Notes under the pieces: model-generated | The model's input: the letters and a program-made list of their open reading frames with translations, nothing else | The model's database searches: none | Told to the model about the DNA's origin: nothing | Made by a program: the position numbers and the translations under genes | NCBI GenBank assembly: GCA_934202735.1 | Contig: CAKPYH010000001.1 | Coordinates: 75,614-139,613 of the forward strand | Length of the DNA: 64,000 nucleotides | Direction of reading: 5' to 3' | From: an uncultured Alphaproteobacteria bacterium | GTDB taxonomy: Bacteria; Pseudomonadota; Alphaproteobacteria; CAAHEQ01; UBA3637 | Shown: positions 1 through 64,000 of the stretch, one piece after another | Layout of the letters: every line of letters begins with the position of its first letter | How positions within the stretch are numbered: the stretch's first letter is position 1

Positions 1-2676
1 CACCCCGTAATTCACGCGGGATCCCGGTTCCACCCGATCATAACCCGTAAAGCGATTGGCTTCAAACAGGTTTGTATCATCAAAATCAAAGACCAAACTG
101 TCCACATTGGGAATCTTGTCCGAATTGCCCCCGTTCGGAGCCGCCACCAACATCACCACAGGTTCCAAAATCTGGGTAGATCCCACATCGGTTCGCACAA
201 ACGGATAATGCAGGGTCGCCGATACGTTCGGATAAATCCGTCCCGTGTGATAGGTCTCATCGGCCGGCCGACCGACCATCAGGTTTCGTCCGGTATCAAT
301 GCTGTATCCGTCGGCCCGCACAAAGCCGGTAAAATCAATCGCAACCCCGCCGGGGCCGATATACGGCAAAGTGGCCCCTTGTGTCACAGACAAGCGATCG
401 GACTTAAACCGTTCCCGCGTATGATACAGGGCCGCATTCACGGCCGAAAAACCATACAGGCCCAATCCGGCCACCGGGGCCGTATTATATTGCCAATCCA
501 ACACCGGCAAGATGACGGGGATGGTATCACTGTTCACGCCGTATTGCAGGCTTTGGAACCCGTAATTCTTCAAGCGGAAGTAATTACGATTACCAAACCG
601 TTCGGCCGTTAAATGCGATGTTAAAAAGGATTGTGTATCATCTACGCCGGGAATCCGATACCGCCGAAAATATGTATCCGATGAGACACGGAACCATTCA
701 CCGCCCAATCGCCATTTATCGTTGACATCATACTCAAACGAGGCCCGAATATGACCTTGCTTGCGTTCCTGATCCCGATCACGGGTACCGCTGGCATGTA
801 CATCTATCCGCCCGGCGGAAAAGACCCCTTGATAATCCACCAACCCTAACGGAAAGTGTTCGGGGGAAACAATCGGTGTCAACAACAGGTTTTGATTATC
901 GGCCACATCTACAAAAAACGGCAAGGAGATTCCTTTGCGCATTTCATGCGTGCTGAACAATCCCGGAGGTAAAAATCCCGTGCGCCGTTTGACCGTAAAG
1001 TCCGGCATACGCCAATAAGGCACATAAGCCACCGGCACATTCTTGACATCCAAGAAAGCATGTTTGTAAATAAGATCTTTGGCCGCTTGATCATGATGCA
1101 CGGACACGGCCCGCAACTGCCACAGCGGAGCCGACCCTTCACAACGATCACAGGGTGTATAAACGGCTTCCGTTAAATGAGAGTCTCCATCGGCAAAACG
1201 TTCCATACGTTCCGCCCCCATGTAAGATCCTTCATATAAATAGACATCGGTTTTACCGGTATCCAAGGCCGACAAATCCCCGGCCAATTCCCCATGGGTT
1301 GTTTTCATCGTTGTCCCATCGGACATTTCAATCGTCAACGGATCGGGGGCGGTGATTTTATTCGTGCCGCGATTATATAAAATCCGGTCGGTTTTGACCG
1401 TCATGGCATCCTGCTTTAACACCACATTTCCCCGGGCGGCCAGTTCATTCGTTTTTTGGTTGTATGAAACGGCATCGGCTTCAAAATCCACCGGAGCCTG
1501 CGTATCTGTTTTCACCATTTTAATCCCCACGGCTTCTGCCGATCCGGCACAGATCAGGATCATCGCCGCCACCGGTAATTTTGTCCGAACCCGCCGCCAC
1601 AATCCGGCCCAACCCGTATACAGGAACAAAGCCGGAGCCGCCACATTCAGTACCACCAGAATTAAAAACCACAAATTCTTACCGGCCATATTTTCAAAGG
1701 CCAACGCTAACGATTGCACAATCAAAGCCCCTCCGACAGCAGCATACACGCGTCCGGCTTGTCCCCGGCGATTATAATATCCCGACAACACACCAAAAAT
1801 CACCAAACACAAAAACGAAAGATTATACAAGGGTTGTATCAACCGTTTGACCAACTCCACTTTGTGCTTGCGCCACAAGGGCATAGAGCCTTTGGTATCA
1901 TCGGGGGTTGCCTGCCACAGCTGACGTAGCGACAATTCGCGTACATCGGCCGATCGGGTTCCTTTTTCATTTTTATCCGAAAACATCATCGTATGCTTTT
2001 CAAACTTCAAGATAGAAAATTGATGAGTTGCCGGTTGATATTCTTGGCGGGTCCCGTCATAAAAGACAACACGAATCCCGTCTGTTTCCTGATACACGGC
2101 CCCGCTTTTGGCAGACAAGACGGCCACCCGATCGGGTTTTTTGCGATCATAGGCCAACACCCCCCGAATCTGCCCATCCGGCAAGCGTTCTTTGACATAC
2201 AGGGTCAGGCCGTTATCAAAAGAATTAAACTGTCCTTCTTGCAACAGCAGGTGCGACAAGTCATTTTTAATTCGCCACCGCATTTCCCGCATACTGGTAT
2301 TAGCGGCCGGAATCACGGATAAAGACAAAGCATACCCGATAATTGCCAACACCACCGCCAATCCGAATATCGGTCGCATAATTTGCCGCGTATTCATACC
2401 CACGGCCTGCATGACCATCAATTCTTTATCTGCCTGCATGCGCAGCAAAGTGAACAATGACACGGCAAACAAGGCTAACGGAGACAAAATTTGCAAAAAG
2501 TTCGGCAACACCAACACGGTCAATTTCAAAAACAGGCCTGCGGATACGCCTTTGGTCACAATCATATCAATCATGCGCAACGATTGCGTCAACCAAACCA
2601 AGACCGTCATACTGGTCAACACCAGGATAAACCCGATGATTATTTGCTTTAATGTGTATTTATCTAATATCTTCAT
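1..2676 (-). CDS. LptF/LptG-family LPS-export permease reading in-frame (no stop) into an LptD/OstA-type LPS-assembly protein; 3' end lies beyond window start
   Basis: Manual reverse-complement translation from ATG at 2676 gives MKILDKYTLKQIIIGFILVLTSMTVLVWLTQSLRMIDMIVTKGVSAGLFLKL..., a YjgP/YjgQ-type multi-TM permease of about 360 codons. It continues ...NLWFLILVVLNVAAPALFLYTGWAGLWRRVRTKLPVAAMILICAGSAEAVGIKMVKTDTQAPVDFEADAVSYNQKTNELAARGNVVLKQD ... AYVPYWRMPDFTVKRRTGFLPPGLFSTHEMRKGISLPFFVDV ... EANRFTGYDRVEPGSRVNYGV, which is LptD-like, to position 1 without a stop. Frame was verified codon by codon at 1501-1680, 901-960 and 1-60. The ORF track lists no complete minus-strand ORF of 60 aa or more over this span, consistent with one open frame leaving the window. 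Confidence 0.7.
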   Translation of the reverse strand, partial: MKILDKYTLKQIIIGFILVLTSMTVLVWLTQSLRMIDMIVTKGVSAGLFLKLTVLVLPNFLQILSPLALFAVSLFTLLRMQADKELMVMQAVGMNTRQIMRPIFGLAVVLAIIGYALSLSVIPAANTSMREMRWRIKNDLSHLLLQEGQFNSFDNGLTLYVKERLPDGQIRGVLAYDRKKPDRVAVLSAKSGAVYQETDGIRVVFYDGTRQEYQPATHQFSILKFEKHTMMFSDKNEKGTRSADVRELSLRQLWQATPDDTKGSMPLWRKHKVELVKRLIQPLYNLSFLCLVIFGVLSGYYNRRGQAGRVYAAVGGALIVQSLALAFENMAGKNLWFLILVVLNVAAPALFLYTGWAGLWRRVRTKLPVAAMILICAGSAEAVGIKMVKTDTQAPVDFEADAVSYNQKTNELAARGNVVLKQDAMTVKTDRILYNRGTNKITAPDPLTIEMSDGTTMKTTHGELAGDLSALDTGKTDVYLYEGSYMGAERMERFADGDSHLTEAVYTPCDRCEGSAPLWQLRAVSVHHDQAAKDLIYKHAFLDVKNVPVAYVPYWRMPDFTVKRRTGFLPPGLFSTHEMRKGISLPFFVDVADNQNLLLTPIVSPEHFPLGLVDYQGVFSAGRIDVHASGTRDRDQERKQGHIRASFEYDVNDKWRLGGEWFRVSSDTYFRRYRIPGVDDTQSFLTSHLTAERFGNRNYFRLKNYGFQSLQYGVNSDTIPVILPVLDWQYNTAPVAGLGLYGFSAVNAALYHTRERFKSDRLSVTQGATLPYIGPGGVAIDFTGFVRADGYSIDTGRNLMVGRPADETYHTGRIYPNVSATLHYPFVRTDVGSTQILEPVVMLVAAPNGGNSDKIPNVDSLVFDFDDTNLFEANRFTGYDRVEPGSRVNYGV

Positions 2677-3596
2677 TCAGAATCCTTTGACTTACTATAC
2701 GACAAAGGATGAGATTTTTCAACTATCTTTTTTAATCTTTCGGGTAAAATATGCGTATAGACTTCGGTTGTGGCAATATCGGCATGCCCCAACATCTGCT
2801 GAACCGACCGTAAATCGGCATCGTGCGCGACCAGATGACTGGCAAAAGAATGACGCAAAACATGGGGCGAGACCCGTTCGGGATTCAACCCCGCCTGCAA
2901 GGCCACATGCTTCAAATGCTTGAAGAACCCATCACGCGTCAAGTGCCCTGTTCGCCCGGCGGACGGAAAGAGCCATTTATTGATACGACCGATTTTCAAG
3001 CGACTTTCCCGCAACACCAACCAATCTTCCAACGCCGCTACCGCCGGTGCATTCAAAGGCACTTGTCGTTCTTTTTGCCCTTTACCGACCACGGTCAACA
3101 TTCGGTTATCCGGCGGCAAATCCGCATGAGCCGTCACCGCTTCCACGGGCAGGCCGACCAACTCGCTGACCCGCAACCCGGACGCATACAAAACTTCCAA
3201 CATCGTGTACATACGGCGATCCGTTTGCGCCGCCACCCGCAACAAGGTGGCCACTTCTTCTTCACTTAAATATTTTGGCAAAGATTTACCCACCTTGGGC
3301 GACATCAGGTAATCGGTCGGGTTTTGTGTAATGATATTTTCCGAAAACAAATAACGATAGTACTCACGCAACGCCGATAACCGTCGGGCTTGCGTTTTGA
3401 CGGCCAGGCCGTTTTGGGCCAGTTGGTGCAGATAAGTTTGCAAGTCTTTGGCCGTTGCCCGGTTCAGACACGAATGATGCGCTTGTAAAAACGCCGTTAC
3501 GTCCGTCAGATCCCGCCGATAAGAATCCACCGTCCGGGGTGAAGCACCGCGTTCAGCCACCATCATTTCCAGAAACGAATCAATATATTTGTCCAA
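2673..3596 (-). CDS. tyrosine site-specific recombinase, XerC/XerD family (307 aa)
   Basis: MDKYIDSFLEMMVAERGASPRTVDSYRRDLTD... and the C-terminal HVLRHSFASHLVAHDADLRSVQQMLGHADIATTEVYTHI catalytic region (R..H..R..Y). Its stop TGA (2673-2675) overlaps the ATG (2674-2676) of the downstream lptG-like gene as ATGA. Confidence 0.8.
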   Translation of the reverse strand: MDKYIDSFLEMMVAERGASPRTVDSYRRDLTDVTAFLQAHHSCLNRATAKDLQTYLHQLAQNGLAVKTQARRLSALREYYRYLFSENIITQNPTDYLMSPKVGKSLPKYLSEEEVATLLRVAAQTDRRMYTMLEVLYASGLRVSELVGLPVEAVTAHADLPPDNRMLTVVGKGQKERQVPLNAPAVAALEDWLVLRESRLKIGRINKWLFPSAGRTGHLTRDGFFKHLKHVALQAGLNPERVSPHVLRHSFASHLVAHDADLRSVQQMLGHADIATTEVYTHILPERLKKIVEKSHPLSYSKSKDSE

Positions 3597-5094
3597 CGGT
3601 TTTGACCCACCTTTCGGTCAATAAAGCCCGCCGATTTTCGGCCGGAAGCACGGGGGCCAGCGCATCCAAAAGATTCTGTTCCAAAGCCGATGACCGATTC
3701 AACAAAATGACGGCGTTTAACACCGCCTTTCCTACCGGTCCGTCCCGGACCTGTCGCGCAACGGATTCGGCCACTGCCGGCGGATAATCCCGTACCCCGC
3801 TACCTGTCGGAATCCGGGTCAAATCCATCTCTGATACAGGCCATGCCGCGGGGGCGATATTCCATACCGACCGACAAAAGGCATCACGCTCACATGCGGC
3901 CAACTCCCTGTCCGCCGGTTCGGGGACCTGATCCGTCAACAGGGAAATCAAGACGGCCGTCCCGGGTACTTTTCGGTGAGCTTCGGCCCGGGCCAACAGG
4001 TCCGCCTTATCCGCCAAAGTCCACACGGCGCGCAAGGCTTTTTCCGATCGTATCAAAGGGGCCGTATCATCTCCCGTCATCATCAAAACCACCGGAGCCA
4101 CAGCCACCAATGCTGCACCGTCCGAGACACTACGCACATAATCTCGCACACGGGAACGCCGTTGTTCCGGGGGAACTGTCATCGCCTTCTGATACAGACG
4201 TGCCCGATATACGGGACCTTCAGTGAGTTTTGTGTTTTTCACCGGTACAGCCAACACACGTTCCCAATCCGTTCGGTTCAGGCCGGCCCGTTCGGCCGCG
4301 GTCAGGCGTACTGTTTCGCCTACATCCGGTGCCAAAGCCAACACACGCCATTGTCCGCGGTTCAAGGGCAACGTCAACACCCGATCGCCGAACACCCGGG
4401 CCGCCAAAGGTAATTCCCACACGGATATATCTGTCGCCGACAAACCGGTCGGCATCGGGTCGGTCGTCCGTTGATAAGCCCGATTCCCCGCAGCGGTCCA
4501 CAAGGCATGTCCGTCCGTTCCGGCTTCCCGATAGACATCAAATGCCAAGGCGGCCGGGGCTTCGTCTCCTGCCACATCGGCACAGACGGCTCGGATCCAC
4601 CGTTCATCCGGCCCAAACGCCGCCGGTGTCTCGCCGGCACACGCATCCTGATACCGGCCCAACGCAAACAAAGCGGTCGCCCGATCCCGGCGTATATCAT
4701 CGGTCCGGCGGGTCGGCGGTATTTGATCCGTCAACATCAAAACATCTTCAAACAAGCCTTGTGTCAGCAAGACATCGGCCCGGGCCCGCCAATAGGCTGC
4801 CTGTGCCGTATCCAGGCTTTTCACACCCCCTACATCGGTCATCAGGACCATGCGCACTATGGCTCGTTCAGCCCCCGATAGCGGCAAAGACTGTACGGCA
4901 TTCAGGTGTTGAATCACCGTTTCTGCCACAGGTTCGGTTCCAAAGACGTCGGCCGTAAAGGGCGTTTTTATGCCAACGGTTCCCTGCCCTAAACCTGACA
5001 AGTCATCTACCACCACTTCGGCTAGGGCAGTCCCACTCCAACACAGAGCCGACAAGAGCAAGCCCCACAAGCCTGCGTGTTTATTTTTGCCCAT
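3580..5094 (-). CDS. hypothetical exported protein (504 aa, GC-rich, N-terminal signal peptide)
   Basis: MGKNKHAGLWGLLLSALCWSGTALA|EVVVDD... Long ORF with Ala/Arg/Asp-rich composition and no family motif I recognise. Start overlaps the xer gene end by 17 nt. Confidence 0.6.
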   Translation of the reverse strand: MGKNKHAGLWGLLLSALCWSGTALAEVVVDDLSGLGQGTVGIKTPFTADVFGTEPVAETVIQHLNAVQSLPLSGAERAIVRMVLMTDVGGVKSLDTAQAAYWRARADVLLTQGLFEDVLMLTDQIPPTRRTDDIRRDRATALFALGRYQDACAGETPAAFGPDERWIRAVCADVAGDEAPAALAFDVYREAGTDGHALWTAAGNRAYQRTTDPMPTGLSATDISVWELPLAARVFGDRVLTLPLNRGQWRVLALAPDVGETVRLTAAERAGLNRTDWERVLAVPVKNTKLTEGPVYRARLYQKAMTVPPEQRRSRVRDYVRSVSDGAALVAVAPVVLMMTGDDTAPLIRSEKALRAVWTLADKADLLARAEAHRKVPGTAVLISLLTDQVPEPADRELAACERDAFCRSVWNIAPAAWPVSEMDLTRIPTGSGVRDYPPAVAESVARQVRDGPVGKAVLNAVILLNRSSALEQNLLDALAPVLPAENRRALLTERWVKTVGQIY

Positions 5095-5224
5095 AAATCA
5101 CCGTTGTTTCTACATCTCGTTGTGTGGGGGTAAAATCCCAAAAGGCCACAAAAGCCAAAAAGGCCGCCACCAACCCGATCACGATTTTAACGATCGGATA
5201 TTTTCTGTCTGCTTTTGAACGCAT
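5083..5224 (-). CDS. possible small membrane protein (47 aa) overlapping start of the 504-aa gene
   Basis: Manual translation gives MRSKADRKYPIVKIVIGLVAAFLAFVAFWDFTPTQRDVETTVIYGQK with one hydrophobic helix. It is below the ORF-track size cutoff and has no recognised RBS. Confidence 0.25.
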
Positions 5225-5309
5225 GTTTAACTCCTTGACTGCTGATTAAAAAAATGCTATGATCGGTTTCAGATTATTCTTTTTAATTTATTTTGTCAAG
5301 AAAGAACTG

Positions 5310-5894
5310 ATGAAACAGAAACTCATTCAACCTAAAATTATCCTGTTGGTCGGGATGATGGGGGCCGGAAAGACCAGCTTGGGACGCATTGTCGCCCGCC
5401 GCCTGGGCCTGCCTTTTTTAGACAGTGATAAGGAAATAGAGATGATGACGGGCTTTACCATTTCGGACCTGTTTGCCCGCTATGGAGAGCAAGAATTCCG
5501 CGCCGGAGAAGAACGGGTCATGGCTCGTTTGTTATCGGGGGAACCGTGTGTTTTATCTTCGGGGGGCGGGGCCTTCTTGTCCGAAAAGACCCGCCGGCTG
5601 GCGGCCCAAAAAGCCGTATCCGTCTGGATTAAAGCGGACTCGGACGTTATATCGGGTCGTACCCAGGGCCGCACGCATCGTCCGTTGGTCCCGGCGGCAG
5701 ATAACAAGCGGATTATTGAACGCCTGGTTCAGGAATGCTATCCCGTTTATGCCTCCGCGGACATTACCATTCCGTCTTATGATGAGCATCCGTCCAAAAC
5801 GGTCATCCGCCTGTTAAAGGCTTTGGCGGACCGTTCCGTCATCACACCGTGGACTCCCACCCGTAAACCATCAAGCAGGAAACAAAAATCATGA
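5310..5894 (+). CDS. aroK: shikimate kinase
   Basis: MKQKLIQPKIILLVGMMGAGKTSLGRIVARRLGLPFLDSDKEIE... with Walker A GAGKT and the SGGGA motif. The ATG at 5310 is preferred over the ORF-track ATG at 5259 on length. Confidence 0.85.
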   Translation: MKQKLIQPKIILLVGMMGAGKTSLGRIVARRLGLPFLDSDKEIEMMTGFTISDLFARYGEQEFRAGEERVMARLLSGEPCVLSSGGGAFLSEKTRRLAAQKAVSVWIKADSDVISGRTQGRTHRPLVPAADNKRIIERLVQECYPVYASADITIPSYDEHPSKTVIRLLKALADRSVITPWTPTRKPSSRKQKS

Positions 5895-7147
5895 CATCTT
5901 ATATTATTTTACTTTTTTTATTAGCGTGTTCTTTTTTCTTTTCGGGTACGGAAACCGCCATCACATCGGTTTCGTCCCCTTTGTTGCACGAGCAGGAAAA
6001 GCAAGGCAACCACCGGGCCGCCGTTTTGAACCGCTTGAAAAGTCAAAGTGATCGTTTGCTGGGGACTTTGTTGTTCGGCAATAATATCGTGAACATTGCC
6101 TCCACCGCCATCGCCACCCGATTGCTGATTGACGCATTCGGGCAGGAATGGGGGGTGATTTTATCCACTTTTGTGGTTAGTTTTGTCATTTTAATTTTCT
6201 CCGAGATTTTACCCAAGACGTATGCATTATCCATTCCCTACACTTTTTCTATGGCGGTCACACCGATCCTGTATGTGTGTATGATGGTGTTTCGGCCGTT
6301 TGTCGCGGGTATGAATTGGCTTTCCGGGCGGGTCATGTGCCTGTTGCCGCGGGCCAAGCAATCCGAAGACCTGGAAGCCAAATTAAAAGCCGAAATTCGC
6401 GGGACACTGGATTTGAACAGCGGGCGTGCGCTGGACCAGGAACAAAACATGCTGAAAAGCGTTTTGGACCTGGACGATGTGACGGTGGAAGATATTATGC
6501 AACATCGCAGTCATATTGTCTCTCTCAGCGTCCAAACACCGCAAGCCGAGTTATTTGACTTTATCGCCCGTACACCGTTCAGTCGCATACCGCTTTGGCG
6601 GGGCAAGCGGGATAACATTGTCGGGATTTTACATGTCAAAGCGGCGCTGCGTATGATCAATCAAATAGCGACCGGAGCCAAAAAAATCAATGTCATGGAT
6701 TATTGTGTCAAGCCTTGGTTTGTCCTGAATACAACGTCCCTGATGGATCAGTTGCACGCGTTCAAGAAAAAACGAGAACACTTTGCCTTGGTGGTTGATG
6801 AATACGGCGATGTACAAGGGCTTGTCACGCTGGAAGACGTTTTGGAAGAAATTGTCGGAGATATTTCCGATGAAAATGATACGGATAAATCCGACCTGAC
6901 CCCCATTAAAACCGATGCGGGAGCCTGGCGTGTAGACGGTGCCACTACTCTACGCGATTTGAACCGCCATTTTCATTGGGAATTGCCCGATGATAATGCT
7001 GCTACAGTGGCCGGATTGATTCTGTATCGGGCCGAAAAGATTCCGAAACAAGGCCAATCTTTAATGATTGACGGCTTTACGTTTACGATTACGGAACGTA
7101 CCGGCAATCGGCTGGTGACCATAGATATTTTACCCCCGGCGAACTAG
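5891..7147 (+). CDS. CNNM/TlyC-family transporter-associated protein (DUF21 TM region, CBS pair, CorC_HlyC C-terminus)
   Basis: N-terminal hydrophobic region MTSYIILLFLLACSFFFSGTETAITS, central CBS-like region and C-terminal ...LEDVLEEIVGDISDENDTD... typical of HlyC/CorC proteins. Start ATGA overlaps the aroK stop. Confidence 0.75.
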   Translation: MTSYIILLFLLACSFFFSGTETAITSVSSPLLHEQEKQGNHRAAVLNRLKSQSDRLLGTLLFGNNIVNIASTAIATRLLIDAFGQEWGVILSTFVVSFVILIFSEILPKTYALSIPYTFSMAVTPILYVCMMVFRPFVAGMNWLSGRVMCLLPRAKQSEDLEAKLKAEIRGTLDLNSGRALDQEQNMLKSVLDLDDVTVEDIMQHRSHIVSLSVQTPQAELFDFIARTPFSRIPLWRGKRDNIVGILHVKAALRMINQIATGAKKINVMDYCVKPWFVLNTTSLMDQLHAFKKKREHFALVVDEYGDVQGLVTLEDVLEEIVGDISDENDTDKSDLTPIKTDAGAWRVDGATTLRDLNRHFHWELPDDNAATVAGLILYRAEKIPKQGQSLMIDGFTFTITERTGNRLVTIDILPPAN

Positions 7148-7217
7148 AACGATCTTTTTTCCCACACCATATTCGTCTTATCGTCTGCGGCCTTGTCCCT
7201 AACAATCTCTCTCCCCC

Positions 7218-7325
7218 GTCATCTTCCGGGCTTGACCCGGGCACTCACTCTTACCTGTCATCTTCGGACGCTATTTTTCTTTCGTCATCTTCGGGCCCCA
7301 CCGGATATCCAGGGAACATAAAGTC
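7218..7325 (+). repeat. cluster of 3 copies of short repeat GTCATCTTC(C)GGGC[TTGACCCGG/CCCACCGGA...] (left sub-array 1)
   Basis: Copies begin at about 7218, 7256 and 7284. The unit at 7284-7316 is the reverse complement of 9457-9490. Confidence 0.8.
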
Positions 7326-7335
7326 TTCTTTCTTT

Positions 7336-7521
7336 TCACTGTGTTTCACGGGTACACGTCCGCATGTACAGGGTTCCCGTCAAAACATTGTGTTCCATCA
7401 CACACCGGGTAATGGTCAGGCTCTTATCGGGATTGACATGTACGTCCGAAACAACCGGCACCTGCGAACACGCCCCCAGGGACAAGGCAACACCCCATAC
7501 GATTAAAATCCGTTTCATCAT
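7336..7521 (-). CDS. small putative lipoprotein (61 aa)
   Basis: MMKRILIVWGVALSLGACSQ... is a signal peptide with lipobox L-G-A-C. SD-like GGAAGGTG lies upstream of the ATG. Confidence 0.45.
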   Translation of the reverse strand: MMKRILIVWGVALSLGACSQVPVVSDVHVNPDKSLTITRCVMEHNVLTGTLYMRTCTRETQ

Positions 7522-7758
7522 TCACCTTCCGAAAAGCCTTGATGAGAGGCGGCTGGAAGTTAGTAACTATTTTAGGAATAGTGCGATATATTCGGCCAAA
7601 AAGCATTATTCTATCGCCTTCCAGCCAAAGCCGGACAGGCAATTTTGCCTTATTTTCCTAAAAGGGTTACTACACCCCGGGGCAGGAATCACCTGCCTTA
7701 TTTTTACTTTATCCGATTTTCAGAGAAATGTCAAAGGGAAAGTGAATAAACGACAGAT

Positions 7759-7915
7759 GTCATCTTCGAGCGTTTATTTTCTTTTGTCATCTTCGGGCTT
7801 GACCCACACACTTACTCCCCCCCTGTCATCTTCGGTCCCTATTTTTAAGAATTGTCATCTTCGGGCTTGACCCGGAGATCCATAGGGAAGAGAAGTCAAT
7901 ATATTATAAGGATTT
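7759..7915 (+). repeat. cluster of 4 copies of the GTCATCTTCGGGC repeat (left sub-array 2); the terminal about 64-bp copy is the inverted partner of 9597-9664
   Basis: Copies begin at about 7759, 7785, 7823 and 7852. 7852-7915 (TGTCATCTTCGGGCTTGACCCGGAGATCCATAGGGAAGAGAAGTCAATATATTATAAGGATTT) is near-identical to the reverse complement of 9597-9664, with a 27-nt exact core AAATCCTTATAATATATTGACTTCTCT. Confidence 0.85.
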
Positions 7916-8191
7916 CAGTACTCCTGGATTTTCGCTTCCGCGGGACTGCGTAAATAAAAAGTTGCCGGTGGCAAGTTTTTATGCGCAAGGCAATGAGCCT
8001 TATTGAAAACAAGGACAACCCTTTGTCCGCCGTTTGAAATATAGGCGGAATTGAACAAGGTAATAGTGAGAAACCGGGAATGACAGAACAGTCCTTATTT
8101 CCACACCATCCCCCATACCACAAAGGGGCCCCAACCGGAACCCCCTTGCACACTTGAACCGTATCCTAAACATACAATCTACAGTCAATGG

Positions 8192-9328
8192 TTATTTTTT
8201 CCGGACACAGTACCCACCTGTCATTTCACGATTAGGACATTTCGCACATTCCGTTGCATCAGCTGCGACAGCAGCGTCATATTGACAATAAGTACAATAA
8301 CCATCACTACCTCTAAATTGTTTATCACTACATATAAGTGCACACCTCCCATCTAGCATAACACGATTAGAACACTTCGCACATTCAGACTCATCAGCCG
8401 GTGCCGCTATATTAGCCCCACAAGGCCAACAAAAGCCATCGTTGGCCATGAAACGGTTGGAACATTTAGCACATTCTGTCGCATTAGTAATCGTGAAATC
8501 CGACCGTTGATCACAAGGCCAGCAAGCACCATTATTGTCTCTCCAGCCATCATCACATATAGGGACACATTCCCCGTTGTCGTTCATTTCACGATTGGGA
8601 CACTTCGCACATTCCGTTGCATCTGCTGAGATCGCAGTGTTATAATTACAAGGCCAACAAAAGCCAGTGTTGTTCATGAAACGATTAGGACACTTCGCAC
8701 ATTCTGTCGCATCAATAACCGTGATAGCATAGGCTGTACTACAAGCATAACAGCTACCCCACTTCTCTTTCATCGGCTTGTCCCCTGGGCAATCGTTGTC
8801 GCAGGTTTCATCGGCCACACAGGTCCCGTTTTCATCATGCTGACAATAACCGCAGGTCGGGGTATTCCCGCCCTCACCCGCGGCCGGCGCAAAGGTGAAC
8901 ACAATGGTATTGCCGTCTTCGGCACAGGTATAATCCGCTTTCACTCCGTTCTCCCACACCTTGGTGGCCCCCAAAGTTATTGTACGCGCCATCTGCACCC
9001 CGTTATTCAAAACGTGATTGCAAACGGGCCGAGTAATATCCGATACCGTCAAGGTAAATCCGGGATCCGCCGCAGCCAACGCCACCGGAAAATCACCGAT
9101 TTTATTGGCAAACTCCGCGTCCAGTGTCGTGGCCGATACACCCGTCCCTAACAACGTATATGTTGACAAAGCAACCGCCCGTTTATTCACCCCGTCTATA
9201 ATATCATTGGCTTTCAACCGATTCATGGCGTATGTATAGCCCGCTATGCCACCGATGGATAAAATCCCCATAATGGCCAAGACCCCCAGCATTTCCACCA
9301 TACTGCGGCCGGTTTCATTGTTTCTCAT
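8192..9328 (-). CDS. type IV pilin/pseudopilin-like protein with cysteine-rich tandem C-terminal modules (about 378 aa from ATG 9328)
   Basis: The ORF-track ORF is 8192..9514. The internal start MRNNETG|RSMVEMLGVLAIMGILSIGGIAGYTYAM is preferred, as it gives a class-III (prepilin) leader with Gly at -1 and Glu at +5 followed by a roughly 20-aa hydrophobic helix. SD-like AAGGGAAAG lies upstream. The C-terminal half contains 5-6 modules ATECAKCPNR(F/E)M..G.C.PC (C-x2-C...C-x2-C), mirrored by DNA repeats of about 120-140 bp period at about 8225, 8362, 8450, 8590 and 8680. Confidence 0.7.
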   Translation of the reverse strand: MRNNETGRSMVEMLGVLAIMGILSIGGIAGYTYAMNRLKANDIIDGVNKRAVALSTYTLLGTGVSATTLDAEFANKIGDFPVALAAADPGFTLTVSDITRPVCNHVLNNGVQMARTITLGATKVWENGVKADYTCAEDGNTIVFTFAPAAGEGGNTPTCGYCQHDENGTCVADETCDNDCPGDKPMKEKWGSCYACSTAYAITVIDATECAKCPNRFMNNTGFCWPCNYNTAISADATECAKCPNREMNDNGECVPICDDGWRDNNGACWPCDQRSDFTITNATECAKCSNRFMANDGFCWPCGANIAAPADESECAKCSNRVMLDGRCALICSDKQFRGSDGYCTYCQYDAAVAADATECAKCPNREMTGGYCVRKK

Positions 9329-9369
9329 TTTGCTTTCCCTTTCTTGATTGAGTTTTCTCTTTGGCTCGG

Positions 9370-9398
9370 AGTGTATCACTATCTCTGTTTTTCTGCAA
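9370..9398 (-). promoter_or_regulatory. candidate sigma70-type promoter for the pilin-like gene (-35 TTGCAG, 17-nt spacer, -10 TACACT on minus strand)
   Basis: Read by eye in the 120-bp gap between the gene start and the right repeat array. Weak match. Confidence 0.2.
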
Positions 9399-9450
9399 CA
9401 GTTATTTTGAACAATTTTGAATTTTTTTGATACGGTGGTTTGTTTTAATT

Positions 9451-9664
9451 GACTTCTTTCCTGGATCTCCGGTGGGGCCCGAAGATGACAGGAAAGCGTG
9501 AGTACCCGGGTCAAGCCCGAAGATGACAGGAAAGTGTGAGTGTCCGGGGCCCCTTACCTTGTCATTCCCATGAAAATGGGAATCCATTGGGCACTAAAAT
9601 CCTTATAATATATTGACTTCTCTTTACCCTGGATCTCCGGTGGGGCCCGAAGATGACAAAAGAA
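9451..9664 (-). repeat. right array of the GTCATCTTCGGGC repeat family in inverted orientation (reads ...GCCCGAAGATGAC...), 4-5 copies
   Basis: Contains CCGAAGATGACAGG three times (9478, 9518, 9647) plus TTGACTTCT(T/C)TT(T/A)CC..TGGATCTCCGGTGGGGCCCGAAGATGACA units at 9451 and 9614. It is the inverted partner of 7218-7325 and 7759-7915. Confidence 0.85.
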
Positions 9665-9750
9665 AATAAACGCCCGAAGAGCCAAAGGGAAGAAATCCTT
9701 GTCCCCCTGTGTATCGTGCCACAGACTTTCTAACAGGTACCCCGGCCTGA

Positions 9751-9784
9751 CAAAAAAACACCCCGATCAACCGATGGGGTGTTC
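9751..9784 (-). terminator. rho-independent terminator downstream of rplQ
   Basis: Hairpin ACACCCC-GATCAACCGAT-GGGGTGT followed on the minus strand by a T-run (A7 on the plus strand at 9752-9758), directly 3' of the rplQ stop. Confidence 0.6.
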
Positions 9785-9799
9785 TTTCCTAACCGATAC

Positions 9800-10312
9800 T
9801 TATTCTGCTTTTGCAGTGGCCTTTTTGGCTTTTTCGGCTTTCGGTTCTTTTTTGGCCTTAGCGGGTTTCTTTTCCGCTTTAACTTCTTCGGCCGGAGTTT
9901 CGGCTTCCGCCGCGACTTCCACGACTTGCCCCGAATCTTTACCTTTGGCCGTTATATCGCGGTCCACCAATTCCACAATCGCCATAGGGGCGCAATCACC
10001 AAAGCGGAAACCCGCTTTTAACACGCGCACATAGCCACCTTTACGTTCTTTGTACCGCGGCCCCAAAACGGTCAGCATTTTTTCCACGGCCTTGTCATCA
10101 CGCAGGAAAGACAGCAATTGCCGCCGGATATGGAGTGTATTTTCTTTACCTTTTGTGACCAATTTTTCAAAGATTGGCCGCAATTCCTTGGCTTTCGGCA
10201 AAGTTGTTTTAATTTGTTCATGCTTGGTCAATGCGACCGCCATATTGGCGAACATAGACCGCCGATGAGCAATTTTTTTATTTAATGTTCTTTTTTTAAA
10301 ACCGTGACGCAT
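9800..10312 (-). CDS. rplQ: 50S ribosomal protein L17 with about 50-aa Lys/Ala/Glu-rich C-terminal extension
   Basis: [47 protein letters not shown]... then ...[37 protein letters not shown]. Start chosen at MRH (ATG 10312) rather than the track ATG 10336. Confidence 0.9.
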
Positions 10313-10432
10313 TTTGTTTTTCCTTTCATGTTGCAAGGCCTTGAACGCGCAAAGCCGATAGTGTTAGCCGGAACATCCACACCCGTCAGGCAATGTAAAG
10401 TCCGGACGCCGGAGCCGTCCCCGGCGATTTGA

Positions 10433-11449
10433 TTACGATTCCGAATCCACGGTTGCGGACAAGGCTTCCAAGTCTTCGGGAGGCCACCCTTCCACCTGCA
10501 TACCCAGGTGCAAGTCCATCGTTGCCAGCAATTCTTTGATTTCGTTCAAGGACTTGCGGCCGAAGTTCGGTGTCCGCAGCATTTCGGATTCCGTTTTTTG
10601 GACCAGGTCGCCAATATAAATAATGTTGTCGTTTTTCAGGCAGTTGGCCGAACGGACAGACAATTCCAGTTCATCCACCTTTAACAACAGGTTTTTGTTG
10701 AACGGTAATTCGGCGATCTTGTCTTCTATGGTCGCTTCTTCCGGTTCTTCAAAGTTGATAAAGACTTTCAACTGTTCCTGCAAAATACGGGCCGCCAAAG
10801 CAACGGCATCTTCCGGCGTAATCACGCCGTTTGTTTCCACCGTCAGGTACAGTTTATCATAGTCGGTTTGTTGACCCACACGGGCATTGACCGTCTTATA
10901 GATCACCGACTTGACCGGCGAGTAAATAGAGTCAATCGGCAACAATCCGATCGGACAATCTTCCGGCCGATTTTGTTCTGCCGTCACATAGCCTTTACCG
11001 GTGTTGACCATCATTTCAATAGAAATACTGGCCCCTTTATCCAAGGTACAGATGACCAAGTCCGGATTCATCACTTCCACCGTATGATTGGTCACAATCT
11101 GACCGGCCGTCACGACCCCCGGACCCGTCGCATTCAAGTAAATGCGTTGCGGTCCTTCGGCATCCACGCGCAAGGCCAATGATTTAATGTTCAGGATAAT
11201 TTCCGTCACATCTTCACGGACCCCGGGAATGGAAGAAAATTCATGCAGAACACCGGCGATTTTGATAGCCGTCACCGCGCCACCTTGTAAGGAAGACAAC
11301 AACACCCGCCGTAAAGCATTTCCCATTGTCGTTGCAAACCCGCGTTCCAACGGTTCCACAACCATGGTAGCCTTACGCCCCGGAATGATTTGTTCGTCCG
11401 CGCATTTGTCCGGTTTAATCAATTCCTGCCAATTTTTCTGTATCATCAT
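10433..11449 (-). CDS. rpoA: DNA-directed RNA polymerase alpha subunit
   Basis: 338 aa. ...[23 protein letters not shown]... N-terminal domain and alpha-[32 protein letters not shown]. Confidence 0.92.
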
Positions 11450-11512
11450 AAGAGATTCCCCTTTTGTTAAGAAATGTTATCCGGGACGTGTTGCCGTCCC
11501 GGGCGTTAAAGA

Positions 11513-11908
11513 TTAAACCCGACGGCGTTTACGCGCACGACAACCGTTGTGCGGCAAGGCCGTAATGTCTTTGATGGACGTAATTACCAATCCGGCGGCT
11601 TGGAAAGCCCGCAACGCGGATTCACGACCGGTCCCCGGACCCGTCACATACACTTCAACCGTTTTCACACCGTGTTCCATCGCTTTTTTCGCGGCATCAT
11701 CGGCGGCCATCTGAGCCGCATACGGCGTAGATTTACGGGAACCTTTGAATCCCTTTAACCCTGCGGAAGACCAAGAAATCGCATTTCCTTGCGTATCCGT
11801 AATGGTAATCATTGTGTTGTTAAAAGAAGAATTGACGTGAGCAACACCCACGGCGATGTTCTTTTTATCGCGGTTTTTTGTCCGCGCATTTGTTTTTGTG
11901 TCAGCCAT
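11513..11908 (-). CDS. rpsK: 30S ribosomal protein S11
   Basis: ...[46 protein letters not shown]... Confidence 0.93.
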
Positions 11909-11926
11909 TAAACTATTCCTTTCGCC

Positions 11927-12304
11927 TTACTTCGTGACTTTCTTCTTACCGGCAATGGCAATCGCCTTACCTTTACGGGTCCGCGCATTGGTGTGCGTCC
12001 GTTGTCCGCGCACAGGCAACCCTTTACGGTGGCGCAAGCCGCGATAGCAGCCCAAATCCGTCAACCGTTTGATATTCAAAGAAACTTCACGACGCAAGTC
12101 CCCTTCTACATGATAGGAACTGTCAATCAACTCACGAATTTTTAACGTTTCGTCATCCGTCAGGTCACTCACGCGTTTATGTGCGGGAATGCCCACTTTT
12201 TCGCAGATTTCTTCTGCTTTTTTCCGTCCGATACCGTAAATATATGTCAAGCCAATGACAACCAATTTACCTGTCGGAATGTTTACACCAGCAATACGTG
12301 CCAA
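11927..12304 (-). CDS. rpsM: 30S ribosomal protein S13
   Basis: [38 protein letters not shown]... Start assigned to TTG at 12304 preceded by GGAG with an 8-nt spacer. The ATG at 12370 in the ORF track would add 23 non-conserved residues. Confidence 0.85.
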
Positions 12305-12421
12305 GGTACTTTCTCCATTAAGCCTATAAAAAACAATAAAATTTAAGTCCAGACCCTTCCATAAAGACACCTGAACGAGCGGGAATTATACACTATTTTT
12401 CGTCCGATGTCAAGTCCGAAT

Positions 12422-13108
12422 TCAATATCCTACTATTTTTCTTATTTTTTCACTAACGACATCAATGGGTCCCGTCCCATCAACGCACACCAAAAGCCCC
12501 TTTTCTTCGTAGTAAGGTATGACCGGAGCCGTTACAGAGCGGTAATTGCGAAGTCTAGATACTACCGTTTCATAGGTATCGTCCGCCCGCCGTGTAAATT
12601 CTTTACCGCCACAAATGTCGCACACGCCAAACACTTTTGTCGGTTTGAATTTCTCATGATACAACGCACCACACTTGGCACATTGACTGCGCCCAATGAT
12701 ACGATCAATCACATATTCATCGGGAACTTGCAACAAAATAACTAAATCCACCCCCAGATTATTTTCCACAAACACGGGTTTTTGTTGCATTTGTTCAAAA
12801 ACTTTAGCCTGATCCAACGTCCGCGGGAAACCGTCTAAAATATAGCCTTTACGGTTTTCGGGTTCCAATAACTTGGCTTCTATCCGCCCGACAATAAATT
12901 CGGCAGGGACCAGGTTGCCTTTATCAATAATGGCCTTAATGGCATTGCCTTCCGGGGTTCCGGATGTCGTGGCTTCGCGCAACAACTCACCGGCCGAATA
13001 GGTATGCAAGGCTAACTTTTCGGACAAAATGGCGCTTTGCGTCCCTTTTCCACTGCCCGGAGGGCCCATCATAATAATATGCCGTGGAGGAACTTTATTT
13101 TCTGCCAT
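12422..13108 (-). CDS. adk: adenylate kinase (long form with Cys4 LID domain)
   Basis: HIIMMGPPGSGKGTQSAILSEK... and CAKCGALYH...CDICGGKEFTRRADD. Located between secY and rpsM. Confidence 0.9.
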   Translation of the reverse strand: MAENKVPPRHIIMMGPPGSGKGTQSAILSEKLALHTYSAGELLREATTSGTPEGNAIKAIIDKGNLVPAEFIVGRIEAKLLEPENRKGYILDGFPRTLDQAKVFEQMQQKPVFVENNLGVDLVILLQVPDEYVIDRIIGRSQCAKCGALYHEKFKPTKVFGVCDICGGKEFTRRADDTYETVVSRLRNYRSVTAPVIPYYEEKGLLVCVDGTGPIDVVSEKIRKIVGY

Positions 13109-13109
13109 T

Positions 13110-14438
13110 TTAGAACCGTCCTTTCAATTTTGCTTTTTTAATCAAACTTTCGTATTGATGTGCCAACAAGTGAGATTGAATTTGATTGATAGTATCCATT
13201 ACCACCGACACCACAATCAACAAAGACGTACCGCCCAACACAAAAGGCACATTAAATTTTTCCATCAACAAGTGCGGCAACACGCACAGAATCGTTAAAT
13301 AGGCCGCCCCCAGGACCAACAACCGGGTCATCACAAACCCCAAGTAATCCGCCGTATTTTTCCCCGGCCGAATACCGGCCACAAAACCACCTTGTTTTTT
13401 CAAGTTATCGGCAATTTCATCGGGATTGGTAGACGGTTGCAGGCTGGCATAAAAGAATGTAAAGAAGACAATCAAAACACCGTAAATGGTCATGTACAAC
13501 CACCCACCGTTAAACAAAGACCCCCACAAACCGTTGGTCAGGTCGCCCCCGAAAATCTTGGCAAACAACGGCGGGATTCCCAAAATCGTCCCGGCAAAGA
13601 TCGGCGGCATCACACCTACCGGATTGATTTTTAAGGGCAGATAAGAATTCGCATTTTGCACCATACGGGCCCCCATTTGGCGTTTCGGATATTGCACGAT
13701 AATACGCCGTTGCGCCCGTTCAAACATCACCACCAAATAAACCACCGCGATGACCAGGAACAGGACAAACAACTCTACCCCCACAGACATAGCCCCGGTC
13801 CGACCGCTTTCAAACAAGCGGGCAAACGCCATCGGAATCCCCGATACAATCCCGACAGTAATCAACAACGATGAACCGTTGCCGACACCGCGGGCCGTGA
13901 TTTGGTCGCTGAGCCAGATCACAAACATCGTGCCCCCCAACACGGACACAACCGTAGATAATTCAAACAAGCCGGCAGACGGCATCACAACGGCCCCGCT
14001 GGCTTCCAACCCGCGCGCAATCCCGTAGGATTGGAACACCGTCATCACAACGGCTAAATAGCGGGTATATTGATTCAACCGGCGCATACCTGATTCGCCT
14101 TCTTTGCGCAGGGCACCCAGTTGCGGAAAAATGAAACTGGCCATCTGAATTAAAATAGAGGCCGTAATATACGGGATAATGTTCAGAACAAAGATAGACA
14201 TCCGTTCTAATGCTCCCCCCGTAAAGGAGTTAAACATCCCCACCAAACCGCCGGCATTTTCACCTTGAAAAAAGCCACCGATAACTTGCGGGTTAACCCC
14301 CGGAACGGGGACATACGTCCCCAACCGGAAGACAATCAAGGCCAAGAGGGTGAACAACAATCTCTTTTGCAGATCTTTCGCCTTTGAAAAAGCCGAAAAA
14401 TCTACACTATTCGCCATTTTTTCTGACATTGAAACCAT
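13110..14438 (-). CDS. secY: preprotein translocase subunit SecY
   Basis: 442 aa multi-TM protein in canonical position after rplO. ...GGTSLLIVVSVVMDTINQIQSHL... C-terminus. Confidence 0.92.
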   Translation of the reverse strand: MVSMSEKMANSVDFSAFSKAKDLQKRLLFTLLALIVFRLGTYVPVPGVNPQVIGGFFQGENAGGLVGMFNSFTGGALERMSIFVLNIIPYITASILIQMASFIFPQLGALRKEGESGMRRLNQYTRYLAVVMTVFQSYGIARGLEASGAVVMPSAGLFELSTVVSVLGGTMFVIWLSDQITARGVGNGSSLLITVGIVSGIPMAFARLFESGRTGAMSVGVELFVLFLVIAVVYLVVMFERAQRRIIVQYPKRQMGARMVQNANSYLPLKINPVGVMPPIFAGTILGIPPLFAKIFGGDLTNGLWGSLFNGGWLYMTIYGVLIVFFTFFYASLQPSTNPDEIADNLKKQGGFVAGIRPGKNTADYLGFVMTRLLVLGAAYLTILCVLPHLLMEKFNVPFVLGGTSLLIVVSVVMDTINQIQSHLLAHQYESLIKKAKLKGRF

Positions 14439-14458
14439 TTGAACACCCTCTCCTTATC

Positions 14459-14986
14459 TTAAGCCTTTTTTGTTTTTTTCACTGTTTTTTCTTTTTTAGA
14501 TGTTTTCACACCTTTTGTCAAGACAGTTTTCTTTTTCGGTTCAACGATGACCTGACCGCCGGCCTTTTCAACCGCCGCAATAGCGGCTTTGGTGGCCCCG
14601 GCAACCCGAATGGTGGCTTTGGACGCAAAATCACCCTTACCCAACAAACGTACGCCGTCTTTGGCATTTTTAATCAGGCCCGCTTCCATCAAAGCCACGG
14701 CATCAATTTCGTTGCCCAAGACTTTGGCATCAATCGCTTTCTGGATTTTGTCCAGATTGATTTCCGCAAATGTCAGACGGAAGATATTGTTAAAACCGCG
14801 TTTCGGAGCCCGGCGATAGACGGACATTTGCCCGCCTTCAAACCCGTTGATGGCTACACCGGTCCGGGCTTTTTGGCCCTTGAACCCGCGACCACCGGTC
14901 CGGCCTTTACCCGAACCGACACCCCGTGCCACACGCATCAGTTTTTGACGCGCGCCTTTGTTATCACGAATTTCATTTAACTTCAT
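14459..14986 (-). CDS. rplO: 50S ribosomal protein L15
   Basis: [43 protein letters not shown]... Confidence 0.92.
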
Positions 14987-14998
14987 TACAAAATCTCC

Positions 14999-15607
14999 TT
15001 ATTCAGCCACTTCTTTGGACGTTTCTTCCCCATCGCGGCGACCAACGATTTCGCCAACCTTTTTACCGCGGCGTGCAGCAATGTTCCGTGGAGAGTGTGA
15101 TCCGTTCAAAGCGTCAAATGTTGCCCGAACCATGTTGTGCGGATTGCTGGACCCTGTGCACTTGGCCACAACGTCTTGAATCCCCATGGCTTCAAAAACG
15201 GCACGCATCGGACCGCCGGCAATGATACCGGTACCGGCCGGAGCCGTTCGCAGCGTTACCTGACCGGCCCCAAAGTGTCCCAACACATCATGATGCAGTG
15301 TCCGCCCTTCTTTCAAGGGGACGCGAATCAAATGACGGCGTGCACGTTCCGTTGCCTTTTTAATGGCATCGGGTACTTCTTTGGACTTGGCATGCGCAAA
15401 GCCCACACGACCTTTTTGATCACCCACAACCACCAATGCGGCAAAAGCAAAACGCTTACCGCCCTTAACGGTTTTGGACACACGATTGACATGCACCACC
15501 CGATCAACAAATTCATCGGCCGGCCGTTCGGCACGGGTGTCTTCATTCCGATCCTTACGGGGCCGGCGTTTCTTTTCTTGCTTTTCTTCTTTTTCTAATT
15601 CAGCCAT
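14999..15607 (-). CDS. rpsE: 30S ribosomal protein S5 (with charged N-terminal extension)
   Basis: ...[50 protein letters not shown]... A 12-nt gap to rplO leaves no room for rpmD. Confidence 0.92.
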
Positions 15608-15616
15608 TTGTTCCTC

Positions 15617-15967
15617 CTAGAACGATAACCCGGCTTCACGGGCTGCTTCGGCAATCGCCTTGATACGACCGTGGAACAGATAACCGCCCCGATCAAACAC
15701 GACTTCTTTAATACCGGCCTGCTGCGCACGGGCGGCAATCAACTGCCCGACGGCGGCGGCACCGGCCACGGTAGAACCTTTCGCGGTGATTTCTTTGTCT
15801 TTGGAAGACGCAGACACCAAAGTTTTTCCGGATTTGTCGTCAATAATCTGTGCATAGATATTCTTTTCCGAACGATGCACGGACAAACGAACGCGACCGG
15901 CGGCTTTTGTCTTCAACGCATAACGAACACGCGCTTTCCGACGTTCAAATTGTTCAATGTTTTTCAT
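15617..15967 (-). CDS. rplR: 50S ribosomal protein L18
   Basis: ...[33 protein letters not shown]... Confidence 0.92.
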
Positions 15968-15978
15968 TTGACTACCCT

Positions 15979-16506
15979 TTATTTTTTCTTACCTTCTTTG
16001 CGCAGGACGGTTTCAGTATCATACTTCACGCCTTTGCCTTTATACGGTTCCGGAGCCCGATAAGAACGGATTTCCGATGCCACTTGACCCAACAACTGTT
16101 TGTCGGCACTGGACAACTCAATGGTTGTCTGGACCGGGCAAGCCGCTTTCACACCGGCCGGCAGTTGATAGTCAATATCATGGCTGAACCCCAACGTCAG
16201 TTTCAGGTTTTGCCCTTGTACTTGTGCCCGATAACCGACACCGATCAGTTCCAATTTTTTCGTGAAACCTTCGGAGACACCTTTGACCAGGTTGTGAATG
16301 TTGGCGCGCACGGTTCCCCACAAAGCGCGATGTTCACCACCGGCGGGACGGACAATCAATTCATCACCTTCCTGCTTGACAATCACGCCATGCGGAATGT
16401 GTGTTTTCAATTCGCCCAGTTTCCCTTTGACGGTAATTTCTTCGGCACCGATAACGGCGGTTACACCGGCCGGCATTTTCACAGGATGTTTTCCAATACG
16501 AGACAT
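15979..16506 (-). CDS. rplF: 50S ribosomal protein L6
   Basis: [33 protein letters not shown]... Confidence 0.93.
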
Positions 16507-16520
16507 GGTTTAAAATCCTC

Positions 16521-16919
16521 CTAGAATACCTTGCAAAGCACTTCGCCGCCCAAGTTGGCTTGACGTGCTTCGTTATCGGACATAACACCCGACGGGGTTG
16601 ATAACACATAGATGCCCAAGCCGTTATAGAACTTCGGCAAATCTTTGACTTTGGAATATACACGCCGACCCGGTGTAGAAACCCGAGAGATTTCTTTAAT
16701 CACCATTTCATCTTCGTGATATTTCAATTCTACTTTGAATTCGTCAACACCCGGACGGACGCTGACGCGTTCATAACCGCGAATATAACCTTCCCGTTTC
16801 AAGACATCCAAAACGCTGGCGCGCAGGTTAGATGCCGGGACGATTACAAAACTTTTATGGGACATGCCGCCGTTGCGGATGCGGGTCAGCATATCGCCCA
16901 AAGGATCTGTCATAGACAT
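16521..16919 (-). CDS. rpsH: 30S ribosomal protein S8
   Basis: [32 protein letters not shown]... Confidence 0.93.
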
Positions 16920-16931
16920 TTGTCTTTCTCC

Positions 16932-17237
16932 TTACCAACTGGATTTAACCATACCCGGAATTTGACCTTCATTGGCCAACTTGCGTAATTGGATACGGCT
17001 GAGTTTTAATTTTCTGTAAACACCGTGCGAACGGCCCGTCAATTCACACCGATGGTGTATTCTGACGGCCGACGAGTTGCGGGGCAACTTCGCTAATTGA
17101 AGAGTCGCTTCAAACACCTGTTCGGGTGTAGAGTTTTTATCTTCAATAATCGCTTTCAAGGCCGCGCGTTTCTTGGCATACTTTTTAACCAAGGCTTCGC
17201 GCTTTTTATTTCTGTTGATTGAACATAATTTAGCCAT
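16932..17237 (-). CDS. rpsN: 30S ribosomal protein S14 (101-aa type)
   Basis: [31 protein letters not shown]... Confidence 0.92.
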
Positions 17238-17248
17238 GTGATTTTCCT

Positions 17249-17794
17249 TTACTTCATGAACGGCATACCGAATCCGGCCAACAAAGCCTTAGCTTCTTTG
17301 TCCGTCTTGGCGGTTGTTCCGATGACGATATCCATACCGCGGATTTTGTCAACGGTGTCATAGTTGATTTCCAAGAACACGATTTGTTCTTTCAAACCCA
17401 TCGCATAATTCCCGTGGCCGTCAAAACTGTTGTTCGGAACACCCCGGAAGTCGCGTACACGCGGCAAAGCCATCGTAATCAACCGATCCAAAAATTCATA
17501 CATTTTTTCACGGCGCAACGTTACTTTGCAACCGATAGCCATACCGGCCCGCAACTTAAAAGTCGCAATGGATTTTTTGGAATAGGTCAACACCGGTTTT
17601 TGCCCGGCAATGGCTTCCATATCTTTCAAGGCACCTTCCAAGGCCTTACGGTCTTCGGTGGCTTCCCCGATACCCATGTTCAGGACGATCTTGTCCAATT
17701 TGGGAACTTCCATTTTGTTTTTGTATCCGAACTCTTTAACCAAAGCCGGCACAATGACATCTTGATATTGTTTTTGTAATCTTGTCATGTTCAT
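17249..17794 (-). CDS. rplE: 50S ribosomal protein L5
   Basis: ...[30 protein letters not shown]... Confidence 0.93.
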
Positions 17795-17799
17795 TTCCC

Positions 17800-18114
17800 T
17801 TATTTGCCAATGACTTCGCCGGATTTTTTGGCCACCCGGACTTTTTGACCGTCATTGATTTTCATACCGACACGTGTCGCTTTGCCCGTTTTCGGGTCAA
17901 TCAAAGCCACATTGGACACATGAATGGGGTGTTCTTTAGACACGATACCGCCCGCGTTTTCCTGAGTCGGCTTGGTGTGGCGTTTCACCATATTGATCCC
18001 GCGGACAACCACTTTGCTGTCTTTGGGCATCGCTTGGATCACTTCACCCGTTTTACCTTTATCGCGACCGGCGACAACAATCACCTGATCACCTTTTTTG
18101 ATTTTCATCGTCAT
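17800..18114 (-). CDS. rplX: 50S ribosomal protein L24
   Basis: [32 protein letters not shown]... Confidence 0.92.
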
Positions 18115-18115
18115 T

Positions 18116-18484
18116 TTACAATACCTCCGGTGCCAAGGACATGATTTTCACAAATCCCGCGGCACGCAATTCGCGAGTCACCGGTCCGAAGATACGGGTT
18201 CCGATGGGTTCGCCATCTTTGTTGACTAAAACAGCGGCATTGCTGTCAAACCGAATGGTGCTGCCATCTTCACGACGGATTTCCTTTTTGGTCCGGACGA
18301 TCAAAGCGCGTTGAACATCGCCTTGTTTCACCTTACCTTTGGGAATCGCTTTCTTGACGGAAACGATAATCACATCGCCGACAGAAGCATACCGACGACC
18401 TGCGCCGCCAATGACCTTGATACACTGAACTTTCCGGGCTCCGGAGTTATCAGCCACATCAAGATTGCTTTCTACTTGAATCAT
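18116..18484 (-). CDS. rplN: 50S ribosomal protein L14
   Basis: [33 protein letters not shown]... Confidence 0.94.
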
Positions 18485-18508
18485 GGTATTTCCTTCCTTA
18501 GTTTCAAG

Positions 18509-18745
18509 TTATTTATTTTCCGACACGACCACCCAAGTTTTTGTTTTGGACAGAGGCCGGCTCTCCATAATTTGTACAACGTCGCCGACCTTGCACAAAT
18601 TGTTTTCATCATGCGCGGTGTATTTGGCACTGCGCTTGATGTATTTCTTATACACAGGGTGCATCACCCGCCGTTCCACACGAACGACGACGGATTTATC
18701 CATTTTGTCGGAAACGACAACACCTTGCAATACTCTTTTAGGCAT
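18509..18745 (-). CDS. rpsQ: 30S ribosomal protein S17
   Basis: ...[34 protein letters not shown]... Confidence 0.92.
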
Positions 18746-18763
18746 GATTAAATCTCCTTCACC

Positions 18764-18961
18764 CTATTTTTTCGCGGCTTTTTGAGCCAACGCTGTTTTG
18801 ATTTGAGCGATTTCTTTACGCACTTGCCGACGACGGGCAGTATTTTTCAACTGACCGCTGGCTTGTTGGAACCGCAGATTCAGGCTTTCTTTTTGCAAAG
18901 AAGATTCCATTTCTGCCAATTCTTTTTCGTCTTTCGCCACAATATTTTTGAATTTTTCCAT
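18764..18961 (-). CDS. rpmC: 50S ribosomal protein L29
   Basis: 65 aa. ...[27 protein letters not shown]... Canonical position between rplP and rpsQ. Confidence 0.88.
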
Positions 18962-18964
18962 GGT

Positions 18965-19387
18965 TTATACCTCTTCATCCGCCGACCGCGCGATAAACTT
19001 TGTTTTAATCGGCAGTTTTGCGGAGGCTAACGTGAAGGCTTCACGGGCGATTTCTTCCGTGATACCGTCCACTTCAAACATGATGCGACCCGGTTTAACC
19101 CGGCAAACCCAGAATTCCGGCGCACCTTTCCCTTTACCTTGACGCACTTCAGGCGGTTTTTTAGACACAGGTACATCCGGGAAAATCCGAATCCACAAAC
19201 GTCCTTGACGCTTCATCGCACGAGAAATGGCCCGGCGGGCGGCTTCAATTTGCCGCGCCGTTACCCGTTCCGCACCCAACGCCTTTAACCCGAAGGAGCC
19301 AAAATCTAATGTCGTAGCTGATTTAGCGACACCATGAATGCGTCCCTTAAATGCTTTACGAAATTTCGTTCTTTTTGGTTGTAACAT
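18965..19387 (-). CDS. rplP: 50S ribosomal protein L16
   Basis: [38 protein letters not shown]... Confidence 0.94.
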
Positions 19388-19402
19388 TTGACTGTCCCTT
19401 CA

Positions 19403-20074
19403 TTAATGTTGATCTGACAAACGCTTGTCTTGGGCCATCGGATCATGGGCCAGGATTTCGCCTTTGTAAATCCAAACTTTCACACCGCAAGTGCCATAGG
19501 CGGTATGCGCCGTAGCCATACCGTAATCCACATCGGCACGCAATGTGTGCAAAGGCACACGGCCTTCACGATACCATTCCACCCGAGCAATTTCTGCACC
19601 GCCCAAGCGACCGCCACAGTTGATACGAATCCCTTCTGCCCCTTGACGCAAAGCCGATTGTACGGCCCGTTTCATGGCACGGCGGAAAGAAATACGCTTT
19701 TCCAACTGTTGTGCGATATTATCCGCAACCAGTTTGGCATCAATTTCCGGTTTACGAACTTCTACGATATTGACACTGACTTCTTGACCACCCGACAATT
19801 TCGTCAGGTCTTTTTTCAATGCTTCAATATCTTGACCTTTTTTACCGATAATCACGCCCGGACGTGCACAATAAATGGTGACACGGGCTTTTTTAGCGGG
19901 ACGTTCAATCACGATATGACTGATACCGGCGGCCGCCAATTTCTTCGTCAAAAATTTACGAATTTCAATATCGGCCAACAGCAAATCGGCATAACCGGCA
20001 TCGGCGAACCAACGCGAGTCCCATGTCCGATTGATTCCCAGGCGCAAACCTGTCGGATTAACTTTCTGACCCAT
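19403..20074 (-). CDS. rpsC: 30S ribosomal protein S3
   Basis: [42 protein letters not shown]... with KH domain. Confidence 0.94.
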
Positions 20075-20487
20075 TATTTTGTCTCCTTTGCTTTAGTCGT
20101 CTTTTTCGCTTTTGGGGCGGTTTTAGGGGCCGTTTCTTGTTCGGCCACGACAACCGTCATGTTTGAAAAAGGTTTTAAGATGCGATTACCGCGCCCTTTG
20201 GCACCGGCCTGAAAACGCTTCATCACCATGGCTTTACCGACATAGGCTTCATGAACCACCAAGCGATCGGCATCCATGTTATGATTGTTTTCGGCATTTG
20301 CGATGGCGGACAGCAACACTTTCTTTGCTTCTTCGGCAACACGTTTTTTGGAAAACGTCAGTTGCGCCACAGCCTTGCCGGCCTTTAACCCACGAATGGA
20401 TTCGGCCAACAGGTTCAACTTGCGCGGCGAAACGCGGATCATGCGCGCTTTCGCTTTTGCTGTTTTAACTTCTTGTTTTTTTACCAT
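20074..20487 (-). CDS. rplV: 50S ribosomal protein L22 (with Lys/Thr/Ala-rich C-terminal tail)
   Basis: ...[45 protein letters not shown]... Tail ...[23 protein letters not shown]. Confidence 0.92.
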
Positions 20488-20496
20488 AATTTACCT

Positions 20497-20778
20497 CTAT
20501 GACTGTGTTGCTTTCGCATCAGCGGCCGTATGACCGTTAAAGGTCCGTGTCGGTGCAAATTCACCGAACTTATGACCGATCATATTTTCACTGACTAAAA
20601 CCGGGATAAACTTTTTACCATTATATACGCCAAAAGTCAAGCCCACAAATTGAGGAAGTATCGTAGATCTGCGCGACCATGTTTTGATTACTTCATGACG
20701 ACCGGATGCTTTCGCTTTTTCTGCTTTATCCAACAGATAACCGTCCACAAAAGGTCCTTTCCATACGGATCTTGTCAT
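20497..20778 (-). CDS. rpsS: 30S ribosomal protein S19
   Basis: [57 protein letters not shown]... Confidence 0.94.
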
Positions 20779-20787
20779 TTATGCCTC

Positions 20788-21615
20788 CTAAGCCTTCTTA
20801 ACCGCATGACGAGAGCGCACAATAAGCGCATCAGTCCGCTTGTTATTACGTGTTTTCTTACCTTTCGTCTTCCAGCCCCAGGGGGATACAGGTTGACGAC
20901 CGCCGTTTGTCCGACCACCATGCGGGTGATCCACCGGGTTCATGGCGATACCGCGGACGGACGGACGAATCCCCATCCAACGGGCGCGACCGGCTTTTGC
21001 CATCACGGTGTTTTGGTTATCCGGATTGGACACCGCACCGATAGACGCAAAGCATTCACCGCGCACCAAGCGCAATTCACCCGAGTTCAAACGAATTTGG
21101 GCATAACCGGCATCTTTACCGATCAGCTGGGCATAACAACCGGCCGAGCGAGCCAACTGGCCGCCTTTACCGGGTTGTAATTCAATGTTATGCACAATGG
21201 TTCCGACCGGCATATTTTTCAGCGGCATCGCGTTGCCCGGTTTAATATCGGCATGCATCGCGGACACGACGTTATCGCCGATCGCCAAGCGTTGCGGTGC
21301 CAAAATATAAGCCAATTCACCGTCCGTGTACTTCACCAAAGCGATGAAAGCCGTCCGATTCGGATCGTATTCCAAACGTTCCACAGTGGCCGGCATATCC
21401 ATTTTTTGACGCTTAAAGTCAATCAAACGATAGGCTTTTTTATGACCGCCGCCCCGCCGCCGGGATGTAATATGCCCGTGGTTGTTGCGACCGCCCGTGC
21501 TGTTTTTGCCTTCGGTCAACGTTTTGACCGGAGAACCCTTGTGCAAATCAGACCGGTCAATCCCGACCAGGTGTCTGTTCGCATTTGTTGTCGGTTTGTA
21601 TGTTTTTAATGCCAT
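20788..21615 (-). CDS. rplB: 50S ribosomal protein L2
   Basis: [37 protein letters not shown]... and ...HPHGGGEG-like [15 protein letters not shown]. Confidence 0.94.
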
Positions 21616-21617
21616 AT

Positions 21618-21938
21618 CTAAATCCCCGCTGTGACATCAATGCTTTGACCTTCGGCCAAAGTCACGATGGCTTTCTTAACTTCGCTGCGTACACCTTTCC
21701 GTCCGCGGAAAACTTTTTGTTTCCCGTCTTGACGCAGAGTGTTCACGGCTTTTACTTTCACACCGAACACAGATTCAACCGCTTTTTTAATTTCCGGCTT
21801 GGTCGCATCCAGGGCCACCTGGAAAACGACTTGATTATGTTCGGAACCCTTCATCGCCTTTTCCGTAATCACGGGCCGACGAATCACATTGTAAGATTCG
21901 TTAGCAACGGCTTCGGTTTGTTTTACTTTTTTAATCAT
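21618..21938 (-). CDS. rplW: 50S ribosomal protein L23
   Basis: ...[40 protein letters not shown]... Confidence 0.92.
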
Positions 21939-22555
21939 TTCAAACGACCTTCCAGTTGCGCCACGGCATCTTTGGACAACACCAACACATCGCGGCGAAC
22001 AATATCATAGACATTTGCGCCTTGCACCGGCAACACGTCCACATTGACGACATTCCGGGCGGACAAAGCAAAGTTTTCATCCAACTTTTCGCCACCGACG
22101 AACAAAGCCGAACCCCAACCGTTTTGTTTGAACGATTTTTGGAACGCTTTGGTGTTGGGTTTTTGGGCGGTCATATCGTCCAAAATGAACAACTTGCCGT
22201 CTTTGGCCTTCATGGACAGAGCCACACGCATAGCCAACGCACGAATCTTTTTGGTCAAACCATACGCATGCGAACGCACCACCGGGCCGAACACGACACC
22301 GCCGTGATACATTTGCGGCGCACGGTGCAACCCTTGACGGGCACGACCGGTCCCTTTTTGTTTGAACGGTTTACGACCGTCTCCACTGACTTCACCGACA
22401 TCTTTGGTTTTATGAGTGCCTTGCCGGCGTTTGTCCAACTGCCATTGAATGACACGGGCCAACACGCCTTTGTTCAAATCCACACCAAAAACGGAATCGG
22501 CCAATTCAATGGAACCAACGGATTTTGCATCTAAATTGATAACATCATATTTCAT
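21935..22555 (-). CDS. rplD: 50S ribosomal protein L4
   Basis: 206 aa. ...[32 protein letters not shown]... Overlaps the rplW start by 4 nt. Confidence 0.92.
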
Positions 22556-22558
22556 GGC

Positions 22559-23287
22559 TTATTCCTTCACTGCTGTTGCTTCGGCAGGTGTTTCCGCCGG
22601 TTGTTCCGCCGCCGCTTTGGCCTTTAATCCGGCCGGCAGAGGCAGGTTCGCCTGATTGGAAACCTTTACCGCATCTGTTATTGTTACAATGCCCGTATCA
22701 AAGCCCGGAACGCTGCCCTTAACCATTACCAGATTTCTGGCTTCGTCAATGGCCATCACTTCCAAGTTTTGGACCGTGGTTTGATAGTTGCCCATCTGAC
22801 CCGGCATTTTCAAGTTTTTGAAGACCTTACCCGGCCATTCGCGTTGCCCCGTGGACCCGCCCGAACGATGAGTTCTGGACGCCCCGTGCGTCGCGTTATC
22901 ACCACTGAAATGATATTTTTTCATCACCCCGGCATAGCCTTTACCTAATGAGACACCCGTCACATCTACCTTTTGGCCGACCACAAAGTGCGAAGCACTC
23001 AGTTCCGAGCCAACCGGAATGACACAATCATCCGACACGCGGAATTCAATCAATGTCTTTTTCGGTTCAACTTTTGCCTTGGCGAAATGCCCGATTTGCG
23101 GCTTGGCAACATTTTTGGCTTTCGCCTTGCCACAGCCTAATTGGACAGCGACATACCCATCACGTTCCATGGTCCGGACATCAACGACGGTACTGTCCAC
23201 TTTCAGGACCGTTACCGGAACGCGATTTCCGTTATCTTGGAACAGACTGGTCATGCCGACTTTTTCTGCAATTACACCTGAACGCAT
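22559..23287 (-). CDS. rplC: 50S ribosomal protein L3 (Ala/Glu-rich C-terminal tail)
   Basis: [30 protein letters not shown]... Start assigned to ATG 23287, with AGGA 9 nt upstream, rather than the track ATG 23320, which would overlap rpsJ. Confidence 0.92.
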
Positions 23288-23300
23288 AGTCTTTTTTCCT

Positions 23301-23609
23301 TTATACTTTAATCTCAACATCTACACCGGCGGCGAGGTCCAGTTTCATCAGGGCATCAACCGTTTGCGGTGTCGGATCAATAATGTCAAGCACCCGCTTG
23401 TGGGTTCTGATTTCAAACTGTTCACGTGACTTTTTATCAACGTGCACGGAACGGTTCACGGTAAATTTTTCAATACGGGTCGGCAAGGGCACGGGTCCGA
23501 TGACTTCGGCCCCGGTCCGCTTTGCCGTATTGACGATCTCACGGGTTGATTGATCCAACAACCTGTGGTCAAACGCTTTTAATCTGATACGAATATTTTG
23601 GCTTTCCAT
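23301..23609 (-). CDS. rpsJ: 30S ribosomal protein S10
   Basis: [72 protein letters not shown]... Confidence 0.95.
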
Positions 23610-23623
23610 AACTATTTCCTTTC

Positions 23624-25702
23624 TTATCCGGCCATCTTTGCTTTAATTTCATCGGCGACCATTTGCGGCACATCGGCATAGTGGGCAAATTGCATCGTGT
23701 ATTGCGCACGACCTTGGCTCATGGACCGCAACGTGTTCACATAACCGAACATGTTGGCCAAAGGCACAGTCGCATCAATCACACGGGCATTCCCGCGTTG
23801 ATCCATACCGGACACTTGCCCGCGGCGCGAGTTCAAGTCCCCGATAATATCACCCATGTATTCTTCCGGAGTCACGATTTCAACCTTCATAATCGGTTCC
23901 AACAACTTGGGACCGGCCTTGGCCATACCTTCACGGAAGGCAGCCCGAGCCGCGATTTCAAAGGCCATTGTGGACGAGTCCACATCGTGATACGCCCCGT
24001 CATACAGGTTCGCCTTAAAGTCAGTGCAAGGGAAGCCGGCCAAAACGCCGCTTTCCAAAGAAGCCCGCAAGCCTTTTTCAACACCCGGAATGTATTCTTT
24101 GGGTACCGATCCGCCGACAACCGTGTTTTCAAACACAAAGCCGGATCCCGGAGGCAACGGTTCAAACTTGATCCGCACGCGGGCAAATTGACCCGAACCG
24201 CCGGATTGTTTCTTGTGTGTATAGTCTTCGTCATAGACTTTAGAAATGGTTTCGCGATAGGCCACTTGCGGCGCACCGACATTGGCTTCTACCTTGAATT
24301 CCCGTTTCAAGCGGTCCACAATGATTTCCAAGTGCAATTCGCCCATCCCTTTAATGATGGTTTGCCCCGTTTCAACATTAGAGGACACACGGAAAGACGG
24401 ATCTTCCATCGCCAAGCGATTCAAAGCCAAGCCCATCTTTTCCACGTCTACTTTGGTTTTCGGTTCCACGGCAATTTCAATCACCGGATCCGGGAAATCC
24501 ATTTTTTCCAAGACGACTTTCAGATTATCCCCGCACAGGGTATCCCCTGTCGTGGTATCTTTCAAGCCCACCAACGCCACAATATCGCCGGCATTGGCTT
24601 CTTTGATTTCTTCCCGGTGGTTGGCATGCATCAATAACATACGACCGATTCGTTCTTTTTTATCCTTGACGGTGTTTGTAACATAAGATCCGCTGGTCAA
24701 TGTCCCCTGATACACCCGTAAAAAGGTCAAAGAACCTACAAACGGGTCATTCATAATTTTAAAGGCTAAACCGGCAAACGGCTTGTTGTCCACAGATTCA
24801 CACTTGTATTCCGTATCAGTGCCGGCCAACACGCCATGCGCCTGCGGAATATCAATCGGTGACGGCAAGTAATCCACCACCGCGTCCAGCAACGGTTGCA
24901 CACCTTTGTTCTTAAAGGCAGAACCGCACAATACCGGCACGAAAGATTGAGCAATCGTCCCTTTACGGATACACTTTTTCAAGGTGTCCATATCGGGTTC
25001 TTTCCCTTCCAAATAGGCTTCCATTGCCGCATCATCCATTTCAACGGCCATTTCCACCAATTCGTTATAGTACTTATCCGCATCGGCTTTCAGGTCCGCC
25101 GGAATATCCTGATATTCAAAACTGGCCCCCAAGTCTTCGGAATGCCAAATGATGGCACGCTTGTTCAAAACATCAACGATACCCTTAAATTCGGCTTCGG
25201 CCCCGATCGGCAACGCCATCACCATCGGACGCGCGCCCAAGCGGGTTTTAATCATCTCTACACACCGCAAAAAGTTGGCACCGATTCGGTCCATCTTATT
25301 GGCAAAGCAGATCCGGGGAACACCGTATTTATCGGCTTGCCGCCACACGGTTTCGGATTGCGGTTCCACACCGGCCACGCCGTCAAAAACCGCCACAGCC
25401 CCGTCCAACACGCGCAAGCACCGTTCCACTTCAACCGTGAAGTCCACGTGGCCCGGCGTGTCAATAACGTTGATTCGGTGGCCTTTCCAGAAAGCCGTTG
25501 TCGCGGCCGATGTAATCGTGATCCCGCGTTCTTGTTCCTGTTCCATCCAGTCCATCGTGGCACCGCCGTCATGGACTTCACCGATTTTGTGAGTTTTACC
25601 CGTATAATACAAAATACGTTCGGTTGTGGTTGTTTTACCGGCATCAATATGTGCCATAATACCGATGTTTCTGTATTTTTCAATGGGAGTTGTTCTTGCC
25701 AT
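23624..25702 (-). CDS. fusA: translation elongation factor G
   Basis: 692 aa. [24 protein letters not shown]...[27 protein letters not shown]... Its stop is 15 nt upstream of the rpsJ start. Confidence 0.96.
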
Positions 25703-25711
25703 GTGTTTCTC

Positions 25712-26182
25712 CTACCATTTAAAGTGGGCAAAGGCCTTGTTCGCATCGGCCATACGGTGAGTATCTTCGCGCTTGCGAATCGCTGTGCCGCGGTTGTTAT
25801 AGGCATCTTGCAATTCATTGAACAAGCGTTGTTCCATCGTGTTTTCACTCCGTCCGCGGGCGGCACCGATAATCCAACGGATAGCCAAAGCCTGTTGACG
25901 GTCCGGACGCACTTCTGTCGGCACCTGATAAGTGGCACCGCCAACCCGGCGAGAACGCACTTCCACCAACGGTTTTATGTTGTTCAAAGCATCTTTGAAC
26001 ACTTCCAAAGCCGGCTTGTTGATTTTGTTTTCCAGTTCGCTCATCGCGCCGTACAAAATTTCTTCGGCAACACTTTTTTTGCCGTCATACATCAAACTGT
26101 TCATAAATTTAGCCACCACGATGTCGTTATACTTGGCATCGGGGGTTACTTCACGTTTTGTAGCTGCATGTCTGCGTGACAT
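25712..26182 (-). CDS. rpsG: 30S ribosomal protein S7
   Basis: [46 protein letters not shown]... Confidence 0.95.
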
Positions 26183-26200
26183 AATCTTATCTCCTTGACC

Positions 26201-26572
26201 TTATTTAGGACGCTTTGCACCGTACAAAGAACGGGCTTGTTTACGATTGGCAACGCCTTGAGTATCCAGCGTCCCGCGGATAATATGATACCGAACACCG
26301 GGCAAGTCCTTGACACGACCGCCACGGATCATCACAACCGAGTGTTCCTGCAAGTTATGCCCTTCACCGGGGATATAACTTGTAACTTCAAAACCGTTTG
26401 TTAAACGAACACGGGCCACTTTACGCAAAGCGGAGTTCGGTTTTTTCGGGGTCGTTGTATAGACACGCGTACAAACACCGCGCTTTTGCGGGCACGCATT
26501 CAAAGCGGGAACTTTGTTCCGCTTGACCTGTTGTTTCCGTGATTTACGGACCAGTTGGTTAATTGTAGGCAT
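26201..26572 (-). CDS. rpsL: 30S ribosomal protein S12
   Basis: [57 protein letters not shown]... Confidence 0.96.
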
Positions 26573-26794
26573 TAAATTTATTCCTTCATTCTACCTATTA
26601 CAAAAAAATCTCTCATCAACCCGTTTCGGGCGGACAAAAGTGCTCTGACATCTCAACAATAAAGTGCTTTTATCATTGATAACTTGCGGAAACCGGCGCG
26701 GACAATCAACCGTTTCGGCCCAAAAGTTATCCTTATTAAAGCATATTTTTGGCTTTTAGTCAAGTCTTTTTTTATAGTTAGGCACAAAAAAAGG

Positions 26795-27142
26795 TTATTC
26801 TTTACCCTGAGCCTGTGCGATTTTCAAAAAAGAATTCAAAGCCGACACATATTCGGGAGACTGATCTTGCAAGTTCAAGAACAGATCTGTCAATTCCGGC
26901 GAAAATTGCTCATACTGCAAAATGCCGCGATCCATGAATAATTGGTACACATCGGTCCCCAACGCGGTTGCGATTTCGTCCAACGTACTGATTTTCGTAC
27001 TGGCCATCGCGTTTTCCAGTTGACAAACCATCTCAACGGTTTTATTGATTTTTTCGGCCAGTTGCGCCTGCGTCATCCGCCGTTCTTTTCTCAACCGCCG
27101 AATATTACGAGATAAAATTAAAAGTGAATTCTTTTTGATCAT
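26795..27142 (-). CDS. XRE-family (Cro/C1-type HTH) transcriptional regulator, 115 aa
   Basis: ...IRRLRKERRMTQAQLAEKINKTVEMVCQLENAMASTKISTLDEIATALGTDVYQLF... Immediately upstream of the str operon promoter region. Confidence 0.7.
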   Translation of the reverse strand: MIKKNSLLILSRNIRRLRKERRMTQAQLAEKINKTVEMVCQLENAMASTKISTLDEIATALGTDVYQLFMDRGILQYEQFSPELTDLFLNLQDQSPEYVSALNSFLKIAQAQGKE

Positions 27143-27307
27143 ATTGGTATTATCGGTTAAATAATTTCATTTTACAATGTATTGAAAATTATATTTATTT
27201 ACTATTTTATGTACATTCTTAAACTAAAAGTTATTTTTTGAAAATCAGATCTCTCTTTATTTTTAAAATAGGGACGTATATCCCGTAAAACCATACGCTT
27301 TTCGGAT

Positions 27308-27331
27308 AAAAAAAAGGACCGTGCCGGGTCC
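27308..27331 (-). terminator. rho-independent terminator after the 112-aa secreted-protein gene
   Basis: Hairpin GGACCGTGCCGGGTCC followed on the minus strand by T8 (A8 on the plus strand at 27308-27315). Confidence 0.6.
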
Positions 27332-27358
27332 TGCTGTTCCAACCGTGTTGCCGAAAGT

Positions 27359-27697
27359 TCAGGGTGTGCCGGACAAAGTCATATCAAACCGGATGCGTCC
27401 CGTCATCGGATACGAGATTCGCATTTGATCACCTGCACGTTCAAAAAAATCAGGTGTCTGACGGGTCCACCCCAGGGCCGTCAAGGTATCGGCGTAAAAC
27501 GTACGCACCGCCGCCGGTGTCGTTTTCAGGGTTCCTTCAAAAATCAAAATTTGTCCGGCCGGTGTATCAAAGGAAAAGTCGGCCGTATCATCCAACACAA
27601 TCCCATCGGCCAAAGGGATATCTTCCGTGCCGGGGAAAAAGGCGGCTCCGGCCCCGAGTGCCAGCCAAGTCAACAGGAAACACAGGGCATATCGCAT
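27359..27697 (-). CDS. hypothetical secreted protein (112 aa)
   Basis: MRYALCFLLTWLALGAGAAFFPGTEDIPLADG... Signal peptide. No recognised family. Confidence 0.5.
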   Translation of the reverse strand: MRYALCFLLTWLALGAGAAFFPGTEDIPLADGIVLDDTADFSFDTPAGQILIFEGTLKTTPAAVRTFYADTLTALGWTRQTPDFFERAGDQMRISYPMTGRIRFDMTLSGTP

Positions 27698-27706
27698 GAT
27701 CCCCCC

Positions 27707-28405
27707 TTATCGCCGATCAGCTTCGGAAAACAACGTTCCATGCGGCACGGCGCGTTGTGCAATCTGTTCGGCCGCCGTTAAAGACCGGCGGGGTTTTCCG
27801 TCTGTTTTTTTGGTTTTCAGGCCCAAAATCATATCCAATTCTTCATTGATACGGTCCAGTTCCGCCTGTTTTTGATCCACCCGCCGTTGTTGAGCTTCCA
27901 ATTCGTTCCGATAGCGACTGCTGATACCGGGTAGAGCTTGTGTAATGGATGCCGTGGCCAACTCAATTTCTTGTGTCGTTAAAAAGCGTTCCAAAATCAA
28001 CGCCAAACGTTCGGCTTCTTCATGCCCGTTCAAAGAAGCCAAAAAAGCCCACCGATAGGCACTTAAATCATCTTGGGGGAGTACAAAGCCTTTGGAATAC
28101 AACTGTGCCACCCGATACTGGGCCGGCACATTTCCCAACACCGCCGCCGCAATCAAACAATATCCGGCCTTATTACGAACCGTTGGATCCACATCCAGCA
28201 AGAATGCTTCCCCCCGCTCGCGCATCTCCTCGGCCGTTGGCATAAAGACACCGCCCCGATTTTCATCAAACACGCCATCACATTCGGCCGGGATAGGGGC
28301 TTCTTGATTACCGTCATCATAATTCCAAAAAGCCAACTGTGCCCGCACCGACAGGGCCGTCAACAGGGCAATACCCATGATCAAAACAAAACCGGTCTTT
28401 TTCAT
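27707..28405 (-). CDS. secreted Sel1-like repeat protein with C-terminal coiled coil (232 aa)
   Basis: Signal peptide MKKTGFVLIMGIALLTALSVRAQ. Sel1-type motif ...GNVPAQYRVAQLYSKGFVLPQDDLSAYRWAFLASLNGHEEAE... Heptad-like C-terminus. Confidence 0.55.
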   Translation of the reverse strand: MKKTGFVLIMGIALLTALSVRAQLAFWNYDDGNQEAPIPAECDGVFDENRGGVFMPTAEEMRERGEAFLLDVDPTVRNKAGYCLIAAAVLGNVPAQYRVAQLYSKGFVLPQDDLSAYRWAFLASLNGHEEAERLALILERFLTTQEIELATASITQALPGISSRYRNELEAQQRRVDQKQAELDRINEELDMILGLKTKKTDGKPRRSLTAAEQIAQRAVPHGTLFSEADRR

Positions 28406-28475
28406 TGTTGTAATCCTTTTACCTCATCTTTCTTTTCTTTATAACCCGTTTTTTTTTGAAAATCAAGGGGAAAAA

Positions 28476-30287
28476 TTATACACCCGCCGCCGGTGTCTTT
28501 TTTTCTGCCTGCCACCACCATAATACATCTGTTCCTTTCATCGGTATAACTGACGGCATACCGAACCGATCGCGGTAAAAATAGCGGTGCTCGGGCGTGT
28601 ACCAATGCGGAATCACAAAGTTTAAGGACAACAACACACGATCCAGTGCCTGAACGGCGGCCAGATGCTTGGCTTGGGTATCGGCAGCCACAATTTTTTC
28701 AATCAACGCATCTACAGCCGGATTTTTCACACCGGCATAATTCAAACTGCCCGGTGTATCAGCGGCGGCCGACCCCCAAAAATAGCGTTGTTCGTTACCC
28801 GGGGAAAAGGATTGCCCCCACACCGCCACAATCATATCATAATCATAGGAATCCAGGCGGTTTTTGTATTGAATACTGTCCACCGTACGAATATCGGCCT
28901 GAATACCTAACCGGCTTAAACGATCGGTAAAGGGCAAAACGACCCGTTCCCACACCATACCCGATGCCGCATCCAGCAAAATTTCAAACCGGAACGGTTG
29001 TCCCGCCTTATTGCGCAAGACTCCGCGCCGATCCACCTGCCAACCGGCCTGTTTTAACAAGGCCAACGCCTGCCCCAGGTTTTGGCGCATATCGGACTCC
29101 GGTGTCAGGCGCGGTAAAGCGTCCCAAGCCGCCGCCGGTATATCTTTTCGCAACGGTTCCATGATGGCGCGTTCCGCGGCGGACGGTTTTCCCGTTGCTT
29201 TCAGGTAAGCGTTTTCAAAAAAACTGCCCGTACGCCGATAGGCCCCGTAAAACAAATGACGGTTCGTCCAATCAAAATCAAAAGCCCGGGCCAACGCCTG
29301 ACGTACCCGGATATCTTGAAAAATCGGGCGGCGCAGGTTATAGACAAACCCCTGCATTCCCGCCGGCATTTGATGGGGAAAAATCCGTGCTTTCAAGGCC
29401 CCCGTTCGCACGGCTTCGGATTGGTTCAAGGCATCCCACTTTTTCGCTTCGTTTTCAAACCGGACATCTATCAAGCCCGCCTTTAACGCTTCCACCGCAA
29501 CGGTCGTATCCCGATACACGTCATATCGGATTTCGTCAAAGTTATACATCCCCCGATTGACATTCAAATCGCGCGCCCAATAATCGGGATTTTTCCGATA
29601 CACAATGGATCGGCCGGGCACCAGGCTTTGAATCCGGTACGGCCCCGATGACACGGGTATATCCAAATCGGTTTTGGTAAAATCACGTCCTTGCCACCAC
29701 GCCCGGGATAAAACCGGCAATTCCCCCAAAATCAAAGGCAGTTCCCGATTATGTCCTTGCCCCAGATGAAACACAACGGTCAGCGAATCAGGCGTTTCCA
29801 CACGGGCCACATCACGGTAATAAGCCCGATAGGCCGGCACCCCTTGATCCCGCAACCGTTCAAAAGAAAACACCACATCATCGGCGGTAATGGGCGACCC
29901 GTCCGAAAAGCGGGCCCGGGGATTGATATGAAAAGCCACCCGAGTTCGGTCGGGGGATATATCCACCTCATCGGCAATCAAGCCGTACAAGGTAAACGGT
30001 TCATCGGCACTGCTTTTCATCAACGTATCGTGCGTCAGGCCGATTCCTGCCGGTGCGATTCCGTTCAAGACAAAGGGATTCAGGGTATCAAAAGCCCCAT
30101 AAGCCGCCTGCCGCAACACACCCCCGTGGGGAGCATCGGGATTGACATAGTCAAAGGCCGTAAATCCGGCGGGGTATTTGGGATCGCCGTACAGGGCTAC
30201 ACCGTGTGTCGGAACGGCTCCGGCGGCCGCGATCCACCAACAGGCTCCCGCCACAAAAACCCTAGCGAAAATTGATATTGATTTCAT
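28476..30287 (-). CDS. ABC transporter substrate-binding protein, family 5 (Opp/Dpp/YejA-like), 603 aa, no cognate permease/ATPase genes adjacent
   Basis: Signal peptide MKSISIFARVFVAGACWWIAAAGA. Size and motifs such as ...YGAFDTLNPFVLNG... and ...DVRFENEAKKWDAL... resemble extracellular solute-binding family 5 proteins. Assignment is by memory of family features. Confidence 0.6.
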   Translation of the reverse strand: MKSISIFARVFVAGACWWIAAAGAVPTHGVALYGDPKYPAGFTAFDYVNPDAPHGGVLRQAAYGAFDTLNPFVLNGIAPAGIGLTHDTLMKSSADEPFTLYGLIADEVDISPDRTRVAFHINPRARFSDGSPITADDVVFSFERLRDQGVPAYRAYYRDVARVETPDSLTVVFHLGQGHNRELPLILGELPVLSRAWWQGRDFTKTDLDIPVSSGPYRIQSLVPGRSIVYRKNPDYWARDLNVNRGMYNFDEIRYDVYRDTTVAVEALKAGLIDVRFENEAKKWDALNQSEAVRTGALKARIFPHQMPAGMQGFVYNLRRPIFQDIRVRQALARAFDFDWTNRHLFYGAYRRTGSFFENAYLKATGKPSAAERAIMEPLRKDIPAAAWDALPRLTPESDMRQNLGQALALLKQAGWQVDRRGVLRNKAGQPFRFEILLDAASGMVWERVVLPFTDRLSRLGIQADIRTVDSIQYKNRLDSYDYDMIVAVWGQSFSPGNEQRYFWGSAAADTPGSLNYAGVKNPAVDALIEKIVAADTQAKHLAAVQALDRVLLSLNFVIPHWYTPEHRYFYRDRFGMPSVIPMKGTDVLWWWQAEKKTPAAGV

Positions 30288-30609
30288 CGGGCAATGCTAC
30301 ATTTTCATACTTGGACAGCGGTTCGTTTTTATCAATGCTCATCGTTGTTTCCGGGGGCGGCGGAGTCACAAAAGCCGATCCGGCGGCGGCTGATGCAGGC
30401 GCGGTCGGAACCGGGGAGGCCGATACCGGTTGCGCACGATCAACGGGGGCACGATCGGCCAATCGCCGATTGATTTGCATCAACGCCCGAGCAATATAAC
30501 GCAACACGATTTGTTGACGGGTTTGCACAATCCATGTATAGACAATAAACGCGATGGCCGACAACCACAATGTTCCGGACAAGACAAGCAATTTTTCAAT
30601 CAGGCTCAT
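30262..30609 (-). CDS. small membrane-anchored Pro/Ala-rich protein (115 aa)
   Basis: Start at ATG 30609 gives MSLIEKLLVLSGTLWLSAIAFIVYTWIV.... The track ATG 30720 would add an unlikely Phe-rich leader. Pro/Ala-rich middle segment. Confidence 0.45.
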   Translation of the reverse strand: MSLIEKLLVLSGTLWLSAIAFIVYTWIVQTRQQIVLRYIARALMQINRRLADRAPVDRAQPVSASPVPTAPASAAAGSAFVTPPPPETTMSIDKNEPLSKYENVALPDEININFR

Positions 30610-30696
30610 TTTCTTTTTTCCTTTGGTTGAATTTAAGACTGGACATTTTTGATTATACTCTGTATAATGGAAAAAAGCAAACTGAAAAGGAAAAAA

Positions 30697-31656
30697 ATGC
30701 AATATCTGGATTTTGAACACACCTTAATGGAAGTGGATACCAACATTGAAGCGTTAAAAATCACTCAATCCCAGCGGGGTTTAGACATCGCGGCCGAAAT
30801 GGAACGCTTGACGACCAAACGGGAACGCGTCCTGCGTCAAACCTACAAAAATTTGACCCCTTGGCAAAAGTCTTGCGTGGCCCGGCACGAAGCCCGCCCA
30901 CATACCCGGGACTATCTGCGTACGATTTTTACGGATTTTTTCCCGTTGCGCGGGGACCGATTGTTTGCGGAAGACGCGGCCATTACCGGCGGATTAGCGA
31001 AACTGAACGGTCAAACCGTCATGGTCATCGGACATGAAAAGGGGCATGATACCGACTCCCGCTTGGCACATAATTTCGGCATGGCCCGACCCGAAGGCTA
31101 TCGCAAAGCCGAACGCCTGATGCACTTGGCCGAACAATTCGGGATTCCTGTGATTACATTGATTGATACGGCGGGGGCCTATCCCGGCGTGGATGCGGAA
31201 GAACGCGGCCAAGCCCGGGCCATAGCCACCACGATTGAAGCCGGCTTAAACCTACGGGTTCCCTTGATTGCCTGTATCATCGGCGAAGGGGGCAGCGGCG
31301 GAGCCATTGCTTTGGCAACGGGCAACAGTATTCTGATGATGGAAAACGCTATTTATTCGGTTATTTCCCCGGAAGGGTGTGCGTCTATTTTATGGAAAGA
31401 TTTCAAGTATGCCCCCCAAGCGGCGGAAATTTTACATTTGACGGCTCAGGATTTATCAGAAAAAGGGCTTATTGACGAAATTATTGCCGAGCCTGTCGGT
31501 GCGGCTCATCATTTTCCGGACCAAGCCATGCAAGCGGTCGGAACGGCCTTGTCGCATCATGTGAAAAAATGGGCCGATATACCGGCCGATGAATTGATCC
31601 GCACACGTCAGGACAAGTTTCTGGCCATGACCCGGGCAGGAGAAATCAAAAAATGA
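30697..31656 (+). CDS. accA: acetyl-CoA carboxylase carboxyltransferase alpha subunit
   Basis: MQYLDFEHTLMEVDTNIEALK...GIPVITLIDTAGAYPGVDAEERGQA...IIGEGGSGGAIALA... Start ATG 30697 is preceded by AAAGGAAAAAA. Confidence 0.92.
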   Translation: MQYLDFEHTLMEVDTNIEALKITQSQRGLDIAAEMERLTTKRERVLRQTYKNLTPWQKSCVARHEARPHTRDYLRTIFTDFFPLRGDRLFAEDAAITGGLAKLNGQTVMVIGHEKGHDTDSRLAHNFGMARPEGYRKAERLMHLAEQFGIPVITLIDTAGAYPGVDAEERGQARAIATTIEAGLNLRVPLIACIIGEGGSGGAIALATGNSILMMENAIYSVISPEGCASILWKDFKYAPQAAEILHLTAQDLSEKGLIDEIIAEPVGAAHHFPDQAMQAVGTALSHHVKKWADIPADELIRTRQDKFLAMTRAGEIKK

Positions 31657-32753
31657 GTCGCTTGTTATCGCGGTATATTTTCAAACAGTTTGCATTGATT
31701 TTTTTCGCCACCTTGTTTGTTTTAACGGCCACGGTCATGTTATTTGATGTGATTGAATTACTCCGCAATGCCTCCAAACGTGAAGGCATTGCTTTTTGGG
31801 ACATCATGGTGTTGGCGGTCTTAAAATCGCCTCAGATGATTCATATTATCTTGCCTTTCGTATCTTTGATTGCGGGCCTGTTGTTTTTATTCAAGTTTGA
31901 TCGATCGTCCGAACTGATTGTGATGCGGGCGGTTGGCTTGTCGGCATGGAACTTTATCGGACCGGTTGTTTTGTTCATTACCGCCATCGGAATCTTTGAC
32001 ATCACGCTGTTTAATCCTGTTGCGGCCATGACGGCCCGCCGATACGAACGGATGGAAGAACGTATCGGCCTGACAAACTCTACGCCGTTTACCTGGTCAT
32101 CCGAAGGCTTGTGGTTGCGTGATGTTCGGGATAATGAAGTCTTGGTGATTCGGGCATCGCGGGTCCGTCAAGAAAATCAGAATGTCTTGCTGGATAATGT
32201 GTCGGTGTTTGAATTAGACGATGATAACGTATTCTTGCGCCAAAATGAAGCGGCAATCGGCACCTTGAAAAACGGTATTTTAGCTCTGCACAACGCCTTT
32301 GTGATGGACCCGAAACGCGAAAGCGGTGCCGTTCATCAACAGGTTTTATTTGAAACGGACCTGAGCCTGGAACGCATTTTGGAAAAGTTTGATGAACCGC
32401 AAACGATGTCTTTTTGGCGATTTCCGCGATTTATTCGGTTTTTGAAAGAATCCGGCTTTTCCTCTGCTTTGCATGAAATGTATTGGCATGAACTCCTGGC
32501 TTTTCCCAGCATCCTGATTGCCATGATTCTGATCAGTGCCGTATTCGCCCTGCCCCCGTGCAACCGTCAAGGTCATGCGTTAGTGCGGGTGTTGGCGGCC
32601 TTATTATGCGGCTTTACATTATATTTTATGACGCGTGCCACGAATGTATTGGGACAATCGCAAAGCCTGCCCATGATATTGGCAGCCTGGGGCCCGGCAT
32701 TGGTGGCCATTCCGTTATGCCTGTCGGCCTTGTTGCACCTGGAAGACGGCTAG
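31653..32753 (+). CDS. LptF/LptG-family LPS export permease (second paralogue in window)
   Basis: 366 aa. MSRLLSRYIFKQFALIFFATLFVLTATVMLFDVIELLRNASKREG... YjgP/YjgQ-type with 6 predicted TM segments and a central periplasmic domain. ATGA overlap with the accA stop. Confidence 0.8.
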   Translation: MSRLLSRYIFKQFALIFFATLFVLTATVMLFDVIELLRNASKREGIAFWDIMVLAVLKSPQMIHIILPFVSLIAGLLFLFKFDRSSELIVMRAVGLSAWNFIGPVVLFITAIGIFDITLFNPVAAMTARRYERMEERIGLTNSTPFTWSSEGLWLRDVRDNEVLVIRASRVRQENQNVLLDNVSVFELDDDNVFLRQNEAAIGTLKNGILALHNAFVMDPKRESGAVHQQVLFETDLSLERILEKFDEPQTMSFWRFPRFIRFLKESGFSSALHEMYWHELLAFPSILIAMILISAVFALPPCNRQGHALVRVLAALLCGFTLYFMTRATNVLGQSQSLPMILAAWGPALVAIPLCLSALLHLEDG

Positions 32754-32879
32754 CGTATCGCCCCGGCGCACAGCGCGGAACATACATCGGGAAACAAGAC
32801 GGAGCTTTTCGGGAAAAAGAAAGCCTACCCCATAAAAAAGATTGCTTTTCCTTTCGTTTCGGTGTATGATGCACGCATT

Positions 32880-32954
32880 GACCCTATCATCTAACGGTTA
32901 GGATACGGCCCTCTCAAGGCCGGCATACGGGTTCAAATCCCGTTAGGGTCGCCA
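32880..32954 (+). tRNA. tRNA-Glu (anticodon CUC), 75 nt including CCA
   Basis: Cloverleaf folded by hand. Acceptor GACCCTA/TAGGGTC. D-arm ATCT/GGAT with U13-G22. Anticodon stem CGGCC/GGCCG with loop CTCTCAA, so anticodon CTC. 4-nt variable loop (a Glu identity feature). T-arm ACGGG-TTCAAAT-CCCGT. Discriminator G plus CCA. Confidence 0.75.
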
Positions 32955-33004
32955 AGTATAATTGACTGTATTGATACCTTGCATAAAATTTTTAATAAAT
33001 ATAC

Positions 33005-33559
33005 GCAATATCGCGATCATTTTAGAAGGGAGATTCAAAGTGAATAAAGTACTCAATTTGATTTGTAGGACAGCACTTTTGGTATTTATGATGATTTTTA
33101 ATGCAACGATTTTATGGGGTATATATCACACAGAGAGTGTGTTTGCCCTGTGTTTGGGCATTTTATTTTTTGCCTATTTATATTTTCAATTGTTCAGAAA
33201 AGATAACAGACAGAAAAATTCTTTTTGGGGATTGTTTGCAAATATTCTTTTACCGATTTACCTGGTATTATTTGTATCATATATATTTAATTCGTTATCT
33301 GATAAAAATCTATATCATGATCCCGTTCAAGAGGGGCTAACTATGTTTATGGGCATTTTGATCTGTGTTATCGTAATTCCGGCTTTTTCTGCCATACAAA
33401 GTTTTTTGATGTGTGAGTTTGCTCGCTTGTCATCATCTAATGAAAAAGATATGTGAGTATATCATACCTCTTGCAAAAAACAAAGGAAATTATGTAAAAT
33501 AGACGGTTTTCAATATCGTTGAGTTATAGCCCCCAAATTGCCCACATGACTGCACATAA
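33005..33559 (+). repeat. about 555-bp direct repeat, copy 1 (carries small membrane-protein gene); near-identical to 40806-41359
   Basis: Visually identical apart from a few substitutions (for example GTATAT versus GTGTAT, CCCCCAAATTG versus CCCCTAAATTG). Ends with core GCCCACATGACTGC (33540-33553). Confidence 0.9.
33040..33456 (+). CDS. small polytopic membrane protein (138 aa, about 4 TM), copy 1
   Basis: GTG start 33040 preceded by GGGAGA. VNKVLNLICRTALLVFMMIFNATILWGIYHTESVFALCLGILFFAYLYFQLF... Identical copy at 40840-41256. Confidence 0.55.
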   Translation: MNKVLNLICRTALLVFMMIFNATILWGIYHTESVFALCLGILFFAYLYFQLFRKDNRQKNSFWGLFANILLPIYLVLFVSYIFNSLSDKNLYHDPVQEGLTMFMGILICVIVIPAFSAIQSFLMCEFARLSSSNEKDM

Positions 33560-33580
33560 ATATAAAATAAAACATAAATT

Positions 33581-35860
33581 TTATTGAGTTCCTTTATGTT
33601 TCCAAGTACAATGATGTCCCGTACAGGTTATTATTGAAAATTCGTCTTTTTTTACCGCTTCTATGACATCATCAACAGTAAAAGTAAACTTTTTATCAGA
33701 TTCTTCCATACGCTCACAGTGATTCGGGAAATCAATAGACACCGTTCCGTCTTTTTTACCAAATAACTTTGCGCCACAAGCAATTTTTTTACCATTAAAT
33801 TCTTTGGCTTCTGTTGATGAAATATCCTTTCCTTGACCACCATCTGCACTAACGGCTAAAATAGCTAACCGCGAAGCATCCATTACAACTGAATTTGCAT
33901 AATGTTGAATCATTGCTTTATTGGCTCCTACTTCTGCTACTTTCTGGATTCCAGATAATATCGTTTTCGGATCGTTTAAGGTAGCATTATCACCACCATT
34001 AGCCATTGCAGTAAATAGGATTACTTTTTGCATTAAATCCATTGTAAAGCCTTTAAAACATTGTTCCGCTGATTTCCATTGTGATTCCGGTAATTTTGAT
34101 AAACAAGGCCAAGAATCAGATTTAACTTGTTCCATATCAATAGAGTCATCAATTTTTTTCATGACAGATGAAACTTTTGATGGATCTTCCAATGTATTTT
34201 GAACTATTGGCAAAATCATTTCTTTGAGAATCCCATCTTTTAATTCAGAATAATAGCTTTCTGCAGACGCAGGCAAATCATATTTTTGAATTGGCGTAGA
34301 TACCTTTAATAAATCTTGAACTTCCTGATTTAAATTAAAGATGGCGTATTGAGATGCTGTTTTACCTTTATTATCTTTGAGAGTTTTATCTGCACCATAC
34401 TGCAACAATAATTTTATCATTTTTGTATCTTCGGCGGATGATGCCGCTTTCATCAATGCTGTTACACCTGCTTTATCGACAGCATTCACATCTATTCCTT
34501 TTTTTAATAAATGCTCTAAAACGGTTGGTTGATTACATTGAATCGCAATAGATAATAAATTTTGGCCATACGCATTTTGAGTATTTATATCTGCACCATT
34601 TTTTAATAGTAAATCTATTATATCCAAGCGTTTTTGTATATAAGAGTTATAATCGGGTATTATAGTAAAAATACCGTCTTTTTTGAATTCATTAAAAGTT
34701 TTTTCATCTACTACTTCGGCACTTTTTATTAAAGCCGAATCACCATATTCGTCTTTATAATTAACATCTGCACCTTCTTGAATAAGTTTTTGTATCCCTT
34801 CTAATGTTGTACTTTCATAATCAATCTCTGATAATAATTTCATACTGTTTTTTGATTTTTGAGCTTCTGTATCGGATAAAGCAGTTCCCCCTAGAGCCAC
34901 TATATATTGGTTATAATTTGGATCCTTAATTAAATATTCATTTGTCTGTAATAATTGAAGAGGGGTTTTACCTTTCTCATTTTTGACATTAACATTAACT
35001 TTTTGTTCCAAAAGAAACTTTAAAGCATCGGGTTTTGCTGCTCCGGCGGCAACTATAATGGGATAGTCTTCCTTAACAGGGTGTTTGTAAAAAATACGTT
35101 CTGCTTGAACATTAGGGTCCGCGCCCAATCGCAAAAGATATTTAGCCATTTCCATAGATTTATGATTTTTTATAGCTTGCAAAAAGAGATAATTCAAATT
35201 TTCTTTTCCTATATCTAACCCAGCCTTTTGAAAAATAGATATGACTTCCGGATAAGAGCTATTTCTGACAATATCTTCATAAAAAGAAGCAGAATATTTA
35301 TCTTGTTGATGAATATTGGCGCCATTTGTTATAAGCAATTCTATAATCTCTGGTTTTGCGTCTAATATAATTGCAGATTTTAATGCAGAATCATTTCCAA
35401 ATATAGATGGGATTTCTGTTCTTACATCAGCACCAGATTGGATTAAAAACTCTACTACTCTTGGATCTTTATTACGCAAAGCAGATATTAAAGGGGTTTC
35501 TTTCATATTTTCAGCACCGATAAGTTCATTAACATCGGCTCCAGATTTAACTAAATATTGCACCATCTCTAATGTTCCATCAGCACATACCTGTTGAAAC
35601 ACAGAGGTATATTCTGTTTTAGCGTTTATATCCGCCCCGGCTTTAATTAATTCTGAAAAAATTGCAGTATCTTTTACCAGCATCAACGGGTAAATGCCTG
35701 ATTGTTCATCTGCTTGATTGACATTTGCACCATTCCTAATAAGAGCTTGAATTTCGGATAACGGTTTATTTTCTGCTAAAGCTTTTGTTAGTTCTGTAGC
35801 ATTTGCAGTATTGTAAAATAAACAAGACACTAAAACAGTACTTAATAATAAATTTTTCAT
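33581..35860 (-). CDS. ankyrin-repeat protein with N-terminal signal peptide (759 aa)
   Basis: Start ATG 35860 gives MKNLLLSTVLVSCLFYNTANA|TELTKALAENK.... Multiple ANK-type repeats (...NGANVNQADEQSGIYPLMLVKDTAIFSELIKAGADINAKTE..., ...GADVN..., ...LLKNGADINTQNAYGQNLLSIAIQCNQPTVLEHLLKKGIDVNAVDKAGVTALMKAA...). AT-rich codon usage. Confidence 0.8.
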   Translation of the reverse strand: MKNLLLSTVLVSCLFYNTANATELTKALAENKPLSEIQALIRNGANVNQADEQSGIYPLMLVKDTAIFSELIKAGADINAKTEYTSVFQQVCADGTLEMVQYLVKSGADVNELIGAENMKETPLISALRNKDPRVVEFLIQSGADVRTEIPSIFGNDSALKSAIILDAKPEIIELLITNGANIHQQDKYSASFYEDIVRNSSYPEVISIFQKAGLDIGKENLNYLFLQAIKNHKSMEMAKYLLRLGADPNVQAERIFYKHPVKEDYPIIVAAGAAKPDALKFLLEQKVNVNVKNEKGKTPLQLLQTNEYLIKDPNYNQYIVALGGTALSDTEAQKSKNSMKLLSEIDYESTTLEGIQKLIQEGADVNYKDEYGDSALIKSAEVVDEKTFNEFKKDGIFTIIPDYNSYIQKRLDIIDLLLKNGADINTQNAYGQNLLSIAIQCNQPTVLEHLLKKGIDVNAVDKAGVTALMKAASSAEDTKMIKLLLQYGADKTLKDNKGKTASQYAIFNLNQEVQDLLKVSTPIQKYDLPASAESYYSELKDGILKEMILPIVQNTLEDPSKVSSVMKKIDDSIDMEQVKSDSWPCLSKLPESQWKSAEQCFKGFTMDLMQKVILFTAMANGGDNATLNDPKTILSGIQKVAEVGANKAMIQHYANSVVMDASRLAILAVSADGGQGKDISSTEAKEFNGKKIACGAKLFGKKDGTVSIDFPNHCERMEESDKKFTFTVDDVIEAVKKDEFSIITCTGHHCTWKHKGTQ

Positions 35861-36148
35861 AATAATCCATCCCTTAAAAACATATATTGGCATGTTAGTA
35901 GAATTACATATTAAAGTCAACAAAATAATTTTGCTAATAATTCACATATAGCCCACATGACTGCCCCATCACCTGCCCCCTTTTACAGGCATTGTTTTTG
36001 ATTGACAAGAACTGATTTGTGTACATAAATCCCGGGATAAAAATGCTATTTTTTACAATTTGACAAGCTTTTGAATAAACAATCCTTGTTTTCTTGTTGC
36101 TTTTTGAAAAATATGTATGTATAAAGATCTTGTGAAAGGTGAAATGAG

Positions 36149-36601
36149 ATGAAAAAGAAGTTAAAATTTATTGGATTGGTGTTCTTGGGATGCATGCTAT
36201 CCACAAATGTGTTATCATGGACAACCACAATTAATTCGGTAAAAAATTATGAAAAATTTGTTTATGATGAAGATACAGAAATGTATACAGGGGATATTGA
36301 ACGGGTCTATATGGAGAAAAAAGCCCCCGATGGAAAGATTTATGTTTTATATGATTTGACAGTAGAACAAAAAGAAAATGATGATGGAACCCTGGAATCG
36401 TCTGATTATTCTCTTAAAACAGGAAACGATATTTATCCTCGCCAAATGGATGATTATTTTTTACTGGATTATCATTTCAGGCCTTTAACCCATTTAGGGG
36501 TTAAACTGGGCACACATAAAGGTCAAATTATTTTTGAGATTCCGGTCAATCAAAAAGATTTGCCCAAGACTTTACTTTATAAAAAGCAACCTGTAAAATA
36601 A
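36149..36601 (+). CDS. hypothetical secreted/lipoprotein-like protein (150 aa)
   Basis: MKKKLKFIGLVFLGCMLSTNVLSW... is a signal peptide with an imperfect lipobox. First gene of a 4-gene co-directional cluster. Confidence 0.45.
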   Translation: MKKKLKFIGLVFLGCMLSTNVLSWTTTINSVKNYEKFVYDEDTEMYTGDIERVYMEKKAPDGKIYVLYDLTVEQKENDDGTLESSDYSLKTGNDIYPRQMDDYFLLDYHFRPLTHLGVKLGTHKGQIIFEIPVNQKDLPKTLLYKKQPVK

Positions 36602-36617
36602 CTGATAGAAAAATAAA

Positions 36618-38237
36618 ATGAAATATGGTATTTTTTGCATAAGTTTATTTTTATCAACGCTGGCTCATGCTGATTATATACTTGATCAGGCAAAGATGGA
36701 TGCCGATATCCAAAAAGAATTATCGCAAAAGCAATATACTGTGGAGGATCCTTTGGTGTTGGTCAATCCTTATGGTATTTCTCCATTGAGTGCTCTTATT
36801 TCCTTTTCTACAAAAGAATCAACGCAGGCTTGTATCACAGTAAAAGGAAAAGATAAATATACCACTTTTTCAAAATGTTTTAATGATAGAACAAAAAATC
36901 ACTTGATCCCCGTCTATGGTCTTTATTTTGGGAAAAACGATATCGTATTAACGATAAAAGATAAAGATAAAAATCAAAGTAAAGAATATCCGTTGGAAAT
37001 TGAAACGGAAAAAATGCCTATCAACATGAAAGTGAATATTCAAAAAATAAACGCGGAAAAAATAAAACCGGGACTGACTTTTACAACACCCGGGGTTATC
37101 GTAAATGAGGGAAGCTACGCTTATGCATTTGATGCAAACGGTGATATTCGTTGGATTTTAACCGATCCGATCATGGGAAAAATGTCTCCGTTGCACGTGT
37201 TAAAAGATGGTACTTTAATGATGGGTTCTGAAGAACATGACCCAAAATATACTGTGGCGTATAAATCTCTTTATGAATTGGATTTGATGGGGAAAATTCA
37301 TCATAAAATCCAAGCCGAAGATGACATTCAACATGATATTGTCAAACTGCCTAATGGTAATTATTTGGCTTTGGTTAATGCAACGGGGAAACCCACGATT
37401 GCCGATTGTGTGGTAGAATTAACCCCCGATAATAAAGTCGTTGATCGCTTTGATATAGATAAAATTTTAGGGGTTGAAGATGAAAGAATTACGCCGCTTG
37501 TTGACCACTATCTTTATCATGATAACTATAAACGTGAAAAAATGGATGCCATGCATTTGAATTCTTTAAACTATGATCCTGAAGATGATAGCATTATTAT
37601 GACAGGAAGATTTTTTAACTTTTTATTGAAGATTGATCGTAAAACAAAACAAGTTAAATGGATTTTGGCAAATCCGATAAATACTTGGATAAAGCCACAC
37701 TTGCGGGATAAATTATTAAAACCGACAGATAAAAATTTTGATTATATCTATGGGGCTCACGCGGCAAAACCGCAAGGTCATAATCATTATACTGTTTTAG
37801 ACAACGGTCTTTATCGTGATATATATGACCAAGGTTCCGCACAACCCATTGAGACCTATAATCCTTCACGCAGTTGGTCGCGTGGCGTAGAGTTTGTTGT
37901 TGATGAAAAAAATATGACCGTTTCAGTCGCATGGCAATATAAACGCGGGCCAGAAATTTATACTCACTATGTTGGGGATGTAGATAAATATGAAGCAGGC
38001 CATTATTTAATGAATTTCGGTGCTGTCTTTGATGATAAAGATGAAACACCGGCCAGCGTTGAAACGGCATTAAATCCACAGAAACAACCGGCTCCTTCTT
38101 ATGCTAAAATCATTGAAGTCAAGGATGGAGAAGTTGTTTTTGAAGCACAAACAGCCGGCCTGTTAAATAATACGGTTTATCGTGTAGAACGTTTTGAACC
38201 ATACGTATTAGATACTGAATACAAATTGGGCAAATAA
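36618..38237 (+). CDS. putative periplasmic beta-propeller protein, arylsulfate sulfotransferase (ASST)-like, paralogue 1 (539 aa)
   Basis: Signal peptide MKYGIFCISLFLSTLAHA|DY. Motifs ...DIQHDIVKLPNGNYLAL..., ...AMHLNSLNYDPEDDSIIMTGRFFNFLLKIDRKTKQVKWILANP... and ...GAHAAKPQGHNHYTVLDNG... resemble the His-containing signature blocks of bacterial ASST (PF05935) as I recall them. Not verified by search. Confidence 0.4.
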   Translation: MKYGIFCISLFLSTLAHADYILDQAKMDADIQKELSQKQYTVEDPLVLVNPYGISPLSALISFSTKESTQACITVKGKDKYTTFSKCFNDRTKNHLIPVYGLYFGKNDIVLTIKDKDKNQSKEYPLEIETEKMPINMKVNIQKINAEKIKPGLTFTTPGVIVNEGSYAYAFDANGDIRWILTDPIMGKMSPLHVLKDGTLMMGSEEHDPKYTVAYKSLYELDLMGKIHHKIQAEDDIQHDIVKLPNGNYLALVNATGKPTIADCVVELTPDNKVVDRFDIDKILGVEDERITPLVDHYLYHDNYKREKMDAMHLNSLNYDPEDDSIIMTGRFFNFLLKIDRKTKQVKWILANPINTWIKPHLRDKLLKPTDKNFDYIYGAHAAKPQGHNHYTVLDNGLYRDIYDQGSAQPIETYNPSRSWSRGVEFVVDEKNMTVSVAWQYKRGPEIYTHYVGDVDKYEAGHYLMNFGAVFDDKDETPASVETALNPQKQPAPSYAKIIEVKDGEVVFEAQTAGLLNNTVYRVERFEPYVLDTEYKLGK

Positions 38238-38240
38238 AGG

Positions 38241-39404
38241 ATGAACAAAAAATGTATTATTTTGGTTTTATTATCTTTGTGCGGCATATCCGAGTACGCC
38301 ATTGCCGGGCCCACTTCAGATTTTTATGAATCATGGAAAGAAAAATTACATCATGATTATGGTTTTGATTATCGTATTCGCGCCGGATTTATGGCTCAAC
38401 GTGGTTCCCCAAGTGGCCATAAAACAGTCTTGCGCGATAAATATGAAATTGAAGCGAATTGGGAGGCTTTTGCTTCGGATAGTTTTGGACAAGGTTCTAT
38501 TCAATTTTTATACGAAGATATCAATTATCCCGGGATTGAAGGTTCTCTGATGGCTTCCAGATTAGGTGTTGCAACCCCCATAAATGATGATGCGTTGCAA
38601 CGGGAGTATTTCAAACGTTTGACATATACACATCAACTTCCCGGTTCATTAGATAATATCAGTTTATCGGTTGGACAATTCCTTATCGGAAATTTTGGAA
38701 AGACACGTTATAAATCAAAACCTCTTAATCATTTTAATAATTTTTCTTTGCAAAAAAACATGTCTAAAGCGTATCCGACAGGGGGCGTTGGGGGATATAT
38801 GACTTATAAGCCAACGCCTGATTTAACACTCATTACCGGACTTCAAAGTACAACGAATTATTTTCCGCAAAACATCAGTGTAAAACATCTTGATGCGAAT
38901 AAATGGACGAACTTTTTTTATATCTCATATTCACCCAAATTAACCGATTTAGGAAAAACAATCTTGACAGGATGGATTTATCACAGTCCAGCGATAAAAA
39001 AATATGAGGGACAATTTAATAAAGCATTTCAAAAATCTGCCGATGGATGGGTCATAACTATCAGGCAAGATATTGGTAAATGGACGGGGCTTATTAAAGT
39101 CAATGGGTCAACAGGTAATCGTATGGCCATTCGGCAAAGTTATTCGGCAGAATTAATGTATAACAATCCTTTAAATAGAAATGAATTAGATCAAATAGGA
39201 ATTGGTTTTGCCTCTAATAGGGTCAGTCATTTAAATAAAAAAGCAGTCCGATCTTGGGAAAATGTATTGGAAGGATATTGGTCCTGGGGGATTTCCAAGT
39301 ATTTGACGATTACACCAGACATTCAATTATACATCAATCCGGCCTTAACAAAGGATAGAAATACTGTTGTCGTAAATAGTATTCAAGCAAAATTTTATTT
39401 CTAA
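38241..39404 (+). CDS. putative outer-membrane beta-barrel protein/porin (387 aa)
   Basis: Signal peptide MNKKCIILVLLSLCGISEYAIA|GP. Alternating amphipathic segments. C-terminal ...NSIQAKFYF ends in Phe (OMP beta-barrel signature). Confidence 0.5.
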   Translation: MNKKCIILVLLSLCGISEYAIAGPTSDFYESWKEKLHHDYGFDYRIRAGFMAQRGSPSGHKTVLRDKYEIEANWEAFASDSFGQGSIQFLYEDINYPGIEGSLMASRLGVATPINDDALQREYFKRLTYTHQLPGSLDNISLSVGQFLIGNFGKTRYKSKPLNHFNNFSLQKNMSKAYPTGGVGGYMTYKPTPDLTLITGLQSTTNYFPQNISVKHLDANKWTNFFYISYSPKLTDLGKTILTGWIYHSPAIKKYEGQFNKAFQKSADGWVITIRQDIGKWTGLIKVNGSTGNRMAIRQSYSAELMYNNPLNRNELDQIGIGFASNRVSHLNKKAVRSWENVLEGYWSWGISKYLTITPDIQLYINPALTKDRNTVVVNSIQAKFYF

Positions 39405-39413
39405 AATATAAAA

Positions 39414-47054: not shown

Positions 47055-49061
47055 ATGTCGGATACTTTCATCGTTGGTCAGGATATTTCAAAAGAACATT
47101 TGATGCGGATTGCCGACATCACTTGTTTAACACCTTGGCCGACTGTGGCAGACCCTCGCCTGCCGCCTGATGAAAAAGAATGGTATTCCTTGCCTGATAA
47201 CCTGACGGTGTTAACCGGCACTCTGACGGAAGCCAATCTGTCCGAGTTATTAAAGGCCCCCATTACCTGTATTGTTGATGCCAATGCATTAGACGTGTCC
47301 ATCCGGGATTTTACAGCCCTGCATACAACGGCCAGCAATACCAACACATTGGGTATGTTGATGACTTGCCCGGTGATTTATGCTTGTGATATTGCCCGCC
47401 TGTTCACCGAAGCCTTAAAAAAGCGATTATTTTTTTCTAAATCCTTATCGGAAGGGATTCATCTGGCCCTCCATGAATCTATCGTGAACGGTCTGATTCA
47501 CGGGAATTTACAATTATCCAGTACGTTGCGCCAATCGGCCCGTGATTTTATTGAATATGCACGATTGTTAAATGAACGCTTAAACGATCCGGCTTATGCA
47601 CAAAAGTCCATGAGCCTGTCCGCCCGTTGGACGGAAGAACGTCTGGAAATTAAAATCCGGGACGAGGGGGCCGGGTATGCCGGTGTTTCAACGGTTCAGA
47701 CAACAACACAAACCAGTACGCAAGCCAAGTCCGGACGGGGATTGCGGTTGATTGCCGGATTGGCTGATTCTTGTACGATTGACGATTTCGGTCGTGAAGT
47801 AACCCTGTCCTTTCTGTTAACGGATCGGTTGGACAAGTTGATGACACCCCCGAATACCGCCGAAGAAGAAAAGTACGAAACAACGGCCCATATTGACGAT
47901 CCGGATCTGTCTCAATGCCGGGTACTGGTGATGGAAGATAACCCCAGCAATCAAGCCGTTTTAACCCGCTTGCTGAATGTCATCGGGATTACCCAGATTC
48001 AAATTGCCGCCGATGGAATAGAAGGCTTACACAAGGTGCTGTCTTTCAAACCGGATTTGATTATCCTGGACATTACCATGCCGCGCATGAGTGGGCAGGA
48101 AGTACTGTATCATCTGAAATCCGCCCCGGAAACGCGCTATATTCCGGTTTTGGTGCAAACGGCATCGGACACGCGGGAAATGCGTGAAAAAGCATTCAGT
48201 TCCGGTGCAACGGACTTTATTACCAAACCGATCAATCCGTTGGAATTTTTCGCACGGGTCAAAGTCCACTTGGAAAATCGGATTTTGATTTACAGTTTAC
48301 GCCACCAACTGGACCAAATTGAATCCGAGATGCAATCGGCGCGCCGTATGCAGGTGGATATGTTGCCTCACGCCGATCACATTCGGGAAGTATGCGCCCA
48401 CTTTAACATTCAAATGGCCCAATATTTTGAACCGTCTTCCATTTTAGGGGGAGATTATTGGCAAATGTTCCCCATTCGCGGAGAGTTGTTAGGCTTTTAC
48501 TTGTGCGATTTTTCCGGACACGGGGTAGCGGCAGCACTCAACACTTTCCGCTTGCACGGCATTATTGCCCAAATGGACAAGAAGAAAATCACCTCCCCCG
48601 CCCATTTTTTGGAAACCATCAACAAGCGGTTATTTGACTTGTTGCCCCGTGGACAATTTGCGACTTTCTTCTTCGGTATTTATGATCCGAAAGGCAAGAC
48701 ATTATCGTATGCGGCGGCGGGTTCTCCGGAACCGTTTTTACGGTCGGGACGTAAAACTTGCTTATTACAAACAACCGGATTACCGTTGGGTATTTCCCGT
48801 GATACCACCTACGATAACCATCAGGTGGCTTTAACACCGGGGGACAGTTTGTTTTTATACAGTGATGCTTTAACCGAATCGCCTTCGCCGGACGGCACGC
48901 GCCTGGGGACAACCGGTTTTAAAAAGATGGTAGAGCAGGGGCTGAAAAATGCAAATGTGCAAATCGCTATTCGGACCGTCATGAACTCGTTTTTTGAATT
49001 CGCCCCGCCGCCGCCACCTGATGATGTTACGGCTATTTTACTGCGAGTGAACAAAGAATGA
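47055..49061 (+). CDS. fused multidomain signalling protein: GHKL/anti-sigma-kinase-like ATPase + response-regulator receiver + PP2C/SpoIIE-type phosphatase (668 aa)
   Basis: AAGGAG lies before ATG 47055. HATPase-like ...HESIVNGLIHGNL...EIKIRDEGAGY...GRGLRLIAGLADSCTID.... REC ...RVLVMEDNPSNQAVLTRLL...PDLIILDITMPRMSGQEVL...TKP.... PP2C ...GGDYWQMF...CDFSGHGVAAAL...YAAAGSPEPFL...GLPLG...GDSLFLYSDAL... Confidence 0.7.
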   Translation: MSDTFIVGQDISKEHLMRIADITCLTPWPTVADPRLPPDEKEWYSLPDNLTVLTGTLTEANLSELLKAPITCIVDANALDVSIRDFTALHTTASNTNTLGMLMTCPVIYACDIARLFTEALKKRLFFSKSLSEGIHLALHESIVNGLIHGNLQLSSTLRQSARDFIEYARLLNERLNDPAYAQKSMSLSARWTEERLEIKIRDEGAGYAGVSTVQTTTQTSTQAKSGRGLRLIAGLADSCTIDDFGREVTLSFLLTDRLDKLMTPPNTAEEEKYETTAHIDDPDLSQCRVLVMEDNPSNQAVLTRLLNVIGITQIQIAADGIEGLHKVLSFKPDLIILDITMPRMSGQEVLYHLKSAPETRYIPVLVQTASDTREMREKAFSSGATDFITKPINPLEFFARVKVHLENRILIYSLRHQLDQIESEMQSARRMQVDMLPHADHIREVCAHFNIQMAQYFEPSSILGGDYWQMFPIRGELLGFYLCDFSGHGVAAALNTFRLHGIIAQMDKKKITSPAHFLETINKRLFDLLPRGQFATFFFGIYDPKGKTLSYAAAGSPEPFLRSGRKTCLLQTTGLPLGISRDTTYDNHQVALTPGDSLFLYSDALTESPSPDGTRLGTTGFKKMVEQGLKNANVQIAIRTVMNSFFEFAPPPPPDDVTAILLRVNKE

Positions 49062-49768
49062 TTCGCCTGTTTACCTTATCTGATTTAGGAATCGGAAAAA
49101 TCCTGTCGCTGACACCGGCGCATCATCACTATTTGGCCCATGTCATGCGTCAAAAACCAGGTGATTCCGTGTTGTTTTTTAACGGTCGGGACGGCGAATG
49201 GATCGGACACATTCAAACTTTGAATAAACATGACGGTACCGTTTGTCTTACCCGGCAAACACGCCCCCAACCGGCCCCGGAACGCCTGATTTTATGCCCG
49301 GCTCTGATTAAAAAAGAAAACTTTGATTTAGTCTTGCAAAAAGCAACAGAACTAGGGGTTTCGGATATTTACCCGCTGCAAACGCAACGTACCGTGATCG
49401 GTAAATTGAATGCAACGCGGGCCGATCTGATTGTCCGGGAAGCCGCCGAACAATGTGAACGCCTGACCGTTCCGACCGTCCATACGCCCGCAACACCGGC
49501 ACACGTCTTGACCGCCTTATCCCCCGAAACAATACCGGTTTTTTTAACCGAACGAGGACACACAACGGCCCCTTTAACCGCGGGCCAAACGTATGCTTTT
49601 TTTGTCGGTCCCGAAGGCGGATGGACCCCTGATGAACTCACCGTGTTTCAGCGGGCCGGGCAGGGGATTTTCTGGCACCTGGGGGACACCATTTTGCGGG
49701 CCGAAACGGCGGCCCTAGCGGCTTTGGCATGTTGCCGTTTTGCGTTTACGGGAAAAACATCTGTTTAG
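49058..49768 (+). CDS. rsmE: 16S rRNA (uracil1498-N3)-methyltransferase, RsmE family
   Basis: 236 aa. MIRLFTLSDLGIGKILSLTPAHHHYLAHVMRQKPGDSVLFFNGRDGEW... and C-terminal ...FFVGPEGGWTPDEL... (SPOUT). Confidence 0.75.
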   Translation: MIRLFTLSDLGIGKILSLTPAHHHYLAHVMRQKPGDSVLFFNGRDGEWIGHIQTLNKHDGTVCLTRQTRPQPAPERLILCPALIKKENFDLVLQKATELGVSDIYPLQTQRTVIGKLNATRADLIVREAAEQCERLTVPTVHTPATPAHVLTALSPETIPVFLTERGHTTAPLTAGQTYAFFVGPEGGWTPDELTVFQRAGQGIFWHLGDTILRAETAALAALACCRFAFTGKTSV

Positions 49769-50051
49769 CCATTTCCATCAATTCCACCCGCGATGACTCC
49801 GGCAACGTGCCTATTTTTGCGGTTAAAGCGGCCTGAGAAATCGTACGGATCAAGTCCAAAGCCACTTGTCCCTGCTTGCCTTTTAAGCGAATACCTAAAC
49901 GGCACGGAAACACGCGTTCCAGCGTTGTAATCGGGGCCACAATCGCATAGGGCAGTGCTTGATTCATTTCATCGGGCGATACCACCACACACGGCCGTGT
50001 CAAAGTCCGTGTGGTACACAAGTACACATCAAAACGTTTTACCATTCCCAT
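49746..50051 (-). CDS. MazF/PemK-family mRNA interferase toxin (about 100 aa)
   Basis: MGMVKRFDVYLCTTRTLTRPCVVVSPDEMNQALPYAIVAPITT... Confidence 0.7.
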   Translation of the reverse strand: MGMVKRFDVYLCTTRTLTRPCVVVSPDEMNQALPYAIVAPITTLERVFPCRLGIRLKGKQGQVALDLIRTISQAALTAKIGTLPESSRVELMEMAKQMFFP

Positions 50052-50257
50052 TCCCCCCGTTCCCGAATCGGCTTTTGTCGGACACTGTCGCGGAACAATT
50101 CAAACCAAGCGGACCGTGTCTGCTGCGGTGCGGTTAAAATCACGGATCCGCCTTGCATATTCAAATTGACTTCATTTTGAAAACTGCAAGCCTGTATCAC
50201 ATTTTTCGGCAACCGAATCCCCATTGAGTTTCCAATTTTCACTAATTTTACTTTCAT
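50039..50257 (-). CDS. MazE/AbrB-type antitoxin (72 aa)
   Basis: MKVKLVKIGNSMGIRLPKNVIQACSFQNEVNLNMQGGSVILT... (SpoVT/AbrB swapped-hairpin). Overlaps the toxin start by 13 nt. Confidence 0.7.
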   Translation of the reverse strand: MKVKLVKIGNSMGIRLPKNVIQACSFQNEVNLNMQGGSVILTAPQQTRSAWFELFRDSVRQKPIRERGEWEW

Positions 50258-51780
50258 ACGCTTTTTCCTTTCACGACTTGAGCCAAAACCATGTATAATC
50301 GCCCGACATCAGACCCGATAACAATACTCATCAACAACTTATTTTCATCTTCTTTATCCAAAACCTGCGTCATGGATTCAAAGGCCCGCATATATTCGTC
50401 CACACTGCGCCGAAAAGCGGTATCTGATTGATATAATTCTTTGATTTTTTTATATTTACTATCATTGATTTCGGTCTTGATATGCCGCATAAAAACGGTT
50501 TTATCTCCACTATAATACCGTTCCCACAGGTTTTCTTCCGCTTTGGGCGAAAACAAGTGCGCCATATCCACCGATAATTCTTGCAAGCGAGTTAAAATAA
50601 TACCGGCTTCCTGCAACAAGTCATCTGTTTGTACCTGACGCACGATGGGTACGGTCCGAACGGTTTGTCCGGCTTTTTCAATCTGTCCGGCCACTTTTTC
50701 CGCCGTAGCCCGGAACGTTTCCAACGCACCTTGCACATCTCCTTTGGTTTGTGCAAAAGTTTGCGTGGCCTGCTGCATATTTTGAACCGCCGCCGCCGTA
50801 GCCTGAACAACGGATTCGGCTTGTTCTTTCAAGCCCGCTTCCACCACAGCCATACGATTGGCGGTCCGACCGACTTCCTGTTCCAACAAATCCCCGTGAG
50901 CCCGAAACACCGATAAGACTTTTTCCAGATTACCGAACAAGCGCGCATTTTGTTGCCGGGCACTGGTTTCATACAGGTTCACGGCTTCTTCAATCCTTGC
51001 CCCGTTTTGATTCAAAGCCGCCATGACTTGGTCCGCTTTTGTGACCGCTTGTTCGGATTGTTGATTGATATGCCCGATTTCGCCCAGCAAAGCCCGCAAA
51101 TCAGTTGCCTGACCACCTAAGGATTGGGTCAAGCGACCGGTTTCCTGAATGGTTTGCGAACAAACGCGTTCCAAAATAGCCGCCTGCTCGGAAAATAAAG
51201 CTGACGTGCGATCGGCTTGGGTATTGGCTGCATCCGTCATTTGGGCTAATTTTTGAATGTGATCGGCAATTTCCCGCACCGAATCAATGGTTTTTGTATC
51301 TACATGCTTGATGACGGCACTTAAATCACGGACCCATTTTTTCAAGTCATCCCGCACCGCCTGCGTTTGGTCATTGACGGCTTGAAACACCGTTCGGAAC
51401 TCGGTGATTTGGGTCCGTAAAGCATCGGTCAGTGCTTTGGTATATACCGCGCCTTCTTCGGTCGGATACACCAATTCATTCAAATACGAACGCAACACTT
51501 CCGCTTCGGTTTCCAACCGGTCCGTCCGGTCAAAATACGCACACACCAACCACACAATCACCATCGGCAAAGCTAATCCGCAGACCCCCCCGATAAATTC
51601 GGCCGGAGCCAGGTCATACCGATTTTGCCACCACCCCGATACCGACAGGTAGTGCCCGATAAAAACCATCCAAAGCAAGCTGAATATCCCCGAAATCCAC
51701 GTATATTTATTACGCCACCAGGGTCGCAAGATATGCCGTCCTTGAAACTCAAAGGTCAACTGATCCGACTTCACACGCAT
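50254..51780 (-). CDS. hypothetical membrane-anchored coiled-coil protein (508 aa)
   Basis: Two N-terminal hydrophobic helices (...WISGIFSLLWMVFIGHYL... and ...GVCGLALPMVIVWLVCAYF...) then about 400 aa of Gln/Ala/Glu-rich heptad-like sequence. The stop overlaps the mazE-like start (ATGA). Confidence 0.6.
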   Translation of the reverse strand: MRVKSDQLTFEFQGRHILRPWWRNKYTWISGIFSLLWMVFIGHYLSVSGWWQNRYDLAPAEFIGGVCGLALPMVIVWLVCAYFDRTDRLETEAEVLRSYLNELVYPTEEGAVYTKALTDALRTQITEFRTVFQAVNDQTQAVRDDLKKWVRDLSAVIKHVDTKTIDSVREIADHIQKLAQMTDAANTQADRTSALFSEQAAILERVCSQTIQETGRLTQSLGGQATDLRALLGEIGHINQQSEQAVTKADQVMAALNQNGARIEEAVNLYETSARQQNARLFGNLEKVLSVFRAHGDLLEQEVGRTANRMAVVEAGLKEQAESVVQATAAAVQNMQQATQTFAQTKGDVQGALETFRATAEKVAGQIEKAGQTVRTVPIVRQVQTDDLLQEAGIILTRLQELSVDMAHLFSPKAEENLWERYYSGDKTVFMRHIKTEINDSKYKKIKELYQSDTAFRRSVDEYMRAFESMTQVLDKEDENKLLMSIVIGSDVGRLYMVLAQVVKGKSV

Positions 51781-51863
51781 AAAAACCTCCTCATCACGTT
51801 ATAGACTATGGTACTCGCACGCCTATTATAAGACAAAAAAACACAAAAGGCAAGTTAAAAAAT

Positions 51864-51954
51864 AATTACTTTGTAATTACACATACAAAAATGTAATTAC
51901 TTTGTGTACACATTTCATTCTTGTAATTACATTGTAATTACGTAATTACAATGT
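51864..51954. repeat. cluster 1 of AT-rich (T)GTAATTAC(A) palindromic motifs, including a perfect 26-bp palindrome ACATTGTAATTACGTAATTACAATGT (51929-51954)
   Basis: GTAATTAC occurs 6 times in about 90 bp, between the holA stop (51957) and the start of the 508-aa gene (51780). Confidence 0.85.
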
Positions 51955-51956
51955 GC

Positions 51957-52979
51957 TTACCGATGCCGTTGGGCCACACCGGCGATTTGTAAAATCACGC
52001 GTGATAAAATGACTGTATCGGGCAATCCCGTTGTTTTGGCCTGTCGTTCGGTTGTCATCAACAAATCCAACACTTTCAAAACCGCCCCTTTTTTCCAAAC
52101 TTTCAGTTGTTGCTTCACCGCGTCAGTCCACCGAAATTGAGCCGGTTTTAGAACGTGTTTAACGGCCGCTTCCGGTCCCGCTTGTTCATACGTTTCCGCC
52201 GCCGCTAATAACCGATTGAAATACATAGATAACATCCGAATAATACTCACGACATTTTCACCGCGTGCCAACATCATATTATATTCTTTATCCGCCACGG
52301 TCATATTTCCCCCCGCCACCGCCATACACAAGGCATCTGCGGACGAATCGGTTGTGTCGGTCACCACGGCCAAGACATCATCGGGCGTCACGGTTTTAAC
52401 TTCCCCCAGATAAAGGACTAATTTATTCAACTCCTGGCGCGTCATCATCCGATTTTCCCGCAACCGTTCCACCAAAAGGGGCAGGGCGCGCGGATGAACC
52501 GATACCCCATGTTCGGCCAAGGTTTCTTGAATAAATCCGGCAATATCGGAATCATTTTCGGCATAGCAGGCCACCGCCAACACTTTCGGGTGTTGTTCAC
52601 ACAACGTCCGCAGAACCGATGCTTTACTGAGATTGCCCGCACTCAACAGGGTAAATGTATCTGTTTTCAAGTTATCCCAACAAGTTTGCACCGCTTCGGC
52701 CACCGTATTGTCTGCATTTTTAACCCAGATCAACTTGCGACCGCCGAAAAAAGACGCGGCATTGCTTTCATCGGCCAGGAATGTTTTGTTTTCTTTGATT
52801 TTATCGGGAGTTATTTTAATAACGGTTAAATCATCGTTCAAGTTCGGGACAATGATTTTACCGATTTTTTCCGCCGTTTCCTGAACCAGCCCTTCATCCG
52901 TTCCGAACACCAAAGCCCCCGCAAAATCCTGTTTTAATTGCGGTATCAACGCTTTAACTTGATATGGTTTGGCTTTCAC
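51957..52979 (-). CDS. holA: DNA polymerase III delta subunit
   Basis: 340 aa. MKAKPYQVKALIPQLKQDFAGALVFGTDEGLVQETAEKI...LTVIKI.... Follows lptE as in the conserved leuS-lptE-holA arrangement. Confidence 0.8.
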   Translation of the reverse strand: MKAKPYQVKALIPQLKQDFAGALVFGTDEGLVQETAEKIGKIIVPNLNDDLTVIKITPDKIKENKTFLADESNAASFFGGRKLIWVKNADNTVAEAVQTCWDNLKTDTFTLLSAGNLSKASVLRTLCEQHPKVLAVACYAENDSDIAGFIQETLAEHGVSVHPRALPLLVERLRENRMMTRQELNKLVLYLGEVKTVTPDDVLAVVTDTTDSSADALCMAVAGGNMTVADKEYNMMLARGENVVSIIRMLSMYFNRLLAAAETYEQAGPEAAVKHVLKPAQFRWTDAVKQQLKVWKKGAVLKVLDLLMTTERQAKTTGLPDTVILSRVILQIAGVAQRHR

Positions 52980-53476
52980 GGTTGCTTTCCCTTAAAATAC
53001 GACAAAACATGCAGCGCAATATCATTCCCCAAATTATTCAACAAATCATGATATAACTTTTCTTTGGCGACCGTTGTCGCATACGGTTGATTGATAATAT
53101 TTAACAAGCCGTTGGTTTTCACCGATGAAGAAATAACATTTTGATTTGTTTTCAGATCAATCAGTTGATATTTCAAAGAAACCGTCATTTGTTCCAAACT
53201 GGCGAAATTATCGGTCCGTACACTTTGATTGGTGTAGCGTACCGGTTCAATTTGCACCGCCAACCGATAAGCTTTGGCCGTTTCCAACTGTTGCGGATTC
53301 AGTTTTGTCGTTAACAGCAAGCCTAACTGATACCCGCCTTCACCGGATACCGGCGCAACAGCCACCGTTGCGGCACCTTGCAACACTTCATCTTGTTCGG
53401 CCGTTCCGTACAAAGGCCGAAACCCGCACCCGCAGACCAAAACACATAATATACAAATAGCAACCTGTTTCCACAT
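52976..53476 (-). CDS. lptE: LPS-assembly lipoprotein LptE
   Basis: MWKQVAICILCVLVCGCGFRPLYG... (lipobox then RPLYG motif characteristic of LptE/RlpB). ATGA-type overlap with holA. Confidence 0.75.
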   Translation of the reverse strand: MWKQVAICILCVLVCGCGFRPLYGTAEQDEVLQGAATVAVAPVSGEGGYQLGLLLTTKLNPQQLETAKAYRLAVQIEPVRYTNQSVRTDNFASLEQMTVSLKYQLIDLKTNQNVISSSVKTNGLLNIINQPYATTVAKEKLYHDLLNNLGNDIALHVLSYFKGKQP

Positions 53477-53560
53477 TTTATTTTATCCTCATGTTTATTA
53501 TACTCATTTTAACTTGAAAAACAAGAAAAAATCGGTTATTTTATCAAAAAAGGACTCTTT

Positions 53561-54409
53561 GTGATGAAAAAATGTGTGATTATTGTCGGCCCGACGGCCA
53601 GTGGCAAATCGGATTTAGCCGTGCAAGTGGCCCAAGCCGGACAAGGATGTGTCGTCAATGCGGATTCTATGCAGATTTATCGCGACTTACGCCTGATTTC
53701 CGCCCGACCGACACCGGCACAAACCGCCTTGGTTCCCCACTTTTTATACGGATATGCCGATGCTTATACTCCCAATTCGGTACAAGATTGGTTAAACCGT
53801 GTCGTTCCCGTTTTACAGGCCGCGCCGAACCCCGTTATTGTCGGGGGGACGGGATTGTACATCACGGCCCTGATAAACGGCCTGAATACCATGCCCGACA
53901 TACCGCCCGAGATTCGCACCCGGGCCCGCCAAACCGATTTACAAGATATTCACAAATGCTTACCCGAGTTTCCCTATACAGATCCGCAACGCCTGCGCCG
54001 AGCCTATGAAGTTTGGTTAGCGACCGGAAAACCGATTTCTTACTTTCAAAATCAACCAAAACACAGTCCTTTTCCGGCCGATTATCGGGTGATTTTTATT
54101 CAACCGCCCCGCGATCAGTTATACGCTCGTTGCGATCGTCGCTTCCATCAGATGATAGAGCAGGGGGGCATAGAAGAAGTCCGCCACCTGATGTCCCTGC
54201 ACCCGACAGGAGGCGTTTTAAAAGCTATCGGTGTACCGGAAATCATGGCCTATTTGAACGGGGAACTGACCCGCGATCAGATGATCACCCAAGCCCTGTT
54301 GTCCACCCGGCATTATGCCAAGCGGCAGCTGACCTGGTTTCGGCATCAAATACGGGCCGATCATATACTGACCGACCCGTCCGAATTTTGTGCGGACATG
54401 ATCACTTAA
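53561..54409 (+). CDS. miaA: tRNA dimethylallyltransferase
   Basis: MMKKCVIIVGPTASGKSDLAVQVAQAGQGCVVNADSMQIYRDLRLISARPT...GGTGLYI... Confidence 0.9.
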   Translation: MMKKCVIIVGPTASGKSDLAVQVAQAGQGCVVNADSMQIYRDLRLISARPTPAQTALVPHFLYGYADAYTPNSVQDWLNRVVPVLQAAPNPVIVGGTGLYITALINGLNTMPDIPPEIRTRARQTDLQDIHKCLPEFPYTDPQRLRRAYEVWLATGKPISYFQNQPKHSPFPADYRVIFIQPPRDQLYARCDRRFHQMIEQGGIEEVRHLMSLHPTGGVLKAIGVPEIMAYLNGELTRDQMITQALLSTRHYAKRQLTWFRHQIRADHILTDPSEFCADMIT

Positions 54410-55326
54410 ACAACGGATCCGACTGTCGTCAACCGTTGCAAAATCACATCTAATTTATCCAACCCGGTATAAGAAATCACAACCGTTCCCCCTTGTCCGT
54501 TCCAGTTGATACTCACCGGTGTTTTCAAGACCGCACTCATTTCTTTTTCCAAAGCCAAAATATCTTCGTTTTTGCCGATATGCGTATCGGGTAGGGGGAT
54601 TTTTTTAGGCCGCTGAGCTTTGGGTTTATAATGCCCGACCATTTGTTCCACTTGTCGCACACTCAACCCTTTGGCCACAATTTCCGCCGCCAAAGCCGAT
54701 GCATTTTGGGCCGTCAACAAAGCCCGGGCATGTCCTATCGTTAACTCTTTGTTTTCAAGCAACTTTTTAATATCATCGGGTAAATCAAGCAACCGCATCA
54801 TATTGGCCACATGACTACGGCTTTTTCCCACAACTTGGGATAACTCATCTTGGGTATAATGAAACTCAACCAATAACCGTTTATAGGCTTCTCCTTCTTC
54901 CAACGGATTCAAATCTTCCCGCTGCAAGTTTTCCACTAACGCCACTTCCAGTGCGGCTTTATCATCAAAATCTTTAATGATAACAGGGATTTGCTTTAAT
55001 CCTGCCTGTTTAGAAGCCCGAAACCGGCGTTCCCCGGCAATAATTTCATATTGATCCGGGTGTCCCGGCCGGACCCGTACTAACAACGGTTGTAAAACCC
55101 CTTTTTCCTGAATGGAATGTACCAAATCCGCCAAAGCCGATTCGGCAAATACCCGTCGCGGCTGATACGGACTGGGGACCAAAGAATCTATGGATACCGC
55201 CGAAATGCCGTTGGTTGTCGGTTCACGTGAAACATCCACCGGCCCCGATAGAAAATCATCCCCCATCAAAGCGCTTAATCCTTTACCCAGACCTAAATTT
55301 TTATCCATTTTGTATCTCCTTTTCAC
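54406..55326 (-). CDS. parB: chromosome partitioning protein ParB
   Basis: ...GLGKGLSALMG..., ...YEIIAGERRFRASKQAGLKQIPVIIKD..., HTH ...ELSQVVGKSRSHVANMMRLLDLP... The ATG at 55308 (MDKNLGLGKG) may be the true start. Confidence 0.9.
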   Translation of the reverse strand: MKRRYKMDKNLGLGKGLSALMGDDFLSGPVDVSREPTTNGISAVSIDSLVPSPYQPRRVFAESALADLVHSIQEKGVLQPLLVRVRPGHPDQYEIIAGERRFRASKQAGLKQIPVIIKDFDDKAALEVALVENLQREDLNPLEEGEAYKRLLVEFHYTQDELSQVVGKSRSHVANMMRLLDLPDDIKKLLENKELTIGHARALLTAQNASALAAEIVAKGLSVRQVEQMVGHYKPKAQRPKKIPLPDTHIGKNEDILALEKEMSAVLKTPVSINWNGQGGTVVISYTGLDKLDVILQRLTTVGSVV

Positions 55327-56077
55327 GTTTTAAGACTTCACCAGCCAAGTGAATATAACTTTGGGCCCCAACACTTTTAAAATCATACAACATCACCGGT
55401 TTACCGTGAGAAGGGGCTTCAGGGATTCGGACGTTCCGCGGTATCACCGTATCATAAACCAAGTCCCCAAAAAACGAACGCACATCATTCACAACCGATC
55501 GTGATAAACGCGACCGACCGTCATACATCGTCATAACAATCCCGTCAATTTTCAATGTCGGATTAAAGTTTTTCTTAACTTTATCAATTGTTTTCATTAA
55601 ATCGGCCACACCTTCCAGGGCCAAGTATTCGCACTGAACCGGAATAATCACCGAATCGGATGCCACCAACGCATTCATGGTGAGCAGCCCCACCGCCGGC
55701 GGGCAATCTACAAAGATATAATCAAAATCTGATAAATCAGCGACCGCTTTTTTCAAGAAAAACTGCGGGCGATCTACATCGGCCAATTCCATATCCACCC
55801 CCAATAATTCCTGACTGGCTGGCAACATATACAGATAAGGAATCGCGGTTTGAACCACACTGGCCGAACCGGCATATCGCCCGGTTAAAACCGTATATGA
55901 ATTTGCACCGCCTTGCCGCCGTTGAACACCTAAACTCACCGTTGCATTTCCTTGGGGATCTAAATCTATAATCAAAACTTTTTTACGTAAAGCCGCTAAA
56001 GCCGTTGCTAAATTGACCGTAGTTGTGGTCTTACCGACCCCCCCTTTTTGATTAGAGACCGAAAAGATTTTAGTCAT
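55301..56077 (-). CDS. parA: chromosome partitioning ATPase ParA/Soj
   Basis: MTKIFSVSNQKGGVGKTTTTVNLATALAA... (deviant Walker A KGGVGKT). Confidence 0.9.
   Translation of the reverse strand: MTKIFSVSNQKGGVGKTTTTVNLATALAALRKKVLIIDLDPQGNATVSLGVQRRQGGANSYTVLTGRYAGSASVVQTAIPYLYMLPASQELLGVDMELADVDRPQFFLKKAVADLSDFDYIFVDCPPAVGLLTMNALVASDSVIIPVQCEYLALEGVADLMKTIDKVKKNFNPTLKIDGIVMTMYDGRSRLSRSVVNDVRSFFGDLVYDTVIPRNVRIPEAPSHGKPVMLYDFKSVGAQSYIHLAGEVLKREKEIQNG

Positions 56078-64000: not shown

Follow-up and report, generated by a model that had tools for sequence, protein, structure and literature searches.

An in-frame fusion of lptF and lptD in uncultured gut and rumen Alphaproteobacteria, with a predicted internal signal peptide at the junction

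Introduction

LptF and LptD mark the two ends of the LPS bridge, each in its own membrane, and reach their places by different routes, co-translational insertion in one case and export, periplasmic chaperones and BAM in the other. Together with LptG and LptB2, LptF makes up an ABC transporter. At the edge of the DNA stretch analysed here (the window, 64,000 nucleotides from an uncultured alphaproteobacterium) a permease of the LptF/G type and LptD were originally predicted to form one gene, which raises the question of whether two proteins with such different destinations are indeed encoded as a single chain and, if so, what becomes of that chain. Our literature search did not retrieve a paper describing an LptF-LptD fusion.

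Results

One reading frame with two Lpt domains

The reading frame and its domains are located as follows.

1..2676, minus strand: fused lptFD ORF, codons 1-892 of 1075, the last 183 codons lying beyond the window edge
1594..2676, minus strand: LptF permease domain (residues 1-361), with TM1-3, a periplasmic beta-jellyroll at about 150-233, and TM4-6
1042..1494, minus strand: LptD N-terminal beta-jellyroll (residues ~395-545), starting at a near-invariant PVDFEAD motif
1..1041, minus strand: first two thirds, approximately, of the LptD beta-barrel, the remainder being past the window edge

Translation of window positions 1-2676 on the minus strand, from the ATG at 2676 to base 1, gives 892 codons with zero stops, and both the LptF and the LptD HMMs match this single ORF. 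The window DNA is 99.5% identical to a gene that contains the complete 1075-aa ORF (P0001), and the 13 differences over 2676 nt are 12 synonymous changes and one non-synonymous change (M372V). The calculated mass of the precursor is ~121 kDa for 1075 aa, somewhat below the ~130-kDa species that had been anticipated.

Concerning the permease half, residues 6-361 match Pfam LptF_LptG (PF03739) with an E-value of 4e-67 and 227 bits (cutoff 27.9). The hydropathy profile shows six peaks, at 12-30, 54-78, 103-121, 279-297, 310-328 and 335-353, and the AF2 model yields the corresponding helical domain plus strands at 150-233. Foldseek comparison with LptF/G chains gives TM-scores (target) of 0.53-0.71. 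The original prediction had favoured LptG. NCBIfam points to LptF, with 234.8 bits against TIGR04407 (LptF, cutoff 230) and 82.9 against TIGR04408 (LptG, cutoff 240), and sequence comparison with PDB chains agrees (LptF 62.7 bits, LptG 30.4 bits). Judging from these scores the permease is LptF, not LptG, and lptG is found as a separate gene:

31653..32753, plus strand: lptG, the partner permease, with a 4-nt overlap with the accA stop and unlinked from lptF

This ORF scores 224.9 bits with TIGR04408 and 74.1 with the LptF model, matches PF03739 at 2e-54, lies ~29 kb from lptFD and is the sole second LptF/G-family match in the window.

In the LptD half, residues 399-443 give a weak match to LptD_N (PF03968; 21.2 bits, cutoff 20.4), while residues 641-892 match the barrel family PF04453 clearly (3e-38, 132.8 bits, cutoff 22.4) despite the truncation of the ORF. 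AF2 places strands at 397-507, which align with the jellyroll start of LptD chains in the PDB, and Foldseek matches the LptD part to the LptD of LptDE complexes with E-values from 1e-41 to 1e-19 and TM-scores (target) of 0.56-0.79. The PVDFEAD columns are near-invariant in the homologue alignment, and three cysteines of lptFD (C509, C512 and C1040) are invariant.

Conservation of the fusion

Two samples were used: the best 120 homologue clusters, and the fused loci of 42 related GTDB species genomes. In the former, 117/120 clusters are 1050-1099 aa long, identities range from 48 to 66%, and both Pfam domains are present in all 120. In the latter, which provides the orthologue check for a lost stop that the original prediction had proposed, the junction is in frame in 42/42 loci, and in 38 of them the ORF is complete, with 1077 codons or more. 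Remoter fused cluster representatives occur at 43, 39, 32, 30 and 27% identity, and each of them has, at its junction, a K/R-rich segment, a hydrophobic one and a small-x-Ala motif.

Could the open frame nevertheless come from a sequencing or assembly error, that is, from a missed stop or an indel near 1540-1600 that joined two normal genes? When genes that are normally separate appear joined in frame in metagenome-type sequence, this is a classic symptom of an indel error, and the ORF of one related MAG (L030) is indeed broken, though elsewhere than at the junction. The distribution of the fusion speaks decisively against such an error. P0001 is present on 5 contigs, and the 4 among those listed come from 4 different sequencing runs and so give the identical ORF independently; the 42 genomes with an open junction stem from many different studies; a length of ~1080 aa is shared by at least 117 protein clusters with identities of 48-66%; and the junctions of the members differ in length and sequence, yet are always in frame. 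Since the fusion is conserved, the artefact reading is already refuted and its probability is practically nil. lptFD is thus a genuine, conserved gene fusion, and its bearers are a group of uncultured Alphaproteobacteria from gut and rumen. It should be noted that fused proteins of ~1080 aa are annotated merely as 'LptF' or 'LptD', so that their architecture is hidden in the databases.

A NJ tree of LptD domains, rough and without support values, unites the gut clade with P0121 and P0123 in one fused lineage and leaves the unfused locus L041 outside; P0249 is absent from it (no motif match), and whether P0127 shares the same fusion event is not settled by this tree.

Neighbourhood and origin

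The gene upstream of lptFD codes for a tyrosine recombinase.

2673..3596, minus strand: xerD-like tyrosine recombinase gene (NF001399, 341.5 bits, cutoff 279; Pfam Phage_integrase)

Its TGA (2675-2673) overlaps the lptFD ATG (2676-2674) in the sequence ATGA, as originally described, and this tight arrangement is kept among relatives: the xerD stop lies -17 to +3 nt from the lptFD start in 40/42 fused loci, most of which also have an AAGGA-type SD-like motif before the lptFD ATG. Directly downstream of lptFD is surA. Genes for LptA, LptC and LptB were found neither in the 64-kb window nor within 10 kb on either side of lptFD in the 42 loci, regions that represent a small fraction of each genome. 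Searching the window and the fused loci with an HMM of the LptD N-domain gave no significant match; the weak ones, in L032, L043, L014 and L016, proved to be the gene of the ribosome hibernation factor, hpf, which stands apart from any lpt gene there. A phmmer search with E. coli LptB had matches in outgroup loci only, one of them strong and at orthologue level (L044, 279 bits). With Rfam, only a tRNA was found in the window.

The outgroup loci, which come from Acetobacteraceae (Acidocella, Acidiphilium, Roseomonas and Rhodopila among them) and unclassified MAGs, have lptF, lptG and lptD as separate genes in 36/36 cases, with surA next in 34. In several outgroup loci, frames that stay open for 1083-1148 codons and end in LptD suggested LptG-LptD fusions in Acetobacteraceae, but HMM mapping places lptG in a different frame. 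The stretches are open alternative frames upstream of lptD, which we attribute to a presumably high GC content. In L041, lptF ends in TGA and is followed, after 4 nt, by the ATG of lptD, which has its own SD and a signal peptide, MMRLILLAILCCFIVQPCFA|KD. This arrangement of adjacent, separate genes looks like the pre-fusion state. The fusion then probably arose from an ancestral order lptF-lptG-lptD in two steps: departure of lptG from the cluster would have made lptF and lptD neighbours, and once the lptF stop was lost, translation would have run on in frame from the end of LptF, which is cytoplasmic, into the Sec signal peptide at the start of LptD.

The junction resembles a signal peptide with a conserved candidate cleavage site

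The junction reads ...LWRRVRTK-LPVAAMILICAG-SAEA|VGIK..., in agreement with the letters first reported, and can be divided into the three regions of a signal peptide.

1579..1605, minus strand: basic cytoplasmic tail of LptF, which is also the n-region (GLWRRVRTK, residues 358-366)
1543..1578, minus strand: h-region of the internal signal peptide (LPVAAMILICAG, residues 367-378)
1531..1542, minus strand: c-region SAEA (residues 379-382), at whose end (after A382, nt 1531/1530) signal peptidase I is predicted to cut

The signal-peptide-like segment of the LptD moiety is therefore internal (residues 358-382), unlike the N-terminal signal peptide of a separate pre-protein. The topology argued for in the original prediction is borne out by the profile: six TM helices are followed by a basic cytoplasmic tail and a hydrophobic segment oriented N-in/C-out, which appears as a seventh hydropathy peak at 367-385. 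Among the 120 homologues the K/R-rich columns at the n-region position are conserved, with a median net charge of +4 over the 15 residues ahead of the hydrophobic core. The h-region keeps its hydrophobicity but not its sequence, and h- and c-region together run uncharged for 17 residues (median), at least 4 of them in the polar c-region.

The cleavage-site call is based on the alignment columns around the predicted cut and not on site picking that favours Ala. Position -1 is Ala in 115 and Ser in 5 homologues (entropy 0.25), and position -3 is restricted to Ala (74), Val (20), Ser (17) and Thr (8), while position -2 is hypervariable (entropy 3.84) and the flanking columns have an entropy of ~3. 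P/G/S/T residues are frequent at positions -4 to -6, and Pro is never seen at +1. The junction thus combines the charged n-region, the h-region of about 7-15 residues and the polar c-region of a Sec signal peptide with what signal peptidase I accepts, namely residues that are small and neutral at -1 and -3, no restriction at -2 and anything but Pro at +1. The PVDFEAD motif begins 12 residues past the predicted cut (family median 13, range 11-18), and in stand-alone LptDs an N-terminal signal peptide precedes the same motif, a control that is noisy and serves as a qualitative illustration. A lipobox in LICAG, as of a lipoprotein, was considered and rejected, the -1 residue being Ile and the Cys not conserved.

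AF2 models both domains confidently, with pLDDT below 50 at the junction (residues 366-390) and a pTM of 0.48; the model gives no sign of a structured seventh helix packed into LptF.

Alternative fates of the junction

Two other readings accept the fusion and differ on how LptD is made or released. In one, LptD comes mainly from its own start inside the junction, the read-through product being minor or irrelevant. The candidate, also put forward in the original prediction, is the following.

1561..1563, minus strand: internal ATG (M372, codon 372), proposed as a separate LptD start and not supported by the comparisons below

This ATG is preceded by GGTGGCGGCG, and some ATG, GTG or TTG codon is present in the n-region of 34/41 fused loci. 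As no stop codon intervenes, every ribosome on lptF must run on into lptD. In the 99.5%-identical strain the ATG itself is replaced by GTG; its position within the h-region means that initiation there would give MILICAGSAEA, a signal peptide without an n-region; the junction has no conserved Met column; a start codon together with an SD-like motif occurs in the n-region of just 2/41 fused loci, and 7/41 have no candidate start at all. The unfused L041, by contrast, has a clear SD and ATG. Internal initiation is hence very improbable.

The other reading keeps the chain intact. The junction would be a permanent seventh TM helix, and one chain would combine alpha-helices in the inner membrane with a beta-barrel in the outer membrane, with the LptD jellyroll, tethered in the manner of LptC, docking on the LptF jellyroll to form a minimal covalent LPS bridge without LptC or LptA. 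Such an order of TM helix, short linker and jellyroll N-edge is indeed LptC-like; LptC and LptA models match weakly at residues 385-455; LptA, LptC and LptB did not turn up in the regions searched around lptFD; and cleavage of the junction is, for its part, a prediction. An uncleaved LptFD would be a covalent minimal bridge needing neither LptC nor LptA, and we know of no earlier example of a protein joining alpha-helical inner-membrane and beta-barrel outer-membrane domains. A plain anchor, however, needs no conserved (-3,-1) positions around a hypervariable -2, a pattern to be expected where selection maintains a signal peptidase I site. The hydrophobic core is short, the low junction pLDDT and pTM argue in the same direction, and the 11-18 residues between site and jellyroll would, judging from known LptD dimensions, keep the barrel no more than ~10 nm from the inner membrane, a distance below the width of a normal periplasm. 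LptC models also stay below cutoff on lptFD (Pfam 17.8 against 21; TIGR04409 18.6 against 38). A near-invariant (-3,-1) motif within an otherwise freely drifting segment therefore favours cleavage over a permanent anchor, and the seventh TM anchor of the original prediction becomes the less likely fate. We consider an uncleaved fusion of this kind unlikely, and the broader proposition that LptFD is uncleaved or cleaved only post-assembly, with one polypeptide in both membranes and the seventh helix replacing the LptC anchor, distinctly unlikely as well. The conserved small-x-small motif could also serve another role, e.g. helix packing, which would leave the hypervariable -2 and the P/G/S/T residues at -4 to -6 unexplained.

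Discussion

A proposed polyprotein for two membranes

The reading that best explains these observations, and to which we assign a probability of roughly 0.78, is that departure of lptG and loss of the lptF stop gave rise to a fusion with an internal signal peptide, whose precursor would be cut after A382 into LptF and LptD. The internal signal peptide looks still functional from its conserved pattern, and the single precursor is probably processed into two proteins bound for different membranes. Translation would produce one precursor of 1075 aa and 121 kDa. LptF would be inserted co-translationally with six TM helices and a cytoplasmic C-terminus, its basic tail remaining in the cytoplasm, and the hydrophobic junction of about a dozen residues would enter the translocon N-in/C-out in the fashion of a signal peptide, starting the export of the 693-residue LptD moiety. 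Signal peptidase I would then cut after the conserved A-x-A (A382 here). Mature LptD (~78 kDa) would be freed and, with the help of chaperones and BAM, be assembled into the outer membrane, and LptF (~43 kDa) would retain the spent signal peptide as a C-terminal seventh helix. Cleavage, the fate of the extra helix and the selective benefit, which may lie in 1:1 co-expression and in obligate co-translational export of LptD, are what we infer from the architecture.

One precursor for both proteins would mean that export works for a 78-kDa barrel of the outer membrane even when it trails behind a polytopic protein of the inner membrane, that the synthesis of LptF and LptD is fixed at 1:1, and that LptD is released beside its own inner-membrane partner. 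lptFD would also offer a ready-made construct with which to address co- versus post-translational export of LptD, internal signal peptidase I sites and the spatial coupling of Lpt bridge assembly.

Comparison with known systems

With the canonical Lpt genes, both those of E. coli and the alphaproteobacterial order lptF-lptG-lptD-surA, lptFD shares the protein families and folds, the invariant cysteines, the downstream surA and the presence of lptG in the genome. It differs in that lptG has been relocated, lptF and lptD are one ORF, and xerD is joined to the operon upstream; unlike that of canonical LptD, the signal peptide is internal and follows a polytopic membrane protein.

LptC consists of an N-terminal TM anchor and a beta-jellyroll that docks on LptF. 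The junction and the LptD N-domain have the same order of elements and the same orientation to the LptF jellyroll, but the hydrophobic segment of lptFD is shorter and has a conserved peptidase site. Compared with a permanent anchor of the LptC type, the junction thus departs in its short core, its conserved A-x-A, its pLDDT below 50 and its sub-cutoff LptC scores.

Among bacteria, cleavage at an internal signal peptide behind a polytopic protein is rare. In Bradyrhizobium japonicum, the cytochrome b-c1 precursor FbcH (work of Thony-Meyer et al., 1989/1991) is reportedly processed at a signal peptide in its interior. lptFD has the same layout: in a single alphaproteobacterial ORF, a polytopic inner-membrane protein with a cytoplasmic end is followed by an internal signal peptide and then by an exported partner belonging to the same machine.

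Further afield, flavivirus polyproteins are processed by host signal peptidase (PMC6756788), and the NTB-VPg protein of tomato ringspot virus is cut after a 14-aa hydrophobic segment (PMC5010249). The likeness to LptFD lies in a multi-pass precursor with short internal hydrophobic segments, small residues at -1 and -3 and a cut on the far side of the membrane. The viral proteins belong to the eukaryotic ER, and the analogy is one of mechanism and implies no homology.

Two differences set LptFD apart from FbcH. FbcH is reportedly processed into two proteins, whereas the cleavage of LptFD is predicted from its sequence. Both products of FbcH stay at the inner membrane in one complex, while the second product of LptFD would be an outer-membrane beta-barrel that leaves the inner membrane behind.

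Two Lpt proteins in one open frame

Translation of the minus strand from the ATG at 2676-2674 yields 892 codons without a stop, up to base 1 of the window, with the following domains.

Pfam matches in the minus-strand frame
Residues 6-361, LptF_LptG, E 4e-67
Residues 399-443, LptD_N, weak match
Residues 641-892, LptD barrel, E 3e-38

The coordinates of the original prediction, an LptG-LptD fusion, are all correct and its continuous frame stands, but the permease is LptF according to NCBIfam (TIGR04407, 234.8 bits vs a cutoff of 230). LptG was rejected, its NCBIfam model giving only 82.9 bits against a cutoff of 240. Both parts of the gene, here lptFD, are ordinary family members and the novelty is the architecture; databases name the fused proteins plainly 'LptF' or 'LptD'.

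In the AlphaFold2 model (42-sequence alignment, mean pLDDT 78) LptF is all-helical apart from a beta-sandwich at 150-233, and is followed by a jellyroll starting at residue 397 and by a large barrel. The model matches solved LptD structures with E down to 4e-41 and TM-scores of 0.56-0.79, and LptF/G structures with TM-scores of 0.53-0.71, in agreement with PDB sequence searches. Residues 366-390 show pLDDT below 50 and the pTM is 0.48, hence the model predicts neither the packing of a seventh helix nor a fixed interdomain arrangement. C509, C512 and C1040, invariant in the family alignment, are presumably the counterparts of the E. coli LptD interdomain disulfide cysteines.

Conservation of the fusion

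Database search found a complete 1075-aa homologue, P0001, which differs from the window product only by M372V; at the DNA level 13 of 2676 positions differ, 12 of these differences being synonymous. Both PF03739 and PF04453 are present in all of the 120 best homologue clusters (48-66% identity), 117 of which measure 1050-1099 aa. Scanning a single genome from each GTDB species yielded 42 clade loci, labelled only 'Alphaproteobacteria bacterium' and derived from gut and rumen MAGs (human, Hadza and others; ruminant; rabbit; others). Of these, 38 hold the whole ORF (at least 1077 codons), and contig ends cut three. The remaining one, L030 from the rumen MAG RGIG1600, has a break inside the barrel at 12637..12640 that leaves 884-aa and 198-aa pieces; either the MAG is in error here or the gene is a pseudogene.

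The original prediction had asked for a check for a missed stop or indel at the junction. P0001 is present on five contigs, the four shown coming from four different sequencing runs, and the junction is in frame at all 42 clade loci, so that a sequencing or assembly artefact joining two normal genes has a negligible chance of being the explanation: lptFD is a real, conserved variant of the Lpt system. An exhaustive search over cluster representatives at 50% identity also recovered distant fused proteins (P0121, P0123, P0127, P0166 and P0249, with 43, 39, 32, 30 and 27% identity), where named likewise from alphaproteobacterial MAGs.

The junction and its predicted processing

The window junction reads ...LFLYTGWAGLWRRVRTK / LPVAAMILICAG / SAEA, followed after the predicted cut by VGIKMVKTDTQAPVDFEAD. 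Hydropathy shows six TM peaks within the LptF portion (12-30, 54-78, 103-121, 279-297, 310-328 and 335-353) and a seventh at 367-385. LptF has an N-in/C-in topology; hence, with six helices, its basic tail lies in the cytoplasm and the seventh segment must cross N-in/C-out, as a signal peptide does.

The junction is free to vary in sequence and length among the 120 homologues, but retains a K/R-rich stretch (median net charge +4) and an uncharged stretch (median 17 residues, c-region included). At -1 the alignment has 115 Ala and 5 Ser (column entropy 0.25), -3 admits only Ala (74), Val (20), Ser (17) and Thr (8), and -2 is the most variable column of the region (entropy 3.84), the columns neighbouring the motif having entropies of about 3. 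P/G/S/T abound at -4 to -6, and Pro never occurs at +1. This pattern is the classic (-3,-1) rule for signal peptidase I, and the chief argument for use of the site is that the pattern has persisted while the rest of the linker drifted. Between the predicted cut and PVDFEAD, the near-invariant motif at the opening of the LptD jellyroll, lie 11-18 residues; in stand-alone LptDs the N-terminal signal peptide precedes this same motif.

About a quarter of family members carry Gln at +1 after A-x-A (AQA/QIK...). This recalls the 'Q-rule' that PMC5837995 reports for signal peptidase I substrates of Bacteroidetes, and may be coincidence.

Judging from these sequence features, lptFD is probably (about 0.78) a polyprotein gene whose junction serves as an internal signal peptide, cut by signal peptidase I after A382. 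LptF would be inserted co-translationally, the junction would then start LptD export, and cleavage would free mature LptD (693 aa, 77.9 kDa) for SurA/BAM-dependent assembly, LptF (382 aa, 42.9 kDa) being left with an additional C-terminal helix, the former signal peptide. The observations extend as far as the conserved site; we infer both the cleavage event itself and any benefit that the fusion may bring.

It is unlikely that the protein stays uncleaved and crosses the envelope from an LptC-like anchor, given that the junction carries a peptidase motif and that both the hydrophobic core and the tether are short. Less probable still is that LptD is made by internal initiation, since a conserved start is lacking: an SD-like motif with a start codon occurs in only 2 of 41 loci, and ATG 1563, formerly put forward as a possible separate LptD start, is GTG in the sister strain.

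Gene order and origin

The gene order hyp504-xerD-lptFD-surA-folD is kept through the fused clade, with no LptG-like gene in the 10 kb that flank lptFD on each side.

Genes relevant to the arrangement
2673..3596, minus strand, xerD-like gene, TGA overlapping the lptFD ATG
30649..31656, plus strand, accA, with a 4-nt overlap with the lptG start
31653..32753, plus strand, lptG, directly after accA and 29 kb from lptFD in the window
32880..32954, plus strand, tRNA-Glu(CTC), 3' of lptG

The overlap of the xer stop with the permease start was rightly noted originally (ATGA); at 40 of the 42 loci the distance of the xerD stop from the lptFD start falls within -17 to +3 nt, and most of the 42 have an AAGGA-type SD-like motif 5' of the ATG. 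The accA/lptG overlap and the downstream tRNA indicate that lptG has relocated to an unrelated operon. The gene at 3580..5094 (minus strand) sits immediately upstream of xerD-lptFD, a synteny shared by most fused loci; its 504-aa product has an N-terminal signal peptide but matches neither Pfam nor NCBIfam.

Separate lptF, lptG and lptD genes characterise every one of the 36 outgroup loci (Acidocella, Acidiphilium, Roseomonas, Rhodopila, Elioraea, Asaia and unclassified MAGs), with surA after lptD in 34. The unfused, distant relative L041 (10900..11330; 34% identity, GC 37%) has the order xerD, lptF, lptD, surA, with lptF and lptD separate and xerD 210 nt upstream of lptF, not abutting. Its lptF ends ...NKGKC-TGA and the lptD ATG follows 4 nt further on, with its own Shine-Dalgarno, AAGGAAAA, and an ordinary N-terminal signal peptide, MMRLILLAILCCFIVQPCFA, followed by KD.... 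This is likely a pre-fusion, intermediate state, from which loss of the stop codon or a small indel would suffice for fusion. A rough NJ tree unites the gut clade, P0121 and P0123 in one fused lineage with L041 outside, deeper nodes not being separated.

Other genes

Further features of the window
9800..10336, minus strand, ribosomal protein L17 (Pfam)
14999..15607, minus strand, ribosomal protein S5 (Pfam)
33581..35923, minus strand, 780-aa protein, largely ankyrin repeats (Ank_2 1e-43)

By size and position the minus-strand ORFs to about 27.7 kb, including one of 692 aa with the size of fusA, look like the remaining ribosomal protein cluster; 9800..27700 is ordinary housekeeping context. Proteins made largely of ankyrin repeats are unusual in bacteria, and the 780-aa protein suggests that the bacterium interacts with a eukaryotic host. 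In the same-species locus L081 (9991..17869), past base 1 of the window, lptFD-surA-folD is followed by six ORFs without Pfam match, then a 532-aa ORF whose sole match is a faint one to DUF8043, then two VirB8-domain genes; this may be a type IV secretion-like cluster.

Comparison with known systems

The gene joins an inner-membrane permease to an outer-membrane barrel in one probable polyprotein gene, which would surprise cell-envelope researchers, and the cleavage question is directly testable; the Lpt pathway would be overturned only if the protein stayed uncleaved. A literature search for natural LptF-LptD fusions gave only engineered fluorescent ones, so that, as far as found, LptFD is undescribed. 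Bradyrhizobium FbcH, a cytochrome b-c1 precursor cut at an internal signal peptide, is the nearest known mechanistic precedent, whereas LptFD cleavage is predicted from sequence. Viral polyproteins processed by signal peptidase offer a looser analogy than FbcH.

Follow-up and report, generated by a model that had tools for sequence, protein, structure and literature searches.

The repeats that bracket a pilin-like gene in an uncultured gut alphaproteobacterium probably constitute a mosaic array of NTS/SRM-class hairpins, which flanks a hypervariable cassette and would have a DNA-level role in shaping recombination there. The window, i.e., the whole 64-kb stretch of DNA that was analysed, is dominated by ribosomal and housekeeping genes. 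Within it, ten GTCATCTTCGG-type units occupy 7218–9657, seven in plus and three in minus orientation, and no further GTCATCTTCGG-type unit occurs in the rest of the 64 kb; an eleventh, degenerate unit is found on the minus strand at 9658–9683. With at most two mismatches, GTCATCTTCGGGC is matched 14 times in the window against 1.55 expected, a number reached by 0 of 100 shuffles, and 10 of the 14 fall within 2.5 kb, compared with that expectation of 1.55 for the full 64 kb; those at 743 and 37313 lie in ordinary coding sequence and form no hairpin. The repeat arrays in opposite orientations noted in the sequence-only reading are real. TTGACCCGG alone is not enriched in the window (22 matches against 21 expected) and is the loop plus right arm of some units, nothing more. 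All units lie in 7178–9683, where they cluster round the pilin-like gene and a small lipoprotein gene, as they do in the comparison loci L122, L123, L124, L221, and L224; about 60 other intergenic regions of the window carry none. The statement that units occur only at cassettes covers about 94 kb, with comparison loci fetched via the pilin-like gene. Only 3–4 units are intact hairpins, most being truncated or half copies, and the truncated ones may be inert.

The core of the unit is an imperfect palindrome, GTC-ATCTTCGGG-CTTGA-CCCGGAGAT-CC, and the hairpin plan consists of GTCAT, a 7–9 bp stem, a 5–6 nt loop, and ATC. Covariation was assessed in 41 distinct sequences chosen solely by their GTCAT, CTTGA, and ATC anchors. 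Across these variants, 95.9% of stem cells are paired, compared with 75.7% in shuffles; double changes in the stem number 69 against 19.6 in shuffles; and sliding the partner lowers pairing to 24–50% of cells. The GTCAT flank is invariant among the variants and, being asymmetric, gives the hairpin an orientation; for the intact copies, a single-stranded DNA fold was obtained. This shows a genuine hairpin with a covarying stem. Ssn-related motifs (NTS/SRM), a class best known from Neisseria, were described by Chenal et al. 2025 (PMC11893778); they are semi-palindromes of 20–50 nt with an oriented 5' flank, a form that the unit here shares. The published SRM search pattern, HGTCWYN(0-2)YYVSBRHN(0-5)WNVSBRGN(0-2)RNCYNB (PMC11893778), matches the minus strand at 9461–9490 and 9629–9658, with 0.3 matches expected in shuffles; the exact pattern occurs in only 2 of about 11 units, the CTTGA-loop copies being one position off, and the Neisseria NTS and NTSvar consensus sequences have no match within 5 mismatches. 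A second hairpin fits the dRS3 consensus ATTCCC-N8-GGGAAT (PMC1797815); one exact hairpin of this type lies in the window (9564–9583), more occur in L002, L122, L123, L221, and L224, and a 165-nt spacer, module X, is bounded by dRS3-type ends. No Rfam match was found for the repeats. The unit is thus an NTS/SRM-class DNA hairpin whose stem covaries, and the earlier proposal of a REP-like or MITE-like element family is sharpened to NTS/SRM-class hairpins with recurrent tail-to-tail pairs. It has been reported that SsnA cleaves single-stranded DNA beside NTS hairpins and that NTS-type repeats cluster round surface-protein genes of raised diversity (PMC11893778; PMC1797815).

As shown in Table 1, the array combines hairpins that are intact with others that are truncated, with a dRS3-type hairpin, and with spacer modules, in a manner similar to the Neisseria intergenic mosaic elements (NIMEs). 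The inverted arms at 7872–7919 and 9593–9640 are 48 nt long and 90% complementary; the extended partners, 7854–7919 against the reverse complement of 9593–9657, are 66 nt long, are only about 88% identical, and share a 28-nt exact run, AAGAGAAGTCAATATATTATAAGGATTT, at 7888–7915. The inverted partners described from the sequence are real, with an exact core of 28 nt and not the 27 nt claimed. They are two copies of a tail-to-tail hairpin pair of about 97 nt with termini GTCAT...ATGAC, in which a forward hairpin is followed by a spacer and a reversed dRS3-type hairpin, an order that recurs in unrelated metagenome contigs; among 84 cases, 18 have the reversed partner on the downstream side and 4 on the upstream side. 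The array ends showed no recognisable target-site duplication. Both partners carry the outward-facing TTGACT that had been pointed out (7894–7899, minus strand; 9614–9619, plus strand). Promoter scan and sequence reading found no -10 hexamer at promoter spacing for either, and these hexamers are not promoters.

Table 1. Repeat units, spacers, genes, and predicted transcription signals at the cassette (window coordinates)
Feature	Position	Strand	Evidence and remarks
Degenerate repeat relic, right after the CNNM/CorC gene stop codon	7178–7199	+	77% identity to TTGTCATCTTCGGGCTTGACCC
39-nt unit GTCATCTTCCGGGCTTGACCCGGGCACTCACTCTTACCT, only a short hairpin left (5 bp, 7226–7240)	7218–7256	+	DNA fold, -5.9 kcal/mol
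Half unit: left arm GTCATCTTCGG and AT-rich tail, hairpin absent	7257–7283	+	Repeat search, fold
CCCCA-loop unit, right arm mutated (GGATATCC), then spacer reaching the lipoprotein gene stop codon	7284–7335	+	No fold; inverted partner of 9457–9489 and 9627–9680
Small lipoprotein gene, 61 aa, signal peptide, LGAC lipobox	7336–7521	-	ORF
Putative promoter of lipoprotein gene, TTGACA, 17 nt, TAAAGT, outside repeats	7706–7734	-	Promoter scan
Half unit	7759–7785	+	Repeat search, fold
39-nt unit, right arm lost	7786–7824	+	Repeat search, fold
Half unit	7825–7853	+	Repeat search
Intact hairpin GTCATCTTCGGGCTTGACCCGGAGATCC, 9-bp stem, CTTGA loop	7854–7881	+	DNA fold, -6.6 kcal/mol, z = -3.0; identical sequence in many of 96 metagenome loci
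Hairpin-pair spacer with TTGACT and 28-nt exact core common to 9586–9630	7882–7925	+	Inverted-repeat search
Second hairpin of pair, degenerate, dRS3/NTS type, CGCAGTCCCGCGGAAGCGAAAATCC	7926–7950	-	Sequence reading; intact form GTCATTCCCGCGGAAGCGGGAATCC at the equivalent position in L002 and L123
Spacer module X (RS-like), ends of GTCATTCCC type	7925–8089	-	96% identity to L123 6426–6590; two terminator-like hairpins (7962–7974, 8013–8028); in L124 inverted, upstream of gene (4651–4803)
13-bp GC-rich stem-loop downstream of pilin-like gene	8120–8149	-	RNA fold, -29.7 kcal/mol, z = -4.7; kept in all cassette copies
Pilin-like gene, 378 aa	8192–9328	-	ORF, homologue alignment, structure model
Likely sigma-70 promoter of pilin-like gene, TTGCAG, 17 nt, TGATACACT, inside segment	9370–9398	-	Sequence reading; kept in L002, L122, L124
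Intact hairpin (9463–9489, CCCCA loop) and truncated spacer; promoter-proximal left end of cassette	9447–9489	-	DNA fold, -8.9 kcal/mol; kept in L002, L122, L124
38-nt unit, hairpin shortened	9490–9527	-	Repeat search, fold
38-nt unit, 3' fragment	9528–9560	-	Repeat search
dRS3/NTS-type hairpin GTCATTCCCATGAAAATGGGAATCC (ATTCCC-N8-GGGAAT)	9561–9585	+	DNA fold, -6.6 to -7.0 kcal/mol; reversed partner of 9631–9657
Hairpin-pair spacer with 28-nt core and TTGACT	9586–9630	-	Inverted-repeat search
Intact hairpin GTCATCTTCGGGCCCCACCGGAGATCC	9631–9657	-	SRM pattern match 9629–9658; fold
Degenerate half unit GGCTCTTCGGGCGTTTATTTTCTTTT, outermost on rplQ side	9658–9683	-	Inverted partner of 7763–7798, 97% over 36 nt
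rplQ intrinsic terminator, between ribosomal operon and arrays	9752–9788	-	RNA fold, -20.7 kcal/mol, then U7
GTCATCTTCGGGC-match units	7218, 7257, 7284, 7759, 7786, 7825, 7854	+	
GTCATCTTCGGGC-match units	9477, 9515, 9645	-	

The cassette's main product, a type IV pilin-like protein, begins with MRNNETG followed by RSMVEMLGVLAIMGILS, a class III signal-like N-terminus with Gly at -1 and Glu at +5, and G7, R8, S9, and E12 are invariant in 40 homologues. Its AlphaFold2 model (pLDDT 81.9) shows a helix at 12–59 and then a beta-sheet domain; among relevant PDB folds, type IVb pilins (TcpA and those of ETEC) match best, with a probability of about 1, weak E-values of 3e-3 to 1e-2, and TM of 0.38–0.49. 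No Pfam or NCBIfam model matched the protein, whose N-terminal half is conserved and whose C-terminal half is hypervariable and cysteine-rich (ECAKCPNR). The cysteine-rich, pilin-like surface gene and the enclosed small lipoprotein gene of the sequence-only reading were both borne out by these features and by the ORF, signal peptide, and lipobox listed in Table 1. The promoter of the pilin-like gene is kept in every cassette copy; in L123, it is TTGCAA, 17 nt, TGATACACT, with unrelated sequence farther upstream. The arrays lie outside the predicted transcription unit, in the gap between the rplQ terminator and the promoter, and past the 3' stem-loop and the terminator-like hairpins.

Homologous cassettes with the same mirror-oriented arrays lie 3' of rplQ, of gyrB, and of a HIT-family gene on contigs of the same or a closely related species, so that this uncultured gut alphaproteobacterium has them at three or more chromosomal sites. 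Polarity is constant, the upstream units being on the gene's strand and the downstream units on the other strand, and the lipoprotein gene travels with the cassette; in L221, it lies 3' of the gyrB-side cassette with arrays (95.5% over 490 bp). Array content is different at every locus, even between the window and L124 or L224, which are 99.5% identical to it in the secY–rplQ flank. The ends of the shared sequence vary from site to site: its start is the hairpin for the rplQ and gyrB loci and, in L123, no earlier than the -10 region. Arrays are found only on cassette flanks and are rearranged between strains; in L224, the junction of rplQ with alaS may be an artefact of chimeric assembly. In the pilin-like gene itself, the N-terminal 570 nt are 95–98% identical among the seven genes compared, while the C-terminal half reaches only 27–50% protein identity between different alleles, and these identity patterns suggest gene conversion among the cassettes. 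As for the mobilisable segment suggested previously, cassettes at three or more sites speak for it, but the ends differ by site and show no target-site duplication, a combination that recombination fits better than transposition.

A nuclease connection is indicated by other organisms, in which the identical hairpin adjoins small GIY-YIG genes on seven unrelated contigs (L101, L107, L135, L170, L198, L205, and L215); these genes are single-domain (PF01541) and encode about 95 aa, and most of them have hairpins around them in the polarity '-> gene <-'. Such adjacency occurs in 5 of 96 hairpin loci and in 0 of 117 chance-match loci (Fisher p = 0.018). For the present lineage, we infer the nuclease link, since the 64-kb window and about 30 kb of other lineage DNA (~94 kb together) contain no Ssn/GIY-YIG ORF. 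According to the favoured reading, the hairpins would act at the DNA level by extruding on single-stranded DNA, and an Ssn-type nuclease encoded elsewhere in the genome would bind them and cut the GTCAT strand just upstream of the hairpin. Cutting and shared array sequence together would shape how the cassette recombines, through limited or channelled allele replacement, gene conversion between copies, and occasional chromosomal rearrangement.

Several other explanations were weighed. It is unlikely that the units are functionless debris, i.e., decaying copies of a selfish hairpin that build up wherever insertion is tolerated, are continually reshuffled by recombination, and have no role for the pilin-like gene; this would account for the predominance of truncated and half copies, for a more distant relative (L223) that has a pilin-like gene without such arrays, and for the scattering of the identical hairpin over many unrelated lineages, but it sits poorly with a strict polarity conserved at every locus, with units found only at cassette flanks while about 60 other intergenic regions are free, and with the conserved promoter-proximal hairpin. 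Somewhat less probable still is a cargo-carrying mobile element, in which mirrored hairpins delimit a unit of the pilin-like gene, with or without the lipoprotein gene, that is moved to new sites in trans, the 97-nt hairpin pairs being its gene-less MITE-like derivatives. The '-> gene <-' polarity round most GIY-YIG genes, the cassettes at three or more loci, and the commonness of tail-to-tail pairs (18/84 downstream, 4/84 upstream) agree with it, as does the IS-like architecture of the SRM-ssn-SRM unit, which has been compared to an insertion sequence (PMC11893778). Correia elements and other bacterial MITEs likewise resemble the 97-nt pair in having inverted termini, being non-coding, and occurring in many copies and lineages; in contrast to them, no target-site duplication was found for the units here, which have a highly variable internal spacer and occur mostly in arrays. 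Against the mobile element, the search revealed neither a target-site duplication nor fixed element ends, each locus has its own array content, and, to our knowledge, Ssn has no transposition activity.

An RNA-level role as in classical REPs, with hairpins terminating transcription or stabilising the 3' ends of flanking mRNAs, has very little probability; it is suggested by intergenic hairpins 3' of convergent genes (cluster A, from the CNNM/CorC gene to the lipoprotein gene) and by a terminator-like scan that returned 8 sites against 2.7 expected in the region, but those sites lie in module X, unique sequence, or genes and not in GTCATCTTCGG units, the upstream arrays between the rplQ terminator and the cassette promoter are probably untranscribed, most units are unable to fold, Rfam gives no match, and RNA is not a target of SsnA according to the literature. 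REP/BIME sequences and REPINs with RAYT (Enterobacteria, Pseudomonas) are also short, extragenic, imperfect palindromes in mosaics and inverted pairs, and for them, as for the present repeats, the form recognised is presumably a single-stranded DNA hairpin; REPs differ in their 5' GTAG-type tetranucleotide and association with a Y1 transposase, the flank here being GTCAT, and are dispersed genome-wide at hundreds of sites instead of being concentrated on one gene family. A site-specific invertible segment, in which a recombinase acting on the 66-nt inverted repeats flips 7916–9596 and thereby turns the pilin-like gene or its neighbours on or off, is highly improbable, and the invertible or phase-variable boundaries put forward earlier are not upheld. 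A real inverted repeat of 48–66 nt does bracket the gene, module X, downstream of the gene in the window, is found inverted on its upstream side in L124, which two nested inversions could explain, and a tyrosine recombinase gene is located 3.6 kb from the nearest repeat unit. However, flipping would not uncouple promoter from gene because the promoter (9370–9398) and the whole ORF are both inside the segment; the sole recombinase gene within 10 kb is of the housekeeping XerD/XerC type beside aroK (NF001399, 341 bits); the gene is co-oriented with its upstream neighbour in 8 of 8 assemblies, so that the strain comparison proposed for detecting inversion gave a single orientation; the arms are only about 88% identical and represent copies of an element that many lineages carry; and the TTGACT hexamers have no -10 partners. 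Invertible switches (fimS, hin, Bacteroides promoters) and the R64 shufflon of pilV similarly have inverted repeats that bracket pilus- or surface-linked DNA, but a dedicated recombinase gene is adjacent, inversion uncouples a promoter or swaps coding ends, and a single population contains the two orientations side by side; nothing of this kind is seen here, with one orientation in the eight assemblies.

The closest parallels to the hairpin arrays lie among NTS-type systems. The NTS/dRS3 repeats of NIMEs have, as here, a polarity-giving GTCAT flank followed by an imperfect palindrome (PMC11893778; PMC1797815); an exact fit to ATTCCC-N8-GGGAAT is seen in some of the present units, and GTCATTCCCGCGGAAGCGGGAATCCAG of L002 and L123 is nearly the NTS consensus. 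In the NIME plan, dRS3 inverted repeats flank RS spacer families of 50–150 bp in arrays (PMC1797815), and in both systems hairpins alternate with spacer modules of 20–150 nt in intergenic, strain-variable arrays round surface-protein genes, including pilin loci, the flanked genes being unusually diverse. In contrast to Neisseria, the host belongs to a different class, the dominant hairpin has the stem ATCTTCGGG/CCCGGAGAT and the loop CTTGA or CCCCA, half units are abundant, polarity round the gene is strictly mirrored, and the roughly 94 kb covered from this lineage have so far shown no Ssn gene. The present array is an analogue of the NIME and not a member, NIMEs being defined for Neisseria. 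SRMs flanking ssn in Wolbachia, Rhizorhabdus, and others (PMC11893778) have the same architecture, and two copies here fit their pattern, but what the mirrored hairpins enclose in this case is a pilin-like surface gene and not the nuclease gene. In the pilE/pilS system of Neisseria, too, several pilin-related copies share a conserved 5' part, vary in the 3' part, and sit in repeat arrays; unlike in that system, every copy here has its own promoter and full-length ORF, there are no silent cassettes, and no G4 or Sma/Cla-type initiator was identified.

Taken with its flanks, the array would mark a fast-varying, recombination-prone cassette and not an on/off inversion switch. A programmed form of this variation, in which Ssn-type nicks in extruded hairpins, on opposite strands at either side of each cassette, start conversion or exchange between cassettes or mobilise a cargo-carrying 'Ssn element', is a long shot. 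If true, it would be a source of the hypervariable C-terminal domains and of cassette-to-cassette chromosomal rearrangement, and it would extend the role of Ssn/SRM beyond Neisseria transformation to endogenous antigenic variation in a gut commensal.

The repeats on both sides of the pilin-like gene are very probably mosaic-type hairpin arrays of the NTS/SRM class, flanking a hypervariable surface-gene cassette at several loci. Matches to GTCATCTTCGGGC with at most two mismatches number 14 in the window against 1.55 expected, and 10 of these lie within 7218–9657; those at 743 and 37313 fall in ordinary coding sequence and form no hairpin. The sequence-only reading had described inverted partners, which are borne out by arms at 7872–7919 and 9593–9640 (48 nt, 90% complementary) and by an exact common core of 28 nt (7854–7919 against the reverse complement of 9593–9657), and a second motif, TTGACCCGG, which shows no enrichment by itself and, in some units, makes up the loop together with the right arm. 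Features of the locus are listed in the table.

Coordinates of genes, arrays, repeat units and hairpins in the window (folding energies are for ssDNA)
Feature	Coordinates	Strand	Remarks
CNNM/CorC gene	5891–7147	+	
Lipoprotein gene	7336–7521	-	61 aa
Pilin-like gene	8192–9328	-	378 aa
rplQ	9800–10336	-	followed by a clear intrinsic terminator, 9752–9788
rpoA	10433–11449	-	
Array A	7178–7335		between lipoprotein gene and convergent CNNM/CorC gene
Array B	7759–7950		between pilin-like and lipoprotein genes
Array C	9447–9683		5' of pilin-like gene
GTCATCTTCGGGC-type units	7218, 7257, 7284, 7759, 7786, 7825, 7854	+	pattern scan
GTCATCTTCGGGC-type units	9477, 9515, 9645	-	pattern scan
Degenerate eleventh unit	9658–9683	-	
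Intact hairpin	7854–7881		-6.6 kcal/mol
Intact hairpin	9463–9489		-8.9 kcal/mol
Intact hairpin	9631–9657		-4.1 kcal/mol
Second hairpin type, GTCATTCCCATGAAAATGGGAATCC	9561–9585		-6.6 kcal/mol
Hairpin pair	7854–7950	+	second hairpin decayed
Hairpin pair	9561–9657	-	

Complete units form an imperfect palindrome, GTC-ATCTTCGGG-CTTGA-CCCGGAGAT-CC, with CCCCA as a variant loop; the units other than the intact hairpins are truncated, some keeping a stem of just 4–5 bp and four being half units composed of the left arm and an AT-rich tail. These half units (7257–7283, 7759–7785, 7825–7853 and 9658–9683) lie 26–29 nt 5' of fuller units, and the same arrangement is seen in six unrelated contigs (L133, L161, L172, L180, L198 and L206). 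For the analysis of covariation, all sequences in 1.7 Mb of fetched DNA were chosen solely for carrying GTCAT, CTTGA and ATC as anchors a fixed distance apart, which gave 163 instances in 41 distinct forms, where 0.05 would be found by chance. Across the 41 forms, 95.9% of the cells at the unconstrained 7+7 stem positions are paired, compared with 75.7% after shuffling; double-sided changes occupy 69 cells compared with 19.6 in the shuffles, and sliding the 3' partner lowers stem pairing to 24–50%. The hairpin is therefore a conserved structure with covarying stems, kept in many lineages.

In 96 metagenome loci, the hairpin is often trailed, 15–45 nt further on, by a reversed second hairpin, giving pairs with the termini GTCAT...ATGAC; under a strict criterion, a reversed partner occurs downstream of 18 of 84 hairpins and upstream of 4. 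The inverted partners of the window are two copies of one such hairpin pair; the 28-nt core is the spacer common to both, to which the TTGACT hexamer also belongs. As promoters, the TTGACT hexamers were ruled out, having no -10 partner. A regular form of the same arrangement is seen in L185 (3500–4000 and 4358–4876), an unrelated environmental contig, where eight hairpin units (forward hairpin, spacer, reversed second hairpin) form an 84-nt tandem array just 3' of a pseudopilin-like ORF.

It has been reported that the NTS of Neisseria, CGTCATTCCCGCGMAVGCGGGAATCYRG, includes the dRS3 repeat ATTCCC-N8-GGGAAT, and that NTSvar is CGTCATACTCGGGNNNNNCCCGAGTATC (Chenal et al. 2025, PMC11893778); the same study defined the wider class of Ssn-related motifs (SRM), the targets of Ssn, which are small GIY-YIG nucleases that cut ssDNA directly upstream of the hairpin and on one strand only. 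NTS/SRM-type repeats gather near surface-protein genes. In Neisseria, they are interspersed with families of spacers to make up neisserial intergenic mosaic elements, next to which genes show above-average diversity (PMC1797815). The window units share the architecture of the NTS/SRM class: the published degenerate SRM pattern matches 9461–9490 and 9629–9658 (0.3 expected), the second hairpin is an exact match to the dRS3 consensus, and GTCATTCCCGCGGAAGCGGGAATCCAG, from the related loci L002 and L123, is nearly the NTS consensus. The NTS and NTSvar consensus sequences themselves have no match in the window at up to five mismatches; the window hairpin is therefore a different stem variant of the class. 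Hairpin arrays around key surface genes are already known, having been published in 2025 and, for Neisseria, since 2000–2007; what sets the present locus apart is its strictly mirrored polarity, its abundance of half units and the confinement to one pilin-like cassette family, and possibly also cassette-mediated chromosomal inversion.

Related hairpins in other organisms occur in further settings. In a Treponema MAG (L052, 1720–2440; also L081, 520–760), the window-type hairpin (GTCATCTTCGGGCTTGACCCGAAGATC) is found together with sibling hairpins in frame within an 898-aa ORF, where they encode repeated ADLRVKPEDD stretches, which recalls the palindromic elements inserted in Rickettsia genes. 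In human-gut contigs of another organism, L126 and L182 have one hairpin, with loop CTTGT and extended stem GCGTTTCC/GGAAACGC, and the sequence to its left in common with L136, L155, L201, L202, L204 and others, and two different right flanks follow; the hairpin may thus be the breakpoint of a rearrangement or an insertion.

The local genes are all on the minus strand except the CNNM/CorC gene, and RpoA assigns the organism to the uncultured Alphaproteobacteria. Relatives of the pilin-like protein number in the hundreds in gut metagenome assemblies, and an exact look-up of the protein and of P0003 returned no record. In the AlphaFold2 model of the pilin-like protein, a long helix at the N-terminus is followed by a beta-sheet domain, the best relevant PDB matches being type IVb pilins with weak scores; G7, R8, S9 and E12 at the N-terminus are invariant in 40 homologues, and the cysteine-rich C-terminal half carries ECAKCPNR modules in variable number. 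Internal direct repeats at 8221–8756 (an 83-nt unit present four times, and a 140-nt pair 228 nt apart with 76% identity) encode these modules, whose number varies between alleles, giving proteins of 321–476 aa. The array repeats break metagenome assemblies and yield spurious ORF calls. A 168-aa ORF at 7364–7870 (plus strand), running antisense through the lipoprotein gene and repeat array and listed among the genes of the public assembly (L001, 7459–7965), is almost certainly spurious.

Among the related loci, L001 (99.7% identical) and L002 (97%, one extra half unit in the array) are collinear with the window. L124 and L224 share a secY-rplQ flank of 3.8–4.5 kb at 99.5% identity, which makes them the same species as the window, and have rearranged arrays and different genes. 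A homologous cassette follows gyrB in L122 and L221/L222; in L123 the cassette follows a HIT-family gene, and behind it comes another member of the family, 848 aa long. In L221, a copy of the lipoprotein gene and its arrays (7284–7771), 95.5% identical, also comes after the cassette on the gyrB side, so that this gene belongs to the repeated unit. In every locus, GTCATCTTCGG units lie on the gene's strand upstream of the gene and on the other strand downstream of it, and GTCATTCCC-type hairpins have the opposite polarity; in the sequence covered, hairpins occur only on the flanks of one surface-protein cassette family. The first 570 nt of the pilin-like gene are 95–98% identical across loci and do not group by locus, the C-terminal halves of different alleles share merely 27–50% protein identity, and the housekeeping genes of the compared strains are 98.9–99.5% identical, while the flanked genes are hypervariable.

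The sequence-only reading had proposed an invertible, phase-variable segment. A sigma-70-type promoter (TTGCAG, 17 nt, TGATACACT) is predicted at 9370–9398 on the minus strand, in unique sequence just 5' of the pilin-like gene, and is conserved in all cassette copies, L123 keeping the spacing and extended -10 despite unrelated sequence further upstream. Promoter and gene both lie inside the inverted repeats; therefore, flipping the segment would leave the gene on, and none of the eight assemblies examined carries the gene in the opposite orientation; the proposed switch is not supported. Nested past inversions would be compatible with the 165-nt spacer module X (7925–8089), which is 3' of the gene in the window and L123 but 5' and inverted in L124; exchange between mirror-image arrays can also explain its position. 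XerD was rejected as an invertase; the sole recombinase gene within 10 kb is of the XerD/XerC type, beside aroK. A 504-aa ORF (3580–5094, minus strand), overlapping the xerD start by 17 nt, matched no Pfam or NCBIfam family. A target-site duplication (direct repeats close to the ends of the arrays, 7725–7740 and 9676–9691) was rejected for its unequal distances from the inverted-repeat ends, and a plasmid similarity search found none.

Between strains, the arrays differ by whole units or modules, and the point at which shared cassette sequence ends on the left varies between loci. In L224 (3627–5700), an rplQ flank 99.5% identical to the window leads into a pilin-like cassette and then alaS-recA, the alaS region being 98.3% identical to that after the gyrB-side cassette in L221 (3574–6430; window counterpart 7148–9800). 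Such a junction would be expected if two cassettes, inverted relative to each other and located on either side of the origin, had recombined, and it represents either this origin-symmetric chromosomal inversion or a chimeric assembly across the ~750-bp conserved 5' region.

A link to the nuclease comes from seven contigs of other organisms, in which the window-type hairpin adjoins single-domain GIY-YIG genes of ~95 aa. L101, a Rhizobiales genome, has within 4958–5480 a GIY-YIG pseudogene (in-frame stop codon) with window-type hairpins bearing a GAGGATCC right arm on both sides; L107, a Patescibacteria MAG, has an identical hairpin; and L135, L170, L198, L205 and L215 are metagenome contigs with a GIY-YIG gene, retrieved by exact hairpin match. 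The GIY-YIG genes of L107 and L170 are intact, and their 3' ends are overlapped by the hairpin; as around the pilin-like cassettes, hairpins point inwards from both sides of most of the GIY-YIG genes. This adjacency occurs in 5 of 96 exact-hairpin loci and in 0 of 117 chance-match loci (Fisher p = 0.018). In the short-pattern contig scan with GTCATCTTCGGGCNNNACC, the matches listed were mostly due to chance, and real hairpins among them were only those of L101, L107, L043, L078, L052, L081, L100 and L120. For the present lineage, a regex and phmmer search of all ORFs found no GIY-YIG/Ssn ORF in the 64-kb window or ~30 kb of other loci, and the hairpin-adjacent GIY-YIG query against 5.8 billion proteins gave >3,000 matches, none on a known contig and none tied to this species; a partner nuclease in the present organism is therefore one that we infer. 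Based on the Neisseria work and the GIY-YIG adjacency in other organisms, an Ssn-type nuclease might cut the hairpins here, and cleavage might act jointly with the sequence that the arrays share to govern recombination at the cassette, two tentative steps to which we give slightly less than an even chance.

Rfam gave no relevant match either at the gathering threshold or with E <= 1; 5' of the lipoprotein gene (7595–7710, plus strand), the ribosomal protein L20 leader scored below threshold (28.5 bits against a gathering threshold of 58.7, E = 0.007), probably by chance. Since the predicted transcription unit does not include the arrays, and since there is no Rfam match, a DNA-level role is favored over an RNA-level one. 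The confinement to cassette flanks, the fixed polarity and the hypervariability of the flanked genes support the idea that such arrays are markers of recombination at host-exposed genes and also shape it. The role of Ssn nucleases and hairpin motifs beyond Neisseria was left explicitly open (PMC11893778); this human-gut alphaproteobacterium offers a clean natural case for such a role outside Neisseria, and its locus supplies concrete substrates for testing the link between arrays and recombination.

Follow-up and report, generated by a model that had tools for sequence, protein, structure and literature searches.

A putative modular, type IV pilin-like protein with a Cys-rich repeat region in an uncultured alphaproteobacterium

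Introduction

In the pilE/pilS system of Neisseria and the msp2-type systems of Anaplasma, a conserved 5′ region is combined with a hypervariable 3′ region, and recombination takes place among multiple copies. The DUF1559/H-X9-DG proteins of Planctomycetes and Lentisphaerae are encoded by tens of scattered genes per genome, carry a prepilin-type N-terminus, and lie far from the assembly operon. Modular type IV pilins, such as PilB and PilC of Streptococcus sanguinis, are widespread and come in many architectures, and CofB-type minor pilins carry extra C-terminal domains (PMC8179133). The PilV shufflon adhesins of the IncI plasmids R64 and TP114 change their binding specificity by exchanging alternative C-terminal parts through site-specific recombination (PMC9045228). 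The solved structure of the Chlamydomonas mastigoneme protein Mst1 contains a disulfide ladder that builds a stiff extracellular rod (PMC10602792).

Here we describe a gene from an uncultured gut alphaproteobacterium, located in a stretch of 64,000 nucleotides (64 kb, hereafter the window), that encodes a divergent type-IV-pilin-like protein. It represents one copy within an uncurated family of putative surface proteins, which is very large.

Results

The gene and its surroundings

An open reading frame with a prepilin-like leader had been noted at positions 8192–9328, and we have found it at exactly these coordinates on the minus strand, encoding 378 aa (Table 1). Its start codon is ATG, MRNNE(S/T)G begins all close homologues, and an identical or 99% identical protein has been called on a 340-kb ENA contig. 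Read-through transcription from the ribosomal operon is unlikely, since a strong terminator-like hairpin follows rplQ; this hairpin looks like an intrinsic terminator that parts the gene from that operon. Repeat arrays lie on both sides of the gene, the downstream ones containing inverted-repeat arms that match the upstream one. Their 13-mer, GTCATCTTCGGGC, also flanks paralogues at three other loci (L086, L088 and L173), and in L002 it stands upstream of P0087.

Table 1. Positions of the gene, its parts and its flanking elements in the window
Feature	Position	Strand	Remarks
Downstream arrays, six copies of the 13-mer GTCATCTTCGGGC	7227..7919	plus	copies at 7257-7296 and 7759-7866
Lipoprotein-like ORF, 61 aa	7336-7521	minus	enclosed by the downstream arrays
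Two terminator-like hairpins	7962..8028	minus	160-230 nt 3′ of the stop codon
Complete CDS, 378 aa + stop	8192..9328	minus	stop codon 8192-8194
Tail module, aa 360-378 (19 aa)	8195..8251	minus	ECAKCPNREMTGGYCVRKK, 3 Cys
L module 2, aa 315-359 (45 aa)	8252..8386	minus	
S module 2, aa 285-314 (30 aa)	8387..8476	minus	72% nt-identical to S module 1
L module 1, aa 239-284 (46 aa)	8477..8614	minus	ECAKCPNREM...C...C...C..C, 6 Cys
S module 1, aa 209-238 (30 aa)	8615..8704	minus	ECAKCPNRF...FCWPC, 4 Cys
Head module, aa 159-208 (50 aa)	8705..8854	minus	CGYCQH...CPGDKP..., 7 Cys
Pilin-like module, aa 8-158	8855..9307	minus	AF2 model, Foldseek, PDB profile search
Leader peptide MRNNETG, aa 1-7	9308..9328	minus	ends in the putative −1 Gly
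Shine-Dalgarno-like AAGGGA	9336..9341	minus	7 nt 5′ of the ATG; direct sequence reading
Upstream repeat-element array, three copies of GTCATCTTCGGGC	9457..9680	minus	inverted relative to the downstream arrays
Terminator-like hairpin and U-run 3′ of rplQ	9750..9785	minus	RNA fold −20.7 kcal/mol, z = −2.7

N-terminal signal and pilin-like module

The N-terminus reads MRNNETG/RSMVEMLGVLAIMGILSIGGIAGY (the slash marks the putative cleavage site), with G7 at −1 and E12 at +5, followed by about 20 hydrophobic residues. A class III (prepilin) signal had been proposed here, and the comparison with relatives supports it. MRNNETG/RSMVEMLGVLAIMGILSIGG has the short basic leader, the Gly at −1, the Glu at +5 and the hydrophobic stretch of about 20 residues that characterize this class, and in distant relatives G−1, S+2, E+5 and the ensuing MLG-LA--G-L are all invariant. 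Among two sets of diverse relatives (42 and 27), the invariant positions are G7, S9, E12, M13, L14, G15, L17 and A18. The leaders of the family are 4–16 aa long and end in (N/T)E(S/T/N)G, and the leader/+5 Glu motif occurs once across the six frames of the window. Arg occupies the +1 position in 336 of the 337 family proteins, a residue that is unusual at this place in known prepilin peptidase substrates.

The pilin-like module combines R+1, E+5 and a hydrophobic α1-N with, in the AF2 model (pLDDT 82), a long unbroken helix over residues 12–59 and a β-sheet over residues 80–146, and the Cys103 and Cys135 pair is invariant in family relatives. Foldseek against the PDB placed TcpA (8uhf, E 1.3 × 10−3, probability 1.0) and the ETEC T4b pilin 9iuf (probability 1.0, TM 0.50) at the top, although the E-values of such fold matches are modest (about 10−3) and based on a predicted model. 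In a PDB profile search, the best seven matches were all type IV pilins, the TcpA alignment spanning the F-x-[LI]-x-V...C motif. Residues 8–158 can be modelled as a type IVb-like pilin module, in which the extended α1 of about 50 residues, the antiparallel β-sheet and the C-terminal disulfide of the pilin fold are all present at the level of prediction; the earlier description of the mature region as unlike known pilins is wrong for this part.

The curated prepilin profiles remain below their cut-offs. Pfam N_methyl (PF07963) gave 13.2 bits against a cut-off of 21.2 bits and was reached by 0 of 42 family members at E ⩽ 0.01; for TIGR02532, the small members attained 10.7 bits against 16.3, and the window protein had no match. 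As regards a pilin fold, the sub-threshold NCBIfam and Pfam matches were all to prepilin models.

It is very improbable that we are dealing with an ordinary Sec-exported Cys-rich protein whose pilin likeness is coincidental. Signal peptidase I could cut, for example, after YTYA34, where a T-Y-A (small-x-small) site lies behind the hydrophobic stretch, and the sub-threshold N_methyl score would suit such a protein; however, an acidic residue sits within this hydrophobic segment of 20 or more residues, the predicted helix 12–59 continues straight through the putative cleavage site, the GRSMVE preceding the hydrophobic residues is invariant, and type IV pilins account for all the best matches in both fold and sequence.

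Cys-rich modules

Following the pilin-like module, the C-terminal 220 aa are arranged in the order head, S-L-S-L and tail (Table 1), and the head is kept among close alleles. Five to six repeats, each with a Cys4 arrangement, had been described. There are five ECAKC motifs, not six, and four Cys, spaced C-x2-C...C-x2-C, are found in the S modules, whereas the other modules have 6, 7 or 3.

This region, modelled with a pLDDT of 85–95, is predicted to be an all-β hairpin stack. A PDB profile search matched it to the ephrin-receptor-like Cys-rich tandem of Mst1 with an E-value of 3.7 × 10−17, and that Cys-rich region is a disulfide ladder (PMC10602792). Foldseek of the C-terminal model returned IR/IGF1R-CR, TNFR and megalin, all with probability ⩽0.2, and the curated Pfam Ephrin_rec_like, Furin-like and TNFR models all stayed below cut-off. 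When the protein and at least 42 relatives were scanned with Pfam and NCBIfam, all matches (NCD3G, EGF, TNFR-like and N_methyl) stayed below threshold.

The C-terminal modules appear closer to disulfide-ladder, ephrin-receptor-like Cys-rich rods than to zinc ribbons. We give almost no credence to the idea that the repeats are tandem zinc ribbons (Cys4) that bind metal and might work in the cytoplasm or on nucleic acids, since the modules contain 4, 6, 7 and 3 Cys and not multiples of four, the total number of Cys is even in 307 of the 337 family proteins (91%), an export signal stands ahead of the repeats, and the best solved relatives are the extracellular, disulfide-rich Mst1, the insulin receptor Cys-rich region, TNFR members and megalin. 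What such metal-binding modules have in their favour is the C-x2-C...C-x2-C spacing in the S modules, together with weak, sub-threshold Pfam zinc-finger matches in two or three relatives.

Family distribution and alleles

Proteins with this N-terminal domain make up a family of about 4,900 clusters at 50% identity, and those clusters that can be assigned to an organism come nearly all from uncultured gut Alphaproteobacteria. Several copies are present per genome, with sizes from 115 aa (pilin-sized) to more than 1,100 aa. The small relatives, of which 3,872 match at E ⩽ 10−5, have the invariant 42-residue N-terminus and a variable head; one locus (L079) holds a cluster of four such genes, and these small members are candidate major subunits. 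Neither Pfam nor NCBIfam captures the family, and most of the members shown are unnamed in current annotation; among the 240 matches listed, the labels ‘type II secretion system protein’ and PilE/PulG were attached to only a few small ones. We have found nothing in the literature on the motif string, nor on pilins in RF32. No relatives were present on the viral contigs scanned, and the family is thus not phage-borne. The gene had been regarded as an orphan, which is true with respect to assembly genes, but it is no singleton, having thousands of relatives and several paralogues per genome.

The repeat number does differ across strains, a comparison that the earlier note had proposed: close alleles carry 1–7 modules behind a 5′ half that is 97–99% identical. 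In a comparison of the window, L086 and L088, nucleotide identity over the first 150 codons is 97–99%, and collinearity is gone after about codon 190. Four combinations of housekeeping flanks were observed (rplQ/CNNM, rplQ/alaS, gyrB/alaS and HIT/CNNM), and the window and L001, which share the same flanks, have an identical set of five modules in the sampled contigs. One protein (P0010) equals another (P0004) less two modules, an apparent in-frame loss between repeated CxLCS motifs.

Within the gene, an 83-nt unit is present in four copies with 63–80% identity and a 140-nt pair shares 76% identity, the start-to-start spacings being 90, 135 and 228 nt. The modules are 50–72% identical at the DNA level, and the longest exact intragenic repeat is 20 nt. 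The DNA repeats of 120–140 bp that had been reported do exist in diverged form, but this length suits only the L modules and the 140-nt pair. Their expansion or contraction by slipped recombination had also been suggested; the number of modules indeed varies from 1 to 7, but the repeats are too diverged for frequent slippage. Tandem Repeats Finder detected 0 arrays in the gene, so rapid slippage was set aside, and near-identical head-to-tail DNA repeats, which would mark a contingency locus, were not found in it. Such a locus, where frequent slipped-strand mispairing of the intragenic repeats would quickly switch the module number within a population, would account for near-identical alleles with 1 to 7 modules and for the in-frame difference between P0010 and P0004. 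We nevertheless consider it quite unlikely, as the copies lack a tandem array, are 50–80% identical and share no exact repeat beyond those 20 nt, as what sets the alleles apart is entire, divergent sets of modules and their flanks rather than the copy number of one unit, and as the window and L001 retain the same five modules. Because the DNA repeats are only 50–80% identical, recombination between paralogues is preferred over rapid slippage, and the allele variation looks like the outcome of recombination between paralogous copies with occasional microhomology-mediated loss or gain of modules.

No further ECAKC-coding segment that might serve as a silent cassette was found in any frame of the window, nor did the 64 kb contain a serine recombinase; the sole recombinase gene found in the window search is XerC/D-like and lies 4.6 kb from the gene. 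A recombinase adjoins a family gene in four loci, and L017 has paired 17-2-17 sites with the central dinucleotides GT and AC. In other genomes, a serine invertase seems to switch some of the family genes by way of a promoter segment of about 144 bp. The gene copies themselves also seem to serve as substrates for recombination, by which the chromosome is rearranged near its origin.

Assembly machinery

The absence of pilus assembly genes within 20 kb, as noted earlier, could be confirmed and extended, since T2SS, T4P and Tad genes are missing from the whole 64-kb window. We have searched by tblastn and phmmer with E. coli GspD/E/F/G/K/L/M/O and by a regular expression for the A24 motif, covering the window, 80 loci each from GTDB and from metagenomes, and the neighbourhoods of small pilins. 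No PilC/GspF platform, PilD (A24 peptidase) or secretin was detected in the window or in the approximately 1.7 Mb that surround some 170 family genes, a sample that makes up only about 1–2% of those genomes. An A24 homologue or a G-x-G-D-x-K motif was likewise absent from the window and from the family loci (1.75 Mb); a control with E. coli GspO was positive. Only T2SSE ATPases surfaced in this search.

The lineage does have a T2SSE-family ATPase (PilB/PilT/TadA-like, Pfam 2.7 × 10−28), which is 65–89% conserved in the best 120 of 1,865 relatives (E ⩽ 10−10); the named ones among these 120 are few and are Alphaproteobacteria MAGs. In related MAGs this conserved ATPase is always solitary, beside rimP-nusA-infB, and it could serve another function. 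The T2SSE ATPase at L017, which is VirB11-like and has what may be a VirB10 fragment as its neighbour, was left out of account as related to conjugation. In a survey of the gut alphaproteobacterial order Rs-D84, which may not be the order of the window, T4P genes were seen only in a different lineage (PMC12306168).

These observations bear on the possibility, which we hold to be a lesser one, that the protein is derived from a pilin and works independently of any filament. The helix, cleaved or not, would then be a permanent inner-membrane anchor and the stalk would belong to a membrane-tethered receptor or coat protein, located in the periplasm or passing through the envelope, so that the family would form a surface-display or cell-contact repertoire that reuses the pilin scaffold. 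The lack of platform, peptidase and secretin near about 170 family genes and in the window points this way, as do the position of each copy as an orphan amid housekeeping genes, the curated prepilin models that are not reached and the atypical Arg at +1. However, the invariance of G−1, of E+5 and of 42 N-terminal residues in the small members is a signature of subunit packing and peptidase recognition that goes beyond a simple anchor, pilin-sized members without an extra module are plentiful, and a T4F-type ATPase is conserved in the lineage.

Discussion

Taken together, we consider it somewhat probable that the gene encodes a modular, type-IV-pilin-like surface protein with a Cys-rich rod, for which we infer assembly into a filament. 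The leader would be cut off by a prepilin-peptidase-type enzyme, and the N-terminal helix would allow docking into a type IV filament or a pseudopilus. The 115–145-aa members of the same family would make up the bulk of this filament, and the large modular members, including the present one, would sit at its tip or periphery, where the rigid disulfide-laddered stalk would be held outward as an adhesin or variable surface antigen. As the 5′ half is constant (97–99% identical) between chromosomal sites and the 3′ half varies in module number (1–7) and sequence, the repertoire would diversify by homologous recombination or gene conversion between paralogues, with occasional in-frame loss or gain of modules at microhomologies of 14–20 nt. 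Elsewhere, a serine invertase may switch some family genes through the promoter segment mentioned above.

A bolder, and in our view doubtful, proposal is that proteins with the invariant G/RSMVEMLG N-terminus are the substrates of a non-canonical display system resembling type IV filaments, with dispersed machinery, possibly without a standard PilD, PilC or secretin, that presents a recombining and partly invertase-switched repertoire for contact or adhesion. Its bearers would be uncultured, host- or partner-dependent gut Alphaproteobacteria using singleton machinery, such as the highly conserved, solitary ATPase beside nusA. Each genome would encode several to tens of pilin-scaffold proteins with interchangeable disulfide-ladder stalks, and the repeated genes would drive chromosome rearrangement.

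If the modular pilin-like reading is true, a gut alphaproteobacterial clade of humans, ruminants and rabbits invests heavily in one pilin-scaffold family, and the family offers a handle on attachment to host or partner cells and on surface variation in these organisms. A profile for the GRSMVEMLG domain and the ECAKC modules would annotate thousands of genes at once. The natural series of modular pilins from 115 aa to more than 1,100 aa on one scaffold bears on how type IV filaments accommodate bulky cargo, and, since no machinery is nearby, the family lends itself to testing whether type IV filament systems can be dispersed or non-canonical.

With Neisseria pilE/pilS and the Anaplasma msp2-type systems, the family shares the conserved 5′ and hypervariable 3′ regions and, apparently, the recombination among copies. 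It differs in that all copies seen are complete genes, each having a start, a leader and flanking repeat arrays, and in that promoterless silent cassettes were absent from the 64 kb. A constant N-terminal pilin part with alternative C-terminal parts is also the design of the PilV shufflon, but no inverted alternative 3′ segments or Rci-type recombinase adjoin the window gene, and the variation occurs among complete paralogous genes at different loci.

As in the DUF1559/H-X9-DG proteins, scattered paralogues have a prepilin-type N-terminus and lie far from an assembly operon. Those proteins, however, possess the canonical GFTLIE recognised by TIGR02532 and a different C-terminal domain, and we know of no Cys-rich modular stalk among them. 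The closest solved counterpart of the stalk is in Mst1 (PDB 8tx1), which shares the C-x2-C-P-x-G-x-F...C-x2-C pattern; Mst1 is eukaryotic and has no pilin attached, and for Mst1-type repeats the Pfam models are not reached and the Foldseek probability is ⩽0.2.

TcpA of V. cholerae and CofA/LngA of ETEC are the best structural matches to residues 1 to about 200, and the hydrophobic pattern VL-IMG--S-G-- as well as the F-x-I-x-V...C motif are common to this protein and the type IVb pilins, although the sequence similarity to them is marginal (E about 0.02). T4b leaders are 15–30 aa long, in contrast to the 7 aa here, and T4b systems are compact operons with their own peptidase, of which there is none in the window. 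In having an extra C-terminal part on a pilin, the protein is similar to the large minor pilins CofB and TcpB.

Compared with the described set of modular pilins, the present family has G/RSMVEMLG with Arg at +1, falls below the IPR012902, TIGR02532 and PF07963 thresholds that define the set, adds an uncurated Cys-rich repeat rod as its extra module, and is present as several copies in each genome, none of which lies near a pilus operon. The architecture is that of a modular pilin, a predicted pilin module (aa 8–158) being followed by an additional non-T4P module (aa 159–378). With the modular pilins (PMC8179133) the protein has in common a small pilin module at the N-terminus, which carries a class-III-type signal, fused to a bulky non-pilin module that is presumably presented by the filament.

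Signal and pilin-like domain

The gene, a 378-codon ORF read directly from the window, occupies exactly the interval assigned to it by the earlier note, and its ATG lies 7 nt after AAGGGA. The N-terminus, MRNNETG followed by RSMVEMLGVLAIMGILSIGGIAGY, has all the features claimed for a prepilin-type leader, namely a Gly at −1 and a Glu at +5, with a hydrophobic stretch of some 20 residues, and a six-frame scan found this leader nowhere else in the window. An alternative in-frame TTG upstream, at 9514, would lengthen the product by 62 residues, but all close homologues begin with MRNNE(S/T)G. Throughout the family, that is, the proteins sharing this N-terminal domain, the nearest Met stands 4–16 residues ahead of the Gly, and the +1 residue is Arg in 336 of 337 proteins. 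Judged from these sequences, the signal is a divergent class-III-like variant; a plain Sec signal is poorly supported and highly improbable.

The AlphaFold2 model, built on 42 relatives (mean pLDDT 82), has a single unbroken helix (residues 12–59) followed by a β-sheet (80–146). In a Foldseek search of the PDB with this model, type IVb pilins ranked first: TcpA, from the TCP filament of V. cholerae, at E 1.3e-3 and probability 1.0, and the ETEC pilin at a target-based TM of 0.50. With an N-terminal-domain profile of 27 diverse relatives, the best seven PDB matches were all type IV pilins (E 0.02–0.5), and the alignment with TcpA reaches the conserved F-x-[LI]-x-V...C motif that contains Cys103; invariant among these relatives are G7, S9, E12, M13, L14, G15, L17, A18, N41, C103 and C135. 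Over the first ~150 residues, therefore, the earlier claim of a mature region unlike known pilins does not hold. No curated Pfam or NCBIfam model reaches its cut-off, including PF07963 (13.2 against 21.2 bits) and, in small relatives, TIGR02532 (10.7 against 16.3 bits), and the remaining weak NCBIfam matches are to 'prepilin peptidase-dependent' models only. Since these thresholds were missed, the protein is not filed as a recognised N-methyl-domain member.

Cysteine-rich C-terminal region

The C-terminal part consists of a head (50 residues, 7 Cys), two kinds of ECAKC module in the order S (30 residues, 4 Cys), L (46 residues, 6 Cys), S (30 residues) and L (45 residues), and a tail (19 residues, 3 Cys). 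It contains five ECAKC motifs, which agrees with the lower of the five to six repeats counted earlier and not with the higher. The DNA repeats described inside the gene do exist, in the form of an 83-nt unit present four times (63–80% identity) and a single 140-nt pair (76%), spaced by 90, 135 and 228 nt, but they are old: Tandem Repeats Finder called no array in the gene, and its longest exact repeat is 20 nt.

This region was modelled as a chain of short β-hairpins (pLDDT 85–95), and no Pfam model passed its threshold there in the window protein or its relatives. With the family profile a match (E 3.7e-17) was obtained to Mst1, a mastigoneme protein of Chlamydomonas, in its cysteine-rich tandem; the depositors give this chain the alternative name ephrin type-A/B receptor-like domain protein. 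In the solved filament the Mst1 region forms a disulfide ladder with rungs ~11 Å apart, and it was compared by the authors to the ephrin-receptor Cys-rich domain (PMC10602792). Foldseek matches to the C-terminal model were weak throughout (probability ⩽0.2), and all were extracellular disulfide-rich repeats: megalin/LRP2, the insulin/IGF1 receptor Cys-rich region and TNFR members. The module counts of 4, 6, 7 and 3 Cys are not Cys4 multiples as the earlier note proposed, and 307 of 337 family proteins have an even number of Cys in the mature chain (p about 5e-59). On account of the matches, the counts and this parity, we read the repeats as a predicted disulfide-bonded extracellular stalk; zinc ribbons, against which the same evidence speaks, are poorly supported and scarcely credible.

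Family size and members

The protein had been called an orphan, which in the evolutionary sense its homologues indicate it is not. A word-indexed search found 373 relatives, and an exhaustive phmmer search with residues 1–156 against 1.84 billion cluster representatives yielded 4,939 matches at E ⩽ 1e-3, 1,056 of them at E ⩽ 1e-10. GTDB species genomes hold at least 568 stretches encoding relatives; among the best 80, all but two are from MAGs titled Alphaproteobacteria bacterium, the gut sources are human (Hadza), ruminant and rabbit, and a single MAG supplies up to 7 loci. Most of the 240 matches listed are unnamed, a few small ones being called 'type II secretion system protein' or 'PilE/PulG' by pipelines. 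The scanned viral contigs held no relatives, and the searchable literature mentions neither the family motif string nor RF32 together with pilin.

Family proteins range from 114 to more than 1,100 residues. In the small members (3,872 proteins at E ⩽ 1e-5), an invariant stretch of 42 N-terminal residues (GRSMVEMLGVLAIIGVLS.GGIAGYT.AM...ANE) is followed by a variable head of ~80 residues. This is the pattern of major pilins, and it makes them candidate major subunits. One locus clusters four pilin-sized members of 120–131 residues beside a STAS-domain gene; at another, L004, a member (P0038) lies within a mobile-element-like island with resolvase, AbiEii, Fic, DNA methylase and phage-type integrase genes.

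Genomic context and assembly machinery

The window comes from a diderm alphaproteobacterium and is made up of housekeeping DNA, with parAB, rsmG, cysS, xseA, lptF/G, accA and holA. Preceding the gene is rpoA-rplQ, which closes the ribosomal protein operon. Since rplQ is followed by a hairpin and U-run (−20.7 kcal/mol), transcription of the gene probably starts from a promoter of its own; a pair of terminator-like hairpins lies 3′ of the gene. The ankyrin, Sel1 and autotransporter proteins form an eukaryote-interaction-type set, which suggests a host- or protist-associated lifestyle. Other window features are collected in the table.

Components of T2SS, T4P or Tad systems are absent from the whole 64-kb window, so that the earlier statement, made for 20 kb on either side, can be extended. 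Neither a platform protein nor a prepilin peptidase nor a secretin came up when the window, 80 GTDB loci, 80 metagenome loci and small-pilin neighbourhoods (~1.75 Mb in total) were searched by tblastn and phmmer with E. coli Gsp proteins and by A24 motif (E. coli control positive). Family genes are not co-located with such machinery; as the sample is ~1–2% of those genomes, genome-wide lack does not follow. A system without canonical machinery seems quite unlikely; the finding would be more striking if that machinery did prove absent.

The searches did bring up one PilB/PilT/TadA-like ATPase; it matches Pfam T2SSE at 2.7e-28 and carries the Walker A, Asp box, Walker B and His box motifs. Its best 120 relatives are 65–89% identical, and 1,865 are found at E ⩽ 1e-10; the few that are named are mostly from Alphaproteobacteria MAGs. 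Each of the four distinct contexts inspected shows the ATPase gene standing alone, divergent from rimP-nusA-infB, with no partner genes adjoining. Thus the lineage appears to encode a type-IV-filament-type motor and to scatter such genes as singletons, which makes orphan pilin genes less surprising. The main rival to a filament, a pilin-derived, membrane-anchored display protein acting independently of one, is a serious if unlikely reading.

Coordinates of the window gene, its relatives and other features
Locus	Position (strand)	Feature	Remark
Window	8192-9328 (−)	family gene	rplQ-gene-CNNM flanks
L001		family gene	rplQ-gene-CNNM flanks
L088	6001-6966	family gene	rplQ-gene-alaS-recA flanks; upstream flank 99.2% identical to window
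L086	6001-7092	family gene	gyrB-gene-alaS-recA flanks
L087		family gene	gyrB-gene-alaS-recA flanks
L173	4644-5324	family gene	HIT-gene-CNNM flanks
L017	8961-9953	recombinase-linked locus	
L017	9737-9772; 9881-9916	17-2-17 palindromic sites	
L004	9037-10001	recombinase-linked locus	
L004	6619-19000	mobile-element-like island	
L084	9075-10001	recombinase-linked locus	
L055	4473-5339	recombinase-linked locus	
L018	16431-18314	T2SSE-family ATPase	long proline-rich repeat N-terminus
L174	10001-11233	T2SSE-family ATPase	
L177	10001-11464	T2SSE-family ATPase	
L079	15995-18173	four small members	
Window	7227-7919	short-element array	downstream of gene
Window	9457-9680	short-element array	upstream of gene
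Window	7336-7521 (−)	61-aa ORF, lipoprotein-type signal (…ALSLGAC…)	between downstream arrays
Window	7364-7870 (+)	168-aa ORF, annotated in public assembly	overlaps 61-aa ORF; no Pfam match; mostly repeat elements
Window	3580-5094 (−)	504-aa conserved ORF	no significant Pfam family
Window	50254-51780 (−)	508-aa conserved ORF	no significant Pfam family; just weak coiled-coil-type matches
Window	27707-28405 (−)	Sel1-repeat protein	
Window	33581-35923 (−)	ankyrin-repeat protein	780 aa
Window	36149-40847 (+)	DUF4352 protein, two arylsulfotransferase (ASST) paralogues, OprB-type porin	cluster
Window	54-57 kb	parAB, rsmG	origin-proximal
Window	62047-63762 (−)	autotransporter	

Allelic variation and flank exchange

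Fifteen 90%-identity clusters and one further allele are nearly identical to the window protein over the N-terminal ~190 residues, yet carry 1 to 7 ECAKC motifs in differing S/L order. Among the window, L086 and L088 genes the first 150 codons are 97–99% identical in DNA; identity drops past codon 150, and collinearity is gone past about codon 190. One allele, P0010, equals another, P0004, less two modules, lost in frame between repeated CxLCS motifs, and has a head like that of a third, P0003. Repeat-mediated gain and loss of modules, as proposed earlier, therefore does occur, on an evolutionary time-scale; rapid slipped-strand switching is poorly supported by the diverged repeats and improbable.

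Four flank combinations (see table), around window, L086, L088 and L173 copies whose 5′ halves are 97–99% identical, imply at least three paralogous sites with a common 5′ half, between which exchanges re-paired the flanks, and hence chromosome rearrangements anchored on these genes. Several exchanged flanks are origin-proximal (gyrB-dnaN, parAB-rsmG), with dnaN-recF-gyrB in L086. No promoterless cassette was found in the 64 kb. Inverted arrays of a short element bracket the window gene, its 13-mer core GTCATCTTCGGGC occurring three times upstream and six times downstream (1-mismatch copies included); elsewhere in the window there is only one further 1-mismatch copy, with 0.04 expected by chance. 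The element also flanks the paralogues in L086, L088 and L173, lies upstream of a 32%-identical member in L002, and some exchange breakpoints fall inside or beside its arrays. The element may serve as a recombination substrate or a regulator site, or may be a MITE-like unit.

At four loci of relatives, not in the window, an orthologous ~200-residue serine recombinase gene lies 300–400 nt upstream of the family gene and divergent from it. The L017 intergenic region has two palindromic sites 144 bp apart. The central dinucleotide is GT in one and its reverse complement, AC, in the other, which is what inverted crossover sites for a serine invertase should show; in L004, related 16-nt inverted arms are separated by 143 nt. 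The bracketed ~144-bp segment of L017 is probably an invertible promoter switch, and the arrangement fits switchable expression of a surface protein.

Proposed mechanism and comparison with known systems

Taken together, the signal, pilin fold, modular Cys-rich stalk, family expansion, constant/variable gene structure, flank exchange and lineage ATPase, all observed in or predicted from the sequences, are consistent with a modular pilin-like protein of a filament, a reading that we favour with some reserve. An A24-type peptidase would cut after Gly7, the N-terminal helix would insert the protein into a filament built mainly of small family members, the stalk would be presented outward as an adhesin or variable antigen, and recombination among paralogues would drive its diversification. 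The finding should help both annotation and the study of type IV filaments.

Functionally, modular type IV pilins (PMC8179133) and type IVb pilins with large minor pilins come closest to the window protein. PilV shufflons (PMC9045228) and pilE/pilS systems have a similar constant/variable layout, whereas their defining features are absent from the window gene. What appears to be new, in an uncultured gut lineage, is the combination of a divergent class-III-like signal with a novel Cys-rich stalk module and with a multigene family that is unusually large, dispersed and recombining.

Follow-up and report, generated by a model that had tools for sequence, protein, structure and literature searches.

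A recombinase-less islet of present/absent gene modules bounded by short direct repeats beside a tRNA-Glu gene of an uncultured gut alphaproteobacterium

Variable islands at tRNA genes and the tRNA-Glu islet

Cis-mobilizable elements (CIMEs) are degenerate tRNA-linked islands that arise by tandem site-specific accretion, keeping their att sites and losing the genes for integration and transfer (PMC5704250). Excision or mobilisation by a related element's integrase is a further mark of the class. In Prochlorococcus, the tRNA-proximal variable islands are shaped by tycheposons, their flanking repeats are partial tRNAs, and some genomes carry integrase-bearing elements (bioRxiv 10.1101/2020.12.28.424599). 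The locus described here resembles CIMEs in being an islet at a tRNA gene, made of modules that have direct att-like repeats without integration or transfer genes and that form a tandem stack at the att copy beside the host flank. Unlike in CIMEs, the islet repeats overlap the tRNA by its CCA end only, the modules, of one to five genes, are very small, the core used by the ankyrin module is a separate 14-bp sequence next to the att-like site (S, below), and no cognate element or integrase is known here. With the tycheposon-shaped islands it shares a position beside tRNA genes, recurrent integration at one site that pushes older material inward, a mostly integrase-less state and strain-variable cargo, but no integrase-bearing form was seen here and the core has no similarity to tRNA. 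A single-gene module at a fixed site, with alternative cassettes in different strains, is also reminiscent of integrons. However, there is no IntI or attI in the window (the whole 64-kb stretch of DNA that was analysed) or in the flanks of related loci, and no folded attC-like site (six junction strands, z from –0.28 to +1.0 against shuffles). Further unlike integron cassettes, the duplication is a plain 14-bp direct repeat, and the ankyrin cassette, which carries a promoter-like site of its own, runs opposite to the neighbouring genes. On our best reading, the locus belongs to a known kind of element, the degenerate tRNA-linked island that grows by accretion.

Positions 32955-41387 of the window form an 8.4-kb low-GC islet directly 3′ of tRNA-Glu(CTC) and ahead of ptsN (Table 1), with a GC content of 0.28–0.39 (overall range given as 31–38%) against about 49% for the genome. 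This is a foreign, recombinase-less islet of present/absent modules, each bounded by short direct repeats. Of the usual marks of a genomic island it has tRNA adjacency, deviant GC, presence or absence among strains and flanking direct repeats (S, 29–33 bp; core plus S, 51 bp), but not a cognate integrase at one end; as in a CIME, it retains att-like sites and has no integration or transfer genes. No integrase, transposase or excisionase was found within 10 kb of the locus in any strain, and the window holds no other recombinase than a XerD-like housekeeping enzyme at 2673-3596, 30 kb from the locus. Among Rfam families, tRNA alone was detected at the junctions. The 53-nt spacer that opens the islet has no significant similarity elsewhere in the window; the idea that it is left over from the left end of the operon was rejected (p = 0.43).

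Table 1. Coordinates of the islet features and of the conserved host genes on either side
Feature	Position	Strand	Content and basis
lptG, conserved left-flank host gene	31653-32753	+	Pfam LptF_LptG, E = 1.7e-54; about 49% GC; same protein at locus in all strains
tRNA-Glu(CTC)	32880-32954	+	ARAGORN; Rfam tRNA, 59 bits; islet begins one base past CCA end
53-nt spacer	32955-33007	+	Only in R-first strains; promoter-like TTGACT-16-TAAAAT at 32962-32989 (promoter scan)
R copy 1	33008-33553	+	Last 40 nt of arylsulfotransferase-2 gene, 138-aa membrane-protein ORF 33040-33456, 3′ untranslated stretch, site L, core A
Site L (AGCCCCCAAATT)	33528-33539	+	Within R copy 1, directly left of core A
Core A	33540-33553	+	Left copy bordering ankyrin segment; exact match and junction alignment
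Ankyrin module	33554-35950	-	2,397 bp; present or absent among strains with fixed junctions
Ankyrin ORF	33581-35860	-	759 aa; Pfam Ank families, E down to 1e-43
Core B	35951-35964	+	Right copy bordering ankyrin segment; exact match and junction alignment
S copy 1 (CCCATCACCTGCCCCCTTTTACAGGCATTGTTTT)	35965-35998	+	Left of operon module; same sequence directly 3′ of tRNA CCA in operon-first strains
Operon module	35999-40807	+	Pfam and ORFs; present or absent among strains
DUF4352 gene	36149-36601	+	Operon module; Pfam
Arylsulfotransferase	36618-38237	+	Operon module; Pfam
OprB porin	38241-39404	+	Operon module; Pfam
Arylsulfotransferase-like gene	39414-40847	+	Overlaps R start at 40840
R copy 2	40808-41353	+	ORF 40840-41256; ends in core C
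Core C	41340-41353	+	Ends R copy 2; unoccupied ankyrin site
S copy 2 (ACCACCACCTGCTCCCTTTTACAGGCATTGTTTT)	41354-41387	+	Adjoins conserved host flank CGTTCTTTTATC
ptsN (EIIA-Ntr type), conserved right-flank host gene	41558-42013	-	Pfam PTS_EIIA_2; same protein at locus in all strains

The core repeat and the ankyrin module

A preliminary description had proposed that the ankyrin gene is a cassette inserted at a 14-bp core that is duplicated at its ends. Exact searching confirmed three copies of this core, GCCCACATGACTGC, on the + strand of the window (A at 33540, B at 35951 and C at 41340), while allowing up to two mismatches brought in one further site, at 54805, where shuffles expect 0.34. 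An extra exact copy is expected by chance about 5e-4 times per 64 kb. The TT prefix ascribed to it held at A and C (ATTGCCC) but not at B (ATAGCCC), and in some strains core B itself reads GCACACATGACTGC. Searches found the core in no context other than this locus. A 19-mer, AAATTGCCCACATGACTGC, gave 11 matches in JGI metagenomes, all of them in the coding DNA of other organisms, unrelated to the locus and due to chance; derivation of the core or site L from a decayed tRNA 3′ end was rejected (p = 0.2–0.99).

In pairwise alignments of the junctions, copies A and C are identical at 39/40 bases to the left of the core and 13/40 to the right, copies B and C at 15/40 to the left and 33/40 to the right, and copies A and B have only the core in common (flanks 16/40 left, 9/40 right). 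Since A and C agree on the left, B and C on the right, and A and B in the core only, all three share one common pair of breakpoints, at the core edges. Core and following tail together (35948-35998 versus 41337-41387) are 92% identical over 51 bp.

The segment between cores A and B holds the ankyrin gene as its only ORF, with no transposase, and a promoter scan placed a promoter-like site at 35920-35892. By eye, the 759-aa protein has a Sec-type signal peptide; it also has ankyrin repeats and an unassigned C-terminal region of about 220 aa, for which no PDB match was found by sequence. A look-up of the exact protein gave no recorded entry. Read from its sequence, the cargo is a putative self-contained expression unit for a predicted secreted ankyrin-repeat protein. 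The module ends read ACATAAATAT... and ...TTCACATATA, and no inverted repeat pairing them was found; the resemblance of the left end to a decayed S was not significant (p = 0.14). A discrete segment flanked by a direct repeat could be a non-autonomous transposon with a 14-bp target-site duplication, but we regard this as very improbable, as there is no transposase, the ends are without terminal inverted repeats, and all strains have a single insertion site with no copies elsewhere that carry a duplication of their own. Fourteen base pairs is also long for a target-site duplication.

Homologues of the ankyrin module in other species have only the ORF in common with it. Those at 85% and 66% identity lie near other tRNA genes in other hosts, also in low-GC DNA; for the 85% homologue the homology covers the ORF and 18 nt only, the non-coding ends of the cassette not being conserved, and the 66% homologue (L050) sits within a gene array in which each gene is followed by a repeat of about 100 nt.

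Empty and filled sites, and the modules around them

We compared the locus within the species, across about 25 gut-metagenome assemblies that are independent of one another and have near-identical flanks, and both empty and filled alleles were found. Empty sites carry one core (...CAAATT-core-CCCACCACCTGCCCCC...; with letters, CAAATT-GCCCACATGACTGC-CCCACCACC) and most filled sites carry two (...CAAATT-core-[2,397-bp ankyrin segment]-core-CCCACCACCTG...), which supports the insertion with core duplication that had been proposed. The single core followed by the tail is seen in L008, L020, L074 and the window's own 41340 site. The layout of core, ACATAAATAT...ankyrin gene...TTCACATATA, core and tail is seen in the window and in L003, L004, L011, L012, L014, L017 and L018. 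Filled junctions are identical behind either upstream module, R or the R′+252-aa variant. All filled sites of this kind show a single junction type, and so the data support one event, an insertion or an excision. An artefact of assembling or binning repeated sequence is extremely improbable: short-read assemblies do break at R, as do window-type contigs from two further samples, but identical junctions are seen again and again in ENA, Logan and NCBI assemblies made independently, in which contigs of 50–205 kb span the whole locus.

The repeat R (33008-33553 and 40808-41353) is 546 bp long and about 99% identical between copies, at an offset of 7,800 bp. The preliminary description saw in it the body of an intact repeat element of body, core and tail; the body-core junction stands, but R is not an autonomous repeat. 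It is the 3′-terminal, translationally coupled gene of the arylsulfotransferase/porin operon, partly duplicated. Nor does the tail belong to an R element. In operon-first strains the tail directly follows the CCA end of tRNA-Glu, and we read it as a putative att-like site, S, of about 33 bp, which also flanks the operon module. The operon and R form a module bounded by S or by core plus S (33–51 bp), and the segment from core B to core C is a present/absent module in its own right, bounded by core plus S. No relatives of R were found among GTDB species representatives. In a viral collection S had 0 matches, R and the ankyrin C-terminal domain had no relatives, and the tRNA 3′ end matched phage tRNA arrays only. 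The two R copies of one genome have private SNPs in common, which points to gene conversion between them.

In the lineage of L001, L002 and L013 the R-ankyrin junction lacks the left core; the stretch joining the two is about 70% identical to the usual 3′ region, while both ORFs are about 98–99% identical. On account of this junction, the adjacency of R and ankyrin may be older than the core-flanked form. Alternatively, there may have been no insertion at the core. In that case R and the ankyrin gene would have been neighbours in a donor island of the L001 type, the left core would come from gene conversion of the 3′ end of R copy 1 by an R-core-S copy, and ankyrin-less strains would be deletion derivatives. 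The coreless join and the demonstrable homogenisation of R copies within one genome speak for this account, which we nevertheless consider unlikely. The conversion tract would have to stop exactly at the last base of the core in many strains, the single-R strains L004 and L003 have no second copy in the genome to serve as a conversion source, and the same left junction lies behind the unrelated 252-aa module. Moreover, ankyrin modules of the coreless lineage differ from core-flanked ones by 19–29 SNPs, inside the 13–35 range among core-flanked modules, so the coreless patch looks local.

At least eleven architectures occur at the locus, and their left, middle and right segments assort nearly freely; architecture does not track flank relatedness. 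In other strains the alternative modules also include a serpin gene and a 252-aa gene. S and a diverged S-like copy border the serpin module, whose left end resembles S plus host flank (p about 0.01–0.02), and some strains have the 252-aa gene in place of the R 3′ untranslated stretch. R and R′+252 each occur with and without ankyrin, giving all four combinations, although the two variable positions are only about 26 bp apart. This pattern invites the idea of an active, dedicated cassette system, in which a recombinase encoded elsewhere repeatedly inserts and excises single-gene cassettes (ankyrin, serpin, 252-aa) at a compound site of site L, core and S next to tRNA-Glu, integron-like but with other sites. 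Three different single-gene modules in the same 60-bp region, each with flanking repeats, would fit it, as would the repeat-separated array around the 66% ankyrin homologue and the four combinations, which require either repeated events at the core or crossing over within a very short tract. Against it, no module shows more than one junction type, the crossover point is not the same for ankyrin (the core) as for serpin (inside S), the six junction sequences fold no better than shuffles, no recombinase is linked to the locus, and the core is absent from any other context searched. Module diversity also equals core-genome diversity (13–35 SNPs per 2,390 bp in the ankyrin module, 21–62 per 4,000 bp in host flanks), and thus gives no sign of recent movement. 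Overall, such a system seems improbable. Its bolder form, in which the compound of site L, core and S beside tRNA-Glu would be the docking site of an undescribed trans-acting recombination system that carries genes for secreted eukaryote-like proteins (ankyrin, serpin) one at a time from one gut alphaproteobacterium to another, with the L050 array as another form, is decidedly doubtful.

A proposed history and its significance

The history that we find reasonably probable is one old insertion at the core by a single crossover, followed by reshuffling through recombination among the repeats. The ankyrin segment would have come in a single time, as a circle that recombined by one crossover at the 14-bp core, immediately left of S where R or the 252-aa module ends; such a crossover leaves a core on both sides of the segment. 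The most likely catalyst would be a site-specific recombinase acting in trans, from an element whose linkage to the locus is now gone. Since then the module may have persisted as a segregating variant in the species over roughly the time of strain divergence. Ordinary recombination within and between strains would account for its losses, its moves between backgrounds and its stacking, the recombining tracts being the host flanks, R (546 bp), S (33 bp) and core plus S (about 50 bp). The arrangement in the window would correspond to an R-ankyrin strain of the L004 type, its nearest relative by flanks, with one operon-R module added at S.

A fully empty site (tRNA-S-host) was found neither among the strains nor by pattern search in JGI metagenomes (0 matches). 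The relatives found through LptG, all of them gut or rumen Alphaproteobacteria MAGs, gave no readable ancestral empty site, synteny being lost there and tRNA-Glu absent.

In weighing the single insertion, we counted in its favour the sharp breakpoints, the empty and filled alleles, the island signature, the placement of S, the S-like left end of the serpin module, the assortment of segments, the SNP levels, gene conversion, the homologues near tRNAs and the window-type contigs of two further samples that end at R. Counted on the other side were the single junction type, the absence of a linked recombinase, the coreless lineage and the unconserved ends of the 85% homologue, as well as the lack of a fully empty site and a 53-nt spacer without similar sequence in the window.

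As far as it can be read here, the mechanism is ordinary island plasticity. The locus offers a clean natural example of genes for secreted eukaryote-like proteins, here an ankyrin-repeat protein and a serpin, being gained and lost combinatorially; these genes sit beside an arylsulfotransferase/porin operon in an uncultured human-gut alphaproteobacterium. The host species occurs in Hadza and other cohorts, and the repeats that bound the modules are exact targets for PCR or read mapping of ongoing movement and of host- or diet-linked carriage.

Core copies and the low-GC islet

The 14-bp core GCCCACATGACTGC is present as three exact copies in the window, at 33540 (A), 35951 (B) and 41340 (C), where chance would supply about 5e-4 further exact copies; allowing up to two mismatches added only one further site (0.34 expected). 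Pairwise alignment of the junctions bore out the pattern given in the preliminary description, with common breakpoints at the core edges. Left of the core, A and C agree at 39/40 bases and their right sides are unrelated (13/40); right of the core, B and C agree at 33/40 and their left sides are unrelated (15/40); A and B have nothing in common except the core. Core and tail at B and C form a 51-bp repeat with 92% identity, and the core spacings (2,411 + 5,389 = 7,800) match the offset of the repeat R.

The locus lies in DNA of 28-39% GC (33000-41400) against ~49% across the rest of the window, with the shift to low GC falling at the first base past the tRNA-Glu(CTC) gene.

Features of the locus and of related loci (window coordinates unless a locus is named)
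Feature	Position	Description
Left host flank		lptG, accA
tRNA-Glu(CTC)	ends at 32954	
R repeat	33008-33553 and 40808-41353	546 bp, about 99% identical, offset 7,800
R ORF, first copy	33040-33456	138-aa membrane protein
Ankyrin gene	33581-35860	minus strand
Four-gene operon	36149-40847	DUF4352, arylsulfotransferase, OprB porin, arylsulfotransferase-like gene, in this order
R ORF, second copy	40840-41256	
Right host flank		ptsN, hpf
Serpin	L001 10551-11705	384 aa; signal peptide judged by eye; not in window
252-aa gene	L003 11842-12600	predicted membrane protein; no Pfam match; not in window
85% ankyrin homologue	L052 5065-8047; also L053, L054	~260 nt downstream of tRNA-Arg(ACG)
66% ankyrin homologue	L050 9589-15140	islet near tRNA-Leu(CAA), low-GC gut MAG lineage

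Elsewhere in the window (7227-9680), three pairs of inverted repeats of 41-54 nt and 89-93% complementarity surround ~2.2 kb that could undergo inversion or phase variation. Inside is an ORF of 440 aa (8192-9514, minus strand) whose product is a cysteine-rich repeat protein without a match in Pfam or NCBIfam; direct repeats of 83-140 nt occur within the ORF. Runs of ~30-nt period around GTAATTAC-like palindromes stand in intergenic DNA at 51887-51943 and 60517-60633, 8.6 kb apart. The genes parB, parA and rsmG (54406-56708) suggest that the window is near the replication origin.

Filled and empty sites among strains

Searches for exact matches to the LptG, PtsN, Hpf, R and DUF4352 proteins yielded about 25 independent assemblies with near-identical flanks, from human-gut metagenomes (including Hadza cohorts) and one NCBI MAG, GCA_934179985.1. 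The organism belongs to the uncultured gut Alphaproteobacteria; LptG relatives at 55-79% identity were without exception gut or rumen Alphaproteobacteria MAGs.

The eleven architectures between tRNA-Glu and ptsN, with example loci (R', 3' untranslated stretch replaced by the 252-aa gene; R*, diverged 3' stretch)
Architecture	Loci
R	L007
R'+252-aa gene	L074
R, ankyrin	L004
R'+252, ankyrin	L003
operon, R	L005
operon, R'+252	L008
operon, R, ankyrin	L011, L012
operon, R'+252, ankyrin	L018
operon, R'+252, serpin	L006
R, ankyrin, operon, R	window; partial contigs L081, L082
R*, ankyrin, operon, R, serpin	L001

Unoccupied sites (L008, L020, L074 and C) read ...AGCCC(C/G)CAAATT GCCCACATGACTGC CCCACCACCTGCCCCCTTTTACAGGCATTGTTTT CGTTC(host), and occupied sites read, with spaced strokes at the boundaries, ...CAAATT GCCCACATGACTGC / ACATAAATAT...ankyrin...TTCACATATA / GC(C/A)CACATGACTGC CCCACCACCTG..., whether R or the unrelated 252-aa module stands upstream. 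The comparison of sites with and without the insert, as proposed in the preliminary description, agrees with a segment of 2,397 bp flanked by a duplicated 14-bp core. The empty site has another allele as well, GCCCACA AAACTCTCAA CACCTG..., in L005, L007 and L009. In L001, L002 and L013, a diverged R 3' stretch (~70% identical) joins the ankyrin gene without a left core; all other filled sites have one common junction, so just one event, an insertion or an excision, is documented. The core observation is confirmed, and the view of the ankyrin gene as a core-flanked cassette is supported with refinements: the coreless junction departs from it, and R and the tail require reinterpretation. By eye, the 12 nt left of the core (33528-33539), the core and the tail can be read as three degenerate 12-nt units, TGCCCACATGAC, TGCCCCACCACC and TGCCCCCTTTTAC (33536-33553, 41336-41375 and the L008 site); with the cassette ends joined, CACAT would stand three times at 10-11 nt spacing.

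Relative to an L004-type strain, the window has precisely one additional operon-R module, with core and tail at its boundaries; flanking SNPs (21 per 4,000 and 33 per 4,000) also make L004 its closest relative. Diversity of the ankyrin module (0.5-1.5%) equals that of the host flanks, and architecture does not track flank relatedness; by these comparisons, ankyrin presence or absence appears to be an old polymorphism, continually reshuffled. R or R'+252 occurs with and without ankyrin in all four combinations at variable positions only ~26 bp apart, which implies crossovers in a very short tract, repeated core-by-core loss, or repeated insertion.

The repeat, the tail and the alternative modules

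The last operon gene contains the ribosome-binding site of the second R ORF and extends, stop included, into that ORF; its final 40 nt are retained in the first copy of R. This makes R a partly duplicated gene from the operon's end rather than an autonomous repeat element. Both copies within one genome have private SNPs in common that are absent from other strains (in the window and in L002), which indicates gene conversion within the genome.

The tail likewise does not belong to a body-core-tail element. Because the tRNA runs straight into it in all operon-first strains (...GGGTCGCCA / CCACCTGCCCCCTTTTACAGGCATTGTTTT / TGATTGACAAG(operon)), and because it always stands just before the host right flank, we read it as a putative att-like site, S, of ~33 bp. 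S, with ~52% GC by our count, starts at the tRNA CCA end, and directly repeated copies of it lie on either side of the operon-R module. The serpin module lies between GCCCACATGAC and CCCTTTACAGGCATTG, and its left end corresponds to a diverged S 3' half together with the initial bases of the host flank (p about 0.01-0.02); this module is also repeat-bounded, with a crossover point different from that of the ankyrin module.

Proposed insertion and spread of the ankyrin gene

When a circle enters the chromosome by one crossover at a 14-bp sequence common to both, the insert ends up with that sequence directly repeated at its two ends; replacement by double crossover has no way to duplicate the anchor it uses. 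With the core on both sides, we favour one ancient insertion of the ankyrin segment by single crossover at the core, most plausibly catalysed in trans by a recombinase; R, core+S, S and the flanks would then have undergone ordinary recombination with one another. Recombinase genes were absent within 10 kb of the locus in any strain. The proposed search for further cores and a trans-acting enzyme found core and S in no other context and, as the sole recombinase of the window, an XerD-like tyrosine recombinase (2673-3596, minus strand; NCBIfam NF001399, 341 bits), 30 kb away. We found neither single-strand folding of the junctions nor inverted repeats at the cassette ends; the locus qualifies neither as an integron cassette nor as a transposon. 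A tRNA origin of the core was rejected by comparison with the tRNA. The locus matches degenerate, CIME-like tRNA-linked islands formed by accretion (PMC5704250) and is comparable to tycheposon-shaped islands.

Full-length ankyrin homologues form only six clusters (99, 85, 66, 60, 55 and 52% identity), below which only generic ankyrin proteins appear. The 85% homologue, low-GC DNA in a host of 52-56% GC, has only the ORF and 18 nt in common with the window; its three contigs all end within ~360 nt past the gene. In L050, a ~100-nt hairpin-containing repeat with the palindrome GGGACGTTGACGTCC stands behind each of three to four genes in a row. The non-coding ends of the window's module are not a conserved mobile unit. 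From the position of homologues near tRNA genes in other hosts, we conclude that the ankyrin gene moves from one gut alphaproteobacterium to another and is prone to settle in islets close to tRNA genes.

Follow-up and report, generated by a model that had tools for sequence, protein, structure and literature searches.

Type II toxin–antitoxin (TA) loci are autorepressing operons, and their operators usually consist of two or three sites placed directly before a mobile two-gene cassette, with the operator of the known loci lying directly upstream of the antitoxin gene. Some antitoxins also act beyond their own operon, as does MqsA, which acts on the host genes rpoS and csgD through a palindrome at their promoters. 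[quoted passage not shown] The E. coli mazEF 'cab' operator and the Kis/Kid (parD) operator, which belong to the same antitoxin and toxin families as the genes considered below, have several antitoxin-dimer sites made of short AT-rich palindromes, toxin-enhanced binding and alternating chains of the two proteins (PMC4333400, PMC3879964). MazE of E. coli has three sites, arranged around ATATAT, in a 47-bp operator directly upstream of mazE, its affinity is raised by MazF, and on multi-site operators both pairs, MazE/MazF and CcdA/CcdB, assemble into alternating chains (PMC4333400). The F-plasmid ccdAB operator, as far as the cited account of the avidity model describes it, is likewise long, with many short palindromes that are thought to be covered by an alternating chain (PMC4333400), although CcdA is a ribbon-helix-helix protein, the locus is plasmid-borne and there is no site inside a host coding sequence.

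The locus described here lies in a 64,000-nucleotide stretch of DNA (hereafter the window) from a lineage of gut or rumen Alphaproteobacteria that is known only from metagenomes. The original prediction had drawn attention to a dense group of AT-rich palindromes next to holA and had proposed for it either an operator array for a dimeric regulator or a small mobile palindromic element. The array, referred to as L1, is built on the core GTAATTAC. The extended core, a 12-mer, is identical to the right half-site of relO, TTGTAATTACAA, and cores of the TTGTAATTACAA type are 12-bp palindromes formed by the relO-type hexad [A/T]TGT[A/C]A (PMC2812701). The two systems share adjacent short palindromes about one helical turn apart, and by analogy the likeness would extend to binding by antitoxin dimers, co-repression by the toxin and autoregulation of a TA operon. 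However, relO has two sites 12 bp apart that span -10 to +17, whereas the arrays considered here have 6–14 sites, in pairs spaced by 11 bp, that are mostly upstream of the -35 element. Moreover, RelB belongs to the ribbon-helix-helix class, in contrast to the cis-encoded antitoxin of this locus, which is of the AbrB/MazE type; no RelB-like gene was found next to the array, where the 72-aa protein matches AbrB-type MazE/VapB models and not ribbon-helix-helix models. In comparison with E. coli mazEF, the differences are the core itself, an array of 90–190 bp, a gene of 508 aa before mazE and a putative second target gene.

Array L1 (51862–51954, not assigned to a strand) contains seven core-like elements. 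Five of them are exact GTAATTAC cores, starting at 51873, 51893, 51923, 51934 and 51942, and two are degenerate: ATAATTAC at 51862–51869, which has one mismatch, and GTGTACAC at 51904, which is part of TGTGTACACA (51903–51912). The claim that six cores lie in about 90 bp therefore stands as regards the cluster but not as regards the count of exact cores, since the sixth is the one-mismatch ATAATTAC, which means that the array begins 2 nt before the originally given 51864, and a seventh, degenerate core is also present. The elements are paired at a spacing of 11 bp (51862/51873, 51893/51904 and 51923/51934), with a pair period of 30–31 bp, and an extra, overlapping core at 51942 creates a perfect 26-bp palindrome, ACATTGTAATTACGTAATTACAATGT (51929–51954, not assigned to a strand), in which two cores 8 bp apart are joined with the usual ACATT/AATGT flanks. 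The sequence of this palindrome is as first described, as is its end 2 nt before the holA stop codon (51957–51959, minus strand). The identity of holA, the DNA polymerase III delta subunit gene that is the upstream neighbour of L1 (51957–52979, minus strand), is backed by Pfam (PF06144 and PF21694). No open reading frame of at least 40 aa was found across L1.

A palindrome that starts 2 nt after a stop codon and can form an 11-bp hairpin could be the intrinsic terminator of holA, but we consider this to be highly improbable: its stem is AT-rich and has no U-tract, the array runs on for ~90 bp, and the palindrome is specific to the window's lineage, with the closest holA-type relatives (L125 and L126) having ordinary 11-bp pairs at the same place. 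A terminator scan of 51700–52050 and 60350–60700 found none.

The core is strongly enriched in the window, where GTAATTAC was observed 11 times relative to 1.10 expected, a number reached by none of 100 shuffles, and TGTAATTACA with up to one mismatch was present 14 times relative to 2.34 expected. There were seven 11-bp core pairs versus 0.31 in composition-matched shuffles, and all seven were inside two arrays. Similarly, the palindromic TGTNNNNACA occurred in the window only in L1 and in the array at 60519–60632. The latter array, L2, had been proposed to be of the same family, and it is indeed homologous to L1, 8.6 kb away, with 76% identity in the alignment and a shared module order. Solitary cores at 580 and 11580, whose surroundings are GC-normal and coding-like, look like chance matches.

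One other identity considered for the array was a parS/ParB centromere site (tGTTTCACGTGAAACa near parAB), which was rejected as the array sequence is unrelated and canonical parS is elsewhere in the window. Canonical parS (GTTTCACGTGAAAC) was identified at 55220–55233, 56684–56697 and 56760–56773, two of the sites being exact and one having a single mismatch, around gidB-parA-parB, an arrangement that probably places the window near the origin of replication. The window also contains a low-GC island at ~33000–42000 (0.32–0.38, versus ~0.47–0.51 in the rest of the window), which was probably acquired horizontally.

The relevant genes are all on the minus strand, in the order lptE, holA, L1, p508, mazE-like and mazF-like. 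A sigma-70-like promoter is predicted at 51825–51853 (minus strand), with a -35 of TTGCCT, a 17-nt spacer and a -10 of TATAAT (10 of 12 matches), and 8 nt separate the proximal core pair of L1 from the -35 downstream of it. The operon begins with p508 (50254–51780, minus strand), whose ATG at 51780 comes after GAGGAGG, so that L1 lies 82–174 nt upstream of this gene, in agreement with the approximately 85–175 nt that had been claimed. The 508-aa product combines hydrophobic segments at its N-terminus, which we read from the sequence as membrane-spanning, with an extended coiled coil and, at the C-terminus, a conserved domain of the MamY_C type. The p508 stop codon overlaps (ATGA) the start of the gene for the 72-aa MazE-like antitoxin of AbrB/MazE/SpoVT type (50039–50257, minus strand), which itself overlaps by 13 nt the gene for a 101-aa MazF/PemK-like toxin (49746–50051, minus strand; PF02452, E=4e-15). 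The matches of the 72-aa protein were weak but consistent (PF04014, E=0.018; NCBIfam VapB, E=3e-5; PDB 7d2n, E=0.015), and a homologue search with it returned six close relatives. Its AlphaFold monomer model was of low confidence (pLDDT 55.7), and only the order of secondary structure elements, beta-beta-alpha-beta-beta, was used from it. A fold assignment from weak sequence matches and a low-confidence model counts against the explanation that we favor below, in which this protein is the binder.

For comparison with other genomes, p508 homologues were collected, 36 metagenomic loci were retrieved and further loci were obtained from metagenome-assembled genomes (MAGs). A genome collection was also scanned for three cores within 3–33 nt of each other; among the matches listed, five alphaproteobacterial MAG loci were relevant and most of the others were unrelated repeat families. 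Of these families with GTAATTAC, one in a Prevotella MAG had a 22-nt unit, GTAAAGACTCAGTAATTAC, at more than 20 dispersed loci, and tandem repeats of 41 nt and 33 nt were present in a Bacteroidaceae MAG and in Nostoc, respectively (L004, L009, L010, L047 and other JAZUKC01 loci; L024, L028 and L034; L039). Soil MAGs had 'caccGTAATTAC' repeats.

The gene upstream of p508 differs among the related loci, being holA in the window, L125 and L126, miaA in at least 14 loci, cysS in L160 and other genes in L123, L124, L133 and L158. Whichever neighbor precedes, the cores are always upstream of p508 (18 related gut alphaproteobacterial loci). Since the same array follows miaA, cysS or other genes elsewhere and always precedes p508, we regard its adjacency to holA as incidental, with no functional tie between them. 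The arrays of the related loci have 6–14 sites and span 90–190 bp, the p508 array of L160 having 14 cores in ~190 bp. A common layout was apparent in 17 of 21 loci, comprising a core, three (or four) nucleotides, a second core, 2–8 nt, TTGnnn, 17 nt (18 in one locus) and TAnnnT. The distance from the end of the -10 to the p508 ATG is 21–44 nt in 16 of these 17 loci and 71 nt in L158, for which the start was set by hand. An extra core is present inside the spacer between the -35 and the -10 in L131, L132, L138 and L140. The consensus of the extended core is aaTGTAATTACAwt, and the dominant spacing of 11 bp accounts for 29 of the 75 adjacent spacings in the 21 loci. The cores are kept at orthologous promoters of species with 31–47% GC while the spacers between them diverge, strain-level substitutions are found in the spacers and not in the cores, and relatives differ by whole units, as do L125 and L126, the difference between which is one whole 31-nt unit. 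This cross-species conservation of the cores, together with the core pair found 2–8 nt before the promoter in 17 of 21 loci, supports the proposal of an operator array for a dimeric regulator, a role that would still be predicted from sequence.

Several observations were made on the related loci that concern variation in array architecture. In L160 (9746–9931) and L162 (3026–3173), which represent the lineage of the GCA_9653199xx and GCA_9653202xx MAGs, the canonical core is paired with a variant, GTAATAAC/GTTATTAC, and pairs recur every 27 bp instead of every 30–31 bp. An IHF-like site, (W)WTCAANNNNTTR and often TTCAATAAGTTA, separates the distal core cluster from the proximal one in 9 of 12 miaA-type loci (L130, L131, L132, L139, L140, L143, L148, L149 and L153), at approximately -118 to -147 from the p508 ATG; the compact L1 array of the window has no such site. 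Its placement between the clusters may be a sign that the operator is bent or looped. Two stray core pairs with 11-bp spacing were also seen away from the p508 and M23 loci, in L133 (1757–1775) and L158 (7583–7601), one of them inside a transketolase ORF, where it encodes SNSKVIT, and the other between two convergent gene ends.

The Rickettsia palindromic elements (RPE) and the REP/BIME elements are short palindromic repeats that closely follow stop codons. They occur in dispersed copies, tens to hundreds in number, whose presence is variable, and RPEs can sit in-frame within ORFs and be translated. That L1 and L2 are a mobile or dispersed repeat of this kind (REP/BIME-, MITE- or RPE-like) that landed after holA and xseA would account for the two homologous copies 8.6 kb apart, for both arrays beginning at or within 2 nt of the upstream stop codon and for copy number changing by whole units, and dispersed GTAATTAC families do exist in other phyla. 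Those families are built of different units, however, and we found no spread of the kind that the mobile alternative in the original prediction implies. There are only two kinds of locus in 64 kb, and 42 of the 44 exact cores in 158 kb of related loci are within 400 nt upstream of p508. The position relative to p508 and M23 is conserved in species whose p508 identity is as low as ~27%, it is the cores that are conserved while the spacers diverge, and in reading through the arrays we noticed neither terminal repeats nor target duplications. Unlike RPE and REP/BIME, the motif is, in the sequence covered, limited to two conserved loci and tied to a promoter, and we give the mobile repeat hardly any credence.

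The order p508-mazE-mazF is kept down to ~27% p508 identity. In all 29 related loci that contain them and have sufficient downstream sequence, mazE and mazF come after p508, usually at a distance of 1–30 nt, and wherever the sequence of a related locus extends far enough, mazF comes after mazE. Across the clade mazE and mazF are at least as conserved as p508 (window 49746–51780; L119, L123–L158 and L160). So tight a clade-wide cluster of three genes is unusual for a toxin–antitoxin pair, which suggests that p508 is a functional third partner. Arrays were present in all 18 loci that have mazEF and sufficient upstream sequence, versus none of the four p508 loci without mazEF (L134, L135, L159 and L161), and no cores were found at the xseA–M23 junction of a mazEF-less contig. 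One mazEF-positive genome has a very large p508 array and no M23 array. Given that the mazEF-less loci come from at most about two lineages, these counts of co-occurrence are not independent events, and as such they are suggestive of a cognate link between the array and mazEF. The MazE-like N-terminus, M.xKLxKIGNSxG(I/V)R(L/I)P, and the C-terminal GEWEW are nearly invariant in 30 loci, and the near-invariance of the N-terminal, predicted DNA-binding segment matches the invariance of the core across genomes of 31–47% GC. No other DNA-binding gene was consistently in cis with the array among the related loci, mazE being the only one.

The gene for the regulator could lie elsewhere in the genome. 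The array may be an operator or activator array for another, trans-encoded factor, such as an envelope regulator, a cell-cycle regulator or an XRE protein, with mazEF as passengers whose co-occurrence is confounded by phylogeny, and although we think this unlikely it is the alternative with some real weight. Sites centered at about -42 to -58 and further upstream have the geometry of class I/II activators, and an M23 peptidase and a membrane coiled-coil protein would make a plausible envelope regulon. Speaking against such a factor is that the near-consensus promoters (TTGACA-17-TAnnnT) would need no activator, that cores are located inside the promoter spacer in several species and that, among DNA-binding genes, mazE alone is always in cis. 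The XRE protein (26795–27142) that had been put forward as a candidate regulator has no core near its own gene, and the MazE-like antitoxin is a better candidate. As for a cell-cycle regulator, the CtrA-type box TTAA-N7-TTAA was absent from the array on reading, the 11-bp repeat being TTAC-N7-TTAC.

Array L2 (60523–60631, not assigned to a strand) consists of four 11-bp pairs with an exact 30-bp period (60523/60534, 60553/60564, 60583/60594 and 60613/60624, those starting at 60534, 60553, 60594 and 60613 being variants). It is located within the coding sequence of an M23 peptidase (59706–60638, minus strand), where it makes up the first ~46 codons in frame, MKRNYNVYTSSKCNHNVITFLLCNYKVITKYISAYIVITFYSFTAAA, which end in a signal-peptide-like segment. 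The M23 ATG (60636–60638) overlaps the last codons of xseA (60628–61959, minus strand), and the xseA stop codon, TAA at 60628–60630, is inside the first L2 core. This overlap of the M23 ATG with the end of xseA is found in most of seven species, and in L164 there is an AAGGAGG and ATG of its own upstream of the M23 array. It was also observed that the codons for the C-terminal QGDLF of xseA (CAAGGAGAT...) double as a Shine-Dalgarno-like AGGAG 9–10 nt before the M23 start, in the window (60636–60660) and in L007, L008 and L163. The arrangement suggests that xseA and M23 may be translationally coupled. A candidate promoter inside the M23 array was rejected, as the TTGACA downstream of L2 represents codons for A-L-T-F-D and has no -10. 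Whereas the targets of MqsA are single palindromes in promoter regions, L2 is a periodic array, in-frame in a coding sequence and conserved in the clade.

L2 is predicted to be translated as part of the M23 peptidase, since the M23 frame is open through all cores in seven species (365 codons with no stops, versus 44 and 30 stops in the other frames). Approximately 80 diverse M23 orthologues (among proteins P0121–P0240) have 2–6 xNYKVIT units with a 10-aa period, ending in the signal-peptide-like YYIVITFSLPAxA and then LTFD, and the extension before the conserved ALTFD has lengths of 44, 54, 64 and 74 aa, that is, steps of 10 aa. An 11-bp core pair translates as xNY and then VIT, and a period of 27 or 30 nt keeps the units in frame. 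In loci found by protein similarity, V-I-T was encoded by GTA-ATT-ACA in 11 of 13, 13 of 13 and 11 of 13 codons, respectively. Near-fixed codons of this kind indicate that a DNA or RNA motif is under selection, the open frame being an additional constraint. The stop-free frame, the number of orthologues with the repeat and its regular period, and the Shine-Dalgarno sequence and ATG ahead of the array in L164 could instead be taken to mean that the peptide repeat is the selected feature and the non-coding p508 copy a derived duplicate. We hold this to be very improbable, given that the V-I-T codons are almost without synonymous variation, that the non-coding p508 array is more widespread and tied to a promoter, and that other M23 orthologues, from sister lineages, have plain lipoprotein signal peptides and no repeats.

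A motif selected as RNA is a separate matter. Known MazF enzymes cleave at ACA or U^ACAU (PMC5408214), and every core contains ACA, with many containing UACAU or UACAA. On this basis the arrays might be clusters of MazF cleavage sites, or mutually pairing hairpins, that render the M23 mRNA and holA/miaA read-through transcripts hypersensitive to the toxin or to degradation. The position of L2 in the 5' coding part of M23, which is predicted to be transcribed and translated, agrees with this, as does the finding that the L1 strand folds better than shuffles (z = -2.5). However, the p508 array is upstream of the predicted promoter, so that the mRNA of the operon itself would not contain it, both the constant distance from the -35 and the pairing at 11 bp speak for recognition of DNA, and there was no Rfam match, the covariance-model search having given only a chance-level match to mir-33 (E=0.8). 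We thus judge it improbable that the arrays act primarily as RNA; an added layer at the RNA level is conceivable, but it cannot explain the p508 array, which is anchored to the promoter.

The explanation that we favor, with confidence somewhat above even, is that the array serves as a multi-site operator for the promoter of p508-mazE-mazF, a vertically inherited operon repressed by its own MazE-like protein with MazF as co-repressor, and that the second array acts as a brake on M23. Binding of a protein, the identity of that protein and the direction of regulation are points that we infer from the sequence. Each palindrome of 10–12 bp would be the site for one protein dimer, and the working unit would be two such sites 11 bp apart, or about one helical turn, with units repeated every 27–31 bp from the end of the upstream gene to 2–8 nt before a near-consensus -35. 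The operon's own MazE-like (AbrB-type) antitoxin is the presumed binder, and the MazF-like toxin may bridge its dimers as a co-repressor, such that the operon represses itself. The near-consensus promoters and the cores within the promoter spacer favor repression as the mode of action. L2, which lies just past the M23 start codon and within the presumed xseA–M23 transcription unit, could when occupied block RNA polymerase, as a roadblock or internal brake, and in that way would make the expression of a cell-wall hydrolase dependent on how the TA module stands.

Features expected of a TA operator are present, namely adjacent 10–12 bp palindromes about one helical turn apart, co-occurrence with an antitoxin gene and a core pair 2–8 nt from the -35 of an antitoxin/toxin operon. 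Other features fit less well with the MazE-like operator. The sites are mostly upstream of the -35, with centers near -47 and -58 in the window, which would suit an activator too, and the 508-aa gene between the array and mazE is atypical. The inter-pair period of 27 bp in L160 and L162 implies that the units are not always on one face of the DNA. Further sites may also lie in other parts of the genome, as do the two stray pairs of L133 and L158 in theirs.

We speculate further, and only tentatively, that a domesticated MazE/MazF-like pair, in an operon with a membrane coiled-coil protein, runs a small cell-envelope regulon, in which the in-frame M23 operator dictates the xNYKVIT repeat, changing by whole units, and possible MazF motifs let the antitoxin act on DNA and the toxin on RNA. 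The evidence suggests that, unlike the usual TA loci, the pair is clade-wide and vertically inherited, shares its operon with a conserved membrane protein and has an unusually long, periodic putative operator, another copy of which lies within the gene for a peptidoglycan hydrolase, as part of its coding sequence. The 72-aa protein and the 8-bp core make this a directly testable system in poorly studied gut bacteria. If true, the protein sequence of the hydrolase would have been shaped by overlapping DNA-binding sites, as reflected in codons that hardly vary, a period divisible by three and the gain or loss of whole units, and, if the antitoxin binds both arrays, the locus would be a natural example of the control of the cell wall being linked to a TA module.
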